From IMG/VR virus record IMGVR_UViG_3300032235_000623, positions 44,850-108,849 of that record: a stretch of 64,000 nucleotides of DNA. One strand, written 5' to 3'. Numbering within the stretch: position 1 is the first letter of the stretch; the number at the start of each line of letters is the position of its first letter. Origin of the DNA: a virus. Positions 1 through 64,000 of this stretch are shown here, piece after piece. The position numbers and the translations under genes were made by a program. The notes below the pieces were generated by a model. It was not told the origin of the DNA, did not search any database, and saw only the letters and a list, made by a program, of their open reading frames with translations.

Positions 1-48
1 GAATTATTAATTTAATTAAATATATTTATCAGGTATAATATATCTATA

Positions 49-369
49 ATGAAAATAGATATAGCTACCCTTATTTTGTCATTACTTGCAGCAATTTTGA
101 GCGGAATGGGAACCGCCATAATTGCTGGAATTAAAGACTCAAAAAAGGAAAAGGTTAGACGCCAAGAGCGTGACCAAGACCATCTTAAAATGGAAATAAA
201 AGATTTAAAAATTCAATTATATGAGCTAGAAAAGCAGTTGACTGAATGGAAAGATAAATATTATCATGCAATTCAGCAATTAATTGAAGTTAAGTCTGAA
301 TTAGAACAAACATTAATTCAATTAGACCATATTAATATACATGTGGAAGAGCAGTCTAGCAATCAATAA
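49..369 (+). CDS. Membrane-anchored coiled-coil hypothetical protein
   Basis: N-terminal hydrophobic helix followed by a heptad-rich charged region. Confidence 0.6.
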   Translation: MKIDIATLILSLLAAILSGMGTAIIAGIKDSKKEKVRRQERDQDHLKMEIKDLKIQLYELEKQLTEWKDKYYHAIQQLIEVKSELEQTLIQLDHINIHVEEQSSNQ

Positions 370-391
370 ATAAAAATAGTACAATAGAAGC

Positions 392-958
392 ATGACTTGT
401 ATTGTAGCCGTTATCCATGAAAACAAAGTTTATCTTGGCGGAGATTCCGCTGCATCAGACGACAAAACTGGGCTCATAGTTCAAAGAACTGATCCAAAAG
501 TTTTTAAGGTTGGACAATTCGGTATTGGGTTCACAGATTCTTTTAGAATGGGACAGATACTTCAGTATAATTGGACGCCACCTAAGTATGTTCCAACAGT
601 TGGCAATAAAAATTTAGATAAATTTATGCGAACTAAATTCGTTGATTCAATCAAGGAAGTATTCAAAGAACATGGATACGGAAACTTTGGATCCAACACT
701 GAAGATGGAGATGAGGGTGGCATATTCCTTGTGGCGGTAGCTGGAACTGGAAGAATATTCACTATAGATTTAGACTATCACATCGGAGAGGCTGACGTAA
801 TGTACATGGCTGAAGGAAGTGGTCAGCAAGTCGCATTGGGATCATTATTCTCAACAGCACAAGTAAAAACACCACGTAAGCGTGTCAGAATGGCCCTAGA
901 AGCCTCAGCAAAATTTATTATGAGCGTACGTGGCCCCTTTACAATAATAGAAGTATAA
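392..958 (+). CDS. HslV/proteasome-beta-like Ntn-hydrolase protease
   Basis: Starts MTCIVAV..GGDS with Thr2 as potential N-terminal nucleophile; K in PKVF; AEGSG motif; leaderless start 6 nt after TACAAT. Confidence 0.75.
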   Translation: MTCIVAVIHENKVYLGGDSAASDDKTGLIVQRTDPKVFKVGQFGIGFTDSFRMGQILQYNWTPPKYVPTVGNKNLDKFMRTKFVDSIKEVFKEHGYGNFGSNTEDGDEGGIFLVAVAGTGRIFTIDLDYHIGEADVMYMAEGSGQQVALGSLFSTAQVKTPRKRVRMALEASAKFIMSVRGPFTIIEV

Positions 959-972
959 AGTATAATTAAACT

Positions 973-1188
973 ATGAAGGATCCCAAGGATATCAATCACT
1001 TAAAGCCCAATTATGATAAAGCTATGGATATTCGTGGTGTCCCAACACATGTGTGTCCCTGCGGATGTGAAGTGTTTAACTTAAAAGTAATTTTTCATAA
1101 CTATGAGATAGCAAGTTACTTTATAGATATGGAATGTGCGAGCTGTGGAACAATCGCAACAGCGCCAACCCCCTTAGATATGGAATAG
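973..1188 (+). CDS. Small Zn-ribbon protein
   Basis: CPCGC and CASC motifs; ATG 6 nt after TATAAT. Confidence 0.6.
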   Translation: MKDPKDINHLKPNYDKAMDIRGVPTHVCPCGCEVFNLKVIFHNYEIASYFIDMECASCGTIATAPTPLDME

Positions 1189-1193
1189 TATAA

Positions 1194-1364
1194 ATGAGAA
1201 AATCTGAAAGAATGCTCAATCTAGAATTAGAAATTTATAAGTTAAGAATAGAATTAGATTTAGTTTATGAAATATTAAACAATATTGTTGCAGCAAACGA
1301 AGCTGCAAGCATAGAAGCTGGCAAGTGGTATGTAAGAAGACCACGATTCGATTCAGAAAATTAG
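1194..1364 (+). CDS. Hypothetical 56-aa protein (not in ORF track)
   Basis: Open ATG..TAG frame fills the intergenic gap. Confidence 0.5.
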   Translation: MRKSERMLNLELEIYKLRIELDLVYEILNNIVAANEAASIEAGKWYVRRPRFDSEN

Positions 1365-1366
1365 TA

Positions 1367-1395
1367 TTGACAGAACTCAATAATTATTGTATTAT
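1367..1395 (+). promoter_or_regulatory. Sigma70-type promoter driving a leaderless S8 protease mRNA
   Basis: TTGACA-N17-TATTAT, ATG at 1402 six nt later. Confidence 0.65.
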
Positions 1396-1401
1396 TCATT
1401 T

Positions 1402-2337
1402 ATGAAAAAAACACTAACTGCTATTGCTGTGATTGCGATTTCGGCGGTATCGCTTCCAGCTAATGCAGCACTAAAAAACTCTACCGCCCAGTTACCAACA
1501 CTTGCTATCATCGATACTGCTCTAGATACTTCAATTCCATCTATTAAAGAAAAACTGATCGGAGAAGTTTGTATCCTGGATTGGAATTCATGCCCTAATG
1601 GACAACCTTTTATGGAGGGTACAGGGGCATCAGTGCTTCCAATGAATATTTTATCAACTAATAACTTTAACCATGGTACACAGATGGCTTCTGTAGCAGT
1701 AAAAAATAATCCAAACATGAATATTCTATTTATTAGAATTATTGGTCATACTGCTGACGGTCGTAGACAAGTAACAAGAGCCAACCTTGTCCCTAGAGTT
1801 TTAGAGTGGATTAATGCAAATAAAGATAGATATAATGTTCAATCTATTGCAATGTCACAAGGTCATCACAATCTAGTAAAAACTGGTGATTATTGCCCTA
1901 AAAATGTCGAGCTAGATGTTGCATTAGAAAAGCTAAATTCTGCTAACATTCCAGTGATGTTCGCTGTTGGAAATGATAGAGACTACTCAAGAATTGACTG
2001 GCCAGCATGCCACATGTCTCCAAACGTTTTTGCTATAGCTGGGTCAGAAAACCACAACGCCCCAGCAACCTATAATAATCACGATTCAACTAGAACAGAC
2101 TTTTTTGATTATGGAAATCAGCAAGTTGTTAGACCTGGAAATATTCAGGCGTACGCTGCTGGATCATCTGTAGCAAATGTTTCGTTTGCTGCAAAATGGT
2201 TGGGTATCAAAACTTCTAAATCATATGTTTCTATATCTGATATTTCTAATGTTATTAAAAATACATCTTTGTCAATCAAGAACTCACGTGGGGTATCTGG
2301 ACTTCTAATTGATTATGGAAAGGCTACAAATGGCTAA
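1402..2337 (+). CDS. Secreted subtilisin-like (S8) serine peptidase
   Basis: Signal peptide ending ANA; AIIDT, HGTQMA, AVGN and GSSVA motifs. Confidence 0.8.
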   Translation: MKKTLTAIAVIAISAVSLPANAALKNSTAQLPTLAIIDTALDTSIPSIKEKLIGEVCILDWNSCPNGQPFMEGTGASVLPMNILSTNNFNHGTQMASVAVKNNPNMNILFIRIIGHTADGRRQVTRANLVPRVLEWINANKDRYNVQSIAMSQGHHNLVKTGDYCPKNVELDVALEKLNSANIPVMFAVGNDRDYSRIDWPACHMSPNVFAIAGSENHNAPATYNNHDSTRTDFFDYGNQQVVRPGNIQAYAAGSSVANVSFAAKWLGIKTSKSYVSISDISNVIKNTSLSIKNSRGVSGLLIDYGKATNG

Positions 2338-2539
2338 AGATTTAACGGTGCTTGAAGAAATCATAGGTGAGGTTGCAGAAGATGTCTATAATAAATGGGC
2401 ACTTGCTTTGCCAGAAGAACAGAAGACAGATGATGCTCTATCTGCATTAAGCAAGAATGCTTATGAAGTCACTGTAATGATTATTCAGAACTTTATGAAG
2501 CGTTTTAACGAAGCAGCAGAAGAGCTAAAAGATAAGTAA
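2330..2539 (+). CDS. Hypothetical protein
   Basis: ORF overlapping the S8 stop; MAKDL start after GGAAAGG. Confidence 0.6.
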   Translation: MAKDLTVLEEIIGEVAEDVYNKWALALPEEQKTDDALSALSKNAYEVTVMIIQNFMKRFNEAAEELKDK

Positions 2540-2585
2540 AATTATGGGGGAGGGTATTGACTCTCCCCCAATTATTTAGTAGGAT

Positions 2586-3065
2586 ATGGGTATGCAAACA
2601 TTTCTTCCACACAAAGACTTTTCCGAGACAGCAAAACATTTAGACCGTAAGCGTTTAATCAAGCAGAGTGTAGAAAACCTTCAGGTACTTAAGTCTCTCT
2701 CTGGACACTACGATAAAACTGGTGCTTGGGTAAACCACCCAGCAGTAAAGATGTGGCGTGGTCACGAAGACTGGCTATTCTTATATAACGAGGCAATTGT
2801 AAGAGAGATTATTCTTAGAGGGTATAAGAATAGCACAAGAGAAACATTTGACTCAATCTATCAAGAGAATTTTATTGCTCTTGAGTCTGATTCACCTTGG
2901 TGGCTTGGTAATGAGAGCCTCCACTACTCTCATAAGGGTAGATTATACGAAAAAGATCAAGAATCATATTATTTCTATGCGGAATTTGCTGATTATAAGG
3001 AATTAGGATATACTTGCTGCGTGTCCTGCAACTATTACTGGCCTACTCATGTGGAGAATCTATGA
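2586..3065 (+). CDS. Pyrimidine-dimer DNA glycosylase / MSMEG_6728 family
   Basis: MQTFLP..LD.KRL.KQ..E..Q and HPAVKMWRG motifs. Confidence 0.8.
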   Translation: MGMQTFLPHKDFSETAKHLDRKRLIKQSVENLQVLKSLSGHYDKTGAWVNHPAVKMWRGHEDWLFLYNEAIVREIILRGYKNSTRETFDSIYQENFIALESDSPWWLGNESLHYSHKGRLYEKDQESYYFYAEFADYKELGYTCCVSCNYYWPTHVENL

Positions 3066-3367
3066 TAGTAAACGACGAAAATTTCGATAATACTATCAGT
3101 TCACACAGGCTTGTAATGATAGATTTTTGGGCTGAATGGTGCAGACCTTGCAAAATTTTTAGTCCAATTATTGAAGAAGTCTCAAACGAGACTGGAATAT
3201 GGCTTGGAAAGATTAACATTGACGATAATCAAATTAAGCCAGCAGAGTACGAAGTATCTTCTATACCAACAACTATTTTATTTCAAGATGGTGTTCCAGT
3301 AAAAAGAATTATAGGCGCAAAGCCAAAGCATGTAATGTTACAGGAGCTTTCAGAATGGGTGAACTAG
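3062..3367 (+). CDS. trxA: Thioredoxin
   Basis: DFWAEWCRPC active site, SIPT cis-Pro, about 100 aa. Confidence 0.9.
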   Translation: MIVNDENFDNTISSHRLVMIDFWAEWCRPCKIFSPIIEEVSNETGIWLGKINIDDNQIKPAEYEVSSIPTTILFQDGVPVKRIIGAKPKHVMLQELSEWVN

Positions 3368-3528
3368 ATTTTAATAGCTGGATAAAATATGGCTATGAAA
3401 AGGGGTGGACTTCTGATGTATTTTGTAATACTCATGATGGCCCACCTATGAATGATATAGAGATGCAAGAATGGGAAGATGGAGGAGATCCGTGTTCCTT
3501 CCACATTCGTTTGTGGGAATTAGACTAA
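3355..3528 (+). CDS. Hypothetical 57-aa protein (not in ORF track)
   Basis: MGELDFNSW..CNTHDG..GGDPC ORF after AGGAG RBS. Confidence 0.6.
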   Translation: MGELDFNSWIKYGYEKGWTSDVFCNTHDGPPMNDIEMQEWEDGGDPCSFHIRLWELD

Positions 3529-3578
3529 AATTCTGTGCCTAACAATGGGGGCAGATAAATTAAGGAGAAAGAAATTAA

Positions 3579-4685
3579 ATGAAGTCATTTAATAAAATCG
3601 CACTAGCCATGGTTGCAGCCATGGCTATGGGCACAATCGTAGCAACACCTGCAAGTGCTGCTGTAATGACAGTCGCTGTAACTCTTGATGGAACGGCTAA
3701 TACAACCGCTTCCTCAGTTTCTACACCTGCTGCATTGCCAGTTCCTGCAGACAACTCAGTTGATGCTGCTGACGCACTTAAGTTTGTAGCAACAGTTGAC
3801 ACAGGAACATCAGTTTCTGTAACAGCAACAAATGCAACAATCGTGTCTGCACTACACACATCTGCTGCACCAGTCGGAGCATCATCAGGATCATCATCTT
3901 TGACAATTGCTACTGGTACAGGAACAACTGCAACATTTTATGTCTACACAAAGACAACAGCAATTGGTACAGTTGTAGTTACAAACCAGGGAACACAACT
4001 TACATACTACGTACAGGGTACTGCTGGCAAGATTAATAACCTTGCTGTTTCAGCACCAGCAAACGGTGCTGCTGGAACAAAGCAGGATATTACAGTTACT
4101 GCAACAGACGTATTCGGAAACAAGGTTTCTGGTAAGTCAATTACAGCAACAGTATTTGCTTCAACAGCAACACTTGATACAGCAACAGCAACAACTGGTG
4201 CTACTCTTTCAGACTTTGGAGTTGCAAAGTTTTCTGCAACACTTCCAACAACTGGAACACGATCACTTATTACATTTGCACCAACAAACTCAGGAGATGC
4301 AACATCTGCTGATGTAACTGGTTTAACTGCTCGTACTCTTGCACCTTTTGCAGAGATTGCAGTTCGTGATCTAGTATCAGAACTTGCTGCACAGACAGCT
4401 GCTAAGACAGCTGCTGAAAGAGCTCTTGCAGATGCAGTAGCAAAGGCTGCATCTGATTCAGCAGCAGCAAAGGCTGCAGCAGAAGCAGCAGCTCTAACAG
4501 CTGCAGCAGAAATTGCTAAGCTAAAGGCAGAAGCTGTAACAGCAAAGCTTGCACACGATGCAGAAATTGCTAAGCTAAAGGCGGATAATGCGGTAGCGAT
4601 TAAGGCAATCAAGGATGCTTTCAATAAGTTGGCTCGCCAATGGAATGCAAAGAATCCAAAGTCAAAAGTTACTCTAGTAAAGTAA
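3579..4685 (+). CDS. Secreted Ala/Thr-rich surface-type protein with Ig-like repeats and a C-terminal coiled coil
   Basis: Signal peptide ending PASA; beta-rich Thr/Val/Ala segments (ATDVFGN); AAKA coiled coil; AAGGAG RBS. Confidence 0.7.
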   Translation: MKSFNKIALAMVAAMAMGTIVATPASAAVMTVAVTLDGTANTTASSVSTPAALPVPADNSVDAADALKFVATVDTGTSVSVTATNATIVSALHTSAAPVGASSGSSSLTIATGTGTTATFYVYTKTTAIGTVVVTNQGTQLTYYVQGTAGKINNLAVSAPANGAAGTKQDITVTATDVFGNKVSGKSITATVFASTATLDTATATTGATLSDFGVAKFSATLPTTGTRSLITFAPTNSGDATSADVTGLTARTLAPFAEIAVRDLVSELAAQTAAKTAAERALADAVAKAASDSAAAKAAAEAAALTAAAEIAKLKAEAVTAKLAHDAEIAKLKADNAVAIKAIKDAFNKLARQWNAKNPKSKVTLVK

Positions 4686-4693
4686 TTTAATAA

Positions 4694-4725
4694 TAAAGGG
4701 GCAGGGGAGACCTTGCCCCTTTATT
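4694..4725 (+). terminator. Intrinsic (possibly bidirectional) terminator
   Basis: AAAGGGGCAGGG / CCTTGCCCCTTT inverted repeat. Confidence 0.7.
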
Positions 4726-4896
4726 GTATTAATGATAGAATATGGATATGGATTTAGATAGTTTATATGTTTTTATAAAAAAACAGTCTATAAATGATAT
4801 TATTAAAGACTTAGAAGACTTAGAATTTCCACCAGAGTGGAGACCAAGAGACGTTCTTGGGTTTGTGATCAGAAAATTGCAAGAAAAGGAAATGCA

Positions 4897-5136
4897 ATGT
4901 TAAAAAATATTAGTAAAAAAATAAATAAATGGCTTTCACCTACAACTTATGTTGATTTGGATGTAATCCTTGAAGATATCAATGCTGAAAAGGTTGTTAA
5001 GAAGACAGCTAAGAAGGCACCAGTAAAGAAAACTGCTTCTAAGAAGGCTCCTGCAAAGAAGGTTGCTAAGAAGGCTCCTGCGAAGAAGAAGCCAGCAGCT
5101 AAGAAGGTAGCAAAGAAAGCGCCTGCTAAGAAGTAA
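4897..5136 (+). CDS. Histone H1/HupB-tail-like Lys-Ala-Pro-rich DNA-binding protein
   Basis: Repeated KKAPAKK/KKVAKK units. Confidence 0.7.
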   Translation: MLKNISKKINKWLSPTTYVDLDVILEDINAEKVVKKTAKKAPVKKTASKKAPAKKVAKKAPAKKKPAAKKVAKKAPAKK

Positions 5137-5337
5137 ATGGAATCTAAAAAGCGAAGTATTATCAAAGCCATTACATGGCAATTTGTTCACCTAGGATTCG
5201 TGGCTGGCTTAATATACATATATACACGTGAGTGGGAGTATGCATCACTTGGGGCTATAGGCTACCTAGCCTGGGAATCAACAGCCTATTATTTTCATGA
5301 GCGGGCATGGATAAGATTTGGAAATAATATCAAGTAA
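5137..5337 (+). CDS. DUF2061-like small membrane protein
   Basis: MESKKRSIIKAITW..YYFHERAW pattern. Confidence 0.7.
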   Translation: MESKKRSIIKAITWQFVHLGFVAGLIYIYTREWEYASLGAIGYLAWESTAYYFHERAWIRFGNNIK

Positions 5338-5521
5338 TGGATTTATTAGATATTTGCGAAATAAAGGATTGTAATAGTCAGGCTGAGCGCATAACAAGCA
5401 CTGAAACAAAGATAATCCAAGTATGCATAGAATGCTACAATAAAAAATATAAAAAATGATATAATGTATAATATGGAAGGATTTCTAGACCCTTCTAAAT
5501 AAACCCTATAGGAGATAAGAA

Positions 5522-5683
5522 ATGTCAGATGGAAAGAATTTAACAGGTTTTGGCGAGACAAAGCCAGCAGGCGTAACACCATGGAACAACAACGAGCAGT
5601 ATGCTCAGGATCCAAAGGCTGCATTCCCTGCAACAGATAAGTCATCACAAGACGGCGCTGGACTTAACAACGGCGGTAAGTAA
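5522..5683 (+). CDS. Hypothetical 53-aa Gly/Asn-rich protein (not in ORF track)
   Basis: AGGAG RBS then MSDGKNLTGFG..NNGGK. Confidence 0.55.
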   Translation: MSDGKNLTGFGETKPAGVTPWNNNEQYAQDPKAAFPATDKSSQDGAGLNNGGK

Positions 5684-5685
5684 TA

Positions 5686-5841
5686 ATGTGCGTAGAATGT
5701 GGCTGCCAAATGGTTGGCAGCGAAACTGGTATTGTTGGAATTAACGGTGGCATGTTAGACGTATCTACAGACGGAGATTCTGGACTAACACTAAACATGA
5801 CAGCAAACCGTGAACAAAGAGAAAGATTCATTAACGAATAA
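5686..5841 (+). CDS. Hypothetical 51-aa protein with N-terminal MCVECGC
   Basis: Tightly coupled to neighbouring ORFs. Confidence 0.55.
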   Translation: MCVECGCQMVGSETGIVGINGGMLDVSTDGDSGLTLNMTANREQRERFINE

Positions 5842-6053
5842 TGTCTGAAAACGGATCAGAGACCGTTACCGCTTCAAATGCAGAGCCATCTGGAGCGGTA
5901 ACTTCTACCGAAGCTACTAGAAAAAACCCTAGTCAGGGTAAATTTAAGTCTGGAATTAATAAAAAAGTTCCGATGAAGGTAGATGTAAATAAGCACGGAA
6001 TTAGAAGAGAGACTAGCATCCAGCCTAAAAAGGTTGGAAGAAAAAAGGTTTAA
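5841..6053 (+). CDS. Hypothetical basic protein
   Basis: TAATG coupling. Confidence 0.55.
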   Translation: MSENGSETVTASNAEPSGAVTSTEATRKNPSQGKFKSGINKKVPMKVDVNKHGIRRETSIQPKKVGRKKV

Positions 6054-6085
6054 TCTAACCTTTGTAACTAGAAAAGAGAGTATCT

Positions 6086-6790
6086 TTGTACATAGTAACT
6101 GGATCAGGATCTGGCATAGGTAAATCAGTATATAAAACTTTAAAAGAAACTGATCCAGTTATTGGTATTGATATTTTGCAATCAGACATTGTTTGTGATC
6201 TATCTTACGAAAAAAATATAAAAGAATTAGTATCCGAAATAACAAATTCCAATAAAGAAATAAGTGGTGTCATCACATGTGCTGGAGTTGTTGGTGGAGA
6301 TAGTGTAATATCAACTAATTATTTTGGATCTATCAGACTTGTAGAATACTTATATGCCCATTATGGCAAAATAAATGCAATACTAATTGGGTCTATTATA
6401 TTTACACACACAAAAGTTAATAATGAGTTAATAGATTTATTGCTAGATGGTAGTGAATCAGATGCAATATATTTTGCAAGGAAGAATAATCTTACAGATA
6501 CAGAGATATATGCATCCTGCAAGCTAGCCCTTAATTTTTGGGCAAGACGTTTTATTAAGAATAACCCAAACTCTAGAATAAACGTCATACATCCATCATT
6601 AACTAAAACTGGAATGACAGAAAAGTATTTAAAGAGTGAAGTTATAAAAATTATTTTTGCTGAAGATATACATAAGGCATATTTGGGCGAGCCAGAAGAA
6701 GTATCTGGCTTAGTATGCTATCTAATAAAAAATTCAAAGTTTGTAAATGGACAATCTATATTTATAGATGACGGTGTGTACAGTGTGTAA
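6086..6790 (+). CDS. Short-chain dehydrogenase/reductase (SDR)
   Basis: TGSGSGIG Rossmann motif, YASCK (YxxxK), NGQSIFIDDG tail. Confidence 0.85.
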   Translation: MYIVTGSGSGIGKSVYKTLKETDPVIGIDILQSDIVCDLSYEKNIKELVSEITNSNKEISGVITCAGVVGGDSVISTNYFGSIRLVEYLYAHYGKINAILIGSIIFTHTKVNNELIDLLLDGSESDAIYFARKNNLTDTEIYASCKLALNFWARRFIKNNPNSRINVIHPSLTKTGMTEKYLKSEVIKIIFAEDIHKAYLGEPEEVSGLVCYLIKNSKFVNGQSIFIDDGVYSV

Positions 6791-6874
6791 GACATGCGGA
6801 AACTGCTCTCAAGAGCACAATAAAACAATTGATGATGCAGTAGATAATATCTTAGATTCGAGTATAATATAAGA

Positions 6875-7108
6875 ATGAAAAGAAAGCTATTAGATGGGTC
6901 TGCGGTAGACTCTTTAGAAAGCCCTGTACAGTTAGTTATTCATACTAAGGCTCCACAAAAATGGAAGATAATAGATATGGAAACTGGCGAAGAGTACATT
7001 GGTTCAGAAATATCGCATCCAGTTTTTAGCAAAACATTAAAAAGTAAGGTTTTAGCTGGTCATATCGGATCGTGGAAAAAAATAAAATTTAGGAATAAAA
7101 ATGAGTAA
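6875..7108 (+). CDS. Hypothetical protein
   Basis: Leaderless ORF after TATAAT. Confidence 0.55.
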   Translation: MKRKLLDGSAVDSLESPVQLVIHTKAPQKWKIIDMETGEEYIGSEISHPVFSKTLKSKVLAGHIGSWKKIKFRNKNE

Positions 7109-7231
7109 ATATTCTATTAAAAAAGAACAAAAGTGCTACTACTGCACTGAGGAAGGTCTTTATTTTGACTATGCTGATTATAGATGTATAAGTGTTTGTA
7201 AAAATCATTTAAATATGGAAGCCTCAAGCTA

Positions 7232-8479
7232 ATGTCAATTCAAAATAATTTAAAAAAAGCTGGTCCAGAATTTCTTTTAAATTTAAAAAAACAAAATGGT
7301 GAAGTATTTTGGATACAGGATTATTTATTTGCATTCAATGAAAACTACGTAAATGAAATTTATGTTAAGCAGTACAACAACTTTACAAAAGCTGGCGGAT
7401 GGCATAAGATTAAAGAGGGAATAGGATCAGGGTTGCTCACTAGTGAAGAGCCAAAGCACCTAGTCAATAGAAGAATACTAAACCCTGCATTTCATGTGAA
7501 TAAGATTAATAAGCATATTGATGAAATGCGTTCAATAATTTCAAAAGAATTAAGTAATTTACAAAGTCAGAGTGAATTTAATATATCAGATTATTTTTTA
7601 AACTTGAGCTATATAGTATTAACTAATACCTTATTTAATGATAAAAACCTATCTGAATCAAAAGAATTTAAAGATATATTTTATTCAATTATGAAGAAAA
7701 CTGTTGATGACGAAGATCCGCACCATGAATCTTTGGAAGAGTATAGGAGCAGTTTATATAATTTAATATCAAAAGTAGTTTTGGATAGAGTCTCTAACGA
7801 AGAACATAATGATGACTTCCTAGACCTATTAATTGAATCATTCAATGATGGCGAGATGTCATTGCATGAAATAGTGGATGAGATACTCAGTATGCTACTT
7901 GCTGGACATGAAACAACGGCTAACGTCGTATCATGGGCAATATGTCATGTGTCATTAAATCAGGAAATAAAGAATAATATAAAAATAGAATCAGACTTAT
8001 TTATAAATAAAATAAATACCAATGGAGTTCTTGATTCTTTAAAGGATTTAACAAATTCAGAATATGCTATAAAGGAAACATTAAGACTCTATCCTCCAGT
8101 CTGGTCTAGCCCAAGGGAGGCAATTAGTGATTGCTATATAGAGGACACCTTCATTCCAAAGGGAACAAAAATTATATTAAGCTCATATGTTTCCCATAGA
8201 GATGAAAAGTATTTTGATGATCCAGAATTATTTATGCCAGATAGATGGGATAATAATTTTGAGGACACCCTACCTCAAGGCTCATACTTTCCATTCCATC
8301 TTGGTCCAAGAAAGTGTATCGGATATCGTTTTGGAGAAATACAGGCAAAAATTACATTACTAGAATTTTTTAAAAACTTTGAGATTGATTTATTGAACGG
8401 AATGCCTAAAGGTGTGCCATATGCAACATATAGAATATCTGAAAATTTCTGTGTTGAATTAAGAAAGAGTGATCAGTGA
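7232..8479 (+). CDS. Cytochrome P450
   Basis: I-helix AGHETT, K-helix ETLR, FMPDRW meander, heme motif FHLGPRKCIG. Confidence 0.95.
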   Translation: MSIQNNLKKAGPEFLLNLKKQNGEVFWIQDYLFAFNENYVNEIYVKQYNNFTKAGGWHKIKEGIGSGLLTSEEPKHLVNRRILNPAFHVNKINKHIDEMRSIISKELSNLQSQSEFNISDYFLNLSYIVLTNTLFNDKNLSESKEFKDIFYSIMKKTVDDEDPHHESLEEYRSSLYNLISKVVLDRVSNEEHNDDFLDLLIESFNDGEMSLHEIVDEILSMLLAGHETTANVVSWAICHVSLNQEIKNNIKIESDLFINKINTNGVLDSLKDLTNSEYAIKETLRLYPPVWSSPREAISDCYIEDTFIPKGTKIILSSYVSHRDEKYFDDPELFMPDRWDNNFEDTLPQGSYFPFHLGPRKCIGYRFGEIQAKITLLEFFKNFEIDLLNGMPKGVPYATYRISENFCVELRKSDQ

Positions 8480-9264
8480 AGATTCATTACATGACAGACT
8501 CAGGAAACGATCTATCTGAGCTATCAAATATCCTAGATGATGCAGGCTACTACTCTCTCCTTCTGGTATATCATTCAACAAAACCAGATGCCTGGATTAA
8601 ATGTGCTAATGCTTTAAATAAAAAACATAAGTTTAAGTACATGATAGCCATGAGGCCGTATGCAATTAGCCCAGAGTACTTTTCTATGATGTGCAACGCA
8701 TTTAATGAGCTGTCTCCAAACAGGATAATGTTTAACATAGTAGCTGGAGACTTACATAAAGAAGAGAAAAGCGTAGAGCATGCTTTATTTATCGGCGACC
8801 TTATAGAAACATCAGAAAAGAGAGTAAAGTATACTGCTGAATGGATAAAGAAATTAAAAGAAATTAATAAGATAAGGCCATTCCCAGAGATAGTAATGTC
8901 TGGGTTTTCTGATAAAACATTAGAAACTGCTGCAGAGTTTGCGGACTATAATTTATGTATGATTGATACATACAAAGAGCATACAGATAGATTTAATAAA
9001 AATAAAAATAGAATGGTTTCTGCTCAGATTATAATAAGGGATACGTATGAGGAAGCAAAAGAGTTTGCTGATAAATATGTGCCAGAAGAGCACAAAAGAA
9101 GGTGGACAATTTTTGGAACAGAGTCTGACATTATTAATGAGTTTGAATATCTTGAGTCTATTGGGGTCACAGACATAATGCTTAGATCGCATAATTCAGA
9201 TTTAAAGGTTAATTTAACTCACAATTTTGTAAAAAAATATAACTCAAGAGAAATGGTACAATAA
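8476..9264 (+). CDS. Luciferase-like (LLM class) flavin-dependent monooxygenase
   Basis: YMIAMRP..SPEY..NRIMFNIVAG and final GT..GVTDIML pattern of the SsuD-like fold. Confidence 0.75.
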   Translation: MKIHYMTDSGNDLSELSNILDDAGYYSLLLVYHSTKPDAWIKCANALNKKHKFKYMIAMRPYAISPEYFSMMCNAFNELSPNRIMFNIVAGDLHKEEKSVEHALFIGDLIETSEKRVKYTAEWIKKLKEINKIRPFPEIVMSGFSDKTLETAAEFADYNLCMIDTYKEHTDRFNKNKNRMVSAQIIIRDTYEEAKEFADKYVPEEHKRRWTIFGTESDIINEFEYLESIGVTDIMLRSHNSDLKVNLTHNFVKKYNSREMVQ

Positions 9265-9267
9265 GAT

Positions 9268-9948
9268 ATGACTAAAATTTATGCAATAGGTGACTGCCAC
9301 CTATCAAGAGTGCAGGAACATTATAATCCAAGCGAAAGCGATGTGGATTTTGTTATATGGGGCAAGGCTGCGAAGAAGATATGGGACATTAATTTTGCAG
9401 AGATGCTGACGCTGGACGAGGTATCCTCTGGTAAAGAGCAGCAAAGATTTGATGGAGACGGTGTAACGCTATTTAGCCAAATTAAAGATGAAGATATATT
9501 GTTCGCATGGTTTGGATATGTTGATATTAGAACATTTTTATCTAAATATAACAATGCTGATGAGGTTGCTAAAAGGTATGTAGATCAGCTTAAATCTTAT
9601 TTTAAAAATTCTTTAATTGTTATTATAGAGCCTCTACCTCAGTTTACTGAAATGTTATTAAAGTACGAAGGTATTAGTCCATCATATACATATGAAGAAA
9701 GATTGAACCAAAATAAACTCTTTATAGAGTCTTTGCACAAATATGCATCAGATGCAGGAATTACACATTTTATAACTCAAGACGATATAAAAAAGGCCAT
9801 AGGAAGCGATGAGTTAACGCCTGCTATGACTCACACAAAAGCCCCTCACCCAGTTGATGGCTTGAAGGACGAATATAACCAAAATATATTTTTCTTGTTT
9901 GAAAGATATGCCAAAAAAATTATAGAGGAGAACTTTAATGACAACTAA
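9268..9948 (+). CDS. SGNH/GDSL-fold-like protein (Cys at the Ser position)
   Basis: IYAIGDCH and FGYVDIR resemble SGNH blocks I and III. Confidence 0.45.
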   Translation: MTKIYAIGDCHLSRVQEHYNPSESDVDFVIWGKAAKKIWDINFAEMLTLDEVSSGKEQQRFDGDGVTLFSQIKDEDILFAWFGYVDIRTFLSKYNNADEVAKRYVDQLKSYFKNSLIVIIEPLPQFTEMLLKYEGISPSYTYEERLNQNKLFIESLHKYASDAGITHFITQDDIKKAIGSDELTPAMTHTKAPHPVDGLKDEYNQNIFFLFERYAKKIIEENFNDN

Positions 9949-10489
9949 CCACGAAATGGTAACAGATAAAATTGTACAGTTTAATGATGTATTTGAGGAC
10001 TTGGATGCTGTAGTTTCCAAGGTAGAGTCTGGATCCTGGGAGCACTGGGGTAGAGCAAATAATGAACGTGTTGGAACATTAAGATGGATCTATAAGATAG
10101 AAGGCTATCTTTATAATGAAATTAATTCAGCTGTTACAAAAGCAGCAGACGAATATTTTGAGAACCAATCTATTAAAAAGAATGAGTATATGTTTTCGAA
10201 CAGCTCATATCATATTAGAAAATGGGATGCACCAATGAGAGGCATGGAGCCTCATTCAGACTTTTCAGCAAATGAGGATGGAAGCAGAAGCAACCCCTCA
10301 TACACCATATGTGGTTATATCACAGAGGATTACGAGGGCGGGCACCTAGAATTTCCTAAGCACAACATATCTATTAAGCCAAAAGCTGGATCTATTATAA
10401 TATTTCCATCTGATGAATGGCACGGAGTTTCTGATGTAATAAGCGGAAATAGAATGATGTTTAGCTTATTTATACATAAAACCCATTGA
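9938..10489 (+). CDS. 2OG-Fe(II) oxygenase (prolyl-4-hydroxylase-like)
   Basis: HSD..DYEGGHL.F..HGV..GNR. Confidence 0.9.
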   Translation: MTTNHEMVTDKIVQFNDVFEDLDAVVSKVESGSWEHWGRANNERVGTLRWIYKIEGYLYNEINSAVTKAADEYFENQSIKKNEYMFSNSSYHIRKWDAPMRGMEPHSDFSANEDGSRSNPSYTICGYITEDYEGGHLEFPKHNISIKPKAGSIIIFPSDEWHGVSDVISGNRMMFSLFIHKTH

Positions 10490-10606
10490 CAAAACTTCAG
10501 TTATTTTATATGATTATCTCATGTCCATAAAAGAATATAACTCATCCTACTCTGAATGCGAGTGTGGAAAGATAATGTGCCCTAAGTGCTCAGAGGTAGG
10601 TAGATA

Positions 10607-10885
10607 ATGATAAGCTTAGTTGACTGGTTTATTAACAGATTATTTAGTAATAGATACCTTAGAGAGGCTATCTTTGCTGAGGTACATTTCTATGATCATA
10701 TAGAGGCAGCTCTAAAAGAGCCTACAACAAACCTATCCTGGGAAGAAGGCGGACTTTGGTATGGGTATACCTTTAATGAAATGCATAAGTTATATCTATT
10801 TGATGATACTGGATATGAGACAATGACAGAACTCTGGGACAACCTATGGACCAGAGACATGGAGCACGGATTGAGTTATAGATGA
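10607..10885 (+). CDS. Hypothetical protein
   Basis: ORF in operon context. Confidence 0.55.
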   Translation: MISLVDWFINRLFSNRYLREAIFAEVHFYDHIEAALKEPTTNLSWEEGGLWYGYTFNEMHKLYLFDDTGYETMTELWDNLWTRDMEHGLSYR

Positions 10886-11178
10886 CAGAGTACTGGTCGT
10901 ATCTCTTAGCAGCAATTGGCGTTACAGGCATATTCTTTGTTGGTCGAAAGACCATTTGGGGATGGCTGATCTTATTATTAAATGAATGTATATGGATAGC
11001 ATACGCATTAGCCACGGATCAATATGGGTTCATTATCATGGCTACAGCCTATTCTGCTGTATATATTAAATCTTTTATATCTTGGAAGAAAGAAGAAAAA
11101 GAAGAACATATCTCACAATATGAGATTAATACTCATGGTCAAATAGATCATAGATATATACATATTGATCGCAATTAG
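10882..11178 (+). CDS. PnuC-like small membrane protein
   Basis: Three TM helices, WGWL..NE..W.AY..QYGF pattern. Confidence 0.55.
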   Translation: MTEYWSYLLAAIGVTGIFFVGRKTIWGWLILLLNECIWIAYALATDQYGFIIMATAYSAVYIKSFISWKKEEKEEHISQYEINTHGQIDHRYIHIDRN

Positions 11179-11648
11179 TGAAGCGCAAAAGTAGAGAGCA
11201 GAATTTCGAATATATGACAAAAAAAGAGATCATATTCGCCTTATATAATCAAGGCATGTCGTACCGACAAATCAAAGAGCAAACTGGCTTTTCAAAAGGC
11301 ACCATTTCCTATCATTTGGGCGAAGGGGTCAAAGAGAGGGCAATGGATCGGCGGAAGCAGGATAGACATAAAATTACCACCTATATCAGAGAAGAAAAGG
11401 TGGGCAAGGTATGTATGGACTGCAGAGAAGATTATCCCCATTGGATTCTAGAATTTGACCATAGACCAGGGGAGGAAAAGAAATTTACCATTGGTACCCA
11501 TAATATCGCTAGAGACAAATCACTAGATGAAGTTAAAGATGAAATAGCTAAATGTGATATCGTATGTGCTAATTGCCATAAGAATAGGACATACTGGAGA
11601 AAGCTCAAGAATGGAGTCTATCCAGCAACCAAGGAACTATACGACTAG
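11178..11648 (+). CDS. HTH plus HNH endonuclease
   Basis: GMSYRQI..SKGTISYHL HTH; CMDC..LEFDH..CANCH. Confidence 0.8.
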   Translation: MKRKSREQNFEYMTKKEIIFALYNQGMSYRQIKEQTGFSKGTISYHLGEGVKERAMDRRKQDRHKITTYIREEKVGKVCMDCREDYPHWILEFDHRPGEEKKFTIGTHNIARDKSLDEVKDEIAKCDIVCANCHKNRTYWRKLKNGVYPATKELYD

Positions 11649-11649
11649 G

Positions 11650-12177
11650 ATGAACTCTTGGCAATATGGGCTTACAGCCCAAGAAGAAGCCTTGTGTGTA
11701 GAGGTAGGATATCAGCGTCAAAAGCCATACTTTGGCGATCCTAGCAAAAACATTAATTATGCTGAAGGTGACCTATGGGAGATGTGGCAGCATGTCATAT
11801 GTGCAGGGTCTGAGCTAGCATTTGCCAGAATGATGGGTAATAAGGAATTTGTACCTCATGTGAACAAATGGAAGACTGAATTAGATATCCCAGGTGTTGG
11901 TGAGATAAGATACTCGTTTAATCCAGATGGTGGACTTAGATTCACAAATAGGGATAATCCTGATCTCAAATATGTATTATTAATTGACGGGATGGCTATC
12001 AAAAATAGGACGGGGAAGAACGAAGAAAGACGAAGTACTCCCTATAAAGCTATAGGATGGCTATATGGACATGAATGTATGAAGGATGAATATCTATCTA
12101 AATACAATAATAGAACATGGGTTGTACCTCAGAGCAAATTAAAACCTATGCCTAACCATATTAAACCAGTTGACTAG
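11650..12177 (+). CDS. Hypothetical protein (possible PD-(D/E)xK-like fold)
   Basis: GSELAFA..LDI..GEIR pattern; weak. Confidence 0.5.
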   Translation: MNSWQYGLTAQEEALCVEVGYQRQKPYFGDPSKNINYAEGDLWEMWQHVICAGSELAFARMMGNKEFVPHVNKWKTELDIPGVGEIRYSFNPDGGLRFTNRDNPDLKYVLLIDGMAIKNRTGKNEERRSTPYKAIGWLYGHECMKDEYLSKYNNRTWVVPQSKLKPMPNHIKPVD

Positions 12178-12200
12178 AATATATATAGTATAATATAGAT

Positions 12201-12353
12201 ATGAGCATACTCGACAATTTAGAAGCATATCTAGAATTAGAAGAATTAGATCCACTTGGTAAATCTTGGAAAGATGCACCAGATTGGTGTGACGATTGTG
12301 TAGCAAATCCTGGAGAGAAATGTCCAGATTGTGGCTATACACATAATTGCTGA
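12201..12353 (+). CDS. Small Zn-ribbon protein (not in ORF track)
   Basis: Leaderless ATG; CDDC and CPDC. Confidence 0.55.
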   Translation: MSILDNLEAYLELEELDPLGKSWKDAPDWCDDCVANPGEKCPDCGYTHNC

Positions 12354-12905
12354 AGCTCCACAAAATAGGACATATTAGCTCCTAGCTCCTATATCCCCCT
12401 CCTAATTATCTCCTCTCTATGAGCCTCCTAGAGGCTTTTAAAGTGGAGTAAAGTGGAGTATTGTGGAGAATATTACTATCAATTCATGTCTAATTACTAT
12501 TATTATATATAGATAAAGATATATGAGTAATTGAACACCATCTCACAATATGGACGTAATCCCAATTTGAGCAATTTGCAGCATATTCTGCCATTTCTGT
12601 CAATAGTGGCATATTCAGGCAATTTTGTCAAGCCTTCGTAAAGGAAAAATTGTGCCCATTTCGCCAAAAATTTGATCCAAATTCTGACAGATATTATATC
12701 TATTTTATTATATTGTTATAACATTTTGTTATATTCTATATTCATTTTGTCTTATTCTGATCAAAATTTCAGGGACATTTTATAAGCTGTCGTAAACGAA
12801 TTATTTGGCCCATAATTTTTTCATAGAAAAAGGACCTATACATCCAAAATGTACATCATGTACAAATCGGACATATAGGTCCAGTGGAAATATGTTTATT
12901 TAGTT

Positions 12906-13313
12906 TTATGGACCAACTGTTGCAACTGCCTGGAAATGAGCTGTTTCTCCATGGTAGTCTCCATGTAGCCATTTCTTATCAGATTCTTGATATAGGTTCT
13001 CAATTGATTTAGTTTTATGTTGTTTTACATTAGGGATTTTGATATTATTAAATTCCCGCTTTTCTTTAACTAAGTTAATTGCTTTATGTAGGTTATTGGC
13101 TAGGATTAAGCCTTCGCTTGTATTGCCTTCCGCCAACTCAACATCATATCGTTGCTTCATTGAGAATACGATATTTACAACGAGTTCCATTACCTTATCA
13201 ACTGTATAAATTGGCTGATTAGATAAATGCCGTGCCACCGCTGCCGTGTTGAAGAAATGGTCTTCGACACATGAAGCAACTGTGTCTGCTAGTTTTGTTT
13301 CTCTTGGTTGCAT
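12906..13313 (-). CDS. Hypothetical early protein
   Basis: ORF with RBS and upstream AGTCAG-N10-TATAAT promoter. Confidence 0.6.
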   Translation of the reverse strand: MQPRETKLADTVASCVEDHFFNTAAVARHLSNQPIYTVDKVMELVVNIVFSMKQRYDVELAEGNTSEGLILANNLHKAINLVKEKREFNNIKIPNVKQHKTKSIENLYQESDKKWLHGDYHGETAHFQAVATVGP

Positions 13314-13391
13314 TTGTTTCCGCCTTTTCTATAGAACCGTTGATTATATCAGAAAGGGCTGACTTGCGCCAGCCCTTCCCACATTATGAGA

Positions 13392-13538
13392 TTACTTCTT
13401 TGAGCTTGGGGTTTCTGCTGTAAACTTGATACCCTGCTTCTCTGCCTCTGCAAGTACGTTCTTTGCAGCTGATGAGAAACGACCACGGCGGCCTACAGAG
13501 ATTCCCTTTGATACTAGATATTCACGCTTTGTTGTCAT
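13392..13538 (-). CDS. 48-aa Lsr2 DNA-binding-domain-only protein (not in ORF track)
   Basis: MTTKREYLVSKGISVGRRGRFSSAA resembles the Lsr2 C-domain RGR AT-hook; GAAAGGA RBS. Confidence 0.6.
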   Translation of the reverse strand: MTTKREYLVSKGISVGRRGRFSSAAKNVLAEAEKQGIKFTAETPSSKK

Positions 13539-13664
13539 TTGATTTGATCCTTTCATGATCGGTTGTTATATATATTATATAAGATATTCACGAATTTGTA
13601 AATACCCTCGTAACTATTTTTTTTATCCCTTATATGTTTATTTAGTTATATTAAATTAGTTATA

Positions 13665-13835
13665 TTAATTAACTAATTCGTAGTCATATGGGTCAATAGA
13701 GTTATCTATCTCTAATTGGATCCATTCTGTTCTATCTGCAGCATCAGCCTTTTCATAGGCCTCCTGCAAGCTTTCCGCCTCCACCTCCAGATAATACTTG
13801 TCTACAAGGTCTCCGAATATTTTGAATTTAGTCAT
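13665..13835 (-). CDS. Hypothetical early protein
   Basis: VEAESLQEAYEKA pattern common in small phage proteins. Confidence 0.55.
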   Translation of the reverse strand: MTKFKIFGDLVDKYYLEVEAESLQEAYEKADAADRTEWIQLEIDNSIDPYDYELVN

Positions 13836-14157
13836 CCTCTTCCTCCTCATCTTCTTCAAACATTAAGTCTGTCATAATATCATTATCTGTCATCCAGTCA
13901 CGTACATCTTCGTAGTGCTGTTCTGCCCCGTATTCTAGAGAGAACCCGTGTCCGTTTTTAACAGACTCACACAGCCTGTCCCATACCTCATCCTCTGACA
14001 TCTCAAAGCGGTACTCCTCATCGGCCATAAAACCCTTGATTGTGCTCCAGGTCCATAGCCAAACCAGGGATAGCCCCAGGTCCGTTGTATCTAGGATATC
14101 GAGACATTGGTTTAGTTTATCTTTATCTTGTGGCTTCACGTTGCTTGGTCCTTTCAT
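13828..14157 (-). CDS. Hypothetical acidic early protein
   Basis: Overlapping ORF chain. Confidence 0.55.
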   Translation of the reverse strand: MKGPSNVKPQDKDKLNQCLDILDTTDLGLSLVWLWTWSTIKGFMADEEYRFEMSEDEVWDRLCESVKNGHGFSLEYGAEQHYEDVRDWMTDNDIMTDLMFEEDEEEEDD

Positions 14158-14413
14158 TAATTGAGAATGCTAATTGATAAGTTAATCCATATACAGCAGT
14201 CAAGGCGTCCATATAGCCTTCGTTGTACAGCCGCTCCACAGTGTCATCGTAGTCTTCATCTGAGCCCAATTCATTTGAGTTCTGTAGAAGAGGAACGAGG
14301 ACCTGCTCGCATTCATACATCATGTTCTTCAATTCACCATGCAGAATGTCTGTCCCTGACTCACCAAGGTCGACGAGTTTCTGCAGGCGTGGTTCTAGTT
14401 CTGTAGTGTTCAT
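14123..14413 (-). CDS. Hypothetical early protein
   Basis: Overlapping ORF chain. Confidence 0.55.
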   Translation of the reverse strand: MNTTELEPRLQKLVDLGESGTDILHGELKNMMYECEQVLVPLLQNSNELGSDEDYDDTVERLYNEGYMDALTAVYGLTYQLAFSINERTKQREATR

Positions 14414-14616
14414 TGGGCCATTATATCCTCTGCCACTGACAAAAAGTGGCGGGTAGCAATAATCTGTCCATTGATAGAGATATCCTCAATCTCTAAAGAC
14501 TGATACTCATTTGATTCCATTTCTTCAAATAAATCCATTTCAGCCTGTAGAGCCTCAGAATCTTGCTCTAAACTAATTAGATGTAACTTCATATATTCGA
14601 TTAATTGATTAGACAT
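14410..14616 (-). CDS. Hypothetical early protein
   Basis: GAGG RBS, ATGA overlap. Confidence 0.55.
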   Translation of the reverse strand: MSNQLIEYMKLHLISLEQDSEALQAEMDLFEEMESNEYQSLEIEDISINGQIIATRHFLSVAEDIMAQ

Positions 14617-14714
14617 TTACTACCTCATATCTTTGAGTTAATCTATCATAATATCTAGCAGCCTGACATGTGCAACTAAATATACCTGGTACATCTGAAC
14701 ATTCCCATTTATGT

Positions 14715-14879
14715 TCATGCATGATCGAAATACCCTTCTGCCCATAGGCCTTGTAAGAAATCATGAGCCATAACTAAATAATTATGAATTGCAGGATTAT
14801 CATCAGCATTGACCAATAGGTCAGCTTGATAAACACCATACGTCATATCTGCTAAATCTTTTTGTGTGTAGCCCAACAT
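14715..14879 (-). CDS. Hypothetical early protein
   Basis: MLGYTQ start. Confidence 0.5.
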   Translation of the reverse strand: MLGYTQKDLADMTYGVYQADLLVNADDNPAIHNYLVMAHDFLQGLWAEGYFDHA

Positions 14880-15042
14880 TATTTTACTTCCCAATACTCT
14901 AGTATTAGATTTAATGCAGAATGGATATTGCAATCACAATCCCCACCCATGTTATCCATAAATTCTAGATGACTATAATTGTCATCATAGATTTCATCTA
15001 CTAATTGACCTACTGTCATTGCTCTTAGTTTGCTAATAGTTC

Positions 15043-15816
15043 TCATGCTTCCACCTTTTCTGTAGATTCCAATAATACACTATGGGTCTGACATTCTTTC
15101 ATAGCCTCTTCATCCTGCCAAGAGCCTTGGTTGCATTCTGAGCAGAATTCACCACAGTCATCTTCACAATAATCTAATGTATTAAATGATTGGCAAGCAT
15201 AGCAGCGATTCTCATATTCTAGAATCTCTTTTACTTCACCACGGACAATCTCATATTCCCCACCCCAACCTGTTTCTTCCTCATACTCCAATGTGAGCAG
15301 GCAGTTTGGAACAAGATTAGATAGTTTAGTTAGAATAGTTACAGCAGGTGACCATGCAGTCTCATATTTATAGACAACCCAGTTGTCATCACCATCTGAC
15401 TTATATTCAATTATTTCTGTGTTTGGATACTTGTCATCATCAGATACAGCCACATCCCATTTGGTGCCCCAATTAGAATTATTCCATGAGTACCAATCCT
15501 TTTGAGTCTTAGCAAACTCAACAGATTTAGCAAACCAATTAGGGTCCTTCATATCTACACCATCACGTGCAGGCTGGCAGGCATACTCCTCATCAGTAAT
15601 ACCTTCATCTTTATATGAGTGGATATTAAAGAAAGCAAAGACAGGATTAGAATAAGTTACTTCTTTAAATTTGGTGGGGAAACCCATAGATGAAATATCA
15701 CCCATACCATGTGTCTCAATAGCCAATGTAAAAGGCTTATTCAATCTATCTTTAATCATATCTACCTCAGACTTAGGTCCTTGGATAGTCAATGTGTTAT
15801 ATACCCAATTTGGCAT
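15043..15816 (-). CDS. DUF1281/YubB ferredoxin-like-fold protein with C-terminal Cys cluster
   Basis: MPNWVYN, WYSWNNSNWGTKWD and ETAWSP motifs. Confidence 0.75.
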   Translation of the reverse strand: MPNWVYNTLTIQGPKSEVDMIKDRLNKPFTLAIETHGMGDISSMGFPTKFKEVTYSNPVFAFFNIHSYKDEGITDEEYACQPARDGVDMKDPNWFAKSVEFAKTQKDWYSWNNSNWGTKWDVAVSDDDKYPNTEIIEYKSDGDDNWVVYKYETAWSPAVTILTKLSNLVPNCLLTLEYEEETGWGGEYEIVRGEVKEILEYENRCYACQSFNTLDYCEDDCGEFCSECNQGSWQDEEAMKECQTHSVLLESTEKVEA

Positions 15817-15977
15817 TATCGGCACACTCGCTTTGTTACATATTTGTAATATGTATATGCTTTAGAAGATTTATCCTTAACTTGATATCTCTTATATGTA
15901 CATACCTCAGCATTTGCTGGGGCGGAAACAATAGGAAGTAATCCTAGTATAATACCTGCGATAATAGTTTTACGCAT
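15816..15977 (-). CDS. Small secreted protein
   Basis: Signal peptide MRKTII..ANA, two Cys, RBS AACGAAAGGA. Confidence 0.55.
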   Translation of the reverse strand: MRKTIIAGIILGLLPIVSAPANAEVCTYKRYQVKDKSSKAYTYYKYVTKRVCR

Positions 15978-16222
15978 TTTATATCCTTTCGTTGATATAA
16001 GAGAATTATACATTGGACCACCGACAAATGGAATAGATATGCTGTGTGAATTGGACCACATTGTTAGGTTTTGATCAAAGCTTGTTAGGTTTAATTAGAT
16101 CTATTGTTAGATTTTATCAATCATTGTTAGGTTTGTGGTCAATATCACAGAATTTCAGGAGATTTTGACTTGACCTCGTAAAAGAAATAATGTACTCTCT
16201 TGTCTTTGTGGGCATAAAAAGA

Positions 16223-16256
16223 TCCCCCGCCGATACCGCAGTATCAAGCGGGGGAA
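16223..16256 (-). terminator. Intrinsic terminator
   Basis: GC-rich hairpin followed by a T-run on the minus strand. Confidence 0.65.
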
Positions 16257-16261
16257 TTATA

Positions 16262-16347
16262 GTAGGGCTGCCTGGCCAAACGAAAGGAATTAAGTAAATG
16301 CCTGCGTACTTAGCGACTTGGCGAATGCCTTAGTAGCCGCACCCCAC
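16262..16347 (-). ncRNA. Candidate structured small RNA carrying an anti-RBS sequence
   Basis: Nested stems with G-U pairs favouring the minus strand; unpaired UUCCUUUCGUU. Confidence 0.45.
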
Positions 16348-16382
16348 ATCCAAAGACAAACTAGTTGCCTAGGATTATTATA

Positions 16383-16787
16383 TCATACTGGAAGAAGTTC
16401 GTCCGAATACTTTTCACAGAATGCGGACAGGTCCATGGTAAATAAAGCCTCATTCTTCATTCCACGTACCTTGTTTGACTGATTCCTAAAGTCATCTTGC
16501 TCATGAAGACTAAAGGTTTGGTCCTTCCAATTAATTACAGGAATCTTGTGCTCATTGTCTGATAGAGAGTTGACCTGTAGACCCCAGCCAGTCTCCATAT
16601 TCCATTGGTCACCAATTAGACGTGATGTAGCAATGCGTGTTGCATATGAATCATCGTTCCAACGTGCTCGTGCATGGACTACAGCATCCGCTAAATTCTT
16701 TAGCATGTCATAGCCAGCCCAGTGTCCGTATAGTACAATTGTCTCTCCGCTATCCTGTACGAATACGAAGTTTGCTCTGTTACCCAT
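16383..16787 (-). CDS. Hypothetical early protein
   Basis: MGNRANF..LYGHWAG pattern. Confidence 0.6.
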   Translation of the reverse strand: MGNRANFVFVQDSGETIVLYGHWAGYDMLKNLADAVVHARARWNDDSYATRIATSRLIGDQWNMETGWGLQVNSLSDNEHKIPVINWKDQTFSLHEQDDFRNQSNKVRGMKNEALFTMDLSAFCEKYSDELLPV

Positions 16788-16788
16788 T

Positions 16789-16995
16789 TTATTCCGCCGT
16801 TTCTAGTTGAGGTGTTTCTTCTGTCTTATTCAATTCTATAATTTCATATGACACCTTGTCAAGTGCCTCTTTATTTTTATTGTAGTGGTGCCCGCAGAAA
16901 GCTAGCTCGCCTTCTACTAATTTAATTAAATACATAGCTTGGGCGGACCCACATTGGTCGCAGCCAATCCATCTATTTAAATCGTCTGTGCTCAT
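16789..16995 (-). CDS. Zn-finger-like small protein
   Basis: CDQC..FCGHH. Confidence 0.6.
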   Translation of the reverse strand: MSTDDLNRWIGCDQCGSAQAMYLIKLVEGELAFCGHHYNKNKEALDKVSYEIIELNKTEETPQLETAE

Positions 16996-17146
16996 ATATT
17001 ATTCTCTTCGATCATATCAGCAAGACGGTCAAGCAACCAGGTATCGATATCGTTAATATCAATCTCTCGTAACTTTTCTATGATTTCTTCACGAGCAAAT
17101 TTATACCCGTCATCAAATCCATCTTTATAATCTGACATATTATCTC

Positions 17147-17350
17147 CTAATAACCTGTTGTTTCATATTCGCTAAAATAAGTTTCAGTTAAGTTAAACTT
17201 ATCTCTAATGCGACTTACTTTCTCAATACTACCAGTTCCAATGTTGAAAGTCAACGGTCCAATTAGTTGAGGGTCAAGTCCAGTTATCTCGGCATCCCAG
17301 AAGGCCCTTTGCAGGGCCAACTGAGATGGAGCGGTGAGTTCAAAATACAT
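17147..17350 (-). CDS. Hypothetical early protein
   Basis: TAATG coupling. Confidence 0.55.
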   Translation of the reverse strand: MYFELTAPSQLALQRAFWDAEITGLDPQLIGPLTFNIGTGSIEKVSRIRDKFNLTETYFSEYETTGY

Positions 17351-18006
17351 TAGTAAGCCTCACGAACATGGCAGACTTCTTGCTCATCAATAACGATGTT
17401 GCCATCCTGTGCATCGACATATAGCGCATCTGTAATTTCTGATTCAAGGTCATAATCTTCTAATAGATTTAGTGTAATTGTTCCGCTAACTTCAACAGTT
17501 GCGGTAAATTCCACATCCTTGGTTAATTCAATGCCAAGCGCTTCAGCAATTGACTGCAAAGTATCTTGGTCGTCTGAATCAGCATATGACTCAAGAATAA
17601 TATCTTTAACTGTATTAATCTTAGACTGAAGCAGGCTAACAGTTTTCTGTGACTGTCGTCCATTGTGCAGGTCCCACTCAAGAGATGCAACCTTTGATGT
17701 TGTATATTCAGGGTCAGAATATCCGTGAATAACTTTATATGTAACTAGTAAATCAGGATTGTAAGCAACTGCAGGTGAATGAAATGCATCTGAGCCAATT
17801 GTTGTTGTTTCCATCGTTTCCTCTTTCGTTGTAGTTATAGGTGGTATTGTAGCATCTTCCACTGACAATAATGTGCAATTAGAGTTGCAACGACATGTGA
17901 GGTCCATCACACCCGCTGGCCATCCATATCCATCTTTAATTGTATATTCGATTAAAGCATCACAGTCTCCCGTGCATACCCAGGTGTATTTCTGATATGT
18001 TGTCAT
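17350..18006 (-). CDS. Hypothetical protein with a long (18006) and a short (17814) in-frame start
   Basis: Two promoters and an internal RBS in one frame. Confidence 0.6.
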   Translation of the reverse strand: MTTYQKYTWVCTGDCDALIEYTIKDGYGWPAGVMDLTCRCNSNCTLLSVEDATIPPITTTKEETMETTTIGSDAFHSPAVAYNPDLLVTYKVIHGYSDPEYTTSKVASLEWDLHNGRQSQKTVSLLQSKINTVKDIILESYADSDDQDTLQSIAEALGIELTKDVEFTATVEVSGTITLNLLEDYDLESEITDALYVDAQDGNIVIDEQEVCHVREAY

Positions 18007-18131
18007 GGCGAGTATTGTACAGGACCCCACTGACATTTACAAGGATTTTCGGGAAAAAGCTTTGTGATACGTAACACATTTTTTTGGCCTTCAGATCTGG
18101 GGGCATCTCATTATCTGAGATTCAAATCTTG

Positions 18132-18205
18132 CGATCTGTATGGGACTTGAACCCACGACCTCTACCGTGACAGGGTAGCGCTCTAACCAACTGAGCTAAC
18201 AGACC
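18132..18205 (-). tRNA. tRNA-Asp(GTC)
   Basis: Acceptor GGTCTGT/ACAGATC, anticodon loop CTGTCAC, GGTTCAA T-loop; CCA not encoded. Confidence 0.92.
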
Positions 18206-18211
18206 AAATGG

Positions 18212-18240
18212 TGAGCAGTTTTAAATCTTGCTCAGGATTT
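18212..18240 (-). ncRNA. H-type pseudoknot motif, copy 1
   Basis: P1 AAATC/GATTT, P2 TGAGCA/TGCTCA. Confidence 0.5.
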
Positions 18241-18246
18241 TATTAT

Positions 18247-19254
18247 TTAGAAGGCTTTAACCAACTTCATAATTTTATTTTTTTCTGCAGTTAAGATTGG
18301 GTCAAAACCGCTTGCACCCGCCATTAGGGATTCAGAATTTCCACGTGATGTGCGGAAATAATCTAGACGTTCAGTTAGCGCATTGAATGCACCCCACTTT
18401 GTGCCCTTGATATTAGCGTTAGTTGGTGAGTTATGATACAAGTCATCAAGAAGAACAACTTTGTTTTCCCACTTTGTGAGAGCAATTTTAGATGCATCTT
18501 CTTTTGGCTTTGGATAAATTGTCTGAATCAACTTTGAAAATTCGGCGTTAGTAATCTCTTGCTTGAAGAGTTCCTGCGCTTCTTTTTCAAATTCATCAAA
18601 GTAACCAAGTGCAAGACCAAGAGTCTCACGAGCAACTTGAATGCGACCTTCTACAGATTGCGTGTGGCGAATCTTGAAAGATTGCTTTGCATTACGCATT
18701 GCAAGATTCAAAGTGTTTTGGCATACAACACGAACAGGGGTAATTGCTGCTTGAACAGCAACAGAACCGTCGTGTGATGTCCATACAATTAAATAAAGTT
18801 TAGTTGCATCGTTAGCGCCTTGTGGGTCAAGCACCATTGTGCGAGGAATATCCACAGTGCCGAAAACAACTTTGCCCTTTTTCAATGAGCCAGCAGATTC
18901 CCAACGGCAGTCAGCGTTGGCATCATGAATTGCATCAGCGAATGCAAACAATTCTTCATTCTGCACAGGCTTGTAGCGCTTTCCAACAGTTGCAAGAACA
19001 TCAGTCCCGCCATTGAATGGATTAGTGCGAACAACTAAAGATGAATTTGAAACATCGTTCCAAGATTCGTCAATGTGATTTGTGATTGGAGATAAACGAA
19101 CATCCCAATTTGCTAACTTTGCTTCTTCAAGCATTGTTGCAGTTGTAACTTCCTCATCTTGTGAGAAGATACGATTTGCAAGGTTGTGCCATGCAGGAGC
19201 GCCACGAAGAGCAAATGCAACTTCGCCGTTTTCGACTTCGAGATTGTGAGCCAT
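18247..19254 (-). CDS. DUF932 / phage-plasmid-like (TIGR03299-type) protein
   Basis: PAWH, YKPVQN, SHDGS, PVRVVCQNT and GTKWGAFNALTE motifs. Confidence 0.85.
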   Translation of the reverse strand: MAHNLEVENGEVAFALRGAPAWHNLANRIFSQDEEVTTATMLEEAKLANWDVRLSPITNHIDESWNDVSNSSLVVRTNPFNGGTDVLATVGKRYKPVQNEELFAFADAIHDANADCRWESAGSLKKGKVVFGTVDIPRTMVLDPQGANDATKLYLIVWTSHDGSVAVQAAITPVRVVCQNTLNLAMRNAKQSFKIRHTQSVEGRIQVARETLGLALGYFDEFEKEAQELFKQEITNAEFSKLIQTIYPKPKEDASKIALTKWENKVVLLDDLYHNSPTNANIKGTKWGAFNALTERLDYFRTSRGNSESLMAGASGFDPILTAEKNKIMKLVKAF

Positions 19255-19461
19255 ATTTTTTCCTTTCGGTTGATTGATTTGGCAATTATAGCAGGGGGGT
19301 CTGACATTGTAAAGGATTAAAGATAAGATGTCCGAATTGTCTAACGTGATCAATCTCACAAAATTTTGGGAGTTTTCCACAGCTCGTCGTAAGCCTGTGG
19401 ATAACCCCTCAGTTGTTGCGGGCACAATTTGAGGGGCGGGAAAAAGATCCCGCCCCAAGCT

Positions 19462-19719
19462 TTAAACTAGTCCCAACTCTTCAGAAGTTAGTTTATATTT
19501 ATTGTGTTTGTTTACTGTTTCCATTGGTAGAAAGATTGCTAGCGTCTTCTGCTTCTTCTTATTATCATAAACATAAGCACGAACAGTGCCAGCAAATCTA
19601 CGTAGGTTTGAGAATACCATTTCAGATAGATATTCTCTATTTACTCCCTCATCAGAATAAATAGTTAAATCATTTGCTTTGTTATCATCATAGATTTCAA
19701 CTCTAAAACGATTTTTCAT
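19462..19719 (-). CDS. Hypothetical early protein
   Basis: ORF followed by a terminator hairpin at 19432-19457. Confidence 0.55.
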   Translation of the reverse strand: MKNRFRVEIYDDNKANDLTIYSDEGVNREYLSEMVFSNLRRFAGTVRAYVYDNKKKQKTLAIFLPMETVNKHNKYKLTSEELGLV

Positions 19720-19750
19720 TTGATTACTTTCTGTTAGTAGTTATTTTGGT

Positions 19751-19782
19751 TGAGCAGTTTAGCACTTGACTTACTCAGGTCA
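19751..19782 (-). ncRNA. H-type pseudoknot motif, copy 2
   Basis: P1 TGAC/GTCA, P2 TGAGTA/TGCTCA. Confidence 0.5.
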
Positions 19783-19843
19783 GGGTTCTTTTGCTTTAGA
19801 GTATTCTAACATAGGGGGCTAGTTTTGTCTAGCCCCCATTTTA

Positions 19844-20260
19844 TTAGAGATACTTAGCAATTTGCTTCATAGTAGAAGCATTTACTGTTTCCTCATCTGT
19901 CATCTTGAGAATTGTTAGGGCATTTGTGATGTCCTCTACAATTTCATTGTATGTGTGTTGGTGCATGATTGTGAAATCACGCTCAGGCTCTTTAGGGAAA
20001 TCGCTTTCCTTTACAATTAAATCAAAATCAACATTGAGAGAGTTGTTCCAAGAGCGATAGTTTGTGCGGAAGTTTTCAGCCTTCTTGATGTTTGCAATAG
20101 CAAAATCCTGAACTTCCTTACGCCACTTTTCTCTTGACTTCTCATACTTCGCTTCGTTTGCACCCTGCTCAGCATAGTCTTTCTTGATTGTTGCCAACTT
20201 TGTTTCCAAAGCCTTGATTACCTTTGGTGTTGCCACCTTTACTGTGATTGCTCTTGACAT
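19844..20260 (-). CDS. Hypothetical early protein
   Basis: RBS plus promoter at 20292-20313. Confidence 0.6.
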   Translation of the reverse strand: MSRAITVKVATPKVIKALETKLATIKKDYAEQGANEAKYEKSREKWRKEVQDFAIANIKKAENFRTNYRSWNNSLNVDFDLIVKESDFPKEPERDFTIMHQHTYNEIVEDITNALTILKMTDEETVNASTMKQIAKYL

Positions 20261-20388
20261 AGTTTTTCCTTTTCTATTTGGTTGAGGTTTTAGTATAACA
20301 TAGGGGTCTGACAAACCCCGTAGGGTGAGAGTTCTTACTTACGACATTGGGCGAGAACACTCTCTAAACTGCCCCTGTTTCGATTTAC

Positions 20389-20532
20389 TTACTCAGCGTA
20401 TGCAGAAGTCCAACGCTCTGTGCCATTTACATCTAGCAAGATACGATTAACTCCGCTTGGGTGATTATCAACCGCTTTGATAATACCTGTGATACCGCTT
20501 GCTGTTGTTGTGTATGTCTGACCGATTTCCAT
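20389..20532 (-). CDS. Small SH3/KOW-like early protein
   Basis: AAGGAG RBS, promoter at 20563-20584. Confidence 0.5.
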   Translation of the reverse strand: MEIGQTYTTTASGITGIIKAVDNHPSGVNRILLDVNGTERWTSAYAE

Positions 20533-20587
20533 TTGTTTCTCCTTTGTTTGTTTGTTGGTAGTATTATAGCCTATGCCACTGACATTT

Positions 20588-20875
20588 TTAGTCTTCTTCG
20601 GTGTAATCTTCCTCACACCAGGCGCTTAGGTGGTGCTGTTCAATAATTGCCCAGGCAGGCGCTGTATCCATGCCTCGATAAGATACTCCTTCAGGCATTG
20701 AGATTTCACGATTTAGATCGTCTTCCCAGTATGCATCTATAGCATCTATGCAAGGTTGCACCATTGATAGCGGGACGGGTGGATAGTGATTACCCTGTAA
20801 GTGATAACCAATTGAAGCTTCTAGGCTTAAGCCCAATTCATCTGTTGCTAATTCATAAGCAAGATTACTTCCCAT
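20588..20875 (-). CDS. Hypothetical early protein
   Basis: HLQGNHYPPVP motif. Confidence 0.6.
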   Translation of the reverse strand: MGSNLAYELATDELGLSLEASIGYHLQGNHYPPVPLSMVQPCIDAIDAYWEDDLNREISMPEGVSYRGMDTAPAWAIIEQHHLSAWCEEDYTEED

Positions 20876-21137
20876 TTATAACCTCGTTTCCAATAGTTTC
20901 CATTTCGTCAATAGACTCCATAAGTTCTTTTACTTGACTTTCGGTAAGTAGAATTTTAGTTGCCTTATCTACTGCAAGGCTAGCGATAGCGCATGAGTAA
21001 AGATAAATTCCTTTAGCAAATTCTTCATTACTCATTTCGTTATGATTATGTGTTAGGTATCCAGCAAGCCCCATAACTTCTTCGTCCATTATAGAGTCGC
21101 TAGTTGCTTCGATTAGAGCATAAGCGGTTGATAGCAT
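20865..21137 (-). CDS. Hypothetical early protein
   Basis: AACGAAAGGG RBS plus promoter. Confidence 0.6.
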   Translation of the reverse strand: MLSTAYALIEATSDSIMDEEVMGLAGYLTHNHNEMSNEEFAKGIYLYSCAIASLAVDKATKILLTESQVKELMESIDEMETIGNEVINGK

Positions 21138-21204
21138 TTTTTCCCTTTCGTTTGTTTTATGGAATTATAGCAGGTGGGTCTGACAAGCAGACCCACCCTA
21201 TCAA

Positions 21205-21456
21205 TTATGCTAGGGCTATGTAAGCCTGAGAGTAGCCTTCATTTACACGGTCAAGTTCATCCTGAATTTCAGACTTAGACATTAGAGAAACTTTGCCGAT
21301 TAACTCACGAATAGCGCCTTCGTTCATCTGATTAAAGATAGCGGTTGGCATTTTGCTTACTTGCTGATACATTGAACCTTCGATATCCAGTTTAGATACG
21401 AATTCTACGCCATCAACTGTGAATGGAAATAATGCCCATCTAGTCATATCTTTCAT
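21205..21456 (-). CDS. Hypothetical early protein
   Basis: AACGAAAGG RBS plus promoter. Confidence 0.6.
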   Translation of the reverse strand: MKDMTRWALFPFTVDGVEFVSKLDIEGSMYQQVSKMPTAIFNQMNEGAIRELIGKVSLMSKSEIQDELDRVNEGYSQAYIALA

Positions 21457-21793
21457 TGTTTTACCTTTCGTTTGTGTTATGCGAGTATTATAGCGGAATG
21501 CTCTGACAAATCATAATCCATTTACGGCGTGTCGCAGCTTTTGTGATAAACCTCACAAATTTTCAGGGTTTTCCACAGGTACCCGTAAATTGTGGATAAC
21601 CCCCACGCCTTTGCGGGCATTTAGTTGAAATTTCAACTAATTAAAAAATGGAGCTACAAGATCACAATAAGTTTTTAAATATTTTTCTTTTTTGTGTTTT
21701 GTTTTGCGTGTGTATTTTTTCTTTGAGGGGATCGGAGTCGCCGCATTACTGCGGCGCAACTCCTGAACCTTCTTTACTTTTTCTGTTGCCATT

Positions 21794-21991
21794 TTATCCT
21801 CTCGAATTAAAACTAGGAACTTGATAACCACTCGCCTCATGAAATTTTGTTACGTTAAAATTTGGATTTTCTTTTGCACACAATTCTGAAAAATCTAAAA
21901 CCATTTTAGAAAAAACAGCGGGATGAGTTTTGTTAGAATTATACTTAAGAATTTCAGCGATAGCCTCGAAGTGCTTGCGTGTCATTGTCAT
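21794..21991 (-). CDS. Hypothetical early protein
   Basis: MTRKHFEAIA..NPNF..KF pattern. Confidence 0.6.
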   Translation of the reverse strand: MTMTRKHFEAIAEILKYNSNKTHPAVFSKMVLDFSELCAKENPNFNVTKFHEASGYQVPSFNSRG

Positions 21992-22194
21992 ACTGTTACA
22001 ACCTTTCGTCCTTCACGATAGAAAATTTTTGTGTAGCATTTTGCAGATGGTGTAAAGATATTTACAGTTGAGTATTCGTTAGCGAAACCCCAATCTGTGA
22101 AAGCAAAAAAATCTTTCCATGCTGCCATTTCATCATCATATTCATGAGACCAATGCGGAGCATTTGAATCATAAGCCAAAGTAATTTTATACAT
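21988..22194 (-). CDS. Hypothetical early protein
   Basis: ATGA overlap with the next gene. Confidence 0.5.
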   Translation of the reverse strand: MYKITLAYDSNAPHWSHEYDDEMAAWKDFFAFTDWGFANEYSTVNIFTPSAKCYTKIFYREGRKVVTV

Positions 22195-22562
22195 TAGATA
22201 TTCCAATCGTCTAGAGCACACTCACACGCTTCTACATCATAATTATTTTCATCTCCCCAAAATAGGAAACCTGCACCACCGCACTCATCACAAGCAACGG
22301 CAATAATTTCTTTTAAGTCTGACATTAGTTTTCCTTTCGTTCTGTTGTTGAAATTGTAGCAGATAGCACCGACAAGGCTTCGGATTTGCTTGCTTGGCGT
22401 GTCGCTAGGATATGAGCCTTAAATTCTTCTAGGTTCATTAGAGAGCACCTTCCTGAAATAACTCGATTTCGATATCTAACTTTTTTTCATCTGATAATTC
22501 ATCGAACGAAACCCAGCCTGCGCCTTCTTCGTCCATTTTAAAAAATTCAATGTATCCCATTA

Positions 22563-22766
22563 TTATTCACCTACCTTTACTGCAACTGTTCGGAAAGTTG
22601 TGCGGAAAGAGTTTTTAGGTTGAACCTCGACAAGATAAGAATCGCAACCTTCATACCAAACCGCTTTAGGGTGAGGTTCTGCGTTAATGATAATTCCCTC
22701 AAGAGTCTTTGAGAAATATTGCTTACCTACTAAGAGGTTCTGGACTGAATATACATTTGCTGACAT
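22563..22766 (-). CDS. Hypothetical early protein
   Basis: AACGAAAGG RBS plus promoter at 22800-22821. Confidence 0.55.
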   Translation of the reverse strand: MSANVYSVQNLLVGKQYFSKTLEGIIINAEPHPKAVWYEGCDSYLVEVQPKNSFRTTFRTVAVKVGE

Positions 22767-23163
22767 GGTGTCCGCCTTTCGTTTGTTTCTATATCTGGAA
22801 TTATACACGAACGGACTGACATTTTCCAATTTGGCAAGGGTTTGTCTCAATATGTGGAGCGTGGGCTATGTGATAAGCATCACACGCCTAATGTGATAAC
22901 CATCACACCAAAATGTCCGTTTTGTCTGTCAAATCGACACGCCGTAGAATTTGGGGCTTTTGATAACGATTACGTAACGACACGCCCGACGCCGCAGTAT
23001 TTGCGGGCCAGCTTGATTTTGTCAAGTCGACACGCCGTTAGTTAGCGAAAATCTTTTATGACTTCCCTCACATCTTGTTTTAATTCGTGCCACATCATGC
23101 GCCCCATATATAGGGCGGGGATCGCAAGGGCTAATTGTACTAGTGTGGTTAGTAGTCTATTCA

Positions 23164-23352
23164 TTACTTATCTCCAAACATATCGAAAACTTCATCTAGT
23201 TGTTCATCTGTTAAGTGGTCAATACTAATAGCCTTAGTAAATCCGAACACATCTTCTTCTTCTGCCATTAGATTTTCATACATTTCTTCTTCTGCTAGGT
23301 GTGCGTACTGGTCGCTTACATCTGCTTGAATAGTATCCCATTTAGTCATCAT
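23164..23352 (-). CDS. Hypothetical acidic early protein
   Basis: ORF with GAGG RBS. Confidence 0.5.
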   Translation of the reverse strand: MMTKWDTIQADVSDQYAHLAEEEMYENLMAEEEDVFGFTKAISIDHLTDEQLDEVFDMFGDK

Positions 23353-23604
23353 TACTTATTTACCTCTACTTCTCTAACGATAAAGGAAAACCCTTTACCT
23401 AATTTGTTTAGTTCTTCAATTACGGCTAAGATTTCTTCGGGCTTATTAGCCTTGTTATTAACGCTTAGTAGTTGAGAGCCTTGCCATAGTGAGTAAGTGA
23501 TAGTCATTCGTTTTCTTCTTTCGTTAGTTTGTTTAATAAGATTAAGGTACTACATAGGGCTGACATTTGCAACCCTAAAGGGGGTGTGTTGCGTGTGAGT
23601 TACC

Positions 23605-23760
23605 TCACAGGCAGTTTATACACTCACAACCCTTAGAGCGGATAAGGTAGGCTAACACCTCTTTACGGGTATAAGCGTCTAGACCATAGGAGGACTTAAC
23701 GCCTCCATTGTGGTATTCATGCACGATAGTGCTAAATAGTGTTTCTGTTAGTTGAGTCAT
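23605..23760 (-). CDS. Hypothetical early protein
   Basis: AACGAAAGGAG RBS. Confidence 0.5.
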   Translation of the reverse strand: MTQLTETLFSTIVHEYHNGGVKSSYGLDAYTRKEVLAYLIRSKGCECINCL

Positions 23761-24351
23761 TTGTGACTCCTTTCGTTTATTTATTAGGATAATCTTTTCA
23801 TACTTATTTAATTTTTTCAAGTCTATTTGGTGTGGTGTCTATCACACTAGGCTAGGGGACTTATCGTAGGTGTAGCCTACGCCTGTCTCATAGTATGCGA
23901 ACATCTGTTCGGTTTTATGAGTTCTATCTACTGTGCAGAACATGTCCTGCGGTTCGCCTGTCCAATTACAGGAGAGGCACTTACTTACTAGGTGTGATAA
24001 TACTTTTGTCATTTTCTGACCTTTCTAGTTAATCACCTTGATTAACTTTCTTTATACTATAATCATATAACGGGGGTCTGACAAAAATCAAGTCGCAACA
24101 CGGATAAATCGGACATTTTGAAAACTAATTTCAAAAAACCCTGTGATATGCCTCACAAACATGGGCGCACTATCCGAAATGTCCGAATTTCTACAGGTGT
24201 GTATCATACAAATAAAAAATTTATTAACATTTTTAGAAATCTGATTTTGCAGCTGATCGCAAAAACGCAAAATTCAAAAAAATATTTTTATTAACATTTC
24301 ATAAACTTGAAATATCAGTTGACTAGAATTTAATTGATATATAATAGATAC

Positions 24352-25089
24352 ATGTCACTTACAGAAACAATATACACAAGAATCGACGGGTTCATAAACG
24401 ATCTGCCAATCTACTTTTTAAATCACGGTTACTCTCCAGCATACTCAGAGTTTGAAGGTGTGCAATTTAAGCATCAGCTCAGCCTATACAAGAAGACTAT
24501 CGATGGACTATCTCTGGACAATAAGTCTATTTTAGAAGTTGGCTGTGGAAGAGGCGGTGGATCAAAATGGATCTCAGATACATATAATGTAAACATGTAT
24601 GGATGTGATATAACTCCAGTACATATAGCTGTGTGTAAGAAAAATGAAAAGGAAAACTTACAATACACTGTTGCAAATGCAGATGAATTGCCATACAAGG
24701 CAGAATCTATGGATGTCATATTTTCAATAGAAGCATCTCAAGCATTTCAAGATCTAAAAGCATTTTTTGAAAAAGCATTTAACATACTAAAGAGTGATGG
24801 AAAAATAATAATTGTCGACATGTACCCTATTAGCAATGTTGATCGAAATAAGATGATGCGGGATTTAGATACTTATAAAGACATAGCTTCACTTTGGTTT
24901 AAAGATGTCGAAATTGAAATTATTACAGATAATGTTAAGCAAGCTTTGCTAGAAGATACACAGTTAATGAAAAACTATATTAAAGACGATAAGGTTTCAT
25001 TCTTTGCTGTAGAAAATGCTAAAGACTCATATAGCAGATATGCTAATTCAGATATCGGATATTTTAAGTTAACTGGAAATAAAATTTAA
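24352..25089 (+). CDS. Class I SAM-dependent methyltransferase
   Basis: FLNHGY and ILEVGCGRGGG motif I. Confidence 0.85.
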   Translation: MSLTETIYTRIDGFINDLPIYFLNHGYSPAYSEFEGVQFKHQLSLYKKTIDGLSLDNKSILEVGCGRGGGSKWISDTYNVNMYGCDITPVHIAVCKKNEKENLQYTVANADELPYKAESMDVIFSIEASQAFQDLKAFFEKAFNILKSDGKIIIVDMYPISNVDRNKMMRDLDTYKDIASLWFKDVEIEIITDNVKQALLEDTQLMKNYIKDDKVSFFAVENAKDSYSRYANSDIGYFKLTGNKI

Positions 25090-25401
25090 TTACCTATTGA
25101 CTACTGAATTTTTTTAGTGTTATACTTCATACTGGTTTGTGGGGGCTTACACTGGGAACTCAGTTATACTAAGTGTCGCTTCTCTCTATTCTCAACATTG
25201 TAGCAATTTTTTCAATGGGGGGAAAGGGGGGCTTTCCTAAAAATCATAGTTGCCTAAGTATCTATATAATACATATAAGATATATCTATAATTATAGTCA
25301 ACTGAAATATTAAATGATATACTAATAACATGAAACTCATACTGACAATAGGAATCGTAGCTATCATTGTCCATATATGCGGATTACTAATCCAACTATA
25401 T

Positions 25402-25476
25402 GGACCACTAGCTTAATCAGGTTAAAGCAATTGTCTTATATACAATCGAGTTTCGGTTCAAATCCGAAGTGGTCTA
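25402..25476 (+). tRNA. tRNA-Ile(TAT)
   Basis: Acceptor GGACCAC/GTGGTCT, D-stem GCTT/AAGC, anticodon stem ATTGT/ACAAT with loop CTTATAT, T-arm TTCGG-TTCAAAT-CCGAA. Confidence 0.8.
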
Positions 25477-25525
25477 CAAATAAAACGGGGGGATTCAGAG
25501 ATATCATCTCTGGTCTAAATAACCC

Positions 25526-25789
25526 ATGCTAGAGAAAAGGCTTCTAATGGGGTTTATAGACCTTAGTACCAATAAGTCCACATATGGACTACCAAATGAG
25601 ATCCTTCTAGTCCAAGAGGCTTTGAAAGCCTTTACTGACTATATCGAATCTAAATTGTCAGAATGTGACCAAGTAGAGTATAATGAGGATAGAATATGCG
25701 ACCTAACTTGGAAGCATGATGATTGTAGAGTATTAATGGATATTCTATTTGATCTCACATTAGAGGAAAAGTATAGGAGTAAATGGTAA
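25526..25789 (+). CDS. Hypothetical protein
   Basis: ORF only. Confidence 0.45.
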   Translation: MLEKRLLMGFIDLSTNKSTYGLPNEILLVQEALKAFTDYIESKLSECDQVEYNEDRICDLTWKHDDCRVLMDILFDLTLEEKYRSKW

Positions 25790-25829
25790 ATGGTCTCTTC
25801 TACTTCCGCCGCACTTTTTTCGCACTTCA

Positions 25830-26387
25830 ATGAGGATATATATGCCTATTGAGAGTTTAACTAATACAATTAAGATATATAAGAAGTATTTCACCGAATA
25901 TGACTGCAAACACATAATGGATACTTTTGGAGACTCAGGGGAAGAAACCGTACCATTCCTAGAGTTTCACTGGGGAGAGCAGTCAGTAGAAGGATTGAAT
26001 CAGGAAAAAAACAATATTATCTATGAGTTCTATAAATTCTTTAAAGATGAGATAGAAAAAGAATTTGTCATTGACAATATAGAGTTAGAAAGAGTATTCT
26101 TGCAGACCATGAAGCCTGGTGGTCAACTATCAGAGCATTTAGATGGTGAGCATAGATTTGCTGTTCTTGGATATATCAACTCAGACTATGTTGGAGGAGA
26201 GCTCTACTTCTCAAGAGATAATCTTTCCATAACCCCAGATACTGGGGATGTTTTGTTCTTTCATGGAGGATCAAAGAATCCTCATGCGGTAAAACCTCTA
26301 CTATCTGGCAATCGTACAAGTTTAATAATGTTTTTTACAAATAAAGGTGAAAAAGAAAAATATTCAATATTGGGAAATAAGCTGTAG
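25830..26387 (+). CDS. 2OG-Fe(II) oxygenase
   Basis: HLD..YVGGELYF..HAV..GNR. Confidence 0.88.
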   Translation: MRIYMPIESLTNTIKIYKKYFTEYDCKHIMDTFGDSGEETVPFLEFHWGEQSVEGLNQEKNNIIYEFYKFFKDEIEKEFVIDNIELERVFLQTMKPGGQLSEHLDGEHRFAVLGYINSDYVGGELYFSRDNLSITPDTGDVLFFHGGSKNPHAVKPLLSGNRTSLIMFFTNKGEKEKYSILGNKL

Positions 26388-26402
26388 GCAAGGGAGCTAA
26401 AT

Positions 26403-26996
26403 ATGTTTTATAATGATGAGAATGTTGTAAAGATTAAAGAAGAAGGCGTCTGGCTATATAGAAATTTTATTAGTCCAGAAGAATGCGCTGCCATAGTTAA
26501 TAAAGCTTCAGAACTCAGCGATTTAGACTGGCAAGACGGATGGGCAAGACATCAAGGAACACTATTCTATACAAATAATCCAGAATCTGAGAAGGCAATA
26601 GCTGAGTGGTGGAATGATAAAGTCAGTCCTCCAGTATTAATCCCAGAGGTTACAAAGGTTAACCAAAAGCTAAAGTCACTATTTACACCTGAGCTATTTT
26701 TCCTACCAGAGTACAAGGTTGTAAGACTTAAGCCTGGACAGAATATGAAGGCGCACAGAGACAATAGATCTGCTAATTTAAAAGCAGATGTAAAACAAGA
26801 ATTTACTATTAACTGTGCATATACACTATACCTAAATGAATTAAGTGGCGGAGAAATTAACTATCCAGAATTAGGATATACTCATACACCACAACCAGGT
26901 GATTTGATCATACACTCAGGTCTAGTCTTGCATGAAGTTTTTGATGTGATAGATGGATTTAGATATACGATAACAGGTTGGTTATTAAATAAATAA
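26403..26996 (+). CDS. 2OG-Fe(II) oxygenase
   Basis: HRD..YLN..GGEI..HEV..GFR. Confidence 0.88.
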   Translation: MFYNDENVVKIKEEGVWLYRNFISPEECAAIVNKASELSDLDWQDGWARHQGTLFYTNNPESEKAIAEWWNDKVSPPVLIPEVTKVNQKLKSLFTPELFFLPEYKVVRLKPGQNMKAHRDNRSANLKADVKQEFTINCAYTLYLNELSGGEINYPELGYTHTPQPGDLIIHSGLVLHEVFDVIDGFRYTITGWLLNK

Positions 26997-27030
26997 GCCA
27001 TACATAAGGCGGATTATGTATGGCTTATTT
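26991..27030. terminator. Bidirectional terminator between convergent genes
   Basis: AAATAAGCCATACATAA / TTATGTATGGCTTATTT inverted repeat. Confidence 0.75.
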
Positions 27031-27247
27031 GCACATATAGTGCAACAGGGAGTAAAAACTCAAACCTGCTGATTAATTATAGGTTATCTTTTAAATAAAG
27101 TCAATATCTTTTTTTTGATTTTAAGGAGCCTTGCTTCTACACTTTGTTCCATTTGACCACCTGGAGTTTCCTCCCTGTAATGTTCAGTTTGGAAATATGG
27201 GCTATGCATATGTTGCGAGAAGTGATTCCTTGGACTCATATAATATA

Positions 27248-27466
27248 TTATACATCATTTTCAGACCTTAAGGATGGACTTGGGCCAAGAAGGTATCCAT
27301 CTTCATGATACTTAACCATTTTTTCGGTATCTTCTTCTCCAACTATTTTAGTTGAAAGTAAAACAAGTATATCGTATATACGGTGAAGCATTATATAATT
27401 CACCATTGAAAGATTTTCCTCTATAGGCCTAGAGTTTTCATCTTCCGTCATCTTGTAGGTACCCAT
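27248..27466 (-). CDS. Hypothetical protein
   Basis: ORF chain. Confidence 0.55.
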   Translation of the reverse strand: MGTYKMTEDENSRPIEENLSMVNYIMLHRIYDILVLLSTKIVGEEDTEKMVKYHEDGYLLGPSPSLRSENDV

Positions 27467-27629
27467 CTAAATCGTTAATTATTTCATCAAGGGTCATTCC
27501 GTTTTCCTTTGATGTTTCTATATACTTCTTAAATTCTTTGATTGCTTTTTTAGCCATAGGCATTACTGGCATATGCATACATGGGATTCCCATACCTATA
27601 GAACGTGCCAAGTCTTTATCGTAATTCAT
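27438..27629 (-). CDS. Hypothetical protein
   Basis: ORF chain. Confidence 0.5.
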   Translation of the reverse strand: MNYDKDLARSIGMGIPCMHMPVMPMAKKAIKEFKKYIETSKENGMTLDEIINDLDGYLQDDGR

Positions 27630-27828
27630 TTTCTACCAACTTTTTTATTTTGCTATAAAATAATAACCCAATATTATTTTTGTAATTACATGAAAGGCAA
27701 TATAAATATATAACATCGTCAATACTCTGGTTAACAGAAAGAGGGCCTTGATCTAAAGGACATTCTATCCTAGGAACAAGACCCTCTTCAGCTAAAGCTA
27801 AGTATTTTGATACGTATTGTATCTTCAA
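27616..27828 (-). CDS. Zn-ribbon protein
   Basis: CPLD and CLSC. Confidence 0.55.
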   Translation of the reverse strand: MKIQYVSKYLALAEEGLVPRIECPLDQGPLSVNQSIDDVIYLYCLSCNYKNNIGLLFYSKIKKLVENELR

Positions 27829-27843
27829 TTACTTCCTCTTATT

Positions 27844-28416
27844 CTAATTTGGAAATTTTGACAGCCACTCAGCTGCTTTAGGTGTTAACCCTTTCCAAGC
27901 TGACCAATCAGTACCGCCATCGGTCATGTAGTACGTTATCTCTGCGTTTATTACTGGATCAAATAAGAGTACATTTGATGCCAGGTTAAATTTTTCTTTA
28001 CGATCAATGCCGAGTTTTCCCAACATATTAATCTGAAAAATTCCATAGGAACTGTCTCCAGTATTCCTGTTACCATTGTAAGCCATTGGTCTTCCATTGG
28101 ATTCCCGCTTAGCAATAGCCCAAGCCGTTTTAAGGGCTTTTCCTTCAAAACCTACAGACCATAACAACTTTTTAAGTTCTTCATCTGTAAGCATCTCAGA
28201 AGGCTTGTATACAGTATTGCTGTATTTCTCTAAGGTTTCTTTCTTTAATTGTGTTTCATCTAAAGCAGTAAGTGATTTGTTTTCACTTGATGCTTCCAAA
28301 GCTAGAGACTCTGTTGGTCCAGGTTGAACACCAAATAAAAATAGTAATAATACTATTATTGATGTCCAACTATGAGCAACATCGCTCAGTCTTTGCTTTA
28401 TTTTCTCCATAGGCAT
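27844..28416 (-). CDS. Membrane-anchored/secreted lytic transglycosylase (SLT/lysozyme-like)
   Basis: N-terminal hydrophobic helix; IAKRES catalytic Glu, SYGIFQIN, DPVINA, WSAW. Confidence 0.85.
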   Translation of the reverse strand: MPMEKIKQRLSDVAHSWTSIIVLLLFLFGVQPGPTESLALEASSENKSLTALDETQLKKETLEKYSNTVYKPSEMLTDEELKKLLWSVGFEGKALKTAWAIAKRESNGRPMAYNGNRNTGDSSYGIFQINMLGKLGIDRKEKFNLASNVLLFDPVINAEITYYMTDGGTDWSAWKGLTPKAAEWLSKFPN

Positions 28417-28572
28417 TTCCTCCTCTAGAGATAACGTTATACAATAATAACATTAGGATCATAAATATGTCAAGCCAGTCAACTAAAAAAAGTTTTTAAA
28501 AGGTCTTTTTTTAATAAAAATCTTTTGGTAGAATTGTCTTTCTATAAATAATTAGAAGGAGAGGCGGACATA

Positions 28573-30507
28573 ATGTCTTATACAATTAAAAACCCGTATG
28601 AAAATTTTATTGCGTTGTCAAGATACGCAAGATGGATTCCAGAAGAAAATAGAAGAGAAAAATGGTCTGAGACCGTAGATAGATATTTTAACTTTATGTT
28701 AAATCATTTATCAGAAAACCATAACTATGCACCAGATAGCAAGCTGGTAGAAGAATTAAAAGAAGCAGTCTACTCTAGAAATGTTATGCCATCAATGCGA
28801 TCAGTAATGACAGCAGGTGCTGCATTAGATAGAGATCATGTGGCAGGATATAACTGTTCATTTGTTCCAGTAGACTCACCAAGATCATTTGATGAAACTA
28901 TGTACATTCTTATGTGTGGAACTGGAGTAGGATTTTCTGTTGAGTATAAGTATGTCAATAAGCTTCCTGCCGTTCCAGAGACATTTGAGAAGTCAACAAC
29001 AGTTATTACTGTTGAAGACTCTAAGCAGGGATGGGCAAAGGCGTACCGTGAGCTCCTAGCTCTACTTTGGTCTGGGCAAATTCCAGCAGTTGATGTGAGC
29101 AAGCTTCGTCCAGCTGGAGCACGTTTAAAGACTATGGGTGGAAGATCATCTGGGCCACAGCCACTGATTAATCTTTTTGATTTTACTATTGCTAAGTTTA
29201 AGTCAGCATCAGGTCGTCAGCTTAAGCCAATTGAAGCACATGACATTATGTGCAAGATTGGTGAAATCGTTGTAGTTGGCGGAGTTCGTCGTTCTGCTAT
29301 GATTTCTCTTTCTAATATTAATGATATTGAAATGGCACAGGCTAAGTCTGGAAATTGGTGGGAAAATAATTCACAACGTGCACTTTCAAATAATTCTGTT
29401 GCTTATTCTCGTAAGCCAGATATGGAGCAGTTTATTGCAGAATGGAAGTCTTTGTATGACTCGAAATCTGGGGAGCGTGGCATTTATAACGTCGCAGCAG
29501 CGCAGGCGCAGGCAGCTAAATATGGTCGCAGAGACCCTGAAGTCCATTATGGAACGAACCCATGTTCAGAAATTATTTTACGTCCTTATCAGTTTTGTAA
29601 CCTTTCAGAAGTCGTATTACGTGAAAAGGACACAGTTGAAGATGTTGCAAATAAAGTTAAGCTTGCAACAATTCTTGGGACATGGCAATCAACACTAACA
29701 GATTTTAAGTATCTTCGTAAAATTTGGAAAGACAATACAGAAGAAGAGAGACTCCTTGGCGTTTCTTTGACAGGACAGTTTGGCCACAAGTTTTTCTCTG
29801 GTAAAGAAAATCTTGCAAAGCTAGAAGAAACTCTTAACGGTCTTCGTGAGTACGCAAGAACAATGAACTCTGAAGAGGCGGGGAAAATTGGGATTCCTGA
29901 GTCTGCAGCTATTACATGCGTAAAGCCTTCTGGAACAGTGTCTCAATTGGTCGGGGTGTCTTCAGGAATGCATGCTTGGCATTCTGATTATTATATTAGA
30001 ACAGTACGTGGTGATAAAAAAGATCCTCTTTCGACTTTCCTAAAAGAAGTTGGGATTCCAGTAGAGGATGATTTCATGAAGCCAAACGATACTTATGTAT
30101 TTTCTTTTCCAGTAAAGGCACCAGAAGGAGCAATTACTAGAAATCATTTAACAGCAATTGAGCATTTAAACACTTGGCTAGTTTATCAACGTGCTTGGTG
30201 TGAACACAAACCATCAATTACAGTTTCTGTAAAAGAAGATGAATGGATGGAGGTAGGTGCTTGGGTATATAAGCACTTCGACGAGGTATCTGGAATATCA
30301 TTCTTGCCTCATTCTGATCACTCGTATAAGCAGGCTCCGTATCAAGAAGTATCAAGAGAAGAGTATGAGGATTTACTGAGCAGAATGCCATCGGAAATTA
30401 GATGGGAAGATTTATCTTTCTACGAAACAGAAGATGGAACAAGCGGAACACAAACATTAGCATGCACCTCTGACGGTAATTGCGAGATTGTGGATATATC
30501 AGCTTAG
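28573..30507 (+). CDS. nrdJ: Class II (adenosylcobalamin-dependent) ribonucleotide reductase
   Basis: YNCSF, GGVRRSA, GTNPCSEI, CNLSEV, TCVKPSGTVS and a C-terminal Cys pair. Confidence 0.93.
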   Translation: MSYTIKNPYENFIALSRYARWIPEENRREKWSETVDRYFNFMLNHLSENHNYAPDSKLVEELKEAVYSRNVMPSMRSVMTAGAALDRDHVAGYNCSFVPVDSPRSFDETMYILMCGTGVGFSVEYKYVNKLPAVPETFEKSTTVITVEDSKQGWAKAYRELLALLWSGQIPAVDVSKLRPAGARLKTMGGRSSGPQPLINLFDFTIAKFKSASGRQLKPIEAHDIMCKIGEIVVVGGVRRSAMISLSNINDIEMAQAKSGNWWENNSQRALSNNSVAYSRKPDMEQFIAEWKSLYDSKSGERGIYNVAAAQAQAAKYGRRDPEVHYGTNPCSEIILRPYQFCNLSEVVLREKDTVEDVANKVKLATILGTWQSTLTDFKYLRKIWKDNTEEERLLGVSLTGQFGHKFFSGKENLAKLEETLNGLREYARTMNSEEAGKIGIPESAAITCVKPSGTVSQLVGVSSGMHAWHSDYYIRTVRGDKKDPLSTFLKEVGIPVEDDFMKPNDTYVFSFPVKAPEGAITRNHLTAIEHLNTWLVYQRAWCEHKPSITVSVKEDEWMEVGAWVYKHFDEVSGISFLPHSDHSYKQAPYQEVSREEYEDLLSRMPSEIRWEDLSFYETEDGTSGTQTLACTSDGNCEIVDISA

Positions 30508-30571
30508 TAGTATAATATATTTGGGGTAAAACCCAAATTCCTGGGCAGAGTGCCCAGAAATAGGAGGTCTT

Positions 30572-30799
30572 ATGAAACAAGATCTAAATAATGATGGAAA
30601 GGTAACAATGCAAGAAAAAATTCTAGCAGCGTTAGCAAGCTACGGACGCCATTTCTTAGGTGCCGCAATTGCTCTCTATATGACTGGTAATACAGACCCA
30701 GGAGATTTGATTAAGGGAGGAATTGCAGCAGTACTGCCAGTAATTCTTAAGGCCCTTAATACAAATGAGCCAGCTTTTGGATTTACCAAGAAACCGTAA
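30572..30799 (+). CDS. Small membrane protein, possible holin
   Basis: EF-hand-like DLNNDGKVT then two hydrophobic helices. Confidence 0.45.
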   Translation: MKQDLNNDGKVTMQEKILAALASYGRHFLGAAIALYMTGNTDPGDLIKGGIAAVLPVILKALNTNEPAFGFTKKP

Positions 30800-30870
30800 G
30801 TATTAGTTGATTAGGATAGCTCCTATGCTAAAATAAGCATAGGAGTTTTCCTTTTAGGAGATTTTTGCAA

Positions 30871-31221
30871 ATGGCAGTACAAAAGAATTTCGAAGTAGAT
30901 CAAAATGCTACTTTCACCTTTGAGGTTCAATATACCGAAGAGGATGAAGTAACGCCTATTGATCTCACTGGCGCAACCGCTAAAATGCAGGTGCGTGACA
31001 CAAAGGGCGGAACAAAGTTAGCATTTACGCTAACTTCTCCATCTGGTGGAATTACAATTGACGAGCCAAATGGAAAGTTGACTATAAAGATCACTCCTAC
31101 TCAAACCAATAAAATGTTTTATCCAAAATCTGCATATGACATAATGGTAGTTGATTCAAATGGTAACAAAACAAAGTTGCTAGAAGGATTTATGACACTG
31201 AGTAGGAGTGTGACTATTTAA
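30871..31221 (+). CDS. Virion structural protein (BppU-N-like)
   Basis: DQNATF..PIDLTGATAKMQVR..YDI..LLEG. Confidence 0.65.
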   Translation: MAVQKNFEVDQNATFTFEVQYTEEDEVTPIDLTGATAKMQVRDTKGGTKLAFTLTSPSGGITIDEPNGKLTIKITPTQTNKMFYPKSAYDIMVVDSNGNKTKLLEGFMTLSRSVTI

Positions 31222-31670
31222 TGGCCGATGTAATTAAGGTTGTAGAGCAAAAAAATAAAGTAATCATTTCATCTCCAGGATCTCAAGGTCCAAGAGGTAA
31301 AACAATACTTAATGGATCTGGTGCACCTGCAAATAATTTAGGACTAGAGGGCGATTTTTATTATGATAAAGATTCTGCTGCATTTTATGGTCCAAAGTTA
31401 TCAGACCTAACATGGGTTGGTGCAACAGTTATAGAGTTTGCAACAACAGAGAATGTCTCTTATACAACATCTTGGGAGCTATCTCAATTAGTTGGTCCAG
31501 TAAATGGGGAATACTCCATACAAATAACACATAACTTAGGATACAGTCCAAGTGTAACAATTAAGTCAAGTTCTGGTGACGTAGTAGAAACTGGAATAAA
31601 TTATGATTCGCTTAATCAGTTAACTCTTGTAATGGCACAGCCGTTTTCTGGAACAGTATACCTATCATAA
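31221..31670 (+). CDS. Tail fibre/adaptor protein
   Basis: GSQGPRG, GAP..LGLEGDFY, ITHNLG. Confidence 0.6.
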   Translation: MADVIKVVEQKNKVIISSPGSQGPRGKTILNGSGAPANNLGLEGDFYYDKDSAAFYGPKLSDLTWVGATVIEFATTENVSYTTSWELSQLVGPVNGEYSIQITHNLGYSPSVTIKSSSGDVVETGINYDSLNQLTLVMAQPFSGTVYLS

Positions 31671-31682
31671 GGAGATAAAAAA

Positions 31683-32963
31683 ATGGCAAGAAAATTTTTG
31701 GTAAGCGTCGACCTAAATAAAAATGAACTTCTAAATGCCAGAATTCAGAATTTAGGTAGTGCCCCATCAAGTCCAGTATCAGGACAAATTTATTTTGATA
31801 CAAACGATAATGTTTTATATTTTTATAACGGAACTTCTTGGGTCCCAGCATCTGGAGCAACAGATGTAATTCAAGAGGTTATAGGTTCTTCTGTTATAGG
31901 AGGAACAGGATTAACAGCCACATATGACAACGTATCTGGCGAAACAACTATTTCTTTAGATGACACAGCTGTAACAACTGGAAGCTATGGTTCAAGCACA
32001 GAGATTCCAACATTTACCGTAGACGCACAAGGTAGACTTACTGCAGCTGGAAGCACAACAATCTCTACAGATTTAGCAGTTTCCGCAGATTCTGGATCAG
32101 ATACTATATCTCTTCTTTCAGAAACCCTAACTATTTCTGGCGGAGAAGGAATTGATACATCTGTTGAGTCTGGAACAATTACAATTTCTGGAGAAGATGC
32201 TTCAGGAACTAATAAGGGTATTGCTAGCTTCAACACAACAGATTTTTCTGTATCTAATGGCCATGTAAGTTTAGCAAAAGACCCAGTAATTACACTTTCT
32301 GGAGATGTTGCTGGTTCTGCAACAATGACAAACCTTGGCGATGTCACAATAACAACAACTGTACAGCCAAACTCAGTAGCACTTGGCACAGATACAACTG
32401 GTAACTATATTGCAACAATTTCAGGAACAGCTAATGAAATTACAGTAACAGGATCAGGATCAGAGTCAGCAGCGGTAACAATTGGATTGCCAGACGACGT
32501 AACAGTTTCTGGAAACTTAACAGTTAATGGTAACCTTGATGTTGCAGGATCAATTAATTCTGTAAATACAACAGAAGTAAATATAGTTGACAATAAGGTT
32601 GTATTAAATTCAAATGTTACAGGTTCTCCTACAGCAAATGCTGGAGTTAGAGTTGAGCGTGGAACATCAACAGATGTTGAACTTCTTTGGAATGAGACAT
32701 CAGATCAGTGGACATTGACAAATGATGGAACTAACTATCATGAAATAACAAGAAAGTACAAGCAAACACTTTCTACATCTGCAACATCATATACTGTTAC
32801 ACACAATCTAGGAACTCAAGATGTTATTGTACAAATTTATGAAGTTGCATCACCATACCAGCAAATTTTTGCTGATGTAGAGCATACAAGCTCAAGCACA
32901 GTAACAGTAAAATTTGCATCTGCTCCAACAGCTGGAGAATATAGAGTAGTTATCATAGGATAA
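31683..32963 (+). CDS. Tail fibre protein
   Basis: Thr/Ser/Gly-rich; VDAQGRLTAA; VTHNLGT C-domain. Confidence 0.7.
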   Translation: MARKFLVSVDLNKNELLNARIQNLGSAPSSPVSGQIYFDTNDNVLYFYNGTSWVPASGATDVIQEVIGSSVIGGTGLTATYDNVSGETTISLDDTAVTTGSYGSSTEIPTFTVDAQGRLTAAGSTTISTDLAVSADSGSDTISLLSETLTISGGEGIDTSVESGTITISGEDASGTNKGIASFNTTDFSVSNGHVSLAKDPVITLSGDVAGSATMTNLGDVTITTTVQPNSVALGTDTTGNYIATISGTANEITVTGSGSESAAVTIGLPDDVTVSGNLTVNGNLDVAGSINSVNTTEVNIVDNKVVLNSNVTGSPTANAGVRVERGTSTDVELLWNETSDQWTLTNDGTNYHEITRKYKQTLSTSATSYTVTHNLGTQDVIVQIYEVASPYQQIFADVEHTSSSTVTVKFASAPTAGEYRVVIIG

Positions 32964-32973
32964 GGTAGTAATA

Positions 32974-33348
32974 ATGGCCAAATTTAAATCATTATTAAAC
33001 TTAGTAACACTTTCAGTAGACCCATCATCTGGGTCTGCTGGAGATGTTTACTTTAATGTAGTTTCAAAAAATTTGAAGATACATAATGGTTTAGTTTGGG
33101 TTGACTTAACACCTAGTTCAAAAGATCCTGCTCCATTCTATATGCACACTCATACTTATGATGGAGATGTTCATACAATTACAATTGATGACATGATTAC
33201 GTTTGACAATGATTTAAATAATGAAGCATCAGTTGTGGAACAAATCCCTGCTATAATTGGATTTGACGGCGGTAGTCCAAATTCAATATACGACGATGTT
33301 TCTTATAAAGAGTTAACATTGTTAGACGGAGGCGAAATTGGCAACTAA
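32974..33348 (+). CDS. Small fibre-associated protein
   Basis: GDVYFN..HTHTYDG..DGG motifs. Confidence 0.55.
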   Translation: MAKFKSLLNLVTLSVDPSSGSAGDVYFNVVSKNLKIHNGLVWVDLTPSSKDPAPFYMHTHTYDGDVHTITIDDMITFDNDLNNEASVVEQIPAIIGFDGGSPNSIYDDVSYKELTLLDGGEIGN

Positions 33349-34555
33349 TTTCCCAACAAGTTTAGACAACTTATCAAATCCAGATGGAACAGACAGCCTA
33401 CAAGGACACGCACAGCTTCATGCTAATGTAAATGATGCAATTGAAGCTATTCAGTCTAAAATCGGAGTAGATGGTTCAGAAGATACAACGTCTTTAGATT
33501 ACAGAGTATCTCAGTTAGAAATATCTCCAGTAGATATTGAGCAAGTACAGGATGCAATTGCAGCAGCATTTGCTGCTGGAGATCAATCACAGGTTACAGT
33601 ATCTTATAATGATGCTTTAAACTCATTAACGCTTTTAGTAAATGCTGCAGAAACAGCAGGATATACAAGCACAGTTAAACACTATGTAAAAAATTCTTCA
33701 GGGTCAACAATAACTGCTGGCACTCCAGTGTATACATCTGGAGCAAATGGTGCAAATATTCTTGTTTCAAAAGCATCTAATGTTGGAGAGTCAACTTCAA
33801 GCAAAACGTTTGGCTTGCTTGCACAAAATTTAGCTCAAAATGGTATTGGATTTGTAGTTACTGAGGGATTACTTTCAGGTCTAAATACTAGCTCAGCCAA
33901 TGCTGGTGATCCAGTATGGCTTGGAGTAAATGGATCTGTTATATACGGGTTATCTAATAAGCCAATAGCTCCAGCACACCTAGTATTTTTAGGTATTGTA
34001 ACTAGAGCACACGCACAAAATGGTCAGATTTTTGTTAAGGTTCAAAATGGATTTGAACTTAACGAATTACACGATGTAGATTTAGATTACTCTAATCCTC
34101 CATCCGACGGAGATGTGCTTGCTTATAATGCAACTACAGGAATGTGGACAAATTCATCTGAATTTGTAACACAAAGTTATGTAGACGATGCTATTTCTAC
34201 AGTAGGAGACTCAGTAGATTCTGTAACAACCTTACTAGGGCTAGAGGGTAACAATGATACTGTTATTACTGGGATAGAAAATGAGACTGAGGTAGATACT
34301 TTTGCAGTTTCAGATTTTAGAACAGTTAAGTATCATTTGCAAATATCAAGAAATTCAGAGTTTTATGTTTCTGATTTCTTGTTGTTAGCAGATGGAACAA
34401 ATGTAAATGTAGTTGAGTCAAACGTAATATCAAACACATCTTCAGATCTTGCAAATGTAAATTTTGAAGAAAATTCAGGTATAATTAGTCTATATGTGAC
34501 ACCTGTTGGATCTGCTGTAACAGCAAGATTTATCAGAATGTCATTAAAGGCTTAA
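33338..34555 (+). CDS. Tail/fibre structural protein
   Basis: MATNFPTSLD..HAQLH; ELNELHDV. Confidence 0.65.
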   Translation: MATNFPTSLDNLSNPDGTDSLQGHAQLHANVNDAIEAIQSKIGVDGSEDTTSLDYRVSQLEISPVDIEQVQDAIAAAFAAGDQSQVTVSYNDALNSLTLLVNAAETAGYTSTVKHYVKNSSGSTITAGTPVYTSGANGANILVSKASNVGESTSSKTFGLLAQNLAQNGIGFVVTEGLLSGLNTSSANAGDPVWLGVNGSVIYGLSNKPIAPAHLVFLGIVTRAHAQNGQIFVKVQNGFELNELHDVDLDYSNPPSDGDVLAYNATTGMWTNSSEFVTQSYVDDAISTVGDSVDSVTTLLGLEGNNDTVITGIENETEVDTFAVSDFRTVKYHLQISRNSEFYVSDFLLLADGTNVNVVESNVISNTSSDLANVNFEENSGIISLYVTPVGSAVTARFIRMSLKA

Positions 34556-34570
34556 TAAGGGGGTTGCACA

Positions 34571-36034
34571 GTGGCAACATTAAATAAAAACTTTAGAATT
34601 AAAAATGGCTTGGTAGTTGAAGGATCAACGGCTACCGTAAATGGTCAAAATATATTAACAGAGACAGGTTCTGATCAATATATTATCAATCTCATTGGTG
34701 GCACAGCAACAGATGCAAATACTCCTAGTGCAGTTGTAAAGCGTGATGCAAATGGTGATTTTGCTGCAGGCACAATTACAGCAGATCTCGCTGGTAATGC
34801 AGACACAGCAACAACACTTGAGACTTCACGTACAATTGAATTAACTGGAGATGTAACAGGCTCTGTTTCATTTGATGGTTCACAAAATGTTCAAATTCAA
34901 GCAGTCATAGACGGGTCGTTTGCTACAAATTCAGAAGTAACATCAGCAATTGAAAATGCAGCAGGCTCATACCTTGATTGGGATGGACAATCTCAGCTTA
35001 ATGTTAATACACAAGAAATTGCTCAGGCATTTGGTCAGACATTTGATTCTTATGGGTCAGCAGATGATGCAGAAACAGCAGCAAACTTATATACAGATGG
35101 CCGTGAAACTGCCATCACGACTGCTTATCAGGACTACGCTGATCAGGCAGAGGTTGATGCTAAGGCATACACAGATGCTCGTGAAACAGCAATTACATCT
35201 GCATACCAGTCATACGCTGATACAGCAGAACAAGATGCTAAGGACTATGCAGATGATTTAATTAATGATGCATCAAACCTTTCAACAGAAGTTTGGTCAG
35301 CATACAAGACAAATACAGAAATTGGTCTTGCAGAACAAAGAGCAAAGGATCACGCAGATGATGCTGTAGCAGGACTTGTTGGTTCAGCTCCAGAGGTTTT
35401 GGATACAATTCAAGAATTGGCAACAGCACTTGAAAATAATCCAGACATTATTGCTGATCTTGAAAATGTTGCAGCAGGTAAGCAAAATACACTAACTCCA
35501 GGCGCAAATATTGATATCTCAAACGATACAATTTCTGTAACTGGACTTGATGCAGCAGACATTTCAGACTTTAACCAAGCAGCACTTTCTGCAACATCAG
35601 CAGCATACGATCCATCTGGTGCAGCAGCAGATGCTCAGACAAACGCTGAGGCAACTGCACAGGCAGCACTTGATGATGTATTAGATGCTACAACAGCATT
35701 TACTGCACTTAATGTAAACGATGAGGCTAAGCAATTTGCTGCAAGCTCAACATCATTAGGGTCAGTAGTTGTAACAGCTTATGAGTGGGCAAAAGCTGAT
35801 TATCGTTCAGCAAAGGCACTTGTAAAGATTGACAACGGAACACATAATGAAATATCAGAAATTCTACTCACACTAGATTCATCAGATAACGTATCAATTA
35901 CAGAATATGCAATTGTAGGTACTAACGGATCTAGAGGAACAATCACAGCAGATGTTTCAGGTTCAAATGTTAGAATTCGTGTAAATCCAGTAAACGATTC
36001 AACAATTAAAATTACTGGAACACTGCTTAAATAA
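34571..36034 (+). CDS. Tail fibre protein
   Basis: VKRDANGDFAAGTITA, APEVLDTIQELA, AKAYTD repeats. Confidence 0.7.
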   Translation: MATLNKNFRIKNGLVVEGSTATVNGQNILTETGSDQYIINLIGGTATDANTPSAVVKRDANGDFAAGTITADLAGNADTATTLETSRTIELTGDVTGSVSFDGSQNVQIQAVIDGSFATNSEVTSAIENAAGSYLDWDGQSQLNVNTQEIAQAFGQTFDSYGSADDAETAANLYTDGRETAITTAYQDYADQAEVDAKAYTDARETAITSAYQSYADTAEQDAKDYADDLINDASNLSTEVWSAYKTNTEIGLAEQRAKDHADDAVAGLVGSAPEVLDTIQELATALENNPDIIADLENVAAGKQNTLTPGANIDISNDTISVTGLDAADISDFNQAALSATSAAYDPSGAAADAQTNAEATAQAALDDVLDATTAFTALNVNDEAKQFAASSTSLGSVVVTAYEWAKADYRSAKALVKIDNGTHNEISEILLTLDSSDNVSITEYAIVGTNGSRGTITADVSGSNVRIRVNPVNDSTIKITGTLLK

Positions 36035-36102
36035 TTAAATAAAAGGCTTGGGGGAGAGCCTAAATCTCCCCCACAAATAAAAATTCGGGGGATAGGGAAC
36101 TC

Positions 36103-36441
36103 GTGACAACAAACAATAAAGATTTTAAAGTTAAGAATGGCCTTGTAGTTGAGGGTAATCAAATAACGCTTGGAGATACTCCAGTAGCCTTCAATACCTC
36201 CACAAGCAAATTAGAAATTTATATTAACGGTTCTTGGCAGCCAATAGCTTTTACATCAGAAATTCCAGATGTTCCAGAAATTACATTTATGGATATCGGA
36301 TTGGCCATTGACTACGATGGAGAACCAGTATATACAGTTCAGGCAAATGGTGTAGTTACCACAGCCACAAAATTCGCAGATGGGGGAACTCCATCAACAT
36401 CTTCTTTCGGTATTACCTTTGATTCAGGTACTATCGGTTAA
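36103..36441 (+). CDS. Small fibre-associated protein
   Basis: N-terminus paralogous to the 34571 gene (KDFKVKNGLVVEG). Confidence 0.6.
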   Translation: MTTNNKDFKVKNGLVVEGNQITLGDTPVAFNTSTSKLEIYINGSWQPIAFTSEIPDVPEITFMDIGLAIDYDGEPVYTVQANGVVTTATKFADGGTPSTSSFGITFDSGTIG

Positions 36442-36471
36442 GAAGATAAAATGATATAATAAGGAGTAATT

Positions 36472-38826
36472 ATGGCAACAGTAAGAATTCAATTAAGAAG
36501 AGGCACAGCAGCAGAATGGACAGCTGCAAATCCTGTATTGGCCGCAGGCGAAATGGGTCTGGAGACAGACACAGGCGATTTTAAATTTGGTGATGGCTCA
36601 TCAGCCTGGGGTGCTTTAAGCTATTCTCTAGGCAATGCAATTGATGACTATATCCCGCTTTCAGAAAAGGGTAATCCAGATGGAGTTGCAACACTTAACT
36701 CACAAGGATTAATTCCTGTAGAGCAGTTGCCAGCAGCTGCAGCCCTAGAAGTTGAGGTAGCATCTTCAATTTCAGATCACAATTCAGATACCACAAACGT
36801 ACACGGTATTACTGATACATCTATTCTTGTAACAACAACAGGAAATCAAACTTTAACCTCTAAGAGCTTGACATCACCAGCTCTTACAGGAACACCAACT
36901 GCCCCTACTGCAAATGTTGGAACAGACACAACTCAAATTGCAACAACAGCATTCGTTCAGGATGCAATTGAGGCAGTTGTTGGAGCAGCACCAGAAGCAT
37001 TGAACACCTTAGCAGAAATTGCTACATCCCTAAATGATGACGCAGATCTAGCTGGTACACTAACCACATCAATTGGTACAAAGGTCTCAAAGGCTGGAGA
37101 TACAATGAGCGGGGTTCTTGATATGGGCTCTAACAAGGTAACAAACCTTGGAACACCTACATCAAATTTTGATGCTGCAAGCAAGTATTATGTAGATTCA
37201 AGAGTAGCTGGAGATGTCGGCGACCACAATGATTTAACAACAAATGTACATGGTATTGGAGACACAGCTGATCTAGTTTTGACATCAGACTCTAGACTAT
37301 CAGACGAAAGAACACCACTTAATGATTCTGTAAGCACTGCAAAGCTAAGCAATAATGCAGTTGCAACAGCAAAGATTGAAAATGGCGCAGTTTCAGCAGA
37401 TAAAATTGGAACAGATGCCGTAACAGAAGTTAAGATAATTAATGGAGCAGTTACAGCAGCAAAGATTGCTGACTACGCAGTTACAACAGAAAAAATTGCT
37501 GATTTAAATGTAACAGAGTCAAAACTTAATACAGGATCTGTAACTGAAGACAAAATTGCAACAGATGCAGTAACAGAATTAAAGATTGCTGACGGTTCAG
37601 TAACATCTGCTAAAATTGCATCAAGCGGAGTAGAGACAGCAAATATTGCTGGTCTAGCCGTAACAGATGCAAAGATTGCTGACGATGCAGTTACAACAGC
37701 AAAAATTGCTGATTCAAACGTAACAGAGTCAAAGATTAATACAGGAGCAGTAACTGAAGGTAAAATTGGAGCTGGCGCAGTAACAGAATTAAAGATTGCA
37801 GATGGCTCAGTAACCTCAGCAAAGATTGCTAATGGAACAATTGTCGATGGAGACATTTCAACAGTAGCAGCAATTGCTCAGTCAAAGATTGATGGACTTA
37901 CATCTGATCTTGCTGCCAAGGCGCTAGATTCAGATTTAGATGCACACACATCAGCAACAACTTCAGTTCATGGCATTGCTGACACTTCAGTACTTGCAAC
38001 AGATTCTGAAGTAGCTGCTGCACAGACTGCAGCGCAAAATTTTGCAACATCTGCAATCTCAACACACAATTCAGACACAACAAATGTGCATGGAATAGTT
38101 GATACGAGCAAGCTTGTTACAACAGATGCACAGTCTACAACTTTAGATGGAGCATTAACAGTTCAGGGAGACCTTACTGTTAATGGTACAACATTTAGCG
38201 CATCTGCAACATCTATTACAATTGAAGATAATATGGTTCAGCTTGCTCATCAAAATTCAGCAAATACAGTAGACTTAGGTCTTGTAGTTGCATATAACGA
38301 TGGAACAGCTAAGCATGCAGGTATTGTAAGAGATGTATCTGACTCTAAGTGGAAGCTTTTCAAGGGTGTTACAACAGAGCCATCAACTACAGTTGACTTT
38401 ACACAAGGATCACTCGATGACCTTGCAGTAGCAGGACTTACTGCAACAACAGTAACACCATCATCTGGTGTAGTGTTTACAGATGGAACACAGACAAAAG
38501 CTGGAGTACCATCAATAACACCAATAACAGAAAAGACATCAAACTATACACTTTCAAGTCTTTCTGAAAGAGACACTCTTATTGAGGTAAACCACACAGG
38601 AGGATCTGCCGTAACTATCACAGTTCCAGCTGACTCTTCAGTAAATTACCCAGTAGGAACATCCATAGATATTTTAAGAACAAATACTGGAGAAGTAACA
38701 ATTGCTGGCTCAGGTGCTACAATTAATGCTACACCAGGCTTAAAGTTAAGAGCTCAGTGGTCAAGCGCAACTCTATTTAAGAGAGCAGCAAACACATGGG
38801 TATTATTCGGAGATCTAAAGGCATAA
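36472..38826 (+). CDS. Long tail fibre with Mtd-N/hyaluronidase-N domain and VTxAKIA repeats
   Basis: IQLRRGTAAEW..NPVLAAGEMGLETDT; about 18 ten-residue repeats; C-terminal LRAQWSSATL..WVLFGDL. Confidence 0.8.
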   Translation: MATVRIQLRRGTAAEWTAANPVLAAGEMGLETDTGDFKFGDGSSAWGALSYSLGNAIDDYIPLSEKGNPDGVATLNSQGLIPVEQLPAAAALEVEVASSISDHNSDTTNVHGITDTSILVTTTGNQTLTSKSLTSPALTGTPTAPTANVGTDTTQIATTAFVQDAIEAVVGAAPEALNTLAEIATSLNDDADLAGTLTTSIGTKVSKAGDTMSGVLDMGSNKVTNLGTPTSNFDAASKYYVDSRVAGDVGDHNDLTTNVHGIGDTADLVLTSDSRLSDERTPLNDSVSTAKLSNNAVATAKIENGAVSADKIGTDAVTEVKIINGAVTAAKIADYAVTTEKIADLNVTESKLNTGSVTEDKIATDAVTELKIADGSVTSAKIASSGVETANIAGLAVTDAKIADDAVTTAKIADSNVTESKINTGAVTEGKIGAGAVTELKIADGSVTSAKIANGTIVDGDISTVAAIAQSKIDGLTSDLAAKALDSDLDAHTSATTSVHGIADTSVLATDSEVAAAQTAAQNFATSAISTHNSDTTNVHGIVDTSKLVTTDAQSTTLDGALTVQGDLTVNGTTFSASATSITIEDNMVQLAHQNSANTVDLGLVVAYNDGTAKHAGIVRDVSDSKWKLFKGVTTEPSTTVDFTQGSLDDLAVAGLTATTVTPSSGVVFTDGTQTKAGVPSITPITEKTSNYTLSSLSERDTLIEVNHTGGSAVTITVPADSSVNYPVGTSIDILRTNTGEVTIAGSGATINATPGLKLRAQWSSATLFKRAANTWVLFGDLKA

Positions 38827-38836
38827 GGAGCAAACA

Positions 38837-40198
38837 ATGGCAATTAATAAAAGATCGGGTACAGGTTCTTCAGCACAAGATAACTTTATTGGACCAAATC
38901 CAGTAACAGGTCTAACAGCTACAAATGTAGGGTCTGGTAGATCATACAACGATGGCAGAATTGACTTATCTTGGACAAATCCTACAAATGGCAATACGCC
39001 AACAGGATATAAGATTATTAGAGGCGGTACAGAAATTGCAACTGTTTCTCATCCAAATAATACTTATTCAAATACAGGCTTATCGTCTAATACAGGCTAC
39101 TCTTATGTAGTTCGTGCTTACGATGATTATGCTACATCTGCTGATTCAAATACAGCAACAGCAACCGCAACAACAGTTCCAGCTACAATGAGCTCTCCAA
39201 CTGCCACCGCAGGAGTAGACAAAGATACGCTTTCTTGGTCAGCGCCTGCAGATGGTGGATCAGCCATCACGCTATATAGATGGACATCAAGCGACGGAAA
39301 GTCTGGAACATTTTCAGCAGGCTCAACATCTGGTGATGTATCTCAAGAAGCAAATACGGCTCAAACATATCAGATTAGAGCAGAGAATCTAAATGGAGCA
39401 GGAGTATATTCAGGAAATTCAAATTCTGTAACTACACAGGCACCAAGCTTCTTCGGACCTCCTAGCTTCTTCTCGCCTCCAGGATTCTTCGGACCACCAA
39501 ACTTCTTCGGTCCTCCAGGATTCTTCGGACCACCAAACTTCTTTGGTCCTCCAAGCTTCTTCGGTCCTCCAGGATTCTTCGGTCCTCCAGGATTCTTCGG
39601 TCCTCCAGGATTCTTCGGTCCTCCAGGATTCTTCGCACCACCATCATTCTATAAGAGCGTTGGAATCAATACTCTTCTTAGAACACCTACAGGAATGATT
39701 TCTGCAGGACAAATTGAGGTGGGAGATGAAGTTATAGGATTGCGTATCCCAGGGATACCAGATAACTTCTGGCTTCTAGATGACGGATCAGGTGGAACAT
39801 ATTCTGATTATGTTATTACTCAAGAACAGATTGATAATGCAGAAGAAACTGTTGTTACTGTTCAAGGAAAAGCTCTTCACGAGAATTCTGGAGCAGTAGT
39901 AGTAAATGGTGATATTTATACACTTCATCACTATATCTTGGCTAAAAGAGATAATGATATTAGAGTCTTAAACGTTTCTGATTTAGTCAATACAGATTTA
40001 GTTTATAATTATCAGACAAAAGATTTTGTTGCTATAGAGTCTCTTGAAACAAACTCTGAGATAACAATTCAGTCATATTCTATAAACGTAGAGCCTTGGG
40101 ACTTCTACTTTACAGAAAACGGTCTAACTTTTGACATGCAAGCTCTTTCAGAGCATCTGTTTGGATCAAACGATCCAGATGGCCCTGGCCCCCTATAA
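38837..40198 (+). CDS. Fn3-domain virion protein with (PPxFFG)12 repeat and C-terminal Hint domain
   Basis: Two Fn3 domains (LSW..YKI..Y.VRAY; [19 protein letters not shown]); repeat; Hint blocks. Confidence 0.8.
39440..39655 (+). repeat. 12 x 18-bp coding tandem repeat (PP[G/S/N]FF[G/S/A])
   Basis: CCTCCAGGATTCTTCGGT and variants. Confidence 0.95.
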
Positions 40199-40207
40199 TC
40201 AATATAG

Positions 40208-40750
40208 GTGAAATTTAAAATAACCAGTACTGGTGAGGAGATAGAGAAATCTATCTCCTATCAGTCTTTTCCAGATGAACTTTATAAAGAAGGAATTTGG
40301 GGTCATTTTGCATTTATAGAAAATAGAGAAATGAATATACGGGTAATATGTTCTGCTTATAATAATGATAGATATTTACCAGGTACTGTTGTTGTTTCTA
40401 ATAAAATATTTAATGATTTCCCTATTGCTCAGAGTGCTTGGAATATAAATAATAAAATTAGCCGTATGTACGTAGACCCATTTTATAGAAGCAAAAAAGT
40501 TGCAACATATAGTGTTATAACAAATGACATGTTGGCTAGAAAAATGGGTTACGAGATATGGTCCAACATATATGGAGAAAGAGGCGGAACCCTTGCGGGA
40601 GACCAACTATATAATAGAATATACGAGCTAGGTTTTGAGAATGTGAAAGTAGATATAGATCCTAATGACATTTTCCAGTATAGAAATTTTTCTCATCCAA
40701 TACACTACATAGATAAGAGGCCAGTATACGATGAATCAACTTTACAGTAA
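40208..40750 (+). CDS. Putative GNAT-family acyltransferase
   Basis: MYVDPFYRSKKVAT resembles motif A; TLAGDQLY. Confidence 0.5.
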   Translation: MKFKITSTGEEIEKSISYQSFPDELYKEGIWGHFAFIENREMNIRVICSAYNNDRYLPGTVVVSNKIFNDFPIAQSAWNINNKISRMYVDPFYRSKKVATYSVITNDMLARKMGYEIWSNIYGERGGTLAGDQLYNRIYELGFENVKVDIDPNDIFQYRNFSHPIHYIDKRPVYDESTLQ

Positions 40751-41303
40751 AACAAAGTTTATAAAAAAGAATATTGATATTGATTTTGATTTAGAAGACA
40801 TTAAAAATATGTCTTTTAAAAAAGATGAGTTGTTTTTTGTTAAAGATGGCGACCTTAACAAGGAAAATGAAATTATCCATAAATCAAAAAATATATTTAC
40901 AACATACTCTAGCAGCTCATATAGTTTATATAAAGGTATATCTTATTTGTTAAGAGAAGCTTGTCTTTTGTATGACATAAATAAAGATGTACAGGACTAT
41001 ATGATCTACGGCAAGATTTCAAAGTATGGGGATTATAATAAAGGAATATGGTATGATTTCCCAGGAATTAATATACCATACCTTCACGGATTCTTTTTCT
41101 TTGACTCCAGCTATGAGGTAAACTTTAAGAATCAAAATAATTTAGTTACAGAAAAAGTAGAAGGCAATACAGTTATTATTAACAAGCCAACTGATTTAAT
41201 AAATATTAAATCAGAAAAAGACTCAGAAATTATTGAGTTCTATATAGTTCCAAACGATATGCTTAAACATAATGAACCAGGTGTATGGGTTCCAATTCTA
41301 TAG
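40731..41303 (+). CDS. Degenerate 2OG-Fe(II)-oxygenase-like protein
   Basis: DSBH-like layout but WYD instead of HxD. Confidence 0.4.
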   Translation: MNQLYSKTKFIKKNIDIDFDLEDIKNMSFKKDELFFVKDGDLNKENEIIHKSKNIFTTYSSSSYSLYKGISYLLREACLLYDINKDVQDYMIYGKISKYGDYNKGIWYDFPGINIPYLHGFFFFDSSYEVNFKNQNNLVTEKVEGNTVIINKPTDLINIKSEKDSEIIEFYIVPNDMLKHNEPGVWVPIL

Positions 41304-41339
41304 TAGAAATGATATAATATACAAAAGAAAAGAGGCAGT

Positions 41340-42038
41340 ATGTTAGAAAATGCAGAATTTTTAGCCATGGGCGTTGTTGTCTATAGAAATGCTTTTAAGG
41401 ACAGCGCAGAATATATTCAGAGAATTGAGAGTGCTCTTGGTTCAGAAGAAAATACAAAGTACGGTTGGAAGCCAGGTTATACTGGGTACGGAGCAAAAAA
41501 TCTAAATTATAGAGACTGTGTAGATTTTAAGATTAAATATAATCAGGATGGCTCACTTAGTGCACATATGGACTGTGTTCAAAAAGATGACTTAACTGAT
41601 ATTGATAGAGATTTAATTAGAATTTGGGAAGATGCATATTACGCACAACTTGGTCCAGTAGACGACTATCGTAATATGTTTGGGCTTGCACCATTGAAGT
41701 ATTGGGAATCATTTAATTTTATTAAGTATGGTCCAGGACAGCACTTCCAGGTTCACTCAGATCATGGATATTCATATACATGTGTGCTTTCTTCAGTAGG
41801 ATATCTGAATGATGATTATGAGGGCGGAGAGTTGTTCTTTGACAAGCTAAATCTTAAGATTAAGCCAAAGGCTGGAGATCTTTATCTTTTCCCATCATCA
41901 TATGTATATTCACATGCAGCAATGCCAGTTACATCAGGGACAAAGTACTCTATAGTAACGATGTTAGATTACTTAGAAACAGCACACACTCCAGAATACA
42001 GGGATCTAGAGTCTAGATATTCTAAAAGCCTATTGTAA
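41340..42038 (+). CDS. Prolyl-4-hydroxylase-like 2OG-Fe(II) oxygenase
   Basis: HSD..YLNDDYEGGEL..HAA..GTK. Confidence 0.9.
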   Translation: MLENAEFLAMGVVVYRNAFKDSAEYIQRIESALGSEENTKYGWKPGYTGYGAKNLNYRDCVDFKIKYNQDGSLSAHMDCVQKDDLTDIDRDLIRIWEDAYYAQLGPVDDYRNMFGLAPLKYWESFNFIKYGPGQHFQVHSDHGYSYTCVLSSVGYLNDDYEGGELFFDKLNLKIKPKAGDLYLFPSSYVYSHAAMPVTSGTKYSIVTMLDYLETAHTPEYRDLESRYSKSLL

Positions 42039-42733
42039 TGTATTCAATTACAGGGTATCAGATATCTGAATCTGCTGATATCTATCCTTCCCCAGTAAAA
42101 AGAGACTGGATGGATAGTACTCATGATAGGCATGCCTATAATTGTTTTCCAGTAACCATAACAAATTCTTTAGGCTGGAGCGTATCATTTCCAGAAGAGA
42201 TATCATTTATTTGGGATGGAATATCTGATAGCTCATCCGAACACGTCAAGGTGCTATCTGGAGAGAAATATGTGTCTACAAGACGTGCAAATGGCACTAT
42301 AAGCTTTAATGCAGGACTTGGATTTCAAACAGATTCAAATTTAAGTCTTTTATGCATACCAACTCCAAATTTGTTTACAAGAGGCGCACAGTGTTTTACA
42401 ACATTAATCAGCACTTCTTTTTTTCATGGAGATTTTCCAATTGTATGGAAAATTACTGAGCCTATGCACAAGATCACCATTCCAGCAAATACGCCAATTG
42501 CAAATATCATTCCAATATCTTTAACTGAGTTGCAAGGTTCAGAAATTAATTTTAAAAGTCTAGAAGAAATGCCTCCAAGCAAATGTGATGACGCAACAAC
42601 AATGAAGGCTATAAACGATATAGTTTCTTCTGGAAATTGGACAAATTTTTATAGGGATGCAGTAGATGCTTGTGGCAATTCCATTGGGGAGCATGAAGTA
42701 AAGTCGATAAGATTAAGAGTTAATAATGCCTAA
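42038..42733 (+). CDS. DUF6065-family protein
   Basis: RDWMD..HAYNCFP..NSLGW. Confidence 0.7.
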   Translation: MYSITGYQISESADIYPSPVKRDWMDSTHDRHAYNCFPVTITNSLGWSVSFPEEISFIWDGISDSSSEHVKVLSGEKYVSTRRANGTISFNAGLGFQTDSNLSLLCIPTPNLFTRGAQCFTTLISTSFFHGDFPIVWKITEPMHKITIPANTPIANIIPISLTELQGSEINFKSLEEMPPSKCDDATTMKAINDIVSSGNWTNFYRDAVDACGNSIGEHEVKSIRLRVNNA

Positions 42734-43439
42734 AATAACATTTCATTCAAATAAAGTATATAATCAACCAGGAGATCAACTAAATCCACAGCCAGCAAAA
42801 AAAGCTGTCCCCCAGTGGTTTTCTGAATCTAGCAGATATTGGTTTCCAGAAAATAAAGATTCTCTTTCGTTTAAAGCATGCCCAGCTTTAGTTGACGCAT
42901 TTTTATGCGGGTATGTTTTAAAAACACCATGCGATATTTATTTTTATAAAGAGTCGTACTCAGACGTATTTAAACATACAGATACATTTAAAGTTGTAAA
43001 AGAGCCAGGGTATGATGATTTTTGTTGTTCAAGACCAGACATGCAAGGTTTTCCAAAGCCCCATGGATTTGATAAACACTTCCACTGGTTTCCTAATTGG
43101 ATGCCAGGCCTAGAGCCTGGTTATAGTGCTTTATATGTACATCCACTAAATCGTTTCGATCTACCGTTCACTACCATCTCTGGTATAATTGATAACGATA
43201 AGATGGATACTCCTGGCTTAATGCCATTTTTCTTAAAAGAAGGTTTTGAGGGGTTGATTCCAAAAGGAACTCCCTTTGTTCAAATAATTCCTTTCAAGAG
43301 AGAAGACTGGGAGTCAGAAGAAAAGATGTACTCAATAGAAGAGATTTACGAAAGACATAATTATCAAGCAAATAAATTTAGAGTCCCAGAAGGCGGGGCT
43401 TATAAGAAAAAAGTTTGGTCAAGAAAGAGGTACGATTAA
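42726..43439 (+). CDS. DUF6065-like protein
   Basis: VPQWF..FKACP..GY; PKGTPFVQIIPFKREDW. Confidence 0.6.
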   Translation: MPKITFHSNKVYNQPGDQLNPQPAKKAVPQWFSESSRYWFPENKDSLSFKACPALVDAFLCGYVLKTPCDIYFYKESYSDVFKHTDTFKVVKEPGYDDFCCSRPDMQGFPKPHGFDKHFHWFPNWMPGLEPGYSALYVHPLNRFDLPFTTISGIIDNDKMDTPGLMPFFLKEGFEGLIPKGTPFVQIIPFKREDWESEEKMYSIEEIYERHNYQANKFRVPEGGAYKKKVWSRKRYD

Positions 43440-44158
43440 TGAATATGAAGGTTTGGGATACAAGCGGTAACCTAGCAAACTATAATGCAAAATCTATAAC
43501 TCCATCAGGATTTTTTGGAACTTCAGATAAAAATATTGTAGAGGTTGAAAACTTTATAACAGAAGAAGAAAACGAAGTGTACCTAGAATTTGCAAGAAAA
43601 AATTCTTCTTTTGACGATACTCCAACTGAGTTTAATGAAAATGGAAATGTTATATATGATGAAAGACCGTGGGTTAACAGAGTAGCTACTGGGGATAACT
43701 TATTAAAAAATGGAGCACACGTCATACCAGTTTTAACAAAAATGGTAGAGCGTTTTCAAAAGGTTATTGAGGAGTTCTTTGAAGTAGAGGTAATACCAAC
43801 TGGACCAGCTATTGTTAGATGGCCAGTAAATGCTAGACAAGAGCCTCATGCTGATAAAGAGTTGCATGAAGGTCCAGATGCAGGTAAGCCAAATTCTTTC
43901 CCATGGTATGATCTTGGAACTGTATTTTATTTTAATGATGACTATGAAGGCGGAGAATTATACTTTCCAAAACAAGGAATTGAGTTCAAGCCAAAAGCAC
44001 GAGCTGTTTATTTCTTCCCAGGTGATATGAATTATATACATGGAGTTAGACCAATAACTAAGGGTTGTAGGTATACTGCTCCATATTTTTGGACGATTAC
44101 AAAGTTGCCAGAAAAGTATAACGGCCCAAAGGAGTTTAAGTATGAGCCAAATAACTAA
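43439..44158 (+). CDS. Prolyl-4-hydroxylase-like 2OG-Fe(II) oxygenase
   Basis: HAD..YFNDDYEGGELYF..HGV..GCR. Confidence 0.9.
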   Translation: MNMKVWDTSGNLANYNAKSITPSGFFGTSDKNIVEVENFITEEENEVYLEFARKNSSFDDTPTEFNENGNVIYDERPWVNRVATGDNLLKNGAHVIPVLTKMVERFQKVIEEFFEVEVIPTGPAIVRWPVNARQEPHADKELHEGPDAGKPNSFPWYDLGTVFYFNDDYEGGELYFPKQGIEFKPKARAVYFFPGDMNYIHGVRPITKGCRYTAPYFWTITKLPEKYNGPKEFKYEPNN

Positions 44159-44861
44159 GCATAAAGAAGAATGTTTTACCATTGAAAACTTTTTAACAGA
44201 GCATGAGTGCAAAGCAATAATAGCTTATACAGAGTGGCTTGTAGCAAACAATATACTTGAGTGGAACCAAATCTCATTCTATGATTCATATGCTATGGGT
44301 TTTTGGCCATATGACGATAATCTTGAATACTTTGGATTACCAAAAAATTATTTCCATGATGTTTTAAAATTAAAAATTAAAGATGCTTGTGAAAATGTTC
44401 TAGGTAAAGATGTAGCAGAAGTTAGCTATCATGCCCAAAAATGGTTGCCAGGGGCATACGCATCTTTTCATTCAGACAACTCTGACGAAGATGGTAACCC
44501 AACAGAATTTGAAAGAAGTAAGTATGCTGCATTTATATATTTAAATGAAGACTTCTCTGGAGGTTATTTAAACTTTAAGCATCATGATGTTCATATAGAT
44601 CCAAAACAAGGCATGTTAGCTATATTTGCTGGAGGACATACTAATGAGCATGAGGTCACTAAGGTTCACGGTGGAACAAGATATACAATTGGATCTTTTT
44701 GGGATAACGCTGATATAGAGTACACTGAAGAGCAGATTAAAGAGCGTGAAGAAAGACTAAAAAAGACTAGAGCGGATCAAGATGAAATGTATAGAAAGTG
44801 GCAAGAAGAAAAAGAAAATGGCATTGTCCAAGAGTACACTGGAAAGTATGGTGAGAAGTGA
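44142..44861 (+). CDS. Prolyl-4-hydroxylase-like 2OG-Fe(II) oxygenase
   Basis: HSD..YLNEDFSGG..HEV..GTR. Confidence 0.9.
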   Translation: MSQITKHKEECFTIENFLTEHECKAIIAYTEWLVANNILEWNQISFYDSYAMGFWPYDDNLEYFGLPKNYFHDVLKLKIKDACENVLGKDVAEVSYHAQKWLPGAYASFHSDNSDEDGNPTEFERSKYAAFIYLNEDFSGGYLNFKHHDVHIDPKQGMLAIFAGGHTNEHEVTKVHGGTRYTIGSFWDNADIEYTEEQIKEREERLKKTRADQDEMYRKWQEEKENGIVQEYTGKYGEK

Positions 44862-45715
44862 ATAAGATAGAGATCTATCCAAGGGTGGTTGTTTATAAAA
44901 ACACATTGCCAAGATGGAAAGAGTATATAGAATTATTGAAAAGATCAGAGTCTGAGCCACCAAGATATTATTTCCAAGACTGGGAAGACTGGTATGGATT
45001 TGGCAGAATGATGAATCTATCAATGAAGCATCCAGGTGTGCCTTACGAAGTAAACTCTGATGATGAATATGCATTGCTTCAAAAAGATTTTCTGCAAGAT
45101 GTAACTAATGCATACTACGCAGCAAGCGCAGACTACGTACAGACATATGGTATATCTTTACCTAATTGGGTAAATAATGGAATATCTATTTGCAAGTATT
45201 GGGAAAGCCCAAAACAAAATACAATGGCAATGCATTATCACACAGACTATGTTGGTGCTAATGCATCCGCCCCAGGCAAAAAATTTGCTATAACGTGCAC
45301 AATTTATATAAATGACGACTACGATGGTGGCGGATTATCGTTTTTGAGAGAAGATACTGGAGACGTTATTGACTATAAGCCAGAAGCTGGCGACATAGTT
45401 GTGTTCCCATCAGGAGACCCAGTAACTGGGGCATCTCATTATTTTCACGGTGTTGATAGAGTCGATAATGGCGAAAAGTACTTCATTAGATGCTTTTGGT
45501 CTTATGAGTTTGAAGGCACAAAAGAGTGGCACGAAGGTGTAGAAAAATATGGTCAGGATGTATGGGAAGAAATGCAGCTTGAAAATATGAAGCAGGAGAT
45601 AAAGTCTGGTAAGTGGCATAGGTATCTAGTCATGCCTGGGGAAGAGGATCCAAAAATAGAAAAATCTACTCCATTCTTTTTAAGGAGCAATGATGCTTAT
45701 AAAAAGATTAGATGA
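44858..45715 (+). CDS. Prolyl-4-hydroxylase-like 2OG-Fe(II) oxygenase
   Basis: HTD..YINDDYDGG..HGV..GEK. Confidence 0.9.
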   Translation: MNKIEIYPRVVVYKNTLPRWKEYIELLKRSESEPPRYYFQDWEDWYGFGRMMNLSMKHPGVPYEVNSDDEYALLQKDFLQDVTNAYYAASADYVQTYGISLPNWVNNGISICKYWESPKQNTMAMHYHTDYVGANASAPGKKFAITCTIYINDDYDGGGLSFLREDTGDVIDYKPEAGDIVVFPSGDPVTGASHYFHGVDRVDNGEKYFIRCFWSYEFEGTKEWHEGVEKYGQDVWEEMQLENMKQEIKSGKWHRYLVMPGEEDPKIEKSTPFFLRSNDAYKKIR

Positions 45716-46307
45716 AAATATTGTTTACTATGAGAATGTTTTAGAAAATCCATATTCTTTTTTAGAAAAAATTGAAGAGCTAGATTCAAGTAATTCAAAC
45801 ATATCGCATTTAAGTAAGTGGGAAAAGTGGAGTGCTAGTAATTCAGATAAGCAGTATGGAATTACTAAAAATGGAACATTTTCTAATATGCAGTATGTTA
45901 CAGAAGCAGACATAGAGACATCTTTTATATCTTATAAGATAAAAGCAATAACAGACCTATGTTTTGCAAACTATAGACACCTTACTGGAGCAGAAATGCT
46001 AAAGCTGCCAGATTATTTTAGTATTAGAAAATATGATACTGGTGCAGATATGGGCAGACATGTTGACTCTGAAGATCCAACCGATAAGTCTCACCCAGTT
46101 GTTTCTGGAGTGCTTTATCTAAATGATGATTATGAAGGCGGAGAAATTTATTTTCCAGAACAGAATATAAAGATTAAGCCTTCTGCGGGAAGCATGATAA
46201 TGTTTCCTTCCTATCGTCCATATTTTCATCATCCGTTAGAGATAACTAACGGTAATAAATACATGGTACCATTCTTCTGGTACCCATTAGAAACGGTTTG
46301 GGAATAA
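45690..46307 (+). CDS. Prolyl-4-hydroxylase-like 2OG-Fe(II) oxygenase
   Basis: HVD..YLNDDYEGGEI..HHP..GNK. Confidence 0.9.
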   Translation: MMLIKRLDENIVYYENVLENPYSFLEKIEELDSSNSNISHLSKWEKWSASNSDKQYGITKNGTFSNMQYVTEADIETSFISYKIKAITDLCFANYRHLTGAEMLKLPDYFSIRKYDTGADMGRHVDSEDPTDKSHPVVSGVLYLNDDYEGGEIYFPEQNIKIKPSAGSMIMFPSYRPYFHHPLEITNGNKYMVPFFWYPLETVWE

Positions 46308-46314
46308 ATGAATA

Positions 46315-46974
46315 ATGAAAGCAAAACAAAATTTTTGGTCAGCGCTATACGAAAGGTCACAGCCTAAAATGATGTACTTACCTAACATACTAGATGACAA
46401 ATGTGTTTATTTTAGAAATACAATTTCAGAGCCACATAAACTAATAGAGTTTATTGAAGAGTGCGAAAACGATAAGTCTACTCATAAATATATATCAAAC
46501 TGGGCGAGTCTTAGTAACGGAGTAGAATTTAAAAAGTTTTTATTAGAAGATGGTGAAATGTCTGAAAGAATGAAGCAGAAAGTTCTATATATTTACAATA
46601 GCTTTCAGGCAGGAATTAATTATTGCAAAGAACACTATTCTAATTTTGCAATGAAGGATACAACATCAACAAAACCACTGTATCTTTTTAAGTCAAAGCC
46701 ATTAAGTAGTGTTCAAAGAGATCAAGAGTATAGTATTCCTTCAGGCCCAGAGTCTGTGTCAGTTTACCTAATGATGAATACAGAGGCAGATGGTAGAGCT
46801 TTTTGCGTAAACAAAGAAAGAAGCATCTACATATATCCTGAGCCTTGGAGCATAATTATGATTCCAGATAATCTTTCTCATTCAGAAGGAATTAATGCCA
46901 ATAATGATTTGTATTACTTAAAAACAAAGTTTGAGTTAGGTCCAGAAAAGCTGCAATGCAGTAATCTGCTATAA
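46315..46974 (+). CDS. Degenerate 2OG-Fe(II) oxygenase paralog
   Basis: N-terminus resembles the 45690 gene; HxD missing. Confidence 0.45.
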   Translation: MKAKQNFWSALYERSQPKMMYLPNILDDKCVYFRNTISEPHKLIEFIEECENDKSTHKYISNWASLSNGVEFKKFLLEDGEMSERMKQKVLYIYNSFQAGINYCKEHYSNFAMKDTTSTKPLYLFKSKPLSSVQRDQEYSIPSGPESVSVYLMMNTEADGRAFCVNKERSIYIYPEPWSIIMIPDNLSHSEGINANNDLYYLKTKFELGPEKLQCSNLL

Positions 46975-46981
46975 TAAAACT

Positions 46982-48664
46982 ATGTCTTATTCCAGAAACG
47001 TATTAAAAGATTACCCTATTGGGTTTTGGGAGCTTTCCGAAAATGCCTTAGACGGCTCTGGCTGCGGTAATGACGCAGTGGTTTCTGGAACGCATTATAT
47101 AGATGGATTTAGCCTTCATCCTTCAATTGGTGGGTATACAAGAATTAAAGGAAACTCTTATGTTTCCATGCCAATAGATAAAGATTACTATTCGGATACA
47201 AACCTTCCACCAATTGCAAACTCTTCAAGCTCCAGAAATGAATTTTCTTTAGAGCTTTGGTTTAAAGCAGAAGATAACCTTATTAGTGAAACTCCTTTAT
47301 TCGCAGATGTAAATGCAGATACGGGTATATTCTACGAGCAGGGAAATATTATTTTTAAGGTTGAAGGAGAATCTGTAGAGTATACGCTAACAGAGATCAA
47401 CAGAGCACATCATGTAGTTGGTGTATATTCTGGCAATGATATATCAATATTCATCAATGGCGATATTGCAGCAAATAAAATTTTAAATAGCTTCAGGTTT
47501 AGCTCTGAAGATGTTGATTTTCAGGTTGGTCCAGTAGTAGATAGCAATGCCTCATTTCTAGTAAATGGGGTAGCTGTATATAGATATGCACTTAGCCTAA
47601 ATCAAATATATGATCATTTTTATCAGGTAAACAATATTCCGCCAATTCAAATTGCTGATCCAGACAACGGATTTATATTCCAGATCAAGAATAGCGCAAG
47701 TGGGAAAAGGTTTACATTTGATTACCCAATAAATAAAAATTGGTCAGACGTTGTAGAAAGCCCTGTAGAATTTAATGATGCTAAAGGGTATGTAGAACTA
47801 GGCAAAGCGGACGGGGAAGTCTCTAAGGAGCTCCTAGACGTTATATCAGTACCTTCTATTGAAGAGTACGAACACTCTATTATAGAGTGGGTTGGAGATA
47901 ATGGGGTATCCGTAAAGATATCACAAAATAATGTTGACTTTTATGACTGTATAAATGGAATGCCTTTACCAATTCAAGATAATACTAAATCTATTATTTA
48001 TTTAAAGATAATATTCCAATCATCTAATGCACAAAGATTTAATCCAAGACTATATTCATTATCCATTTCTTTCTTTAATGGATTAAGGCTGTACGCATCT
48101 AATAGTGCTGACTACATATCCTCTTCTTCTACGGGAGGAAGTGACTTTGGTTTCACGTGGAACAATTGGCCAATTCTTTCAAGATATAGCCTTAATGGTT
48201 TAAGGGCAGGATCAGAGTTTAGCATTTATACAGATAAGGACGTATATTCCCTTGAGATGTTCTACACACCAACCGAATTGTCTGAGAGCTCATTATTTGA
48301 CCAGCTATCCTGGAACGGGGCGGGAGCCCTAAGCAAATCAAACATCCTAGCCCTATATATCAATGGAGAAGATAAGACATCAGAAACCTCAGTATCTGGC
48401 TTATTTATACCTGGAGAGATATATCACGTAGTAGCAGTATTAAATAATTCAATGACAGGGGAGATTGTCTTCAATGGGGACAATGAGGCCCTATATCAAT
48501 ACATTACGATATATGAGAGCCAATTGAGTTCAGGTACTGCCCAGGCTCATTATGAGTTGTATACTAATAGTGTCTCTACTATTGCCGACGGCTCGTCACT
48601 TGCACTGACAGAAAACTCTGTAAATTACTACAATAATGATTGGGTTGTAATACAAAGCATATAA
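46982..48664 (+). CDS. LamG/concanavalin-A-like domain virion protein
   Basis: PIGFWELSE, FSLELWF, HHVVGVY, VAVYRYALS. Confidence 0.75.
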   Translation: MSYSRNVLKDYPIGFWELSENALDGSGCGNDAVVSGTHYIDGFSLHPSIGGYTRIKGNSYVSMPIDKDYYSDTNLPPIANSSSSRNEFSLELWFKAEDNLISETPLFADVNADTGIFYEQGNIIFKVEGESVEYTLTEINRAHHVVGVYSGNDISIFINGDIAANKILNSFRFSSEDVDFQVGPVVDSNASFLVNGVAVYRYALSLNQIYDHFYQVNNIPPIQIADPDNGFIFQIKNSASGKRFTFDYPINKNWSDVVESPVEFNDAKGYVELGKADGEVSKELLDVISVPSIEEYEHSIIEWVGDNGVSVKISQNNVDFYDCINGMPLPIQDNTKSIIYLKIIFQSSNAQRFNPRLYSLSISFFNGLRLYASNSADYISSSSTGGSDFGFTWNNWPILSRYSLNGLRAGSEFSIYTDKDVYSLEMFYTPTELSESSLFDQLSWNGAGALSKSNILALYINGEDKTSETSVSGLFIPGEIYHVVAVLNNSMTGEIVFNGDNEALYQYITIYESQLSSGTAQAHYELYTNSVSTIADGSSLALTENSVNYYNNDWVVIQSI

Positions 48665-48727
48665 TTTTGTCATTAGGTGTGACAAGATATGGACTTTAGC
48701 ACTATAAAGTGGTAGAATAGTCAACAT

Positions 48728-49075
48728 ATGGATATCAAAAGAACTGGTTTTAAAATCAATGATCACGAGACAACCCTCGGAATATATGTCTGGGAAATGC
48801 CAGATGGACGCTGGATTGGCGACGATGACGGAAACTTTCTTTCTATAACTGCAAAAGAAGGCAATAGAGAAAGAATGAATTTGTTAGCAGATGCTGTTAG
48901 GTCTTACGGAATCTACGAAGGCAAGCCAAAGTTCCTTTCTGGCAGAAGAAAGATTGATGACGAAGAATTTGAGTATCAGCAACAAAGATTAAGATGGGGC
49001 CTAACTCCAGATCCTTTGGACATCGGAGTTTATAAAGATGAAATGAAGGCTCTAAAGAATAGCGGTGGAAAATGA
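48728..49075 (+). CDS. Hypothetical protein upstream of portal
   Basis: ATGA overlap with portal. Confidence 0.6.
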   Translation: MDIKRTGFKINDHETTLGIYVWEMPDGRWIGDDDGNFLSITAKEGNRERMNLLADAVRSYGIYEGKPKFLSGRRKIDDEEFEYQQQRLRWGLTPDPLDIGVYKDEMKALKNSGGK

Positions 49076-50655
49076 TAGAATTTGAAGACGACATGGGTAG
49101 CTCTAACGAAGTAGAAATAACAAACACTTCTGACTGGATGAAGTTTTCTTCTGCACCAGTTCAGAAAACAAATGATCCGTTCCGTGTAGAGAATGACGAC
49201 CTGCTAAAGATTTCTGGAATCTCTCCAACCTTCAGAAGAAAAGTAAGTAGAGATTTACAAAAACGATTTGCAGGAATTGACGGTGCTGAAACTCAGCAAA
49301 ACCTACTTCAGCAAGCGGTAACTGGCTATGCAATGTTTGATTTGGTTGAGCCACCGTACAACCTAGAGTACCTATCTTCAATTTATGAAATTTCCCCATA
49401 TAATTACGCTGCTATTAATGCCAAGGTTGCAAACATTGTTGGCTTAGGTTTTGATTTTATTGAGAGCAGAAAAACAAACGATGCTTTGGATGAAATTGAA
49501 GATGATAAGCAATTAGAAAGAGCAAGAAGAAAGCTTAGTAGAATCAGACAAGATCTTCATGAGTGGCTGGAAGATTGTAACGAAGAAGAAACATTTAAAG
49601 AAACATTAATAAAGTTCTACACCGATGTAGAAGCAACAGGAAACGGGTACTTAGAAATAGGTAGAACCACATCTGGAAAGATTGGTTATATTGGACATAT
49701 TCCAGCAAAGACAATGAGAGTTCGTCGTCTTCGTGACGGATTTATTCAGTTGCTTTATGGAAAGGCAGTTTACTTTAGAAACTTTGGAGATCAGGAAACA
49801 CCAAATCCGATTGCAGGTGGATTAGATAGACCTAACGAAATTATTCATTTAAAGAAGTACACTCCAAAGAATAACTATTATGGAATTCCAGATATCATTG
49901 CTGCACAGAATGCGATGGCAGGTAATGAATTTGCTGGAAAGTACAACTTGGACTATTTTGAAAATAAGGCTGTACCAAGATATATTATTACAGTCAAGGG
50001 TGCAAAGCTTTCATCTGAGTCAGAGAGAAAGCTTCTTGAGTTTTTCCAAGTTGGACTAAAGGGCAAAAATCATAGATCTTTGTATATACCCCTTCCAGCA
50101 GACTCACCAGATTCTAAGGTTGAATTTAAGATGGAGCCAATTGAGGCGGGTTCACAGGAGTCATCATTTAACGTTTATAGAACTGCAAACAGAGATGAAA
50201 TATTAATGGCTCACAGAACTCCAATTAATAAAATTGGTACACCAGCTGGAGTTAATTTAGCTACAGCAAGAGATGCAGATAAGACTTTTAAAGAGCAGGT
50301 ATGTAGACCAGCTCAAGAAAATCTTGAGAAGAAATTAAATAAAATCATTGAAGAAATGACAGATGCGCTTAAATTAAAATTTAATGAGCTTACTCTTACA
50401 GATGAAGATACTCAGTCAAAAATTGATGAAAGGTATTTGCGTTTCCAGGTTTTGACTCCGAATGAAATTAGACTTAGAATGGGCTTAGTCCCTAGAGAAG
50501 GCGGAGACAGCCCTGTTGACTTACAGGCGCAGGCAGCTGAAGTAAAATCTCAAGCATTACAAACTAGAACTAGAGACCAGGAAAGATCTGCAAATTCCCC
50601 AGATTCTTCAGGAGAAGGTAGAAATGCAAAGGGAGACGGAAGACAGGTCGAGTAG
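49072..50655 (+). CDS. Portal protein
   Basis: GNGYLEI, YYGIP, FENKAVP, LTPNEIRLRMGL. Confidence 0.9.
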   Translation: MIEFEDDMGSSNEVEITNTSDWMKFSSAPVQKTNDPFRVENDDLLKISGISPTFRRKVSRDLQKRFAGIDGAETQQNLLQQAVTGYAMFDLVEPPYNLEYLSSIYEISPYNYAAINAKVANIVGLGFDFIESRKTNDALDEIEDDKQLERARRKLSRIRQDLHEWLEDCNEEETFKETLIKFYTDVEATGNGYLEIGRTTSGKIGYIGHIPAKTMRVRRLRDGFIQLLYGKAVYFRNFGDQETPNPIAGGLDRPNEIIHLKKYTPKNNYYGIPDIIAAQNAMAGNEFAGKYNLDYFENKAVPRYIITVKGAKLSSESERKLLEFFQVGLKGKNHRSLYIPLPADSPDSKVEFKMEPIEAGSQESSFNVYRTANRDEILMAHRTPINKIGTPAGVNLATARDADKTFKEQVCRPAQENLEKKLNKIIEEMTDALKLKFNELTLTDEDTQSKIDERYLRFQVLTPNEIRLRMGLVPREGGDSPVDLQAQAAEVKSQALQTRTRDQERSANSPDSSGEGRNAKGDGRQVE

Positions 50656-50708
50656 TCCTACTCAACCACTATTTGCCTTTTGATATATACCATAATAAAA
50701 TTAAGCAT

Positions 50709-52079
50709 ATGAATATCGAAAAATCTTCTTGGTCTTCTAATGGCGATGCCATTAATTTGTCGGTTCCGTTTACTAAAGTTAACCGTGAGCGTAGAACCGT
50801 ATCTGGATTCGCCACACTAGACAATATTGATCAAACAGGTGATTTGGTTACAGCTGAAGCTAGCCTTGAGGCTTTTGAAAAGTTTAGAGGAAACATTCGT
50901 GAGATGCATGGGCCAAACGCAGTTGGCAAGATGCTATCTTTTAGACCAGAGACTTTTTACAACCCTGAAACAAAAGAGATGCACACTGGCGTCTATGTAG
51001 ATGCATATGTTTCAAAGGGAGCACAAGATACCTGGGAGAAAGTTCTAGATGGAACTCTCTCAGGTTTTTCTATTGGCGGAAAGATTATCGAATCAGATAA
51101 CGAAGTAAATAAATCAACAGGACAATCAGTTAGATTTATTAAAAAGTATGCGTTGCTAGAGTTATCACTTGTTGATTCACCAGCAAACGAATTGTGCAAC
51201 GTATTGTCTATTTCAAAGTCAAATGGACAAATGGTATTTAAAGGTATTGCAGTAGAAACACAAACAGAAAATATTTTTTATTGTGAAGATAGCGATTCAG
51301 TTTTTCTATCTTCAGAAGAAACATTTAGCTCACCAGTAACTGGCAAAGATGCAGTTCTAATTGGTTGGGTTGAAAAGAATGATAGCAACAAGGCTAAAGA
51401 AATAGATAAGATTCTTGATTCGTTTAAGAATTCAAGATTACCGTTGCCTGATACACATATCGCAAAACAGGCAATCGGAGAAGGAGGTAATGAAGTGGAA
51501 AACGTAGAAAATACAGAGACTGTAGAAAAGCTACGGGTGCCAGAGGCTGCTGATAAAGTAGAACCAAAGGAAGAAGCTGCTGCAGTTGCAGAAGTTGAAA
51601 CACCAGTTGCTGAAGAAGCTTCTGCTGACGACTCATCTGAAGATGTTGTCGAAGAAGTAGCTACAGAAGACACTTCTGCCGAAACTCTCGAAAAAGCAGC
51701 CGACGTATCAGAAGTTGAGGTTGATGAACCTGATTTTGCAAAGATGCTCGGTGATCTTAAGGGATTCTTTGCGGAAACTCTTAATAAGGCGTCAGAAACT
51801 AATGCTGCACAGGTAACAGAGATTAAGTCTACTGTTGAAACCTTCAGCAAGAGTGTTGATACAAGAATTTCGGAGTTAGCAGAACAACATACTGCTTTGT
51901 CAAAGGCAGTTGACGAAATAAAGAACACAATCTCTACTGTAGAGAAGCGTGTTGACGCAGTAGAATCAGATACTGCAATTAAGAAGTCCTCAGACCTCGG
52001 CGGGTCTCAGGAGATTACAATCCAAAAGTCTAGATGGAACGGTTCTTTCCTCGGTTCTGTCAATGAACTATTTAACTAA
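50709..52079 (+). CDS. Capsid maturation protease (XkdF/HK97-like) fused to scaffold
   Basis: IREMH, GFSIGG, ELSLVDSPAN; acidic coiled-coil C-half. Confidence 0.85.
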   Translation: MNIEKSSWSSNGDAINLSVPFTKVNRERRTVSGFATLDNIDQTGDLVTAEASLEAFEKFRGNIREMHGPNAVGKMLSFRPETFYNPETKEMHTGVYVDAYVSKGAQDTWEKVLDGTLSGFSIGGKIIESDNEVNKSTGQSVRFIKKYALLELSLVDSPANELCNVLSISKSNGQMVFKGIAVETQTENIFYCEDSDSVFLSSEETFSSPVTGKDAVLIGWVEKNDSNKAKEIDKILDSFKNSRLPLPDTHIAKQAIGEGGNEVENVENTETVEKLRVPEAADKVEPKEEAAAVAEVETPVAEEASADDSSEDVVEEVATEDTSAETLEKAADVSEVEVDEPDFAKMLGDLKGFFAETLNKASETNAAQVTEIKSTVETFSKSVDTRISELAEQHTALSKAVDEIKNTISTVEKRVDAVESDTAIKKSSDLGGSQEITIQKSRWNGSFLGSVNELFN

Positions 52080-52096
52080 AGGTAGGTGAAAATATA

Positions 52097-53155
52097 ATGA
52101 GCAATGAAACATTAGAAAAAGCAGTTGCAGCTAATACAAACGTAGTAGCAAACATGACTGGTTCCGTTGGTGCCGATTCAGGCATCCACGTTGGCTCAGA
52201 GGGTAAAGGTGGTCTTCTCAATCCTGAGCAGTCTGCACGATTCCTCGACTACATGTTCGACGCAACCGTAATCGGTAAAGTGGCTCGTACTGTTCGCATG
52301 AAAGCGGACACCACTGAAATCGATCGCATTGGTGTTGGCGAGAAGCTTATGAAGTTAGCTACTGAGGCAGATAATACTGCATCAAACTCAGCAGTTACAT
52401 TCTCTAAGATCTCTCTTACAACCAAGAAGCTTCGCCTAGATTGGGAACTTTCGACTGAATCTCTTGAAGACAATATCGAAGGTCCAGATCTAGAAGATCA
52501 TATTGCCAGAATGATGGCAACACAGGCAGGTAACGATATTGAGGATGTTCTCCTTAATGGTGATACCTCTCTAACAGGAGATGCACTTTACAAGTCATTC
52601 GATGGTGCTGTTAAGCTTTCAAAGGCTAACGGACACGTTGTTGACGCAGAGGGTGCAGGAATTTCACGTGCTGTATTTAACAGCGCATTGAAGGCACTTC
52701 CACGTAAGTACAAGCAGCGTCGCTCAGACTTAAGATTCCTTTCAGGTTCAAACTTGATCCAGGATTACTTATACTCAGCGTCAGTACTTGGCGATTACGG
52801 CTCAAATAACCCACAGGACATCGCTTCAAGCGTAATCCGTGGTGCAGGCGTACAGCCACTAGGTGGCCCAGCAGGATATGTCGCTCCATTTGCGTTCGGC
52901 ATTCCAGTAGTTGAAGTTCCACTTCTTCCAGAAGCACAGGACGGAGACTACGATGACGCTACAGGTCAGCACGGTGATATTCACTTGACATTCCCAAATA
53001 ACGTTGTTATTGGTATCAAGCGTGACGTCACAGTCTACCGCTTCTTCTGGCCACGTAAGGACTCAATCGAGTACACAATGTATACTCGTGTTGGTGTTCA
53101 AATCGAGCAGGCAGACGCTTGGGTCGTTGTTAAGAACGTAAAGGTTGCTTCCTAA
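52097..53155 (+). CDS. Major capsid protein
   Basis: GGLLNPEQSARF, LEDNIEG; position after protease; followed by terminator. Confidence 0.9.
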   Translation: MSNETLEKAVAANTNVVANMTGSVGADSGIHVGSEGKGGLLNPEQSARFLDYMFDATVIGKVARTVRMKADTTEIDRIGVGEKLMKLATEADNTASNSAVTFSKISLTTKKLRLDWELSTESLEDNIEGPDLEDHIARMMATQAGNDIEDVLLNGDTSLTGDALYKSFDGAVKLSKANGHVVDAEGAGISRAVFNSALKALPRKYKQRRSDLRFLSGSNLIQDYLYSASVLGDYGSNNPQDIASSVIRGAGVQPLGGPAGYVAPFAFGIPVVEVPLLPEAQDGDYDDATGQHGDIHLTFPNNVVIGIKRDVTVYRFFWPRKDSIEYTMYTRVGVQIEQADAWVVVKNVKVAS

Positions 53156-53176
53156 TTTTTAGGAATTAAACTGCTG

Positions 53177-53214
53177 AAAGGCCCCTAAATTAATTTTTAG
53201 GGGCTTTTCCTTTT
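53177..53214 (+). terminator. Intrinsic terminator after the capsid gene
   Basis: GCCCCTAAA/TTTAGGGGC hairpin plus T-tract. Confidence 0.75.
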
Positions 53215-53258
53215 AATCGAGTAATGCTATAATTTATTTAAGTAGAATGGGAGATTTT

Positions 53259-53660
53259 ATGTCATTTGAGACATTAAAAGTATCTGAATTAAGAACAGTA
53301 GCCGAAGAATTCGGCGTTGAGACAGAGGGACTAAAAACTAAGTCCGACATAGTTGCAGCGTTAGCTGAAGAGGGAATTACCTGGACATTGTATCAAGATA
53401 CAATTAAAAAGATTGAGGAAGAGTCCGTGCCAGTAGAGCAAGAAGTATTACCTAAGTTTGATTCTACAAAAGAAATTTCTGAGGATCAAGTACTAGTTAG
53501 AATGACAAGAGCTAACTTCAGATACGATATACTAGGTAAGACATTTACAAGAGAACATCCTTTTGTAGCAATGACAAAAGAAGATGCTCAAAAAATTTTT
53601 GATAAGGAGGAGGGCTTTAGACTAGCAACTCCAACAGAAGTTAGAGAGTTTTATAGCTAA
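53259..53660 (+). CDS. Hypothetical protein with Rho-N/SAP-like N-terminus
   Basis: LKVSELRTVAEEFGV..KSDIV. Confidence 0.55.
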   Translation: MSFETLKVSELRTVAEEFGVETEGLKTKSDIVAALAEEGITWTLYQDTIKKIEEESVPVEQEVLPKFDSTKEISEDQVLVRMTRANFRYDILGKTFTREHPFVAMTKEDAQKIFDKEEGFRLATPTEVREFYS

Positions 53661-53669
53661 GCCTATACA

Positions 53670-54653
53670 ATGGCAGAGGTATTAAGAAATACAAACTCGC
53701 CAGTTTACCATCAGGTATTCTGGAAAGGTGATGTTTTAGATGCTGACAGTTTACCTGTTGTTTCTTTGTATGACATAACCGAAGACCCATTTAGTGATTC
53801 TCCTGTAGAGAGTTATTACTTGTTAGACATAGACGCAGAAAAAGATGAAACAAATATAGGTCTGTATGCGGTCTATTTGCCTTTACTTTACACATCAGGT
53901 AATGCTACTCTAAGACTTGTATGGAAGTATGAAATAGATGGCGAAGAGGTAGAGTATAGTCATGATGTTTTTATTGTGACTCCATATGCCGATATATATC
54001 AAGCAAGCAGGATGCTGGGGGTTAGCTCAGATCCTTCTGACCCAGATTATAAATCATACAAAGAGCTTGCTGCTGCGGAAAGATATGCAAGAAAGAAAAT
54101 AGAACATGCCACTCGTCAAAAGTTTTATTTGTATAATGAAAAATTTAGAATAGTCGGTTATGGTTCAGACTCTCTTCCGCTTCCCGAAAAGATATTCAGA
54201 TTAAGAAAAATTTACATGAATGACGTATTGATGATTGATAATACTGTCACACCAAATGTAAATAATTTTGGTTTTGATGTTGATATTTCAGAGACAGGAT
54301 TTGCTCTTAGAGTAAATAAGGCTACTCAGCTAGACAACACTGTTTATGTTGCTAACGGAATGGTTCCTCCAACAATACATGACTCATACGGTGTTTTCAG
54401 AAATAACGTGCACTACGATGTTGAAGCAAATTTTGGTTGGAAAAAAGTTCCAGATGAGATAGAGTTAGCGACAATAGAACTCATGAAAGATTTCTTCTCA
54501 AAAGATACCTTATGGAAAAACCAGTATATCAAGAACATAAAGACATTCGACTGGAACTTTGAGTATAACTCAGAAGTATTCTCTGGCACAGGTAATGCTT
54601 ATGCAGATAAGCTAATTTCAGATTATATTTTGGACAAGGTTGAAATAATATAA
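53670..54653 (+). CDS. Head-tail adaptor
   Basis: Synteny; FGWKKVPDEIELAT motif. Confidence 0.7.
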   Translation: MAEVLRNTNSPVYHQVFWKGDVLDADSLPVVSLYDITEDPFSDSPVESYYLLDIDAEKDETNIGLYAVYLPLLYTSGNATLRLVWKYEIDGEEVEYSHDVFIVTPYADIYQASRMLGVSSDPSDPDYKSYKELAAAERYARKKIEHATRQKFYLYNEKFRIVGYGSDSLPLPEKIFRLRKIYMNDVLMIDNTVTPNVNNFGFDVDISETGFALRVNKATQLDNTVYVANGMVPPTIHDSYGVFRNNVHYDVEANFGWKKVPDEIELATIELMKDFFSKDTLWKNQYIKNIKTFDWNFEYNSEVFSGTGNAYADKLISDYILDKVEII

Positions 54654-55081
54654 TGTCATCTGTAGTTGATGCTGTCCTTTCAATGAAGATGGATATTTAC
54701 AAACAGGTTGACTCACAAGACCCTAATACAGGTGCATTAAAAAAAGAATGGATTTTTGATAGAACTGTAGATTGCCATGCAAAAGGTGTTATTAGTAATT
54801 CTGCAACCTCTAGATCAAGCGATAGGCAAACGTTTGATAACAAATATTCTAATGAACAGGTAATCCAGGTCAGAACATCTGGCAGGGTTACAGCAAGAGA
54901 AAAAGTTACTAATATCAGAAACAGAGAAGGCATCAACATCTGGACTGAAATTAATTTTCCAAGCGACACACCAACTGTTTTTGAAATTGTAGGAACAACG
55001 CCAATTACTGATCCATTTGGAAGAGTGGTAGGATATAATTCTTCTATGAAGAGGTCGGAGAATCAACAAATTGGCATCTAA
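54653..55081 (+). CDS. Head closure/stopper protein
   Basis: Synteny, size, beta-rich. Confidence 0.6.
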   Translation: MSSVVDAVLSMKMDIYKQVDSQDPNTGALKKEWIFDRTVDCHAKGVISNSATSRSSDRQTFDNKYSNEQVIQVRTSGRVTAREKVTNIRNREGINIWTEINFPSDTPTVFEIVGTTPITDPFGRVVGYNSSMKRSENQQIGI

Positions 55082-55853
55082 TTTTTTATTTGTAAATATA
55101 GCAAGTGGGCTTGAGCCATTAATGCAAGCACCACAGCATAGTCATGTCAAGCAGTCAATTGTTGCACAGATATCTGCAGCAGTATATTATCAAGCAAAAG
55201 TTTTAGAAAAACTAGAGGATAGCAAAGCTTTTAAAAGGCAGTTTAGCACAGTTATATTTAATCAAATTGAAAAAGAGTTTGGAGAGTACATTGATGCTAA
55301 AGCAAGAACATCACCAAAGTCATTACACCATGTTTACGAGTGGCAAAAAATTGGAAAAGAAGATGCAAGACTTTTTAAATTAAAGCAACTCGAAGGACCA
55401 GGGATATCTTTTAGAATATCTACAGACTTAATGCCATCAACTTCTTTTGTGCCAACTGGAAAAGGCAAGCATAGGCATGTTTTTGTGAATAAGGCATCCG
55501 TTATGGAAGCTGGAAATCCAGTCACTATTTCTCCAAAGTATTCAGAACGATTAGTTTTTGAGGTAGATGGAGATGTTGTATATATGCCAAAGGGAGCTTC
55601 AGTAAAAGTTAATAGGCCAGGCGGATCTGGTGCAAAGAACCAGTTCTTCTTAGCGACTAGCCAATATTTTAAGAGCAACATGGTAAATTTAGCAATTAAG
55701 AATTCAGGGTTTCAAAGATTATTTAATATGTCTTTAAAGAAAGCAATGTCTGTTCCTTCAGATATTAAAACAGTTAAATACAAGTTTAGTCCTAATATAA
55801 TTAAGAGCCAGGCTGACTTTGCTGTTGATTACGCATTTGGGGGTGTATCATGA
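55071..55853 (+). CDS. Neck/tail completion protein
   Basis: Synteny. Confidence 0.55.
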   Translation: MASNFLFVNIASGLEPLMQAPQHSHVKQSIVAQISAAVYYQAKVLEKLEDSKAFKRQFSTVIFNQIEKEFGEYIDAKARTSPKSLHHVYEWQKIGKEDARLFKLKQLEGPGISFRISTDLMPSTSFVPTGKGKHRHVFVNKASVMEAGNPVTISPKYSERLVFEVDGDVVYMPKGASVKVNRPGGSGAKNQFFLATSQYFKSNMVNLAIKNSGFQRLFNMSLKKAMSVPSDIKTVKYKFSPNIIKSQADFAVDYAFGGVS

Positions 55854-56362
55854 GTCCAGACTACAATATAGATGCAATGTACGAGGTAAGAAAATTTTTG
55901 TGGCAGGGTCTACAGGATAATAACCTAATAGATAGAGATGATTACTACAGCGATAATTTAGGAGAGTATATTAACCCTATTATCCCAGTACAACAATTAG
56001 CAGAAATGAATCAGTTTTTAAGTGGTAAAACTCATATTGTTTATGACAAGATTGGTTTGTCGTATGAGCAAAACTGGCTAATATGTTGCGAGCAGCTTTT
56101 ATTTACAATATATTCAACAGATTTTGCTGAGATAAATAAAATTAGAAATTACATGCTGGATCAGTTCAGGAGAATGGATGAGTCAGCCAGGGATTTAAAT
56201 TATTGGGAGGATGTCTCAGATAAGGTTAAATTCCACAGTATTTTTGTTGCTGACATATCTCCAACATCCCCCTCAGAGGAGCTACAAGGCTTTCTGGCAG
56301 GAGATGTAATCTTGGAGGTCAAATACTCTAGGATTACGGACCGTAACGGCAGATTCGCTTAA
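55850..56362 (+). CDS. Tail terminator protein
   Basis: Synteny before the tail tube. Confidence 0.55.
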   Translation: MSPDYNIDAMYEVRKFLWQGLQDNNLIDRDDYYSDNLGEYINPIIPVQQLAEMNQFLSGKTHIVYDKIGLSYEQNWLICCEQLLFTIYSTDFAEINKIRNYMLDQFRRMDESARDLNYWEDVSDKVKFHSIFVADISPTSPSEELQGFLAGDVILEVKYSRITDRNGRFA

Positions 56363-56464
56363 ATTGCTTTAGACAACTAAATATTGTAAAATTGTCTATA
56401 GAGGAAAGGGCCTAGCCAGCCATTTATATATATAAATTATTTCATGAAATAGGAGGTTAACTTC

Positions 56465-57199
56465 ATGGCACAAAATACAGGTAATGCTAAAAACATTCTC
56501 GTAGGTGCTTCACCATTGTTCCTTTCTGTAGATGACTCTACAGTTACAGGCTACGATGACAGCATGGAGGCTGGTGTTCTTAATGCATTTACTGCAGATA
56601 AGAATACTTATGTCCCAGCATTTGATACTGCAAAGTCTTATATCGAGACACTAAACGCAGTTGATACAACTACAGCTTCAACTGGTGGCACACCAGTAAC
56701 AAAGGGCGCAGCATACCGTAACGTTGGTTATACAAACAACGGTCTTCAGATCACTTATAACCCAACATACGATTCAGTAACAGTAGATCAGCTTCTTGAT
56801 ACAGCAAAGCTCTTCAAGTCAGCGATGGAAGTTATGATTGCAACAGAAATGTCCGAAGGTACTCTTGAGAATATTCTCGTTGTATTCGGTCAGGGTAAGG
56901 AAACTCTAAGCGAGGTAGATGGAAACGATGTTCTCGGTCTTGAGGCAGGTGCACTTGGTGCAGCTCCAACTGAGCGTCAGCTTATTGCTATTGGACAGGC
57001 TCCAACAGTTGTAGGTCCAAATACAGAGCGTGTATACTATGCACGTCGAGTATTGTCAGTACAGCAGTCACAGTTCTCTTTGGCTCGTACAAATCCAACT
57101 ACATTCCCAGTAACATTCCGTCTTCTACCATCTGGTGAGTCATCTCACGCAGGTTCAGAATACGGTAAGATTATTGACCGTGCTTGGACACCAGCATAA
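56465..57199 (+). CDS. Major tail (tube) protein
   Basis: AGGAGG RBS; VGYTNNGL..VDQLLD; terminator at 57223-57246. Confidence 0.85.
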   Translation: MAQNTGNAKNILVGASPLFLSVDDSTVTGYDDSMEAGVLNAFTADKNTYVPAFDTAKSYIETLNAVDTTTASTGGTPVTKGAAYRNVGYTNNGLQITYNPTYDSVTVDQLLDTAKLFKSAMEVMIATEMSEGTLENILVVFGQGKETLSEVDGNDVLGLEAGALGAAPTERQLIAIGQAPTVVGPNTERVYYARRVLSVQQSQFSLARTNPTTFPVTFRLLPSGESSHAGSEYGKIIDRAWTPA

Positions 57200-57305
57200 T
57201 AATTAATTTTAATTATTAATATAAAGCCCCCAGAAATGGGGGCTTTATACTTGTAACGGTATAATCATTATGTTATAATAATTGAGACAGCCAAAGGAGG
57301 ATAAA

Positions 57306-57632
57306 TTGGCAACTACAGTATATGATACAGAAGAAATTGTATTACAGAATGGCGTAAGAGTAACACTCAAGCCTTTAACAATCAAGCAGTTAAGAAAGTT
57401 CATGATTGTTGTAAACAAACTTCAGGATACAAGCACAGAAGATGAAAGCCTTAATACATTATTAGAGGCATGCGCTATTGCACTAGAAAAGCAATTAGAA
57501 GATGTAACAATTGAGTTACTAGAAGATATTTTAGACGTACCTACTATCAATCGCATTCTTGAAGTTTGCGGGGGAATTAAGATGGACGACCCAAACCTTC
57601 TAGCGGCGGCGGTTCTGGCTGGTCAGAACTAG
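57306..57632 (+). CDS. Tail assembly chaperone (G-like)
   Basis: AAGGAGG RBS plus TTG; lies between tube and tape measure. Confidence 0.8.
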   Translation: MATTVYDTEEIVLQNGVRVTLKPLTIKQLRKFMIVVNKLQDTSTEDESLNTLLEACAIALEKQLEDVTIELLEDILDVPTINRILEVCGGIKMDDPNLLAAAVLAGQN

Positions 57633-57958
57633 ACCTTGCCGCATTAGAAGGAGAGATTTTTCTTTTAGGACACTGGAAGAATTACGAAGAACTAGAAGAT
57701 AATCTCTCAATGCCAGAGTTAATACAAACAGTCAAAGCTATGCAGAAGACTGAAGAAGAGAAAAGAAGATTCTTAGCTTCTCTTCAAGGCATAAGCTTAG
57801 ATGAAGAAAAAAATGAAGATGCTCCAACTTTTGAAGATGTAAGAAAGGATTTAGGAATAAAAGCGAGTGGTGATGACGTAGTTTCACTACAAGGTGATTT
57901 TGCTAGAGAAGCTGGTTTTGGAATTGGAATGGGCTTGGGGTACAGTAGGAGTAATTAG
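57590..57958 (+). CDS. Tail assembly chaperone -1 frameshift extension (GT-like)
   Basis: Slippery C CCA AAC at 57590-57596; -1 frame open to 57958. Confidence 0.75.
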   Translation, partial: PKPSSGGGSGWSELDLAALEGEIFLLGHWKNYEELEDNLSMPELIQTVKAMQKTEEEKRRFLASLQGISLDEEKNEDAPTFEDVRKDLGIKASGDDVVSLQGDFAREAGFGIGMGLGYSRSN

Positions 57959-60900
57959 TGGCTGAAGAAAATATTATCACTAATATTACGGCAAGGGCTG
58001 ACTTTTCCGATCTTATAAAAGATCTTGGTAGGGTAACAGCCTCTCTGTCGTCCCTACAGCAAACTGTTGGGGCAACTAACAAAGCAATTGCAAGTCAGAT
58101 AGATTCTATAAATAGAGGTTTTGCTAACACAGTAAGAAGTACTGGGCAATTTTCTTCACACTACGTTTCTCTTTCTTCAGATGTTGATAAGTTTGGTAGA
58201 AGCTTAGACTCTGGAAGACTAAAGCTAAAAGATTATTATAGAAATTGGCAAGAACACACAAGAACATCTGGCGGATTAATTAGAGATCTTGCTAAGCAGC
58301 AAGTTCAATTACAAAATGCAATACTTCAACCGTTGGGTCGTAATGCTCAAGGTTTAATGCAATTTAACGTACATGTTCCTAGAGGCTTAGATGTAATTAA
58401 AAATAAAACAGCAATAACAACCCAAGAGCTAAAGATTATGAATAAGGTTGTTCAGGACGGTGCTGTTCAGCTTATTAACTGGGGTAAAAATACTCAGTGG
58501 GCTGGTCGTCAGCTTACAGTTGGTCTTACGCTTCCATTAGCTGCATTTGGTAAAGCAGCAGCAGATGCATTCAGAAGTGCGGATCAAGAACTAACTAGAC
58601 TTACTAAGGTTTATGGAGATATAGCAGGAGCAACTTCTGCAGATTTATCTAAAATTAGAAATGAAGTATCTAAGACTGCAAAAGATTTAGCTTCAACAAT
58701 GGGTGTTAATTTTCAGGAGACTATAGCCCTAGCTGCTGATATAGCAGCAACTGGAAAAACTGGAAATGAATTATTGTCTTCTGTTTCGGAAACAACAAGA
58801 CTTGCAGTTCTTGGTGAAGTAGATAGACAAGAGGCCATGAAAGCAACTCTTGCTATACAGTCTGCATTTAAATCAAATACAGAAGAGCTTTCAGAATCAA
58901 TTAACTTTCTTAACGCTGTAGAAAACCAAACATCTACTACTCTTAACGACTTGGTAGAGGCTATCCCTAAAGCTGGACCAGTTATCAAGGGACTAGGCGG
59001 TAGCGTACAAGACTTAGCACTTTATCTAACAGCTATGCGTGAGGGTGGAGTATCTGCATCAGAAGGTGCTAATGCATTAAAATCTGCACTTGCATCTTTG
59101 ATTAACCCAACAGATGTTGCTGTTGCTAAGTTTCAGGGTTTCGGAATTGACTTACTTGGAATTGTAAATGATAATGCAGGTAATGTAACTCAAACGCTTA
59201 TGACTCTTCAGTCAGCACTTGATAAATTAGATCCTTTACAAAAACAACAAGCAATTGAACAGCTATTCGGAAAGTTTCAGTTTTCAAGACTTAATGCTTT
59301 ATTTGAGAATCTAGGTAGACAGGGTAGCCAGACACTACAAGTTCTAGACCTAATGAAAGCAAGCGCTGGTGATTTAGAAAATGTTGCTAGCCGAGAGTTA
59401 GCTATGGTTACAGAATCAGCAGCTGGAAAGTATAAGAGAGCTGTAGAGTCTTTAAAGGCAGACATGGCTGGAGTCGGAGAGCAGTTCCTTAATATTGGTA
59501 CAACAATAATTGGTGTACTTGATAGTATTATTGATTTCGGTAAAAAGCTACCAGAACCATTAAAGAAACTACTAGCATTTGGTACTGCATTCACAGCAAT
59601 GGTTGGACCTGTTATTATGCTTACTGGTTTGCTAGCAAACTTCTTTGGCTACATAGCAAAAGGTATTTTCCACTTTAAGGCATTCTTTAAGGGTGGAGAA
59701 GGTTGGAGATTATTAACTCCAGAAATCCTAGCTGCTGAACAAGCAGGATCTTTAGCAGAGCAGACATTCTATAGCGATGCTCAAGCTGCAACAATATTAA
59801 AGAAGGCTCTTGCAGATCTTTCTATGGAGTATGACTCGCTAGCAGCTAGACTAGCTTCTGGAAAAATCTCAGTAGGCCCAGCCATAACAACAGCAGCAGG
59901 AAATATTTTACAGCCAGGTGCTCCAGGTTACAGGCCAGTCAACCCTAACCACCCATTAGTTGGCGGAATGGCAAGCTCGCATTTAAATCCAAGAGATCCA
60001 AATAATCCAGCAAGTATATTTGGTCTGGTTCCTGGAGCAAGCGGAGTTAATCAAAAAATTGGAAGAACTCCACAGATAATGATGACTGAAAGACTGCCAG
60101 ACTATGAAGGAGTAACTTCTGTTGGTGGAGTCTCAACAGGAGTAGTTGCTTCAGAAGCATCAAGATACCAAGCGTTAATGGCAACACTTGGAATGCAGTC
60201 TGAAAAAGAAATTGAGGATTTAAAGAAAACTATTAGAATGGGTGGAGCTGTAAGCTCAGACTTTATTCAAACATTTGATGATATTCTTCCTATAACAACA
60301 CAGATTACTCAAAATGTTGCAGCGCAATCTGCTGCCGTTGTATCAGAGTTAAGAGCAGGTAAACTTACTGTAGATCAAGCAAAAGCAAAAATTATTGCAT
60401 TGAATGCACAGCTTGAGGCAGACTTAGGCTCAGCAATGACGTCTTATGCAACAACAACAGGAAGAACTTTAGATCTAACAAGAGTTCCTTTAATTGATCA
60501 GCCAGTTGTTGATGCAACTGGTAAGTCAAATATGAGAGCACTATTTAGAAAAGGAAGAATGCGTGACATCATGCAGGCTCTTGGTAGAGCTACACGCACA
60601 AGAACAATGGGTGCTCCATATAGCATCGAAACAACAAATCTTCCGAAGTATAATACTGGAGGACAGGTATACGTATCACCTGGCACTATAGTACCAGGCC
60701 CTAATGTCAATGCTGATGTGGTTCCAGCAATGCTTACACCAGGAGAGTTTGTTGTTAATAGAGAAGCAACAGCAGCTAATCTTCCGTTATTGCAGTCTAT
60801 AAACGGTAATGGGTCAGCTGGCCCAGGATATAACATGGGTTCAGATGATGCAATACAAGGGTCTTCTGATAATATAAGAAGTAGATATAGCGGAAGACAA

Positions 60901-63900
60901 TTAGCTCACCTTACAGATGCAATAACTGGAGATACATTGACTGCTGATCAAAAGGCAAGACTTATGAGACAGTTTGGCTTAAGCTTTGATCAGGTTTCAC
61001 AAAAGTCTACCAGAGTTAATAGCTCAATGATTGCAGCATATGATGCATTCTTTAATCAGGGAACTAATAATGGTAATTTAAATATAAATAAAGCAATTGA
61101 TTATTTAAGCGGAAGACCAGTTCTTGATCCAAAGTTTGCCAAAGGAATGGTTGTTCATAATCCACTTATTGCTTATGAGGGGTTAATGTCTGACCTTGGT
61201 ATACCTGTAAGAGAAAGATCAGCTTTTGCCCAAGCTTTAGATAGATCAATTGTTAGCAGACTACGTGCACTATCTGAGTCAGGAGTAGAGTTTTTAGCAG
61301 ATCAGCCAAATTCTCCAAAGCAAGTAGGTGCCTCTGTTATAGGAGATGCAATAACAGACGAAATAGTAAAGTCAAAAAATCCTAAAATCATTCAAGCTCT
61401 AGATAGATTAAAAAGACCAGGAGAAGTTAGAGTTTACAATGAAAGAAGAGGCACAAGCGATAGGTTCTTCCCTAAGACAACAAGTAGAGTAAGCACACTT
61501 CTTGCATCAATTATTGCTAAAAGAAAAATGCCTCAAGTTTCAGATTCAGTTGCATCTGTATTCCCAGGAGTTAGAACAAGCATTGCACAAGAGCCAGAGC
61601 AGGTTAAGAGAGCCCCAGCCCTACCTAGAGGCACATTTACTCCAGGTGCCTATAGAGGATTCTATCCTAGAAGAAACCGTGGTGGAATAATAGGATTAAA
61701 TACAGGAGGCATGGTCCCTAGATATAATAATGGTGGAAGAATTGTTAGTTTAGGTATGCCAACTATGGGTGCGCCAAAAACTTGGTCTGGAGACCATGCT
61801 CCAGCTTCAAGTCAGTTTAAGGAAATGGGCGGTCCTATGATGGCAGGCTTCGGCTTGCAAATGGCTGGACAGATGGTTGGAGGCCAAGCTGGAAATGCAA
61901 TAATGATGGGCGGTCTCGCCATGCAGTTAGCACCATTTGCTGGAATGCTGAAGAAGGTTACATCAGGAATAACTTCATTCAAGTCGTTAGCAGTTGGCGC
62001 ATTTAATTTAGTTACAAAATCGGTTGGCTTACTAAGAGCAGCACTTGTATTTCTAACAGGCCCTATAGGATTAACAATTGCTGGAGTAACAGCAATGGCA
62101 GCAGTCTTATTAAACTTGAAAAAGAATGCAGAAGAGGCTGGTAAAGCAAATAGACTTGCTCTTGGAGGAACATCTGAATCTTTTGCTTCAGTAGGTATAA
62201 AAAATTATAAGACTGTAGCGGATAGACTTAAAGAGATTAATGATCAGATGGAGCTTAATAGGGTTAAGGCAAAATCTATTGCAGACTCATATACACAAGC
62301 TGGACCTACTGGAGTTACCCTTTCAATTAAGCAGCTAAATGAAGCTATTAAGAATGCAAGAGCAAACCAGAAGGAGTATGTAGATGCATTTAATAGCATA
62401 GATCCTTCTAAGGTTGTAAACTATGCTTCGCAAATTAAAGCTCAGTTTGTAGCTATGGGAATGAGTGCAGAGCAGGCATCAAATCAAATTTTTGCAATTA
62501 TAAAGGCTTCAGATAAAGCATCACAAGCATTTTCTGCAGTAACATCTTCACAGTTTAGAAATATAAAAGACCAAGCATCTGCGCTAGAATCATTATTTAA
62601 TACTTTAATTAAAGCTTCAGGAAGCTCATTGTTTAATGCAGAAGAGTTTACTCAAGGATTAGATACTCTTGTATCTTCTGTGATTGCCTATAGAGATTCA
62701 TTAATTGGTACAAAAGATGCAGCAAAGAATATCTTAGATGAATCAGAAGCAACAAAGAAGGTCATGGATGAGATTAGCAAGATTAAGAATTCAGATGCTA
62801 AGCTAAGTGCTGATGTAATAAAGGGCCTAAAGGAACAAAGTTTAACATACGCAACAATTTTAAATTCAGCAGAAAGCCTTGAAAGCGTAACTGCTAAAAT
62901 TTTATTATATCAATCAGGCTTGTCTAACATAGTTGACCTAGCATCAATAGGTGCTCAGGCTGCAGTAACAATGGCAAAGAATTTATCAACAATACAGTCT
63001 GGAATTAATACTATAACTGAAAGTACAGACTCAAAGGTAAACCCACTGTCTGGACTTGCAACGGCAATTGATAAAGCTGACAAGGCGCAGCTTGGCTTTA
63101 ATAATAAAATTAAAGCAGCTAAAAAACTTGATGAAGATTACTACAAGAATAAAATTAAGGCTATCGATAAGGTTATTGAAAAAATTCAAGAAGAAGCCGA
63201 TGAAAGAATTAAGGCTATTCGTGCAGAGCAAGATGCTAGAAATATTGCCACCGATATCCAGCAGGAGCAATTAAAGTATCAGCAAGCTTTAATGGCTGGA
63301 GACATGGAATCAGCAGCCAGTGCACAGTTAGAAATTCAAAGACTTATAAAACAAAAGCAAGAAGAAGATGCTATTGCTGCAATTGAAAAGAAAGCTGCAG
63401 CAGATCTAAAGAAGCAACGAGATGAGCAAGAGAGGCTAGCAGAGCTTGACGAAAAAAGAAAGAAGGGTCTTGAAAACCTTAAAACTCAATCTGATTTAAA
63501 TAACACTTCTTCTTCTGAAATGAAGTCTGCTAGAGATAGGCTAGAAGCATTAATAGCGCCGTACTCAGGTCAGGATATTAAAGATGTTCCAAGCAGTGTA
63601 AGAGAGCAAGTTGTAGCAATTTTAGAAGAAATGAAAAATAGCACAAATAAAGCTCTTAGAGACGAATACTTTAAACTATTTAATGAGTTTAGAGGAAAAG
63701 CTGGCAAGGGACCTCAAGATATTGCTACACCTTTGATTAAGTCTTTCTTAAAGGCTATAGATAATTTTGGAAGCCAAGCTGGTAATTCAGACTTCTTGAA
63801 CGCAGTAAGACAGTTTGCATTAGCTGTTGAAAAGTTCTCAGGTAAAACAGGATTACCATTCTTCAAGCCTTCCGCTGGAGATTATAAGAATAATAAATTT

Positions 63901-64000
63901 AGTTTTGATACTACATATATGCAATTTACTGACTCTACAGGAAAGAAAACAATTCAGTCAATGATTGCGTCATATGATTATGAAAATGCATATAATAAGT
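57958..64000 (+). CDS. Tape measure protein (more than 2000 aa, truncated by window end; absent from ORF track)
   Basis: GTG overlapping the upstream TAG, open frame to the end, Ala/Gly-rich helical repeats, VPAMLTPGEFVVN motif. Confidence 0.9.
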   Translation, partial: MAEENIITNITARADFSDLIKDLGRVTASLSSLQQTVGATNKAIASQIDSINRGFANTVRSTGQFSSHYVSLSSDVDKFGRSLDSGRLKLKDYYRNWQEHTRTSGGLIRDLAKQQVQLQNAILQPLGRNAQGLMQFNVHVPRGLDVIKNKTAITTQELKIMNKVVQDGAVQLINWGKNTQWAGRQLTVGLTLPLAAFGKAAADAFRSADQELTRLTKVYGDIAGATSADLSKIRNEVSKTAKDLASTMGVNFQETIALAADIAATGKTGNELLSSVSETTRLAVLGEVDRQEAMKATLAIQSAFKSNTEELSESINFLNAVENQTSTTLNDLVEAIPKAGPVIKGLGGSVQDLALYLTAMREGGVSASEGANALKSALASLINPTDVAVAKFQGFGIDLLGIVNDNAGNVTQTLMTLQSALDKLDPLQKQQAIEQLFGKFQFSRLNALFENLGRQGSQTLQVLDLMKASAGDLENVASRELAMVTESAAGKYKRAVESLKADMAGVGEQFLNIGTTIIGVLDSIIDFGKKLPEPLKKLLAFGTAFTAMVGPVIMLTGLLANFFGYIAKGIFHFKAFFKGGEGWRLLTPEILAAEQAGSLAEQTFYSDAQAATILKKALADLSMEYDSLAARLASGKISVGPAITTAAGNILQPGAPGYRPVNPNHPLVGGMASSHLNPRDPNNPASIFGLVPGASGVNQKIGRTPQIMMTERLPDYEGVTSVGGVSTGVVASEASRYQALMATLGMQSEKEIEDLKKTIRMGGAVSSDFIQTFDDILPITTQITQNVAAQSAAVVSELRAGKLTVDQAKAKIIALNAQLEADLGSAMTSYATTTGRTLDLTRVPLIDQPVVDATGKSNMRALFRKGRMRDIMQALGRATRTRTMGAPYSIETTNLPKYNTGGQVYVSPGTIVPGPNVNADVVPAMLTPGEFVVNREATAANLPLLQSINGNGSAGPGYNMGSDDAIQGSSDNIRSRYSGRQLAHLTDAITGDTLTADQKARLMRQFGLSFDQVSQKSTRVNSSMIAAYDAFFNQGTNNGNLNINKAIDYLSGRPVLDPKFAKGMVVHNPLIAYEGLMSDLGIPVRERSAFAQALDRSIVSRLRALSESGVEFLADQPNSPKQVGASVIGDAITDEIVKSKNPKIIQALDRLKRPGEVRVYNERRGTSDRFFPKTTSRVSTLLASIIAKRKMPQVSDSVASVFPGVRTSIAQEPEQVKRAPALPRGTFTPGAYRGFYPRRNRGGIIGLNTGGMVPRYNNGGRIVSLGMPTMGAPKTWSGDHAPASSQFKEMGGPMMAGFGLQMAGQMVGGQAGNAIMMGGLAMQLAPFAGMLKKVTSGITSFKSLAVGAFNLVTKSVGLLRAALVFLTGPIGLTIAGVTAMAAVLLNLKKNAEEAGKANRLALGGTSESFASVGIKNYKTVADRLKEINDQMELNRVKAKSIADSYTQAGPTGVTLSIKQLNEAIKNARANQKEYVDAFNSIDPSKVVNYASQIKAQFVAMGMSAEQASNQIFAIIKASDKASQAFSAVTSSQFRNIKDQASALESLFNTLIKASGSSLFNAEEFTQGLDTLVSSVIAYRDSLIGTKDAAKNILDESEATKKVMDEISKIKNSDAKLSADVIKGLKEQSLTYATILNSAESLESVTAKILLYQSGLSNIVDLASIGAQAAVTMAKNLSTIQSGINTITESTDSKVNPLSGLATAIDKADKAQLGFNNKIKAAKKLDEDYYKNKIKAIDKVIEKIQEEADERIKAIRAEQDARNIATDIQQEQLKYQQALMAGDMESAASAQLEIQRLIKQKQEEDAIAAIEKKAAADLKKQRDEQERLAELDEKRKKGLENLKTQSDLNNTSSSEMKSARDRLEALIAPYSGQDIKDVPSSVREQVVAILEEMKNSTNKALRDEYFKLFNEFRGKAGKGPQDIATPLIKSFLKAIDNFGSQAGNSDFLNAVRQFALAVEKFSGKTGLPFFKPSAGDYKNNKFSFDTTYMQFTDSTGKKTIQSMIASYDYENAYNK

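Follow-up and report, generated by a model that had tools for sequence, protein, structure and literature searches.

A putative small RNA gene of freshwater actinophages with a loop complementary to early ribosome-binding sites

For the large lytic phages that infect Actinobacteria, the way in which the early programme is brought to an end is not known to us, and to our knowledge very few phage-encoded regulatory RNAs have been described outside the enterobacterial phages. In the DNA analyzed here, a window of 64,000 nucleotides taken from a 108.8-kb IMG/VR virus record with 37% G+C, an earlier note had pointed to an intergenic segment the minus-strand transcript of which would display the complement of a ribosome-binding site (RBS) shared by the early genes. 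This locus raises the question whether the phage encodes a structured RNA that acts in trans on its own early messages. Two of its proteins mark the phage as an actinophage: the portal shares 57% identity with the portal of Streptomyces BE-cluster phages, and the 134-aa protein encoded next to the segment is 43% identical to its counterpart in the freshwater Actinomycetia phage DSL-LC01. The features discussed below are collected in Table 1.

Table 1. Positions in the window of the small RNA gene and its parts, the neighboring gene and the candidate target sites
Feature	Position	Strand	Remarks
Small RNA gene	~16370 to 16216	minus	~155 nt; putative promoter, three-way-junction RNA and terminator
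Three-way-junction RNA	16347-16262	minus	begins GUGGGGU, finishes GCCCUAC
Extended -10 promoter TGATATAAT	16377..16385	minus	putative; read from the sequence rather than mapped
Intrinsic terminator	16216..16254	minus	predicted; G+C-rich hairpin followed by UCUUUUU; long hairpin in the MFE fold
P1, 5' strand GUGGGGU	16341..16347	minus	pairs with 16268-16262
P1, 3' strand GCCCUAC	16262..16268	minus	preceded by a single junction base, A at 16269; from alignment and RNAalifold
P2 hairpin	16313..16340	minus	GCGGCU (16340-16335) with AGUCGC (16318-16313)
P2 tip GGC-AUUC-GCC	16329-16320	minus	
J2/3 junction strand UAAGUAC	16306..16312	minus	hardly varies in the alignments; family consensus UAA[G/A]UAAn
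P3 hairpin	16270..16305	minus	16305-16300 with 16276-16270 around a conserved bulge; encloses L3 (16299-16277)
Anti-RBS UUCCUUUCGUU	16279..16289	minus	within L3; the plus-strand word is AACGAAAGGAA
Octamer CUUUCGUU	16286-16279	minus	nearly invariant in the family
Upstream 134-aa gene	16383..16787	minus	PHROG 31860; constant left neighbor of the RNA; ends TGA
Candidate target RBS AACGAAAGG of the next downstream gene	15985..15993	minus	ATG 15977; duplex -13.9 kcal/mol
Candidate target RBS	17822..17830	minus	ATG 17814; -10.4 kcal/mol
Candidate target RBS	21144..21152	minus	ATG 21137; -17.6 kcal/mol, best non-self partner of L3 in the genome
Candidate target RBS	21464..21472	minus	ATG 21456; -15.2 kcal/mol
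Candidate target RBS GACGAAAGG	22002..22010	minus	ATG 21991; -13.0 kcal/mol
Candidate target RBS	22333..22341	minus	ATG 22325; about -16 kcal/mol
Candidate target RBS	22775..22783	minus	ATG 22766; -15.0 kcal/mol
Candidate target RBS AACGAAAGA	23517..23525	minus	ATG 23507; -9.2 kcal/mol
Candidate target RBS	23769..23777	minus	ATG 23760; -17.3 kcal/mol

The shared early ribosome-binding site and its inverted copy

On its minus strand, the 108.8-kb genome contains ten copies of the motif ACGAAAG, nine of which lie between 15992 and 23776 (at 15992, 17829, 21151, 21471, 22009, 22340, 22782, 23524 and 23776), each 7 to 11 nt before an ATG. The nine small minus-strand early genes share an RBS of the form (A)ACGAAAG(G); all eight sites listed in the earlier note were recovered by this count, together with one more. 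Of the 9-mer AACGAAAGG, the genome has six minus-strand copies and one plus-strand copy, as compared to about 0.8 expected as estimated from the base composition. The sole plus-strand copy is the one at 16279-16289 that had attracted attention before, hence the minus-strand transcript reads UUCCUUUCGUU at this place. Furthermore, AACGAAAGG recurs at every locus examined and, in three near-complete relatives, forms a cluster of six to seven copies on the early strand, as compared to 0-2 occurrences of the controls.

A crude gene call assigned (A)ACGAAAGG, CCGAAAGG or AGAAAGG as RBS to the minus-strand early genes and AAGGAG or GGAGG to the plus-strand genes. Actinobacterial 16S rRNA ends with CCUCCUUUCU; thus, the GAAAGG portion of the early RBS can pair with the extreme end of the rRNA, but the AAC prefix cannot. 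Exactly this AAC prefix is complemented by the UUCGUU loop of the RNA described below.

Conservation, fold and expression signals of the RNA

A search with the 134-aa protein yielded 35 viral loci at 53-93% identity, and in 35/35 a homologous RNA element directly follows the gene. Covariance model R1, built from 26 distinct copies, detected exactly one copy per locus and gave a single match in the window and in the whole genome (68 bits, E = 5e-16). With a structural pattern the RNA was found at the same place in more than 120 uncultured freshwater phage contigs of IMG/VR; among bacterial genomes, the pattern matched only three short MAG contigs, which carry the flanking phage sequences of the viral contigs. 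The linked protein counts more than 1000 clusters. It belongs to no Pfam family, and its confident structural model (pLDDT 87) found no Foldseek or VIA match, the best Z being 3.5.

Known RNA families did not account for the element. Rfam gave no hit up to E = 10 for positions 15000-19000 of the window except tRNAs and the terminator look-alike NsiR1 (20.8 bits versus a threshold of 39), and no hit up to E = 5 other than tRNAs in nine relatives. Megablast of the region against phage records produced no match and distant blastn only the tRNA-Asp; ARAGORN reported no tRNA or tmRNA at the element, and reading of the alignment revealed no conserved tag frame.

The fold was derived from the alignment of the relatives. 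The helices P1, P2 and P3 form a three-way junction in which 97.5% of the cells of the model alignment are paired and changes on both sides occur at 9 of the 17 pairs. None of 500 shuffles matched the observed covariation score or the paired percentage, controls with slid partners gave 27-50% paired, and RNAalifold independently recovered the same helices. P1, which RNAalifold also predicts independently, is paired in 96% of the cells with compensatory changes at 4/6 pairs; P2 reaches 98.7%, with AU/GC/CG and GU/AU/UA/UG/CG exchanges at two pairs; for P3 the values are 97.7% and 3/5 pairs with compensatory changes. In the consensus, P1 comprises 6-7 bp ending with GGU/GCC and is abutted by P2 (GCnnCU/AGnnGC, with an optional extra tip); J2/3, 8 nt long and reading UAA[G/A]UAAn, leads to P3 (GCAGG/CCU(A)GC with the conserved bulge), and one A precedes the 3' strand of P1. 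The junction bases GGUGC, CUA, AG, UAA[G/A]UAA and GCAGCC are conserved as strongly as the loop.

Four stems had been proposed from the letters of the window. GUGGGGU/GCCCUAC is P1 and GGC/GCC forms the tip of P2, but GGCUA/UGGCC turned out to be wrong: covariation puts GCGGCU together with AGUCGC in P2 and GGCC in P3. The fourth stem, UAAGUA/UACUUA, is possible only in the subgroup of the window, which has a loop insertion; there, J2/3 may pair with the loop segment UACUUA. In the family as a whole, pairing between J2/3 and L3 is weak: two subgroups reach 7-8 bp and the others 4 bp, with a family value of 5.5 bp that barely exceeds the 4.7 bp of shuffles. The single sequence folded unremarkably, with z = -1.8 on the minus and -1.6 on the plus strand; hence, the evidence for the structure comes from the relatives. 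The frequent G-U pairs, which the earlier note had held to work on the minus strand only, are seen in the alignment of the relatives and with RNAalifold and identify the minus strand as the RNA strand.

These data also bear on the plus strand, for which the earlier note had offered an 11-codon peptide (16298-16333) as an alternative. In the window a perfect RBS, AACGAAAGGA, is located 9 nt before the plus-strand ATG; this ATG, however, is part of an 11-nt insertion found only in the subgroup of the window, most relatives have no start codon there, and both the compensatory changes and the G-U pairs suit a minus-strand RNA. We consider the probability of such a peptide to be negligible.

Some further candidates were rejected. 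P2 is not a K-turn, as its sequence has no tandem G-A pairs. Resemblances to 16S helix 45 (GGUGCGGCU, CGGAAGGU) occur in single sequences only and are lost across the family. Short minus-strand ORFs starting in P1 have an AUG in some members only, differ in frame and lack a Shine-Dalgarno (SD) sequence on reading of the alignment.

The RNA begins with GUGGGGU at 16347, about 25 nt downstream of the extended -10 sequence TGATATAAT, the TG of which comes from the TGA that terminates the 134-aa gene; transcription would start at about 16371-16369. Among 82 distinct family members with enough flanking sequence, TAnAAT is located upstream in 68, mostly 30-45 nt before GGUGC, and is TGn-extended in 55 of those 68. 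About 14 of the 82 members have no recognizable -10 and would need co-transcription with the upstream gene. A simple sigma-70 scan requiring a -35 did not list the extended -10 of the window because it has no -35. Similarly, a simple terminator scan missed the hairpin at 16254-16216 because its stem is interrupted; this hairpin and its U-run directly follow the RNA on the minus strand, as had been noticed earlier. A hairpin of -8 kcal/mol or better with a T-run within 80 nt was found in 57/82 members. Judged by sequence and conservation, the RNA has its own promoter and a Rho-independent terminator, and its ends are predicted from them.

Expression data were available as contigs of four freshwater (lake) metatranscriptomes, and six RNA runs match small shares of a 4-kb stretch. 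The contigs, which cannot reveal ends or levels, cover neighboring ORFs in related phages but leave the bins of the RNA itself almost without sequence; loss of small structured RNAs is common. One contig of 225 nt (16316-16535) joins the upstream gene to the RNA, of which it includes the first 34 nt. A discrete transcript is what the sequence leads us to expect.

The same observations have to be weighed for a cis-acting element, that is, a structured 3' UTR that stabilizes or terminates the mRNA of the 134-aa protein, or a leader whose anti-RBS would mask the ribosome site of the following gene (ATG 15977) upon read-through of the terminator. The RNA is always located directly downstream of the same gene, the next downstream gene always has a matching RBS (CAACGAAAGGA or AGCGAAAGGA), and the members without a recognizable -10 as well as the contig continuing from the upstream gene fit such a role. 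On the other hand, a promoter of its own and a strong terminator accompany the RNA in most members, and the next RBS lies about 230 nt beyond the terminator, with one or more additional conserved promoter-like blocks in between. We regard a cis-acting element as quite unlikely, the more so in view of the Streptomyces phages described below.

Taken together, we are confident that the element is a real, conserved, structured and hitherto undescribed phage RNA gene. It represents an abundant family with clear covariation that is absent from Rfam.

The loop, the scaffold and a homologue in Streptomyces phages

The octamer CUUUCGUU is present in all 35 loci retrieved via the neighboring 134-aa protein. 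A scaffold-only pattern that leaves L3 free gave at least 122 matches in the viral collection, 120 of them with CUUUCGUU in L3; of the remaining two, one has CUUUCGAU and one, the freshwater contig L162, an unrelated loop. Apparently, the loop sequence is constrained while the stems drift. The mean energy for opening the octamer is 1.6 kcal/mol as compared to a median of 4.2 kcal/mol for other 8-mers, and in the commonest short form of the RNA the octamer ranks first or second for ease of opening; CUUUCGUU is thus predicted to be accessible. The anti-RBS noticed in the window is conserved and, according to this prediction, not buried in the fold; of the three outcomes by which the earlier note would have seen its proposal refuted, two, namely lack of a conserved structure and anti-RBS in relatives and burial of the motif, were thus looked for and not observed.

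The family comprises four loop classes. In the class of the window the entire 23-nt loop is unpaired, whereas in the other three classes (B-D) the flanks form a stem of 3-6 bp around a UUCGUU hexaloop. The flanks of classes B-D co-vary with each other (CCU/GAGG, UACU/GGUA, AUUUCU/GGAAAU), which argues that part of the loop conservation is intramolecular. The invariant portion consists of the hexaloop and the C-G and U-G pairs that close it, whereas the CC complementary to the SD gives way to AC or UC in many members. The UUCG sequence conforms to the YUNR pattern of antisense recognition loops.

Duplex formation was calculated for L3 of the window against about 72,000 sequence windows on both strands of the genome (mean -4.4, sd 2.5 kcal/mol). 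After its own antisense, the top partners of L3 are early RBSs (-17.6, -17.3, -16.1, -15.2, -15.0 and -14.5 kcal/mol), and several non-RBS sites also reach about -16 kcal/mol. For the nine early RBSs in the window, complementarity to L3 amounts to 8-14 bp and -9 to -17.6 kcal/mol. Additionally, where a C is located just 5' of the octamer, the matching place of the RBS is a G in 92% of the sites as compared to 68-69% where it is an A or U, an association that is weak and confounded by phylogeny.

An unannotated homologue of the RNA was found in Streptomyces BE-cluster phages (Stanwilliamsviridae), for example in Wofford (NC_048722.1, 785-867, minus strand). The freshwater model matches Wofford with 22.7 bits within the terminal repeat (797-865, minus strand); a model built from an alignment of thirteen diverse Streptomyces-phage copies in turn recovers the RNA site of freshwater members (E = 4e-5 and 6e-4), so the hits are reciprocal. 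BLAST located the same stretch in 83 cultured Streptomyces phage records, with two copies each owing to the terminal repeat, and it is unannotated in nearly all records listed. These phages are freely available, and the RNA is thus directly testable at the bench.

The thirteen copies have a promoter TTGACA-17-TAACAT or TACACT, show 99% pairing in P1, P2, P2b and P3 with 7 compensatory pairs, and have UUAAAUA or UUAAUUA as J2/3. The homologue resembles the freshwater RNA in P1, P2 with CUAUCAGUC...GGCRAG, J2/3 UUAAAUA, P3, A/U and P1', in having its own promoter and in its early-region site downstream of a DUF945 gene and a few small early genes; the module of P2 and J2/3 is common to both. In contrast to the freshwater RNA, its L3 reads A(A/U)GGUCGG and is not an anti-RBS, and P1 is followed by an invariant ACCUUUCAAU that is able to pair with L3; CCUUUC is thus located in the 3' tail. 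The bases of this putative pseudoknot between L3 and tail are invariant, so that covariation cannot test the pairing. Wofford showed no enrichment over the control of TTGAAAGG, the complement of ACCUUUCAAU, or of TGAAAGGT; its early genes include ACGA(A/G)AGG sites. In the Streptomyces phages the RNA, which has its own TTGACA-17-TAACAT promoter, is followed by no further gene on its strand and by no other element up to the end of the genome, which speaks against a cis-acting element.

Wofford also bears on the idea that the element is a tRNA-like or tmRNA gene, reduced to a relic or miniature, in the tmRNA/tRNA slot of this phage family. There the gene of the 134-aa homologue is directly followed by the tmRNA, within a block of tRNA genes; in the window a tRNA-Asp is located 1.8 kb from the RNA, and P1 with its 7 bp is acceptor-stem-like. 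ARAGORN and Rfam, however, were negative here and in the relatives, the element has no T-arm, CCA end, conserved G3-U70 or conserved tag frame, and Wofford has both a tmRNA and, elsewhere in its genome, a true homologue of the RNA. On the strength of this last observation the relic was rejected as a candidate, and we rate it as extremely improbable.

The freshwater contig L162 retains the scaffold with another loop, which contains CCUC; a complementary RBS was not found within 14.7 kb. Conversely, DSL-LC01 has four copies of AACGAAAGG, and model R1 finds no such RNA in this phage. As the scaffold is conserved with differing loops in the Streptomyces phages and in L162, we conclude that it predates the anti-RBS loop and must be of importance by itself, doing more than showing an antisense seed. 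The AACGAAAGG-type RBS in DSL-LC01, which lacks the RNA, and the ACGA(A/G)AGG sites of Wofford indicate that the RBS motif is independent of the loop. By comparison of these sequences, the freshwater loop looks like a later adaptation to a pre-existing RBS flavor.

Hence, the RNA might act mainly via its conserved scaffold, as a ribonucleoprotein or a decoy, with P2, J2/3 and the junction binding a phage or host protein. Its exposed CCUUUC-type segment would then imitate the 3' tail of 16S rRNA, for example by titrating a factor or nuclease that recognizes the anti-SD, and the complementarity to the RBS would merely follow from the resemblance to the anti-SD. Conservation of the junction bases to the degree of the loop is unusual for a plain antisense RNA; P2 and J2/3 are common to soil Streptomyces and freshwater phages in spite of different L3 sequences; CCUUUC is exposed in both clades at different places (L3 versus 3' tail); the other loop of L162 again contains CCUC; and the position of the 134-aa homologue of Wofford beside the tmRNA in the tRNA block hints at a link to translation. 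However, the constant neighbor protein has no recognizable fold or RNA-binding family, no 16S-like helix is conserved in the RNA, and the freshwater octamer extends past the anti-SD with CGUU, matching the non-SD part of the phage RBS, which mimicry of 16S rRNA does not explain. We consider action mainly via the scaffold to be possible but doubtful. It is unlikely, in our view, that the scaffold is the handle of a phage ribonucleoprotein or ribosome-associated RNA with an exchangeable anti-SD-like module (L3 or 3' tail) that would, as an RNA-guided device of the whole family, reprogramme the choice of mRNAs for initiation by the host ribosome from early to late or, as a mimic of the 16S tail, disarm a host factor directed at the anti-SD; in both cases the RNA would exceed a simple antisense function.

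Proposed action on early mRNAs and comparison with known systems

For the reading that the loop pairs in trans with AACGAAAGG ribosome sites of early mRNAs and dampens their translation, we see about an even chance. The apical loop of P3 would present CUUUCGUU (UUCCUUUCGUU in the phage of the window). A subset of early mRNAs carries the extended SD region AACGAAAGG(A), to which this loop would anneal in trans. First contact would be made by UUCGUU with AACGAA, a stretch beyond the reach of the 16S rRNA tail, and the duplex would then spread into the GAAAGG core. Binding of the 30S subunit would be blocked, and early protein synthesis would be damped or shut off as the stable RNA accumulates; late genes with AAGGAG/GGAGG sites would be spared. 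Both the pairing in vivo and the repressive direction of the effect are what we infer from the sequence.

By analogy, c4 of phages P1/P7, 6C of Actinobacteria and the Firmicutes sRNAs with anti-SD-like loops appear to be closest in function, and T4 RegA/RegB in logic. In the c4 RNA of P1/P7, exposed segments pair in trans with the RBS region of the phage's own mRNA and thereby block translation. Like c4, the RNA of the window is a structured small RNA encoded by a phage; pairing in trans with RBS regions is proposed for it. It has no sequence or structure match to the C4 model. Furthermore, c4 belongs to a temperate phage, controls one operon (icd-ant) and is cut from the operon transcript, whereas the RNA of the window forms a three-way junction between a putative promoter and terminator of its own, with about nine candidate targets scattered over the early region of a large actinophage related to the Streptomyces BE cluster. 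The C4 motif (Rfam C4; c4 antisense RNA of phages P1/P7) is discussed in PMC2864571.

The 6C/B11 sRNA of Actinobacteria binds mRNAs with its C-rich loops without a chaperone (PMC6486639). Common to 6C/B11 and the RNA of the window are a host phylum that lacks Hfq, a pyrimidine-rich loop on a stable hairpin, purine-rich mRNA sites and many possible targets, with the pairing being predicted in the present case. Unlike the RNA of the window, 6C is chromosomal and has two hairpins with C-rich loops; the RNA of the window is encoded by a phage, displays a single U/C-rich loop on its three-way junction, does not match Rfam 6C, and its seed would reach past the SD into the phage-specific AACG.

The Firmicutes sRNAs with C/U-rich loops (S. 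aureus RNAIII, RsaE/RoxS type) occlude Shine-Dalgarno sequences by anti-SD-like loops. They show no homology to the RNA of the window and are host-encoded, whereas the latter would target the phage's own early regulon. In phage T4, the translational repressor RegA and the endonuclease RegB, which cuts GGAG, both act on ribosome-binding regions of early mRNAs. The proposed logic is the same, an early phage product that ends the early phase, with proteins in T4 and an RNA in the present phage. If it is true that the loop silences AACGAAAGG-class ribosome sites, the RNA would be the counterpart of T4 RegA/RegB.

The stretch between the small RNA and the next gene

A conserved block lies directly behind the terminator of the small RNA and is present in all relatives (e.g., L009, ~3545-3620). 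Its consensus reads GCCCnCAAA ... GAGGGTA[G/T/A]CAT ... TTACG ... GTCAA ... TTCC(C)TGAAAT and includes promoter-like parts, namely a -10 such as TAGCAT followed by TTACGn-17/18-TGAAAT. The block looks like one or two promoters serving the next early operon. Four direct repeats were also observed in this stretch, for which the minus strand reads AAACCTAACAA; they may represent operator or binding sites. Furthermore, TTTGTC(G/A)G was found 10-11 nt 5' of a TATAAT-like hexamer ahead of the gene at 15977, and this arrangement is kept in a relative (L027, ~3585-3610). The distance of 10-11 nt is too small for a sigma-70 -35 element.

Positions of features in the window and in Streptomyces phage Wofford (NC_048722.1)
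Feature	Position	Strand	Remark
Conserved block	window 16214-16150	minus	behind RNA terminator
Direct repeats (A/C)TTGTTAG(G/A)TTT	window 16060-16134 (~16060, 16081, 16103, 16123)	plus	between RNA terminator and next gene
TTTGTC(G/A)G with TATAAT-like hexamer	window 16007-15985	minus	
Gene of 134-aa protein	window 16383-16787	minus	
tRNA-Asp(GUC)	window 18131-18205	minus	
tRNA-Ile(UAU)	window 25402-25477	plus	
RNA homologue, Wofford	785-867	minus	L164
RNA homologue, Wofford	~122578-122660	minus	L165

The 134-aa protein and tRNA/tmRNA genes

The 134-aa protein encoded directly upstream of the RNA belongs to a very large family comprising >1000 clusters at 90% identity, for which there is no Pfam model. 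Its structure model is confident (pLDDT 87) and showed no match to known folds. In Wofford, a tmRNA gene immediately follows gp122, the homologue of this protein, within a block of tRNA genes (L038, 2501-3197). Two tRNA genes were located in the window; the position of tRNA-Asp relative to its surroundings is retained in relatives.

Divergent, mis-binned and look-alike sequences

L162 (IMGVR_UViG_3300042350_004100, 2994-3059) is a divergent member of the RNA family which retains P1, P2, J2/3, and P3 and is preceded by the promoter TTGACG-17-TACAAT. Its loop reads GAGCCUCGAAAACUC, and an RBS complementary to this loop was not found in 14.7 kb. The RNA is also carried by three ~3-kb genome contigs (L159-L161), whose MAGs are assigned to Bacteroidia, Polynucleobacter, and one further bacterium; the phage sequences flanking it are the same as on the viral contigs, and these three are probably mis-binned phage contigs.

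Terminator-like hairpins GGGGCC-CGAAAG-GGCCCC were observed in relatives (e.g., L003 977, L004 824, and L008 1014). Here, CGAAAG forms a C(GAAA)G tetraloop and is the same word as in the RBS motif of the early genes; these hairpins are not ribosome sites and should be excluded from RBS counts.

The homologue in Streptomyces phages

In BE-cluster phages (83 Streptomyces phage records), a homologue of the RNA exists as a conserved, unannotated structured RNA within the direct terminal repeat. It has its own promoter, TTGACA-17-TAACAT, and its helices covary; furthermore, its tail ACCUUUCAAU is invariant and able to pair with the loop L3 (AAGGU) at the apex of P3.

Follow-up and report, generated by a model that had tools for sequence, protein, structure and literature searches.

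A phage of freshwater encodes a fibre-associated protein that combines a proline- and phenylalanine-rich repeat with a Hint domain, followed by five intact enzymes of the prolyl-hydroxylase type, a module conserved across a large family of freshwater phages. The domain architecture, the intact catalytic motifs, the conserved adjacency and an enzyme set that co-varies with repeat type are directly observed, in the 64,000-nucleotide stretch analyzed here (hereafter, the window) and in its relatives. The variation of the enzyme set with repeat type across related phages suggests, at the level of sequence, that the enzymes modify the repeat protein. The best reading, to which we give a little less than an even chance, is that these genes form a tailoring module, inherited together, whose enzymes hydroxylate the repeat, with autocleavage by the Hint domain. 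Feature details are provided in Table 1.

Table 1. Features of the repeat gene, the array and its borders, in window coordinates.
Feature	Position	Strand	Details
Mtd_N-type fibre gene	36472..38826	+	Directly 5' of repeat gene; Pfam Mtd_N E 2.2e-16, tail-fibre PHROGs
Repeat-protein precursor, 453 aa	38837..40198	+	Conserved N-terminal peptide, two Fn3-like domains, repeat, Hint, 20-aa tail
Twelve hexapeptide units, PPxFF + small residue	39440..39655	+	Residues 202-273
Hint domain	39656..40135	+	Residues 274-433; Ser1, TxxH, end LTFD; Hedgehog/BIL-like
gA, 180 aa, weakly GNAT-like	40208..40750	+	Ortholog matches Acetyltransf_1 E 1.2e-3; Atlas feature score 0.95
gB, 190 aa, modelled PHD/P4H-like 2OG-oxygenase fold	40731..41303	+	Metal ligands lost in this lineage
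ox1, P4H-type 2OG-Fe(II) oxygenase	41340..42038	+	H139 D141 H192 K202; PF13640 E 1.4e-15
duf1, DUF6065	42038..42733	+	PF19541 E 4.8e-31; without GIIDxD motif of duf2
duf2, distant DUF6065 relative, modelled dUTPase-like fold	42726..43439	+	hhalign 90%, phrog_7084
ox2, intact oxygenase	43415..44158	+	H145 D147 H209 R219
ox3, intact oxygenase	44142..44861	+	H110 D112 H170 R180
ox4, intact oxygenase	44858..45715	+	H128 D130 H197 K207
ox5, intact oxygenase	45690..46307	+	H124 D126 H180 K190
gC, catalytically dead ox5 paralog	46315..46974	+	hhalign 98.4%; triad lost
LamG-domain protein	46982..48664	+	Downstream border of module; then 115-aa gene, then portal gene

The repeat protein and its Hint domain

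The initial annotation placed two Fn3 domains, twelve hexapeptides and a Hint domain in one gene, and this architecture holds: Pfam recovers the first Fn3 domain (residues 38-105, E 1.2e-6), similarity identifies the second, and a profile identifies the Hint domain. The second Fn3-like domain resembles the first (BLASTP E 0.007, LSW..P..GG motif) and in Pfam it has only weak PKD matches. In the DNA the repeat appears as a tandem array with an 18-bp period (39449-39635, 10.4 copies, 82% matches). No other Pro-rich repeat was found, either in the fibre module or elsewhere in the genome, and the last eight triplets of this one are perfect Gly-X-Y. Like collagen, the protein has eight consecutive Gly-Pro-Pro or Gly-Phe-Phe triplets, and the repeat matches Pfam Collagen weakly (E 1.9e-4, below the cut-off); unlike collagen, it carries Ser, Asn or Ala at the Gly position in earlier units, and the 10-residue PPFFPPxFFx units of relatives break the three-residue period.

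Judged by its sequence, the C-terminal domain is a genuine Hint domain of a non-splicing kind: it has Ser1 and TxxH but lacks a terminal His-Asn. It goes undetected by Pfam, including the Pfam Hint models, but a profile of 16 family members matches PDB inteins and a bacterial intein-like domain (9hth, 1.7e-7; 2lwy, 1.7e-4; the gp41-1 and RadA inteins). Ser274 aligns with Cys1 of relatives (Cys1...VHNK), in which Cys1 directly follows the last repeat, and the predicted cleavage site lies between Lys273 and Ser274. In Hint-less relatives the protein terminates just past the repeat. The domain is comparable to Hedgehog and BIL domains in that the Hint fold comes right after the cargo, with a position-1 nucleophile, TxxH and no splicing-competent C-terminal junction, and N-terminal cleavage or transfer is predicted for the phage domain as well. 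It differs in having Ser for Cys in this lineage, no sterol-recognition region and a phage Fn3-repeat protein as its cargo.

Oxygenases and other genes of the array

The open reading frames sit where the initial annotation placed them, with ten closely packed genes after the repeat gene. Packing is operon-like, on one strand shared with the fibre and head genes: adjacent array genes either overlap or are separated by 7-36 bases (gaps from the gene at 38837 to the portal gene: 9, -20, 36, -1, -8, -25, -17, -4, -26, 7, 7, 63 and -4 bases). The fibre and repeat-protein gene pair is duplicated in relatives, with the mtd-then-FN3rep order occurring twice in many loci. The window also contains a P450, luciferase-like monooxygenase, SDR and 2OG cluster at 6086-10489.

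All five oxygenases annotated as intact prolyl-4-hydroxylase (P4H) types score above the PF13640 gathering threshold and retain their catalytic residues. The His and Asp of the HxD motif are conserved in 26-36 orthologs of each, and a basic residue lies 10 residues past the distal His in 5/5. The best PDB match of ox1 is the Bacillus anthracis P4H (7.6e-7). Among solved structures, ox1 and ox5 are closest to the B. anthracis collagen-type P4H, lysyl hydroxylase LH3, P3H1 and the PBCV-1 P4H; for these two enzymes, kinship to collagen-type prolyl and lysyl hydroxylases favors the earlier view that the class hydroxylates Pro in repetitive substrates. The P4H of Chlorella virus PBCV-1 acts on viral proline-rich repeats, and that of B. 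anthracis acts on (Pro-Pro-Gly)n. As in those two cases, the genome here encodes both small PF13640-type P4Hs and Pro-rich repeats. In contrast to the single P4H of either system, this phage has five conserved paralogs, whose activity is predicted from sequence, and the repeat proposed as their substrate is aromatic (PPxFF), joined to Fn3 and Hint domains and encoded by a tailed phage.

The remaining array genes conform to the initial annotation unevenly. One of two proposed degenerate oxygenase paralogs, gC, is clearly such a gene; the other, gB, joins it by fold, with no sequence link to 2OG enzymes. The gB model (pLDDT 84) resembles P4H/PHD2 folds, with Z 11-13 over ~155 residues (3bvc Z 13.4, Pseudomonas P4H 11.8, PHD2 11.4). 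The GNAT-like assignment of gA finds weak support in an ortholog, and the window's own copy has no Pfam match. Both DUF6065-type genes stand, duf2 as a distant relative, but a tailoring role for them fared poorly: the AF2 model of duf2 (pLDDT 86) matches dUTPases at Z 9-11, which as modelled is not an obvious protein-tailoring fold and is not known to tailor proteins. The label 'RiPP-like' likewise fits a 453-aa multidomain protein poorly, and a Pfam search of the ten genes detected no recognition-element (RRE) domain.

The duf2 fold raises the alternative of a nucleotide or DNA modification pathway, in which dUTPase-fold DUF6065 proteins and the oxygenases act on deoxynucleotides or DNA. Consistent with this, the GIIDxD motif of duf2 resembles dUTPase motif III, no canonical dUTPase was found in the 91%-complete genome, and duf2 relatives adjoin ribonucleotide reductase (RNR) in haloarchaeal virus HF1 and in the clade of related phages with FTPFG-type repeats. 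We nevertheless regard it as very improbable, as the oxygenases are P4H-family enzymes rather than members of TET/JBP or AlkB, their solved relatives hydroxylate proteins, and duf1, which is the constant member of the array (between ox1 and ox2 in every locus with PP-type repeats), lacks the Asp-containing motif.

It is also improbable, if slightly less so, that the oxygenases modify other phage proteins (another fibre, LamG or head proteins) and that the repeat protein is a mere neighbor. The array does lie within the late structural block, and a dead oxygenase paralog is conserved in both clades beside LamG or, as an ox5-like gene in FTPFG-clade phages, before a large pre-portal protein, a hint that this protein may have a partner with an oxygenase fold. 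The other fibre proteins, however, contain 1-3% Pro and neither Pro-rich repeats nor Gly-X-Y runs, and fibre genes are common to both clades while the oxygenases are not.

Adjacency and co-variation among relatives

Adjacency in related phages, the check proposed for the initial annotation, holds from both directions. With loci seeded from the repeat gene, 4-6 intact P4H-type oxygenases and duf1 follow it in 35/35 complete distinct PP-repeat loci; with loci seeded from duf1, a repeat ORF lies <=4.5 kb upstream in 50/50. FTPFG-type loci have no intact PF13640 genes in the interval in 7/8 cases and two in the eighth (L038). In seven of the eight FTPFG loci, gB is present as 2-3 paralogs that retain HxH...H, and 18/20 full-length copies in these seven carry both [WFY]H[DE]H and GHPH; in PP loci both motifs are lost in 14/14 copies. 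L038, which nests among PP phages in the portal tree, combines an FTPFG repeat with two intact gB genes and only two P4H-type genes, and in another FTPFG locus, L029, the interval lacks both gB and oxygenases. The presence of duf2 is perfectly inverse to PPFF tetrapeptide units (21 vs 15 loci, 2-3 transitions), the gene occurring only where the repeat lacks them, and gA is restricted to loci whose Hint domain belongs to the 'KS[VL]G' Ser1 type.

The co-variation test is weak because there are just 2-3 independent transitions in repeat type (2 on the portal tree, at least 3 forced by the Fn3 tree; sign test p 0.25) and the genes are physically linked, so that block recombination alone could hold repeat and array together. 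The main rival, which we consider unlikely but worth serious weight, is that 2OG oxygenases and DUF6065 genes accreted at the module boundary as an auxiliary island, adjacency to the repeat being historical, and that their targets are host proteins or small molecules, as assumed for cyanophage 2OG-Fe(II) oxygenases. Each PP-clade genome carries 8-12 PF13640 genes, and 3-6 of these are in other clusters at a distance from the repeat gene, as in cyanophages, and FTPFG-clade contigs (65% complete) carry 0-1, so the oxygenases may be a lineage trait. The window's own P450-containing cluster also fits an auxiliary role. The same pre-portal interval holds RNR, cobalamin adenosyltransferase or endolysin in FTPFG-clade phages and Streptomyces phage BillNye; the interval, which has RNR and cobalamin adenosyltransferase in the FTPFG clade, acts partly as an accessory-gene island. 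Finally, among cultured phages the closest homologs are 2OG genes of cyanomyoviruses, which sit in replication modules beside primase/helicase, where no such repeat is known. The published view of the cyanophage genes is that they serve metabolism or repair (PMC3037559).

The array shares Pfam and PHROG families (phrog_61) with the 2OG-Fe(II) oxygenases of T4-like cyanophages, which also have several paralogs per genome (PMC3037559). Unlike those scattered genes, it is a fixed set that adjoins a Pro-rich repeat and tracks repeat type: the five oxygenases are one-to-one orthologs in fixed order, despite repeat proteins that share just 33-40% identity. Accessory genes tend to occur sporadically, as the P450 does here (1/5 genomes), and the all-or-none pattern extends to the nested L038 and to the split between active and decayed gB. 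The proposal that the repeat is a dedicated substrate is partly sustained: adjacency, co-variation and the repeat's standing as the sole Pro-rich one speak for it; the few transitions and the PF13640 genes elsewhere speak against it.

A candidate tailoring module

Phage tailspikes and fibres of the endosialidase and T5 L-shaped fibre type carry self-cleaving C-terminal intramolecular chaperone domains. The Hint domain is similarly a C-terminal domain of a fibre-type protein, with predicted self-removal after folding or assembly, but its fold and chemistry, an acyl shift, are unrelated to the Ser-Lys dyad of peptidase S74.

For the favored reading, a tailoring module, we infer the identity of the substrate, the chemistry, the cleavage and the location in the virion. 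The 453-aa precursor, with its two Fn3-like domains, twelve PPxFF units and Hint domain, would be co-produced with the adjoining fibre and head genes. The genes just downstream supply five P4H-type Fe(II)/2-oxoglutarate oxygenases, which would then hydroxylate residues of the repeat, most likely proline, and the separate conservation of five orthologs implies different positions or stereochemistries. Afterwards, the Hint domain would make an N-to-O acyl shift at its predicted site, and the resulting ester would be resolved by water or another nucleophile. Cleavage would free an Fn3-repeat protein with the repeat at its C-terminus, which is the layout of the natural Hint-less relatives.

The repeat protein and its Hint domain

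The gene for a repeat protein and the ten genes directly downstream (see table) may form a tailoring module, in which oxygenases hydroxylate the repeat and a Hint domain cleaves itself, or may include an auxiliary oxygenase island. The repeat protein has 453 residues, with one Fn3 domain recognized by Pfam and a second Fn3-like domain by internal similarity. Residues 202–273 comprise twelve six-residue units (two prolines, one small residue, two aromatics, one small residue), encoded by an 18-bp tandem array, and in the whole genome this is the sole Pro-rich repeat. The database search lists 282 relatives, whose repeats fall into two kinds: PP-type, in which PPxFF is often accompanied by PPFF, and FTPFG/FGAFG-type. 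A pattern scan for three consecutive PPxFFx units across 185,579 prokaryote genomes returned 31 stretches; just two are real coding repeats, both on contigs of this phage family in Bacteroidota MAGs, and the scan gave no independent lineage usable for a co-occurrence test.

Two other identities for the repeat protein were considered and rejected. A collagen triple helix is ruled out as the family-wide structure, since the three-residue period is unconserved and relatives use 10-residue units; the collagen test found only eight perfect Gly-X-Y triplets and a Pfam Collagen score of 21.6 bits (cut-off 27.2). The initial annotation had called the protein a RiPP-like substrate, a description we abandon, as the candidate substrate is a multidomain protein of 453 residues rather than a short leader-core precursor, and Pfam detects no RRE/PqqD-type domain in the ten array genes.

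The Hint domain proposed in the initial annotation, by comparison, is upheld. Pfam models do not detect it from the window's single sequence; a 16-member profile of C-terminal domains, the window's included, matches PDB inteins and a BIL domain (9hth, 1.7e-7; 2lwy, 1.7e-4). Ser274 stands at position 1, aligned with Cys1 of relatives, and the block B TxxH is kept as T-L-H-H. In many relatives the classical signatures of Hint blocks A and G can be read, Cys-Ile/Val-(Asp/Glu)-x-x-Thr immediately after the repeat and VHNK at the C-terminus; others end a few residues past the repeat and have no Hint domain. The window's domain ends in LTFD, with Phe-Asp in place of His-Asn, followed by a 20-residue tail, and because of this ending and tail we regard it as Hedgehog/BIL-like; an intein is ruled out by the lack of a C-terminal His-Asn before a C-extein nucleophile. 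Such a domain cannot splice; with Hedgehog and BIL domains as models, cleavage or transfer at the Lys273/Ser274 junction is predicted instead.

Hint-less relatives have a short common C-terminal motif, Gly-rich and then a terminal [FIL]-R-x-Y, which may be a docking motif. Many relatives (L022, L025, L027, L028, L031, L039, L041, L042, L044 and L049) encode, at about 1–4 kb in these loci, a second protein of ~800 residues with the same N-terminus, repeat flavour and C-terminal end, preceded by an Mtd-like fibre gene; wherever a genome has both copies, their repeat types are identical.

Enzymes of the ten-gene array

The five intact oxygenases of prolyl-4-hydroxylase (P4H) type described in the initial annotation are confirmed. 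ox1–ox5 score 28.7–58.5 bits against PF13640, all above the gathering cut-off of 27, and each has the HxD...H iron triad and, ten residues past the distal His, a basic 2OG-binding residue (Lys or Arg); the His and Asp of HxD are kept in 26–36 orthologs per oxygenase. For ox1 and ox5 the best solved relative is the Bacillus anthracis collagen-type P4H, followed by lysyl hydroxylase LH3, PiuC, P3H1 and the PBCV-1 P4H. These similarities point to the collagen-type hydroxylase branch, with peptidyl-proline hydroxylation as the candidate activity of all five. A predicted complex of ox1 with residues 196–285 of the repeat protein scored 0.01, which we read as evidence neither way. Action of the oxygenases on phage proteins other than the repeat seems to us improbable.

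As for the two degenerate paralogs that had been claimed, gC stands as such, and gB is 2OG-like by its model and has no sequence-level family. The model of gB (pLDDT 84) resembles 2OG oxygenases across nearly its full length (Z 13.4 for 3bvc, 11.8 for a Pseudomonas P4H, about 11.4 for PHD2), and a Pfam scan of all 15 members of the gB family assigned them to no consistent family. In both clades a catalytically dead oxygenase paralog lies immediately upstream of a large pre-portal protein, which has 560 residues with a LamG domain in the window and about 1200 residues in the FTPFG clade; this arrangement suggests a conserved non-enzymatic pairing.

The first array gene, gA, is weakly GNAT-like: the window's copy has no Pfam match, one ortholog matches Acetyltransf_1 under the cut-off (E 1.2e-3), and its Atlas feature score to viral GNAT clusters is 0.95. 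It was seen only with Hint domains starting Lys-Ser-[Val/Leu]-Gly (the window, L009–L020, L024, L030 and L038), L038 having both despite a different repeat type, and is missing from all Cys1-type and Hint-less loci. gA may be a helper that resolves a less reactive oxy-ester, or may acylate the exposed C-terminal Lys.

The pair of DUF6065-type genes was accepted in part. duf1 is a true DUF6065 (PF19541, 108.5 bits, above the cut-off), and duf2 is a distant relative of duf1, tied to the family by hhalign (90%) and phrog_7084 only. PDB profile searches with gA, gB, duf1 and duf2 gave no significant match. The AF2 model of duf2 (pLDDT 86) superposes on dUTPases over 112–132 residues (Z 9–11, rmsd 2.5–3.3), which indicates a trimeric-dUTPase-type beta fold, and its GIIDxD, invariant Gln and C-terminal R..GG.Y resemble, by eye, dUTPase motifs III–V; a PF00692 search of the genome was negative, revealing no canonical dUTPase. 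About 50 tailed viruses of haloarchaea, and phages of the FTPFG clade, encode relatives of duf2, always beside a class II ribonucleotide reductase (RNR). This adjacency in the haloarchaeal virus HF1 counts against tailoring, and we keep nucleotide chemistry or DNA modification as a minor rival of very low probability. The evidence so far gives no ground for classing the DUF6065 genes as protein-modifying enzymes, and our literature search found no mention of DUF6065.

Features of the window and of selected relatives
Feature	Location	Strand	Remark
S8 peptidase, subtilase family	1387-2337	+	outside array
Compact redox cluster	6086-10489	+	
Further 2OG gene	9938-10489		
SAM-dependent methyltransferase	24334-25089	+	outside array
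Two adjacent PF13640 oxygenases	25830-26996	+	outside array; further 2OG genes 25830-26387 and 26403-26996
RNR	28573-30507		
Fibre-like gene set	31683-40198		with the array, between RNR and pre-portal LamG protein
Repeat protein	38837-40198	+	
gA	40208-40750		
gB	40731-41303		
ox1	41340-42038		
duf1	42038-42733		
duf2	42726-43439		
ox2	43415-44158		
ox3	44142-44861		
ox4	44858-45715		
ox5	45690-46307		
gC	46315-46974		ox5 paralog, triad gone
Dead paralog and pre-portal protein	46315-48664		
Open frame >2014 aa	57958-63999	+	continues past window end
Dead paralog and pre-portal protein	L023:7213-11423		
Dead paralog and pre-portal protein	L032:16669-20912		
Hint-less relative	L022:10001-10834		
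Hint-less relative	L035:4774-5754		
duf2-like relative	L116, Halophage HF1 48119-49003		
duf2-like relative	L029:10457-11203		

Co-variation of repeat type and enzyme set

We annotated about 70 distinct loci, seeded with three different repeat proteins, and 77 loci seeded with duf1, using profiles made from the window's genes. In all 35 distinct complete PP-type loci the repeat gene is directly followed by 4–6 intact oxygenases and duf1, whose order hardly varies. Of the duf1-seeded loci, 50 include enough upstream sequence, and every one of these has the repeat ORF ≤4.5 kb upstream. The adjacency of repeat gene and oxygenase/DUF6065 array, noted for the window in the initial annotation, extends to all of these loci.

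The FTPFG-type loci (n = 8) differ in their enzymes: seven have no intact PF13640 gene and L038 has two, and gB paralogs number 2–3 per locus in seven of the eight. Full-length gB from these loci carries [WFY]H[DE]H plus GHPH in 18 of 20 copies, which resembles the HxH...H pattern of PF13759-type oxygenases, and Atlas features are in line with this assignment, whereas gB of PP-type loci has lost both motifs (14/14 copies). One locus counts against tailoring, as L029 has an FTPFG repeat yet no oxygenase-type gene within the interval. Among PP-type loci, duf2 occurs in every one whose repeat lacks PPFF tetrapeptides and in no other (21 versus 15 loci, zero exceptions).

Because the repeat is the only Pro-rich one, the oxygenases appear to belong to the collagen-type hydroxylase branch and two oxygenase families track two repeat chemistries, with gB decaying where the repeat is PP-type, we rank the tailoring module first, tentatively and at somewhat under an even chance. 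A fuller version, which we consider rather unlikely, is dedicated structural-protein tailoring in a widespread freshwater phage family by two interchangeable chemistries, PPxFF with a five-enzyme P4H-type battery and FTPFG with PF13759-like oxygenases; Hint self-cleavage, or covalent transfer of the modified aromatic tail to another virion or host molecule, would follow. The more detailed proposals of the initial annotation, that Phe and Asn are modified, that the inactive paralogs act as scaffolds and that the product is an adhesive tip, stay hypothetical.

The number of independent changes behind this pattern is small. In FastTree phylogenies, the Fn3-region tree places joint changes of repeat type and array presence at 3–4 points, and the tree of the small pre-portal protein and portal N-terminus gathers the main FTPFG phages in one long-branched clade, while L038, nested within the PP phages, makes a second case. 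The duf2–PPFF contrast requires 2–3 changes, and with so few pairs a sign test is unable to reach significance. The Fn3 and portal trees disagree, which marks the genomes as mosaic; the repeat and downstream genes remain together while their flanks are reshuffled. Such cohesion fits a functional module but is expected from physical linkage too.

Genomic setting and significance

The window is the final 64 kb of a 108,849-bp IMG/VR record with an estimated completeness of 91%, and the stretch is present in freshwater and aquatic metagenomes of several studies. The portal protein shares 57% identity with portals of ~127-kb Streptomyces siphophages such as BillNye, in which the gene order is RNR, endolysin, large protein, small protein, portal, protease, capsid. 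The head block is the same in both; unlike the BillNye-like phages, the window's phage additionally carries the fibre-like gene set and the ten-gene array in the RNR-to-LamG interval. Neither this region (megablast) nor the repeat protein or duf1 (tblastn) has a match in cultured phages. Two contigs of the family, L119 and L124, were placed in Bacteroidia/Bacteroidetes MAGs by binning, which with a 37% G+C content gives a weak hint of a Bacteroidota host, despite the similarity of the head genes to those of Streptomyces phages. The long frame at the window end, positioned after head and tail genes, is presumably the tape measure protein.

Phage genomes, above all aquatic ones, are rich in 2OG-Fe(II) oxygenase genes. 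These are viewed as metabolic or repair genes, and ever since their first cataloguing no substrate has been known for them (PMC3037559). An auxiliary island unrelated to the repeat is the next reading, possible but in our judgement on the unlikely side. PP-clade genomes hold 8–12 PF13640 genes, 3–6 of them distant from the repeat gene, and the window itself has 2OG genes outside the array besides its redox cluster; two 70-kb FTPFG-clade contigs (65% complete) have 0–1. In FTPFG-clade phages RNR and a cobalamin adenosyltransferase occupy the same interval, and among cultured phages the homologs closest to ox1 are genes of cyanomyoviruses adjoining primase/helicase. In the redox cluster a cytochrome P450 (Pfam E 8.8e-62) and a luciferase-like monooxygenase are encoded together with a short-chain dehydrogenase, one more PF13640 oxygenase and an unknown protein of 226 residues. 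It is unusual for a phage to encode a P450, and among five related genomes only the closest relative has it.

Each component has a precedent of its own: viral P4Hs that have viral Pro-rich substrates, autoprocessing of the Hedgehog/BIL kind, and fibre chaperone domains that cleave themselves. Our literature search found nothing on the three combined in a tailed phage or on paired repeat/oxygenase variants, and no phage fibre reported to contain hydroxyproline or a Hint domain. Were tailoring false, the array would be auxiliary genes, and the repeat-Hint protein would remain unusual among phage proteins and merit a structure. The module places one candidate substrate beside a fixed enzyme set, and natural variants alter substrate and enzymes together. 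To our knowledge, hydroxylation of a virus's own structural proteins is so far known for giant viruses only; if the tailoring reading is true, tailed phages also hydroxylate theirs, and a Hedgehog-type autoprocessing step would be added to phage fibre maturation. If the two-chemistry reading is true as well, the repeat would provide the long-unexplained 2OG-Fe(II) oxygenases of phages with their first known substrate.
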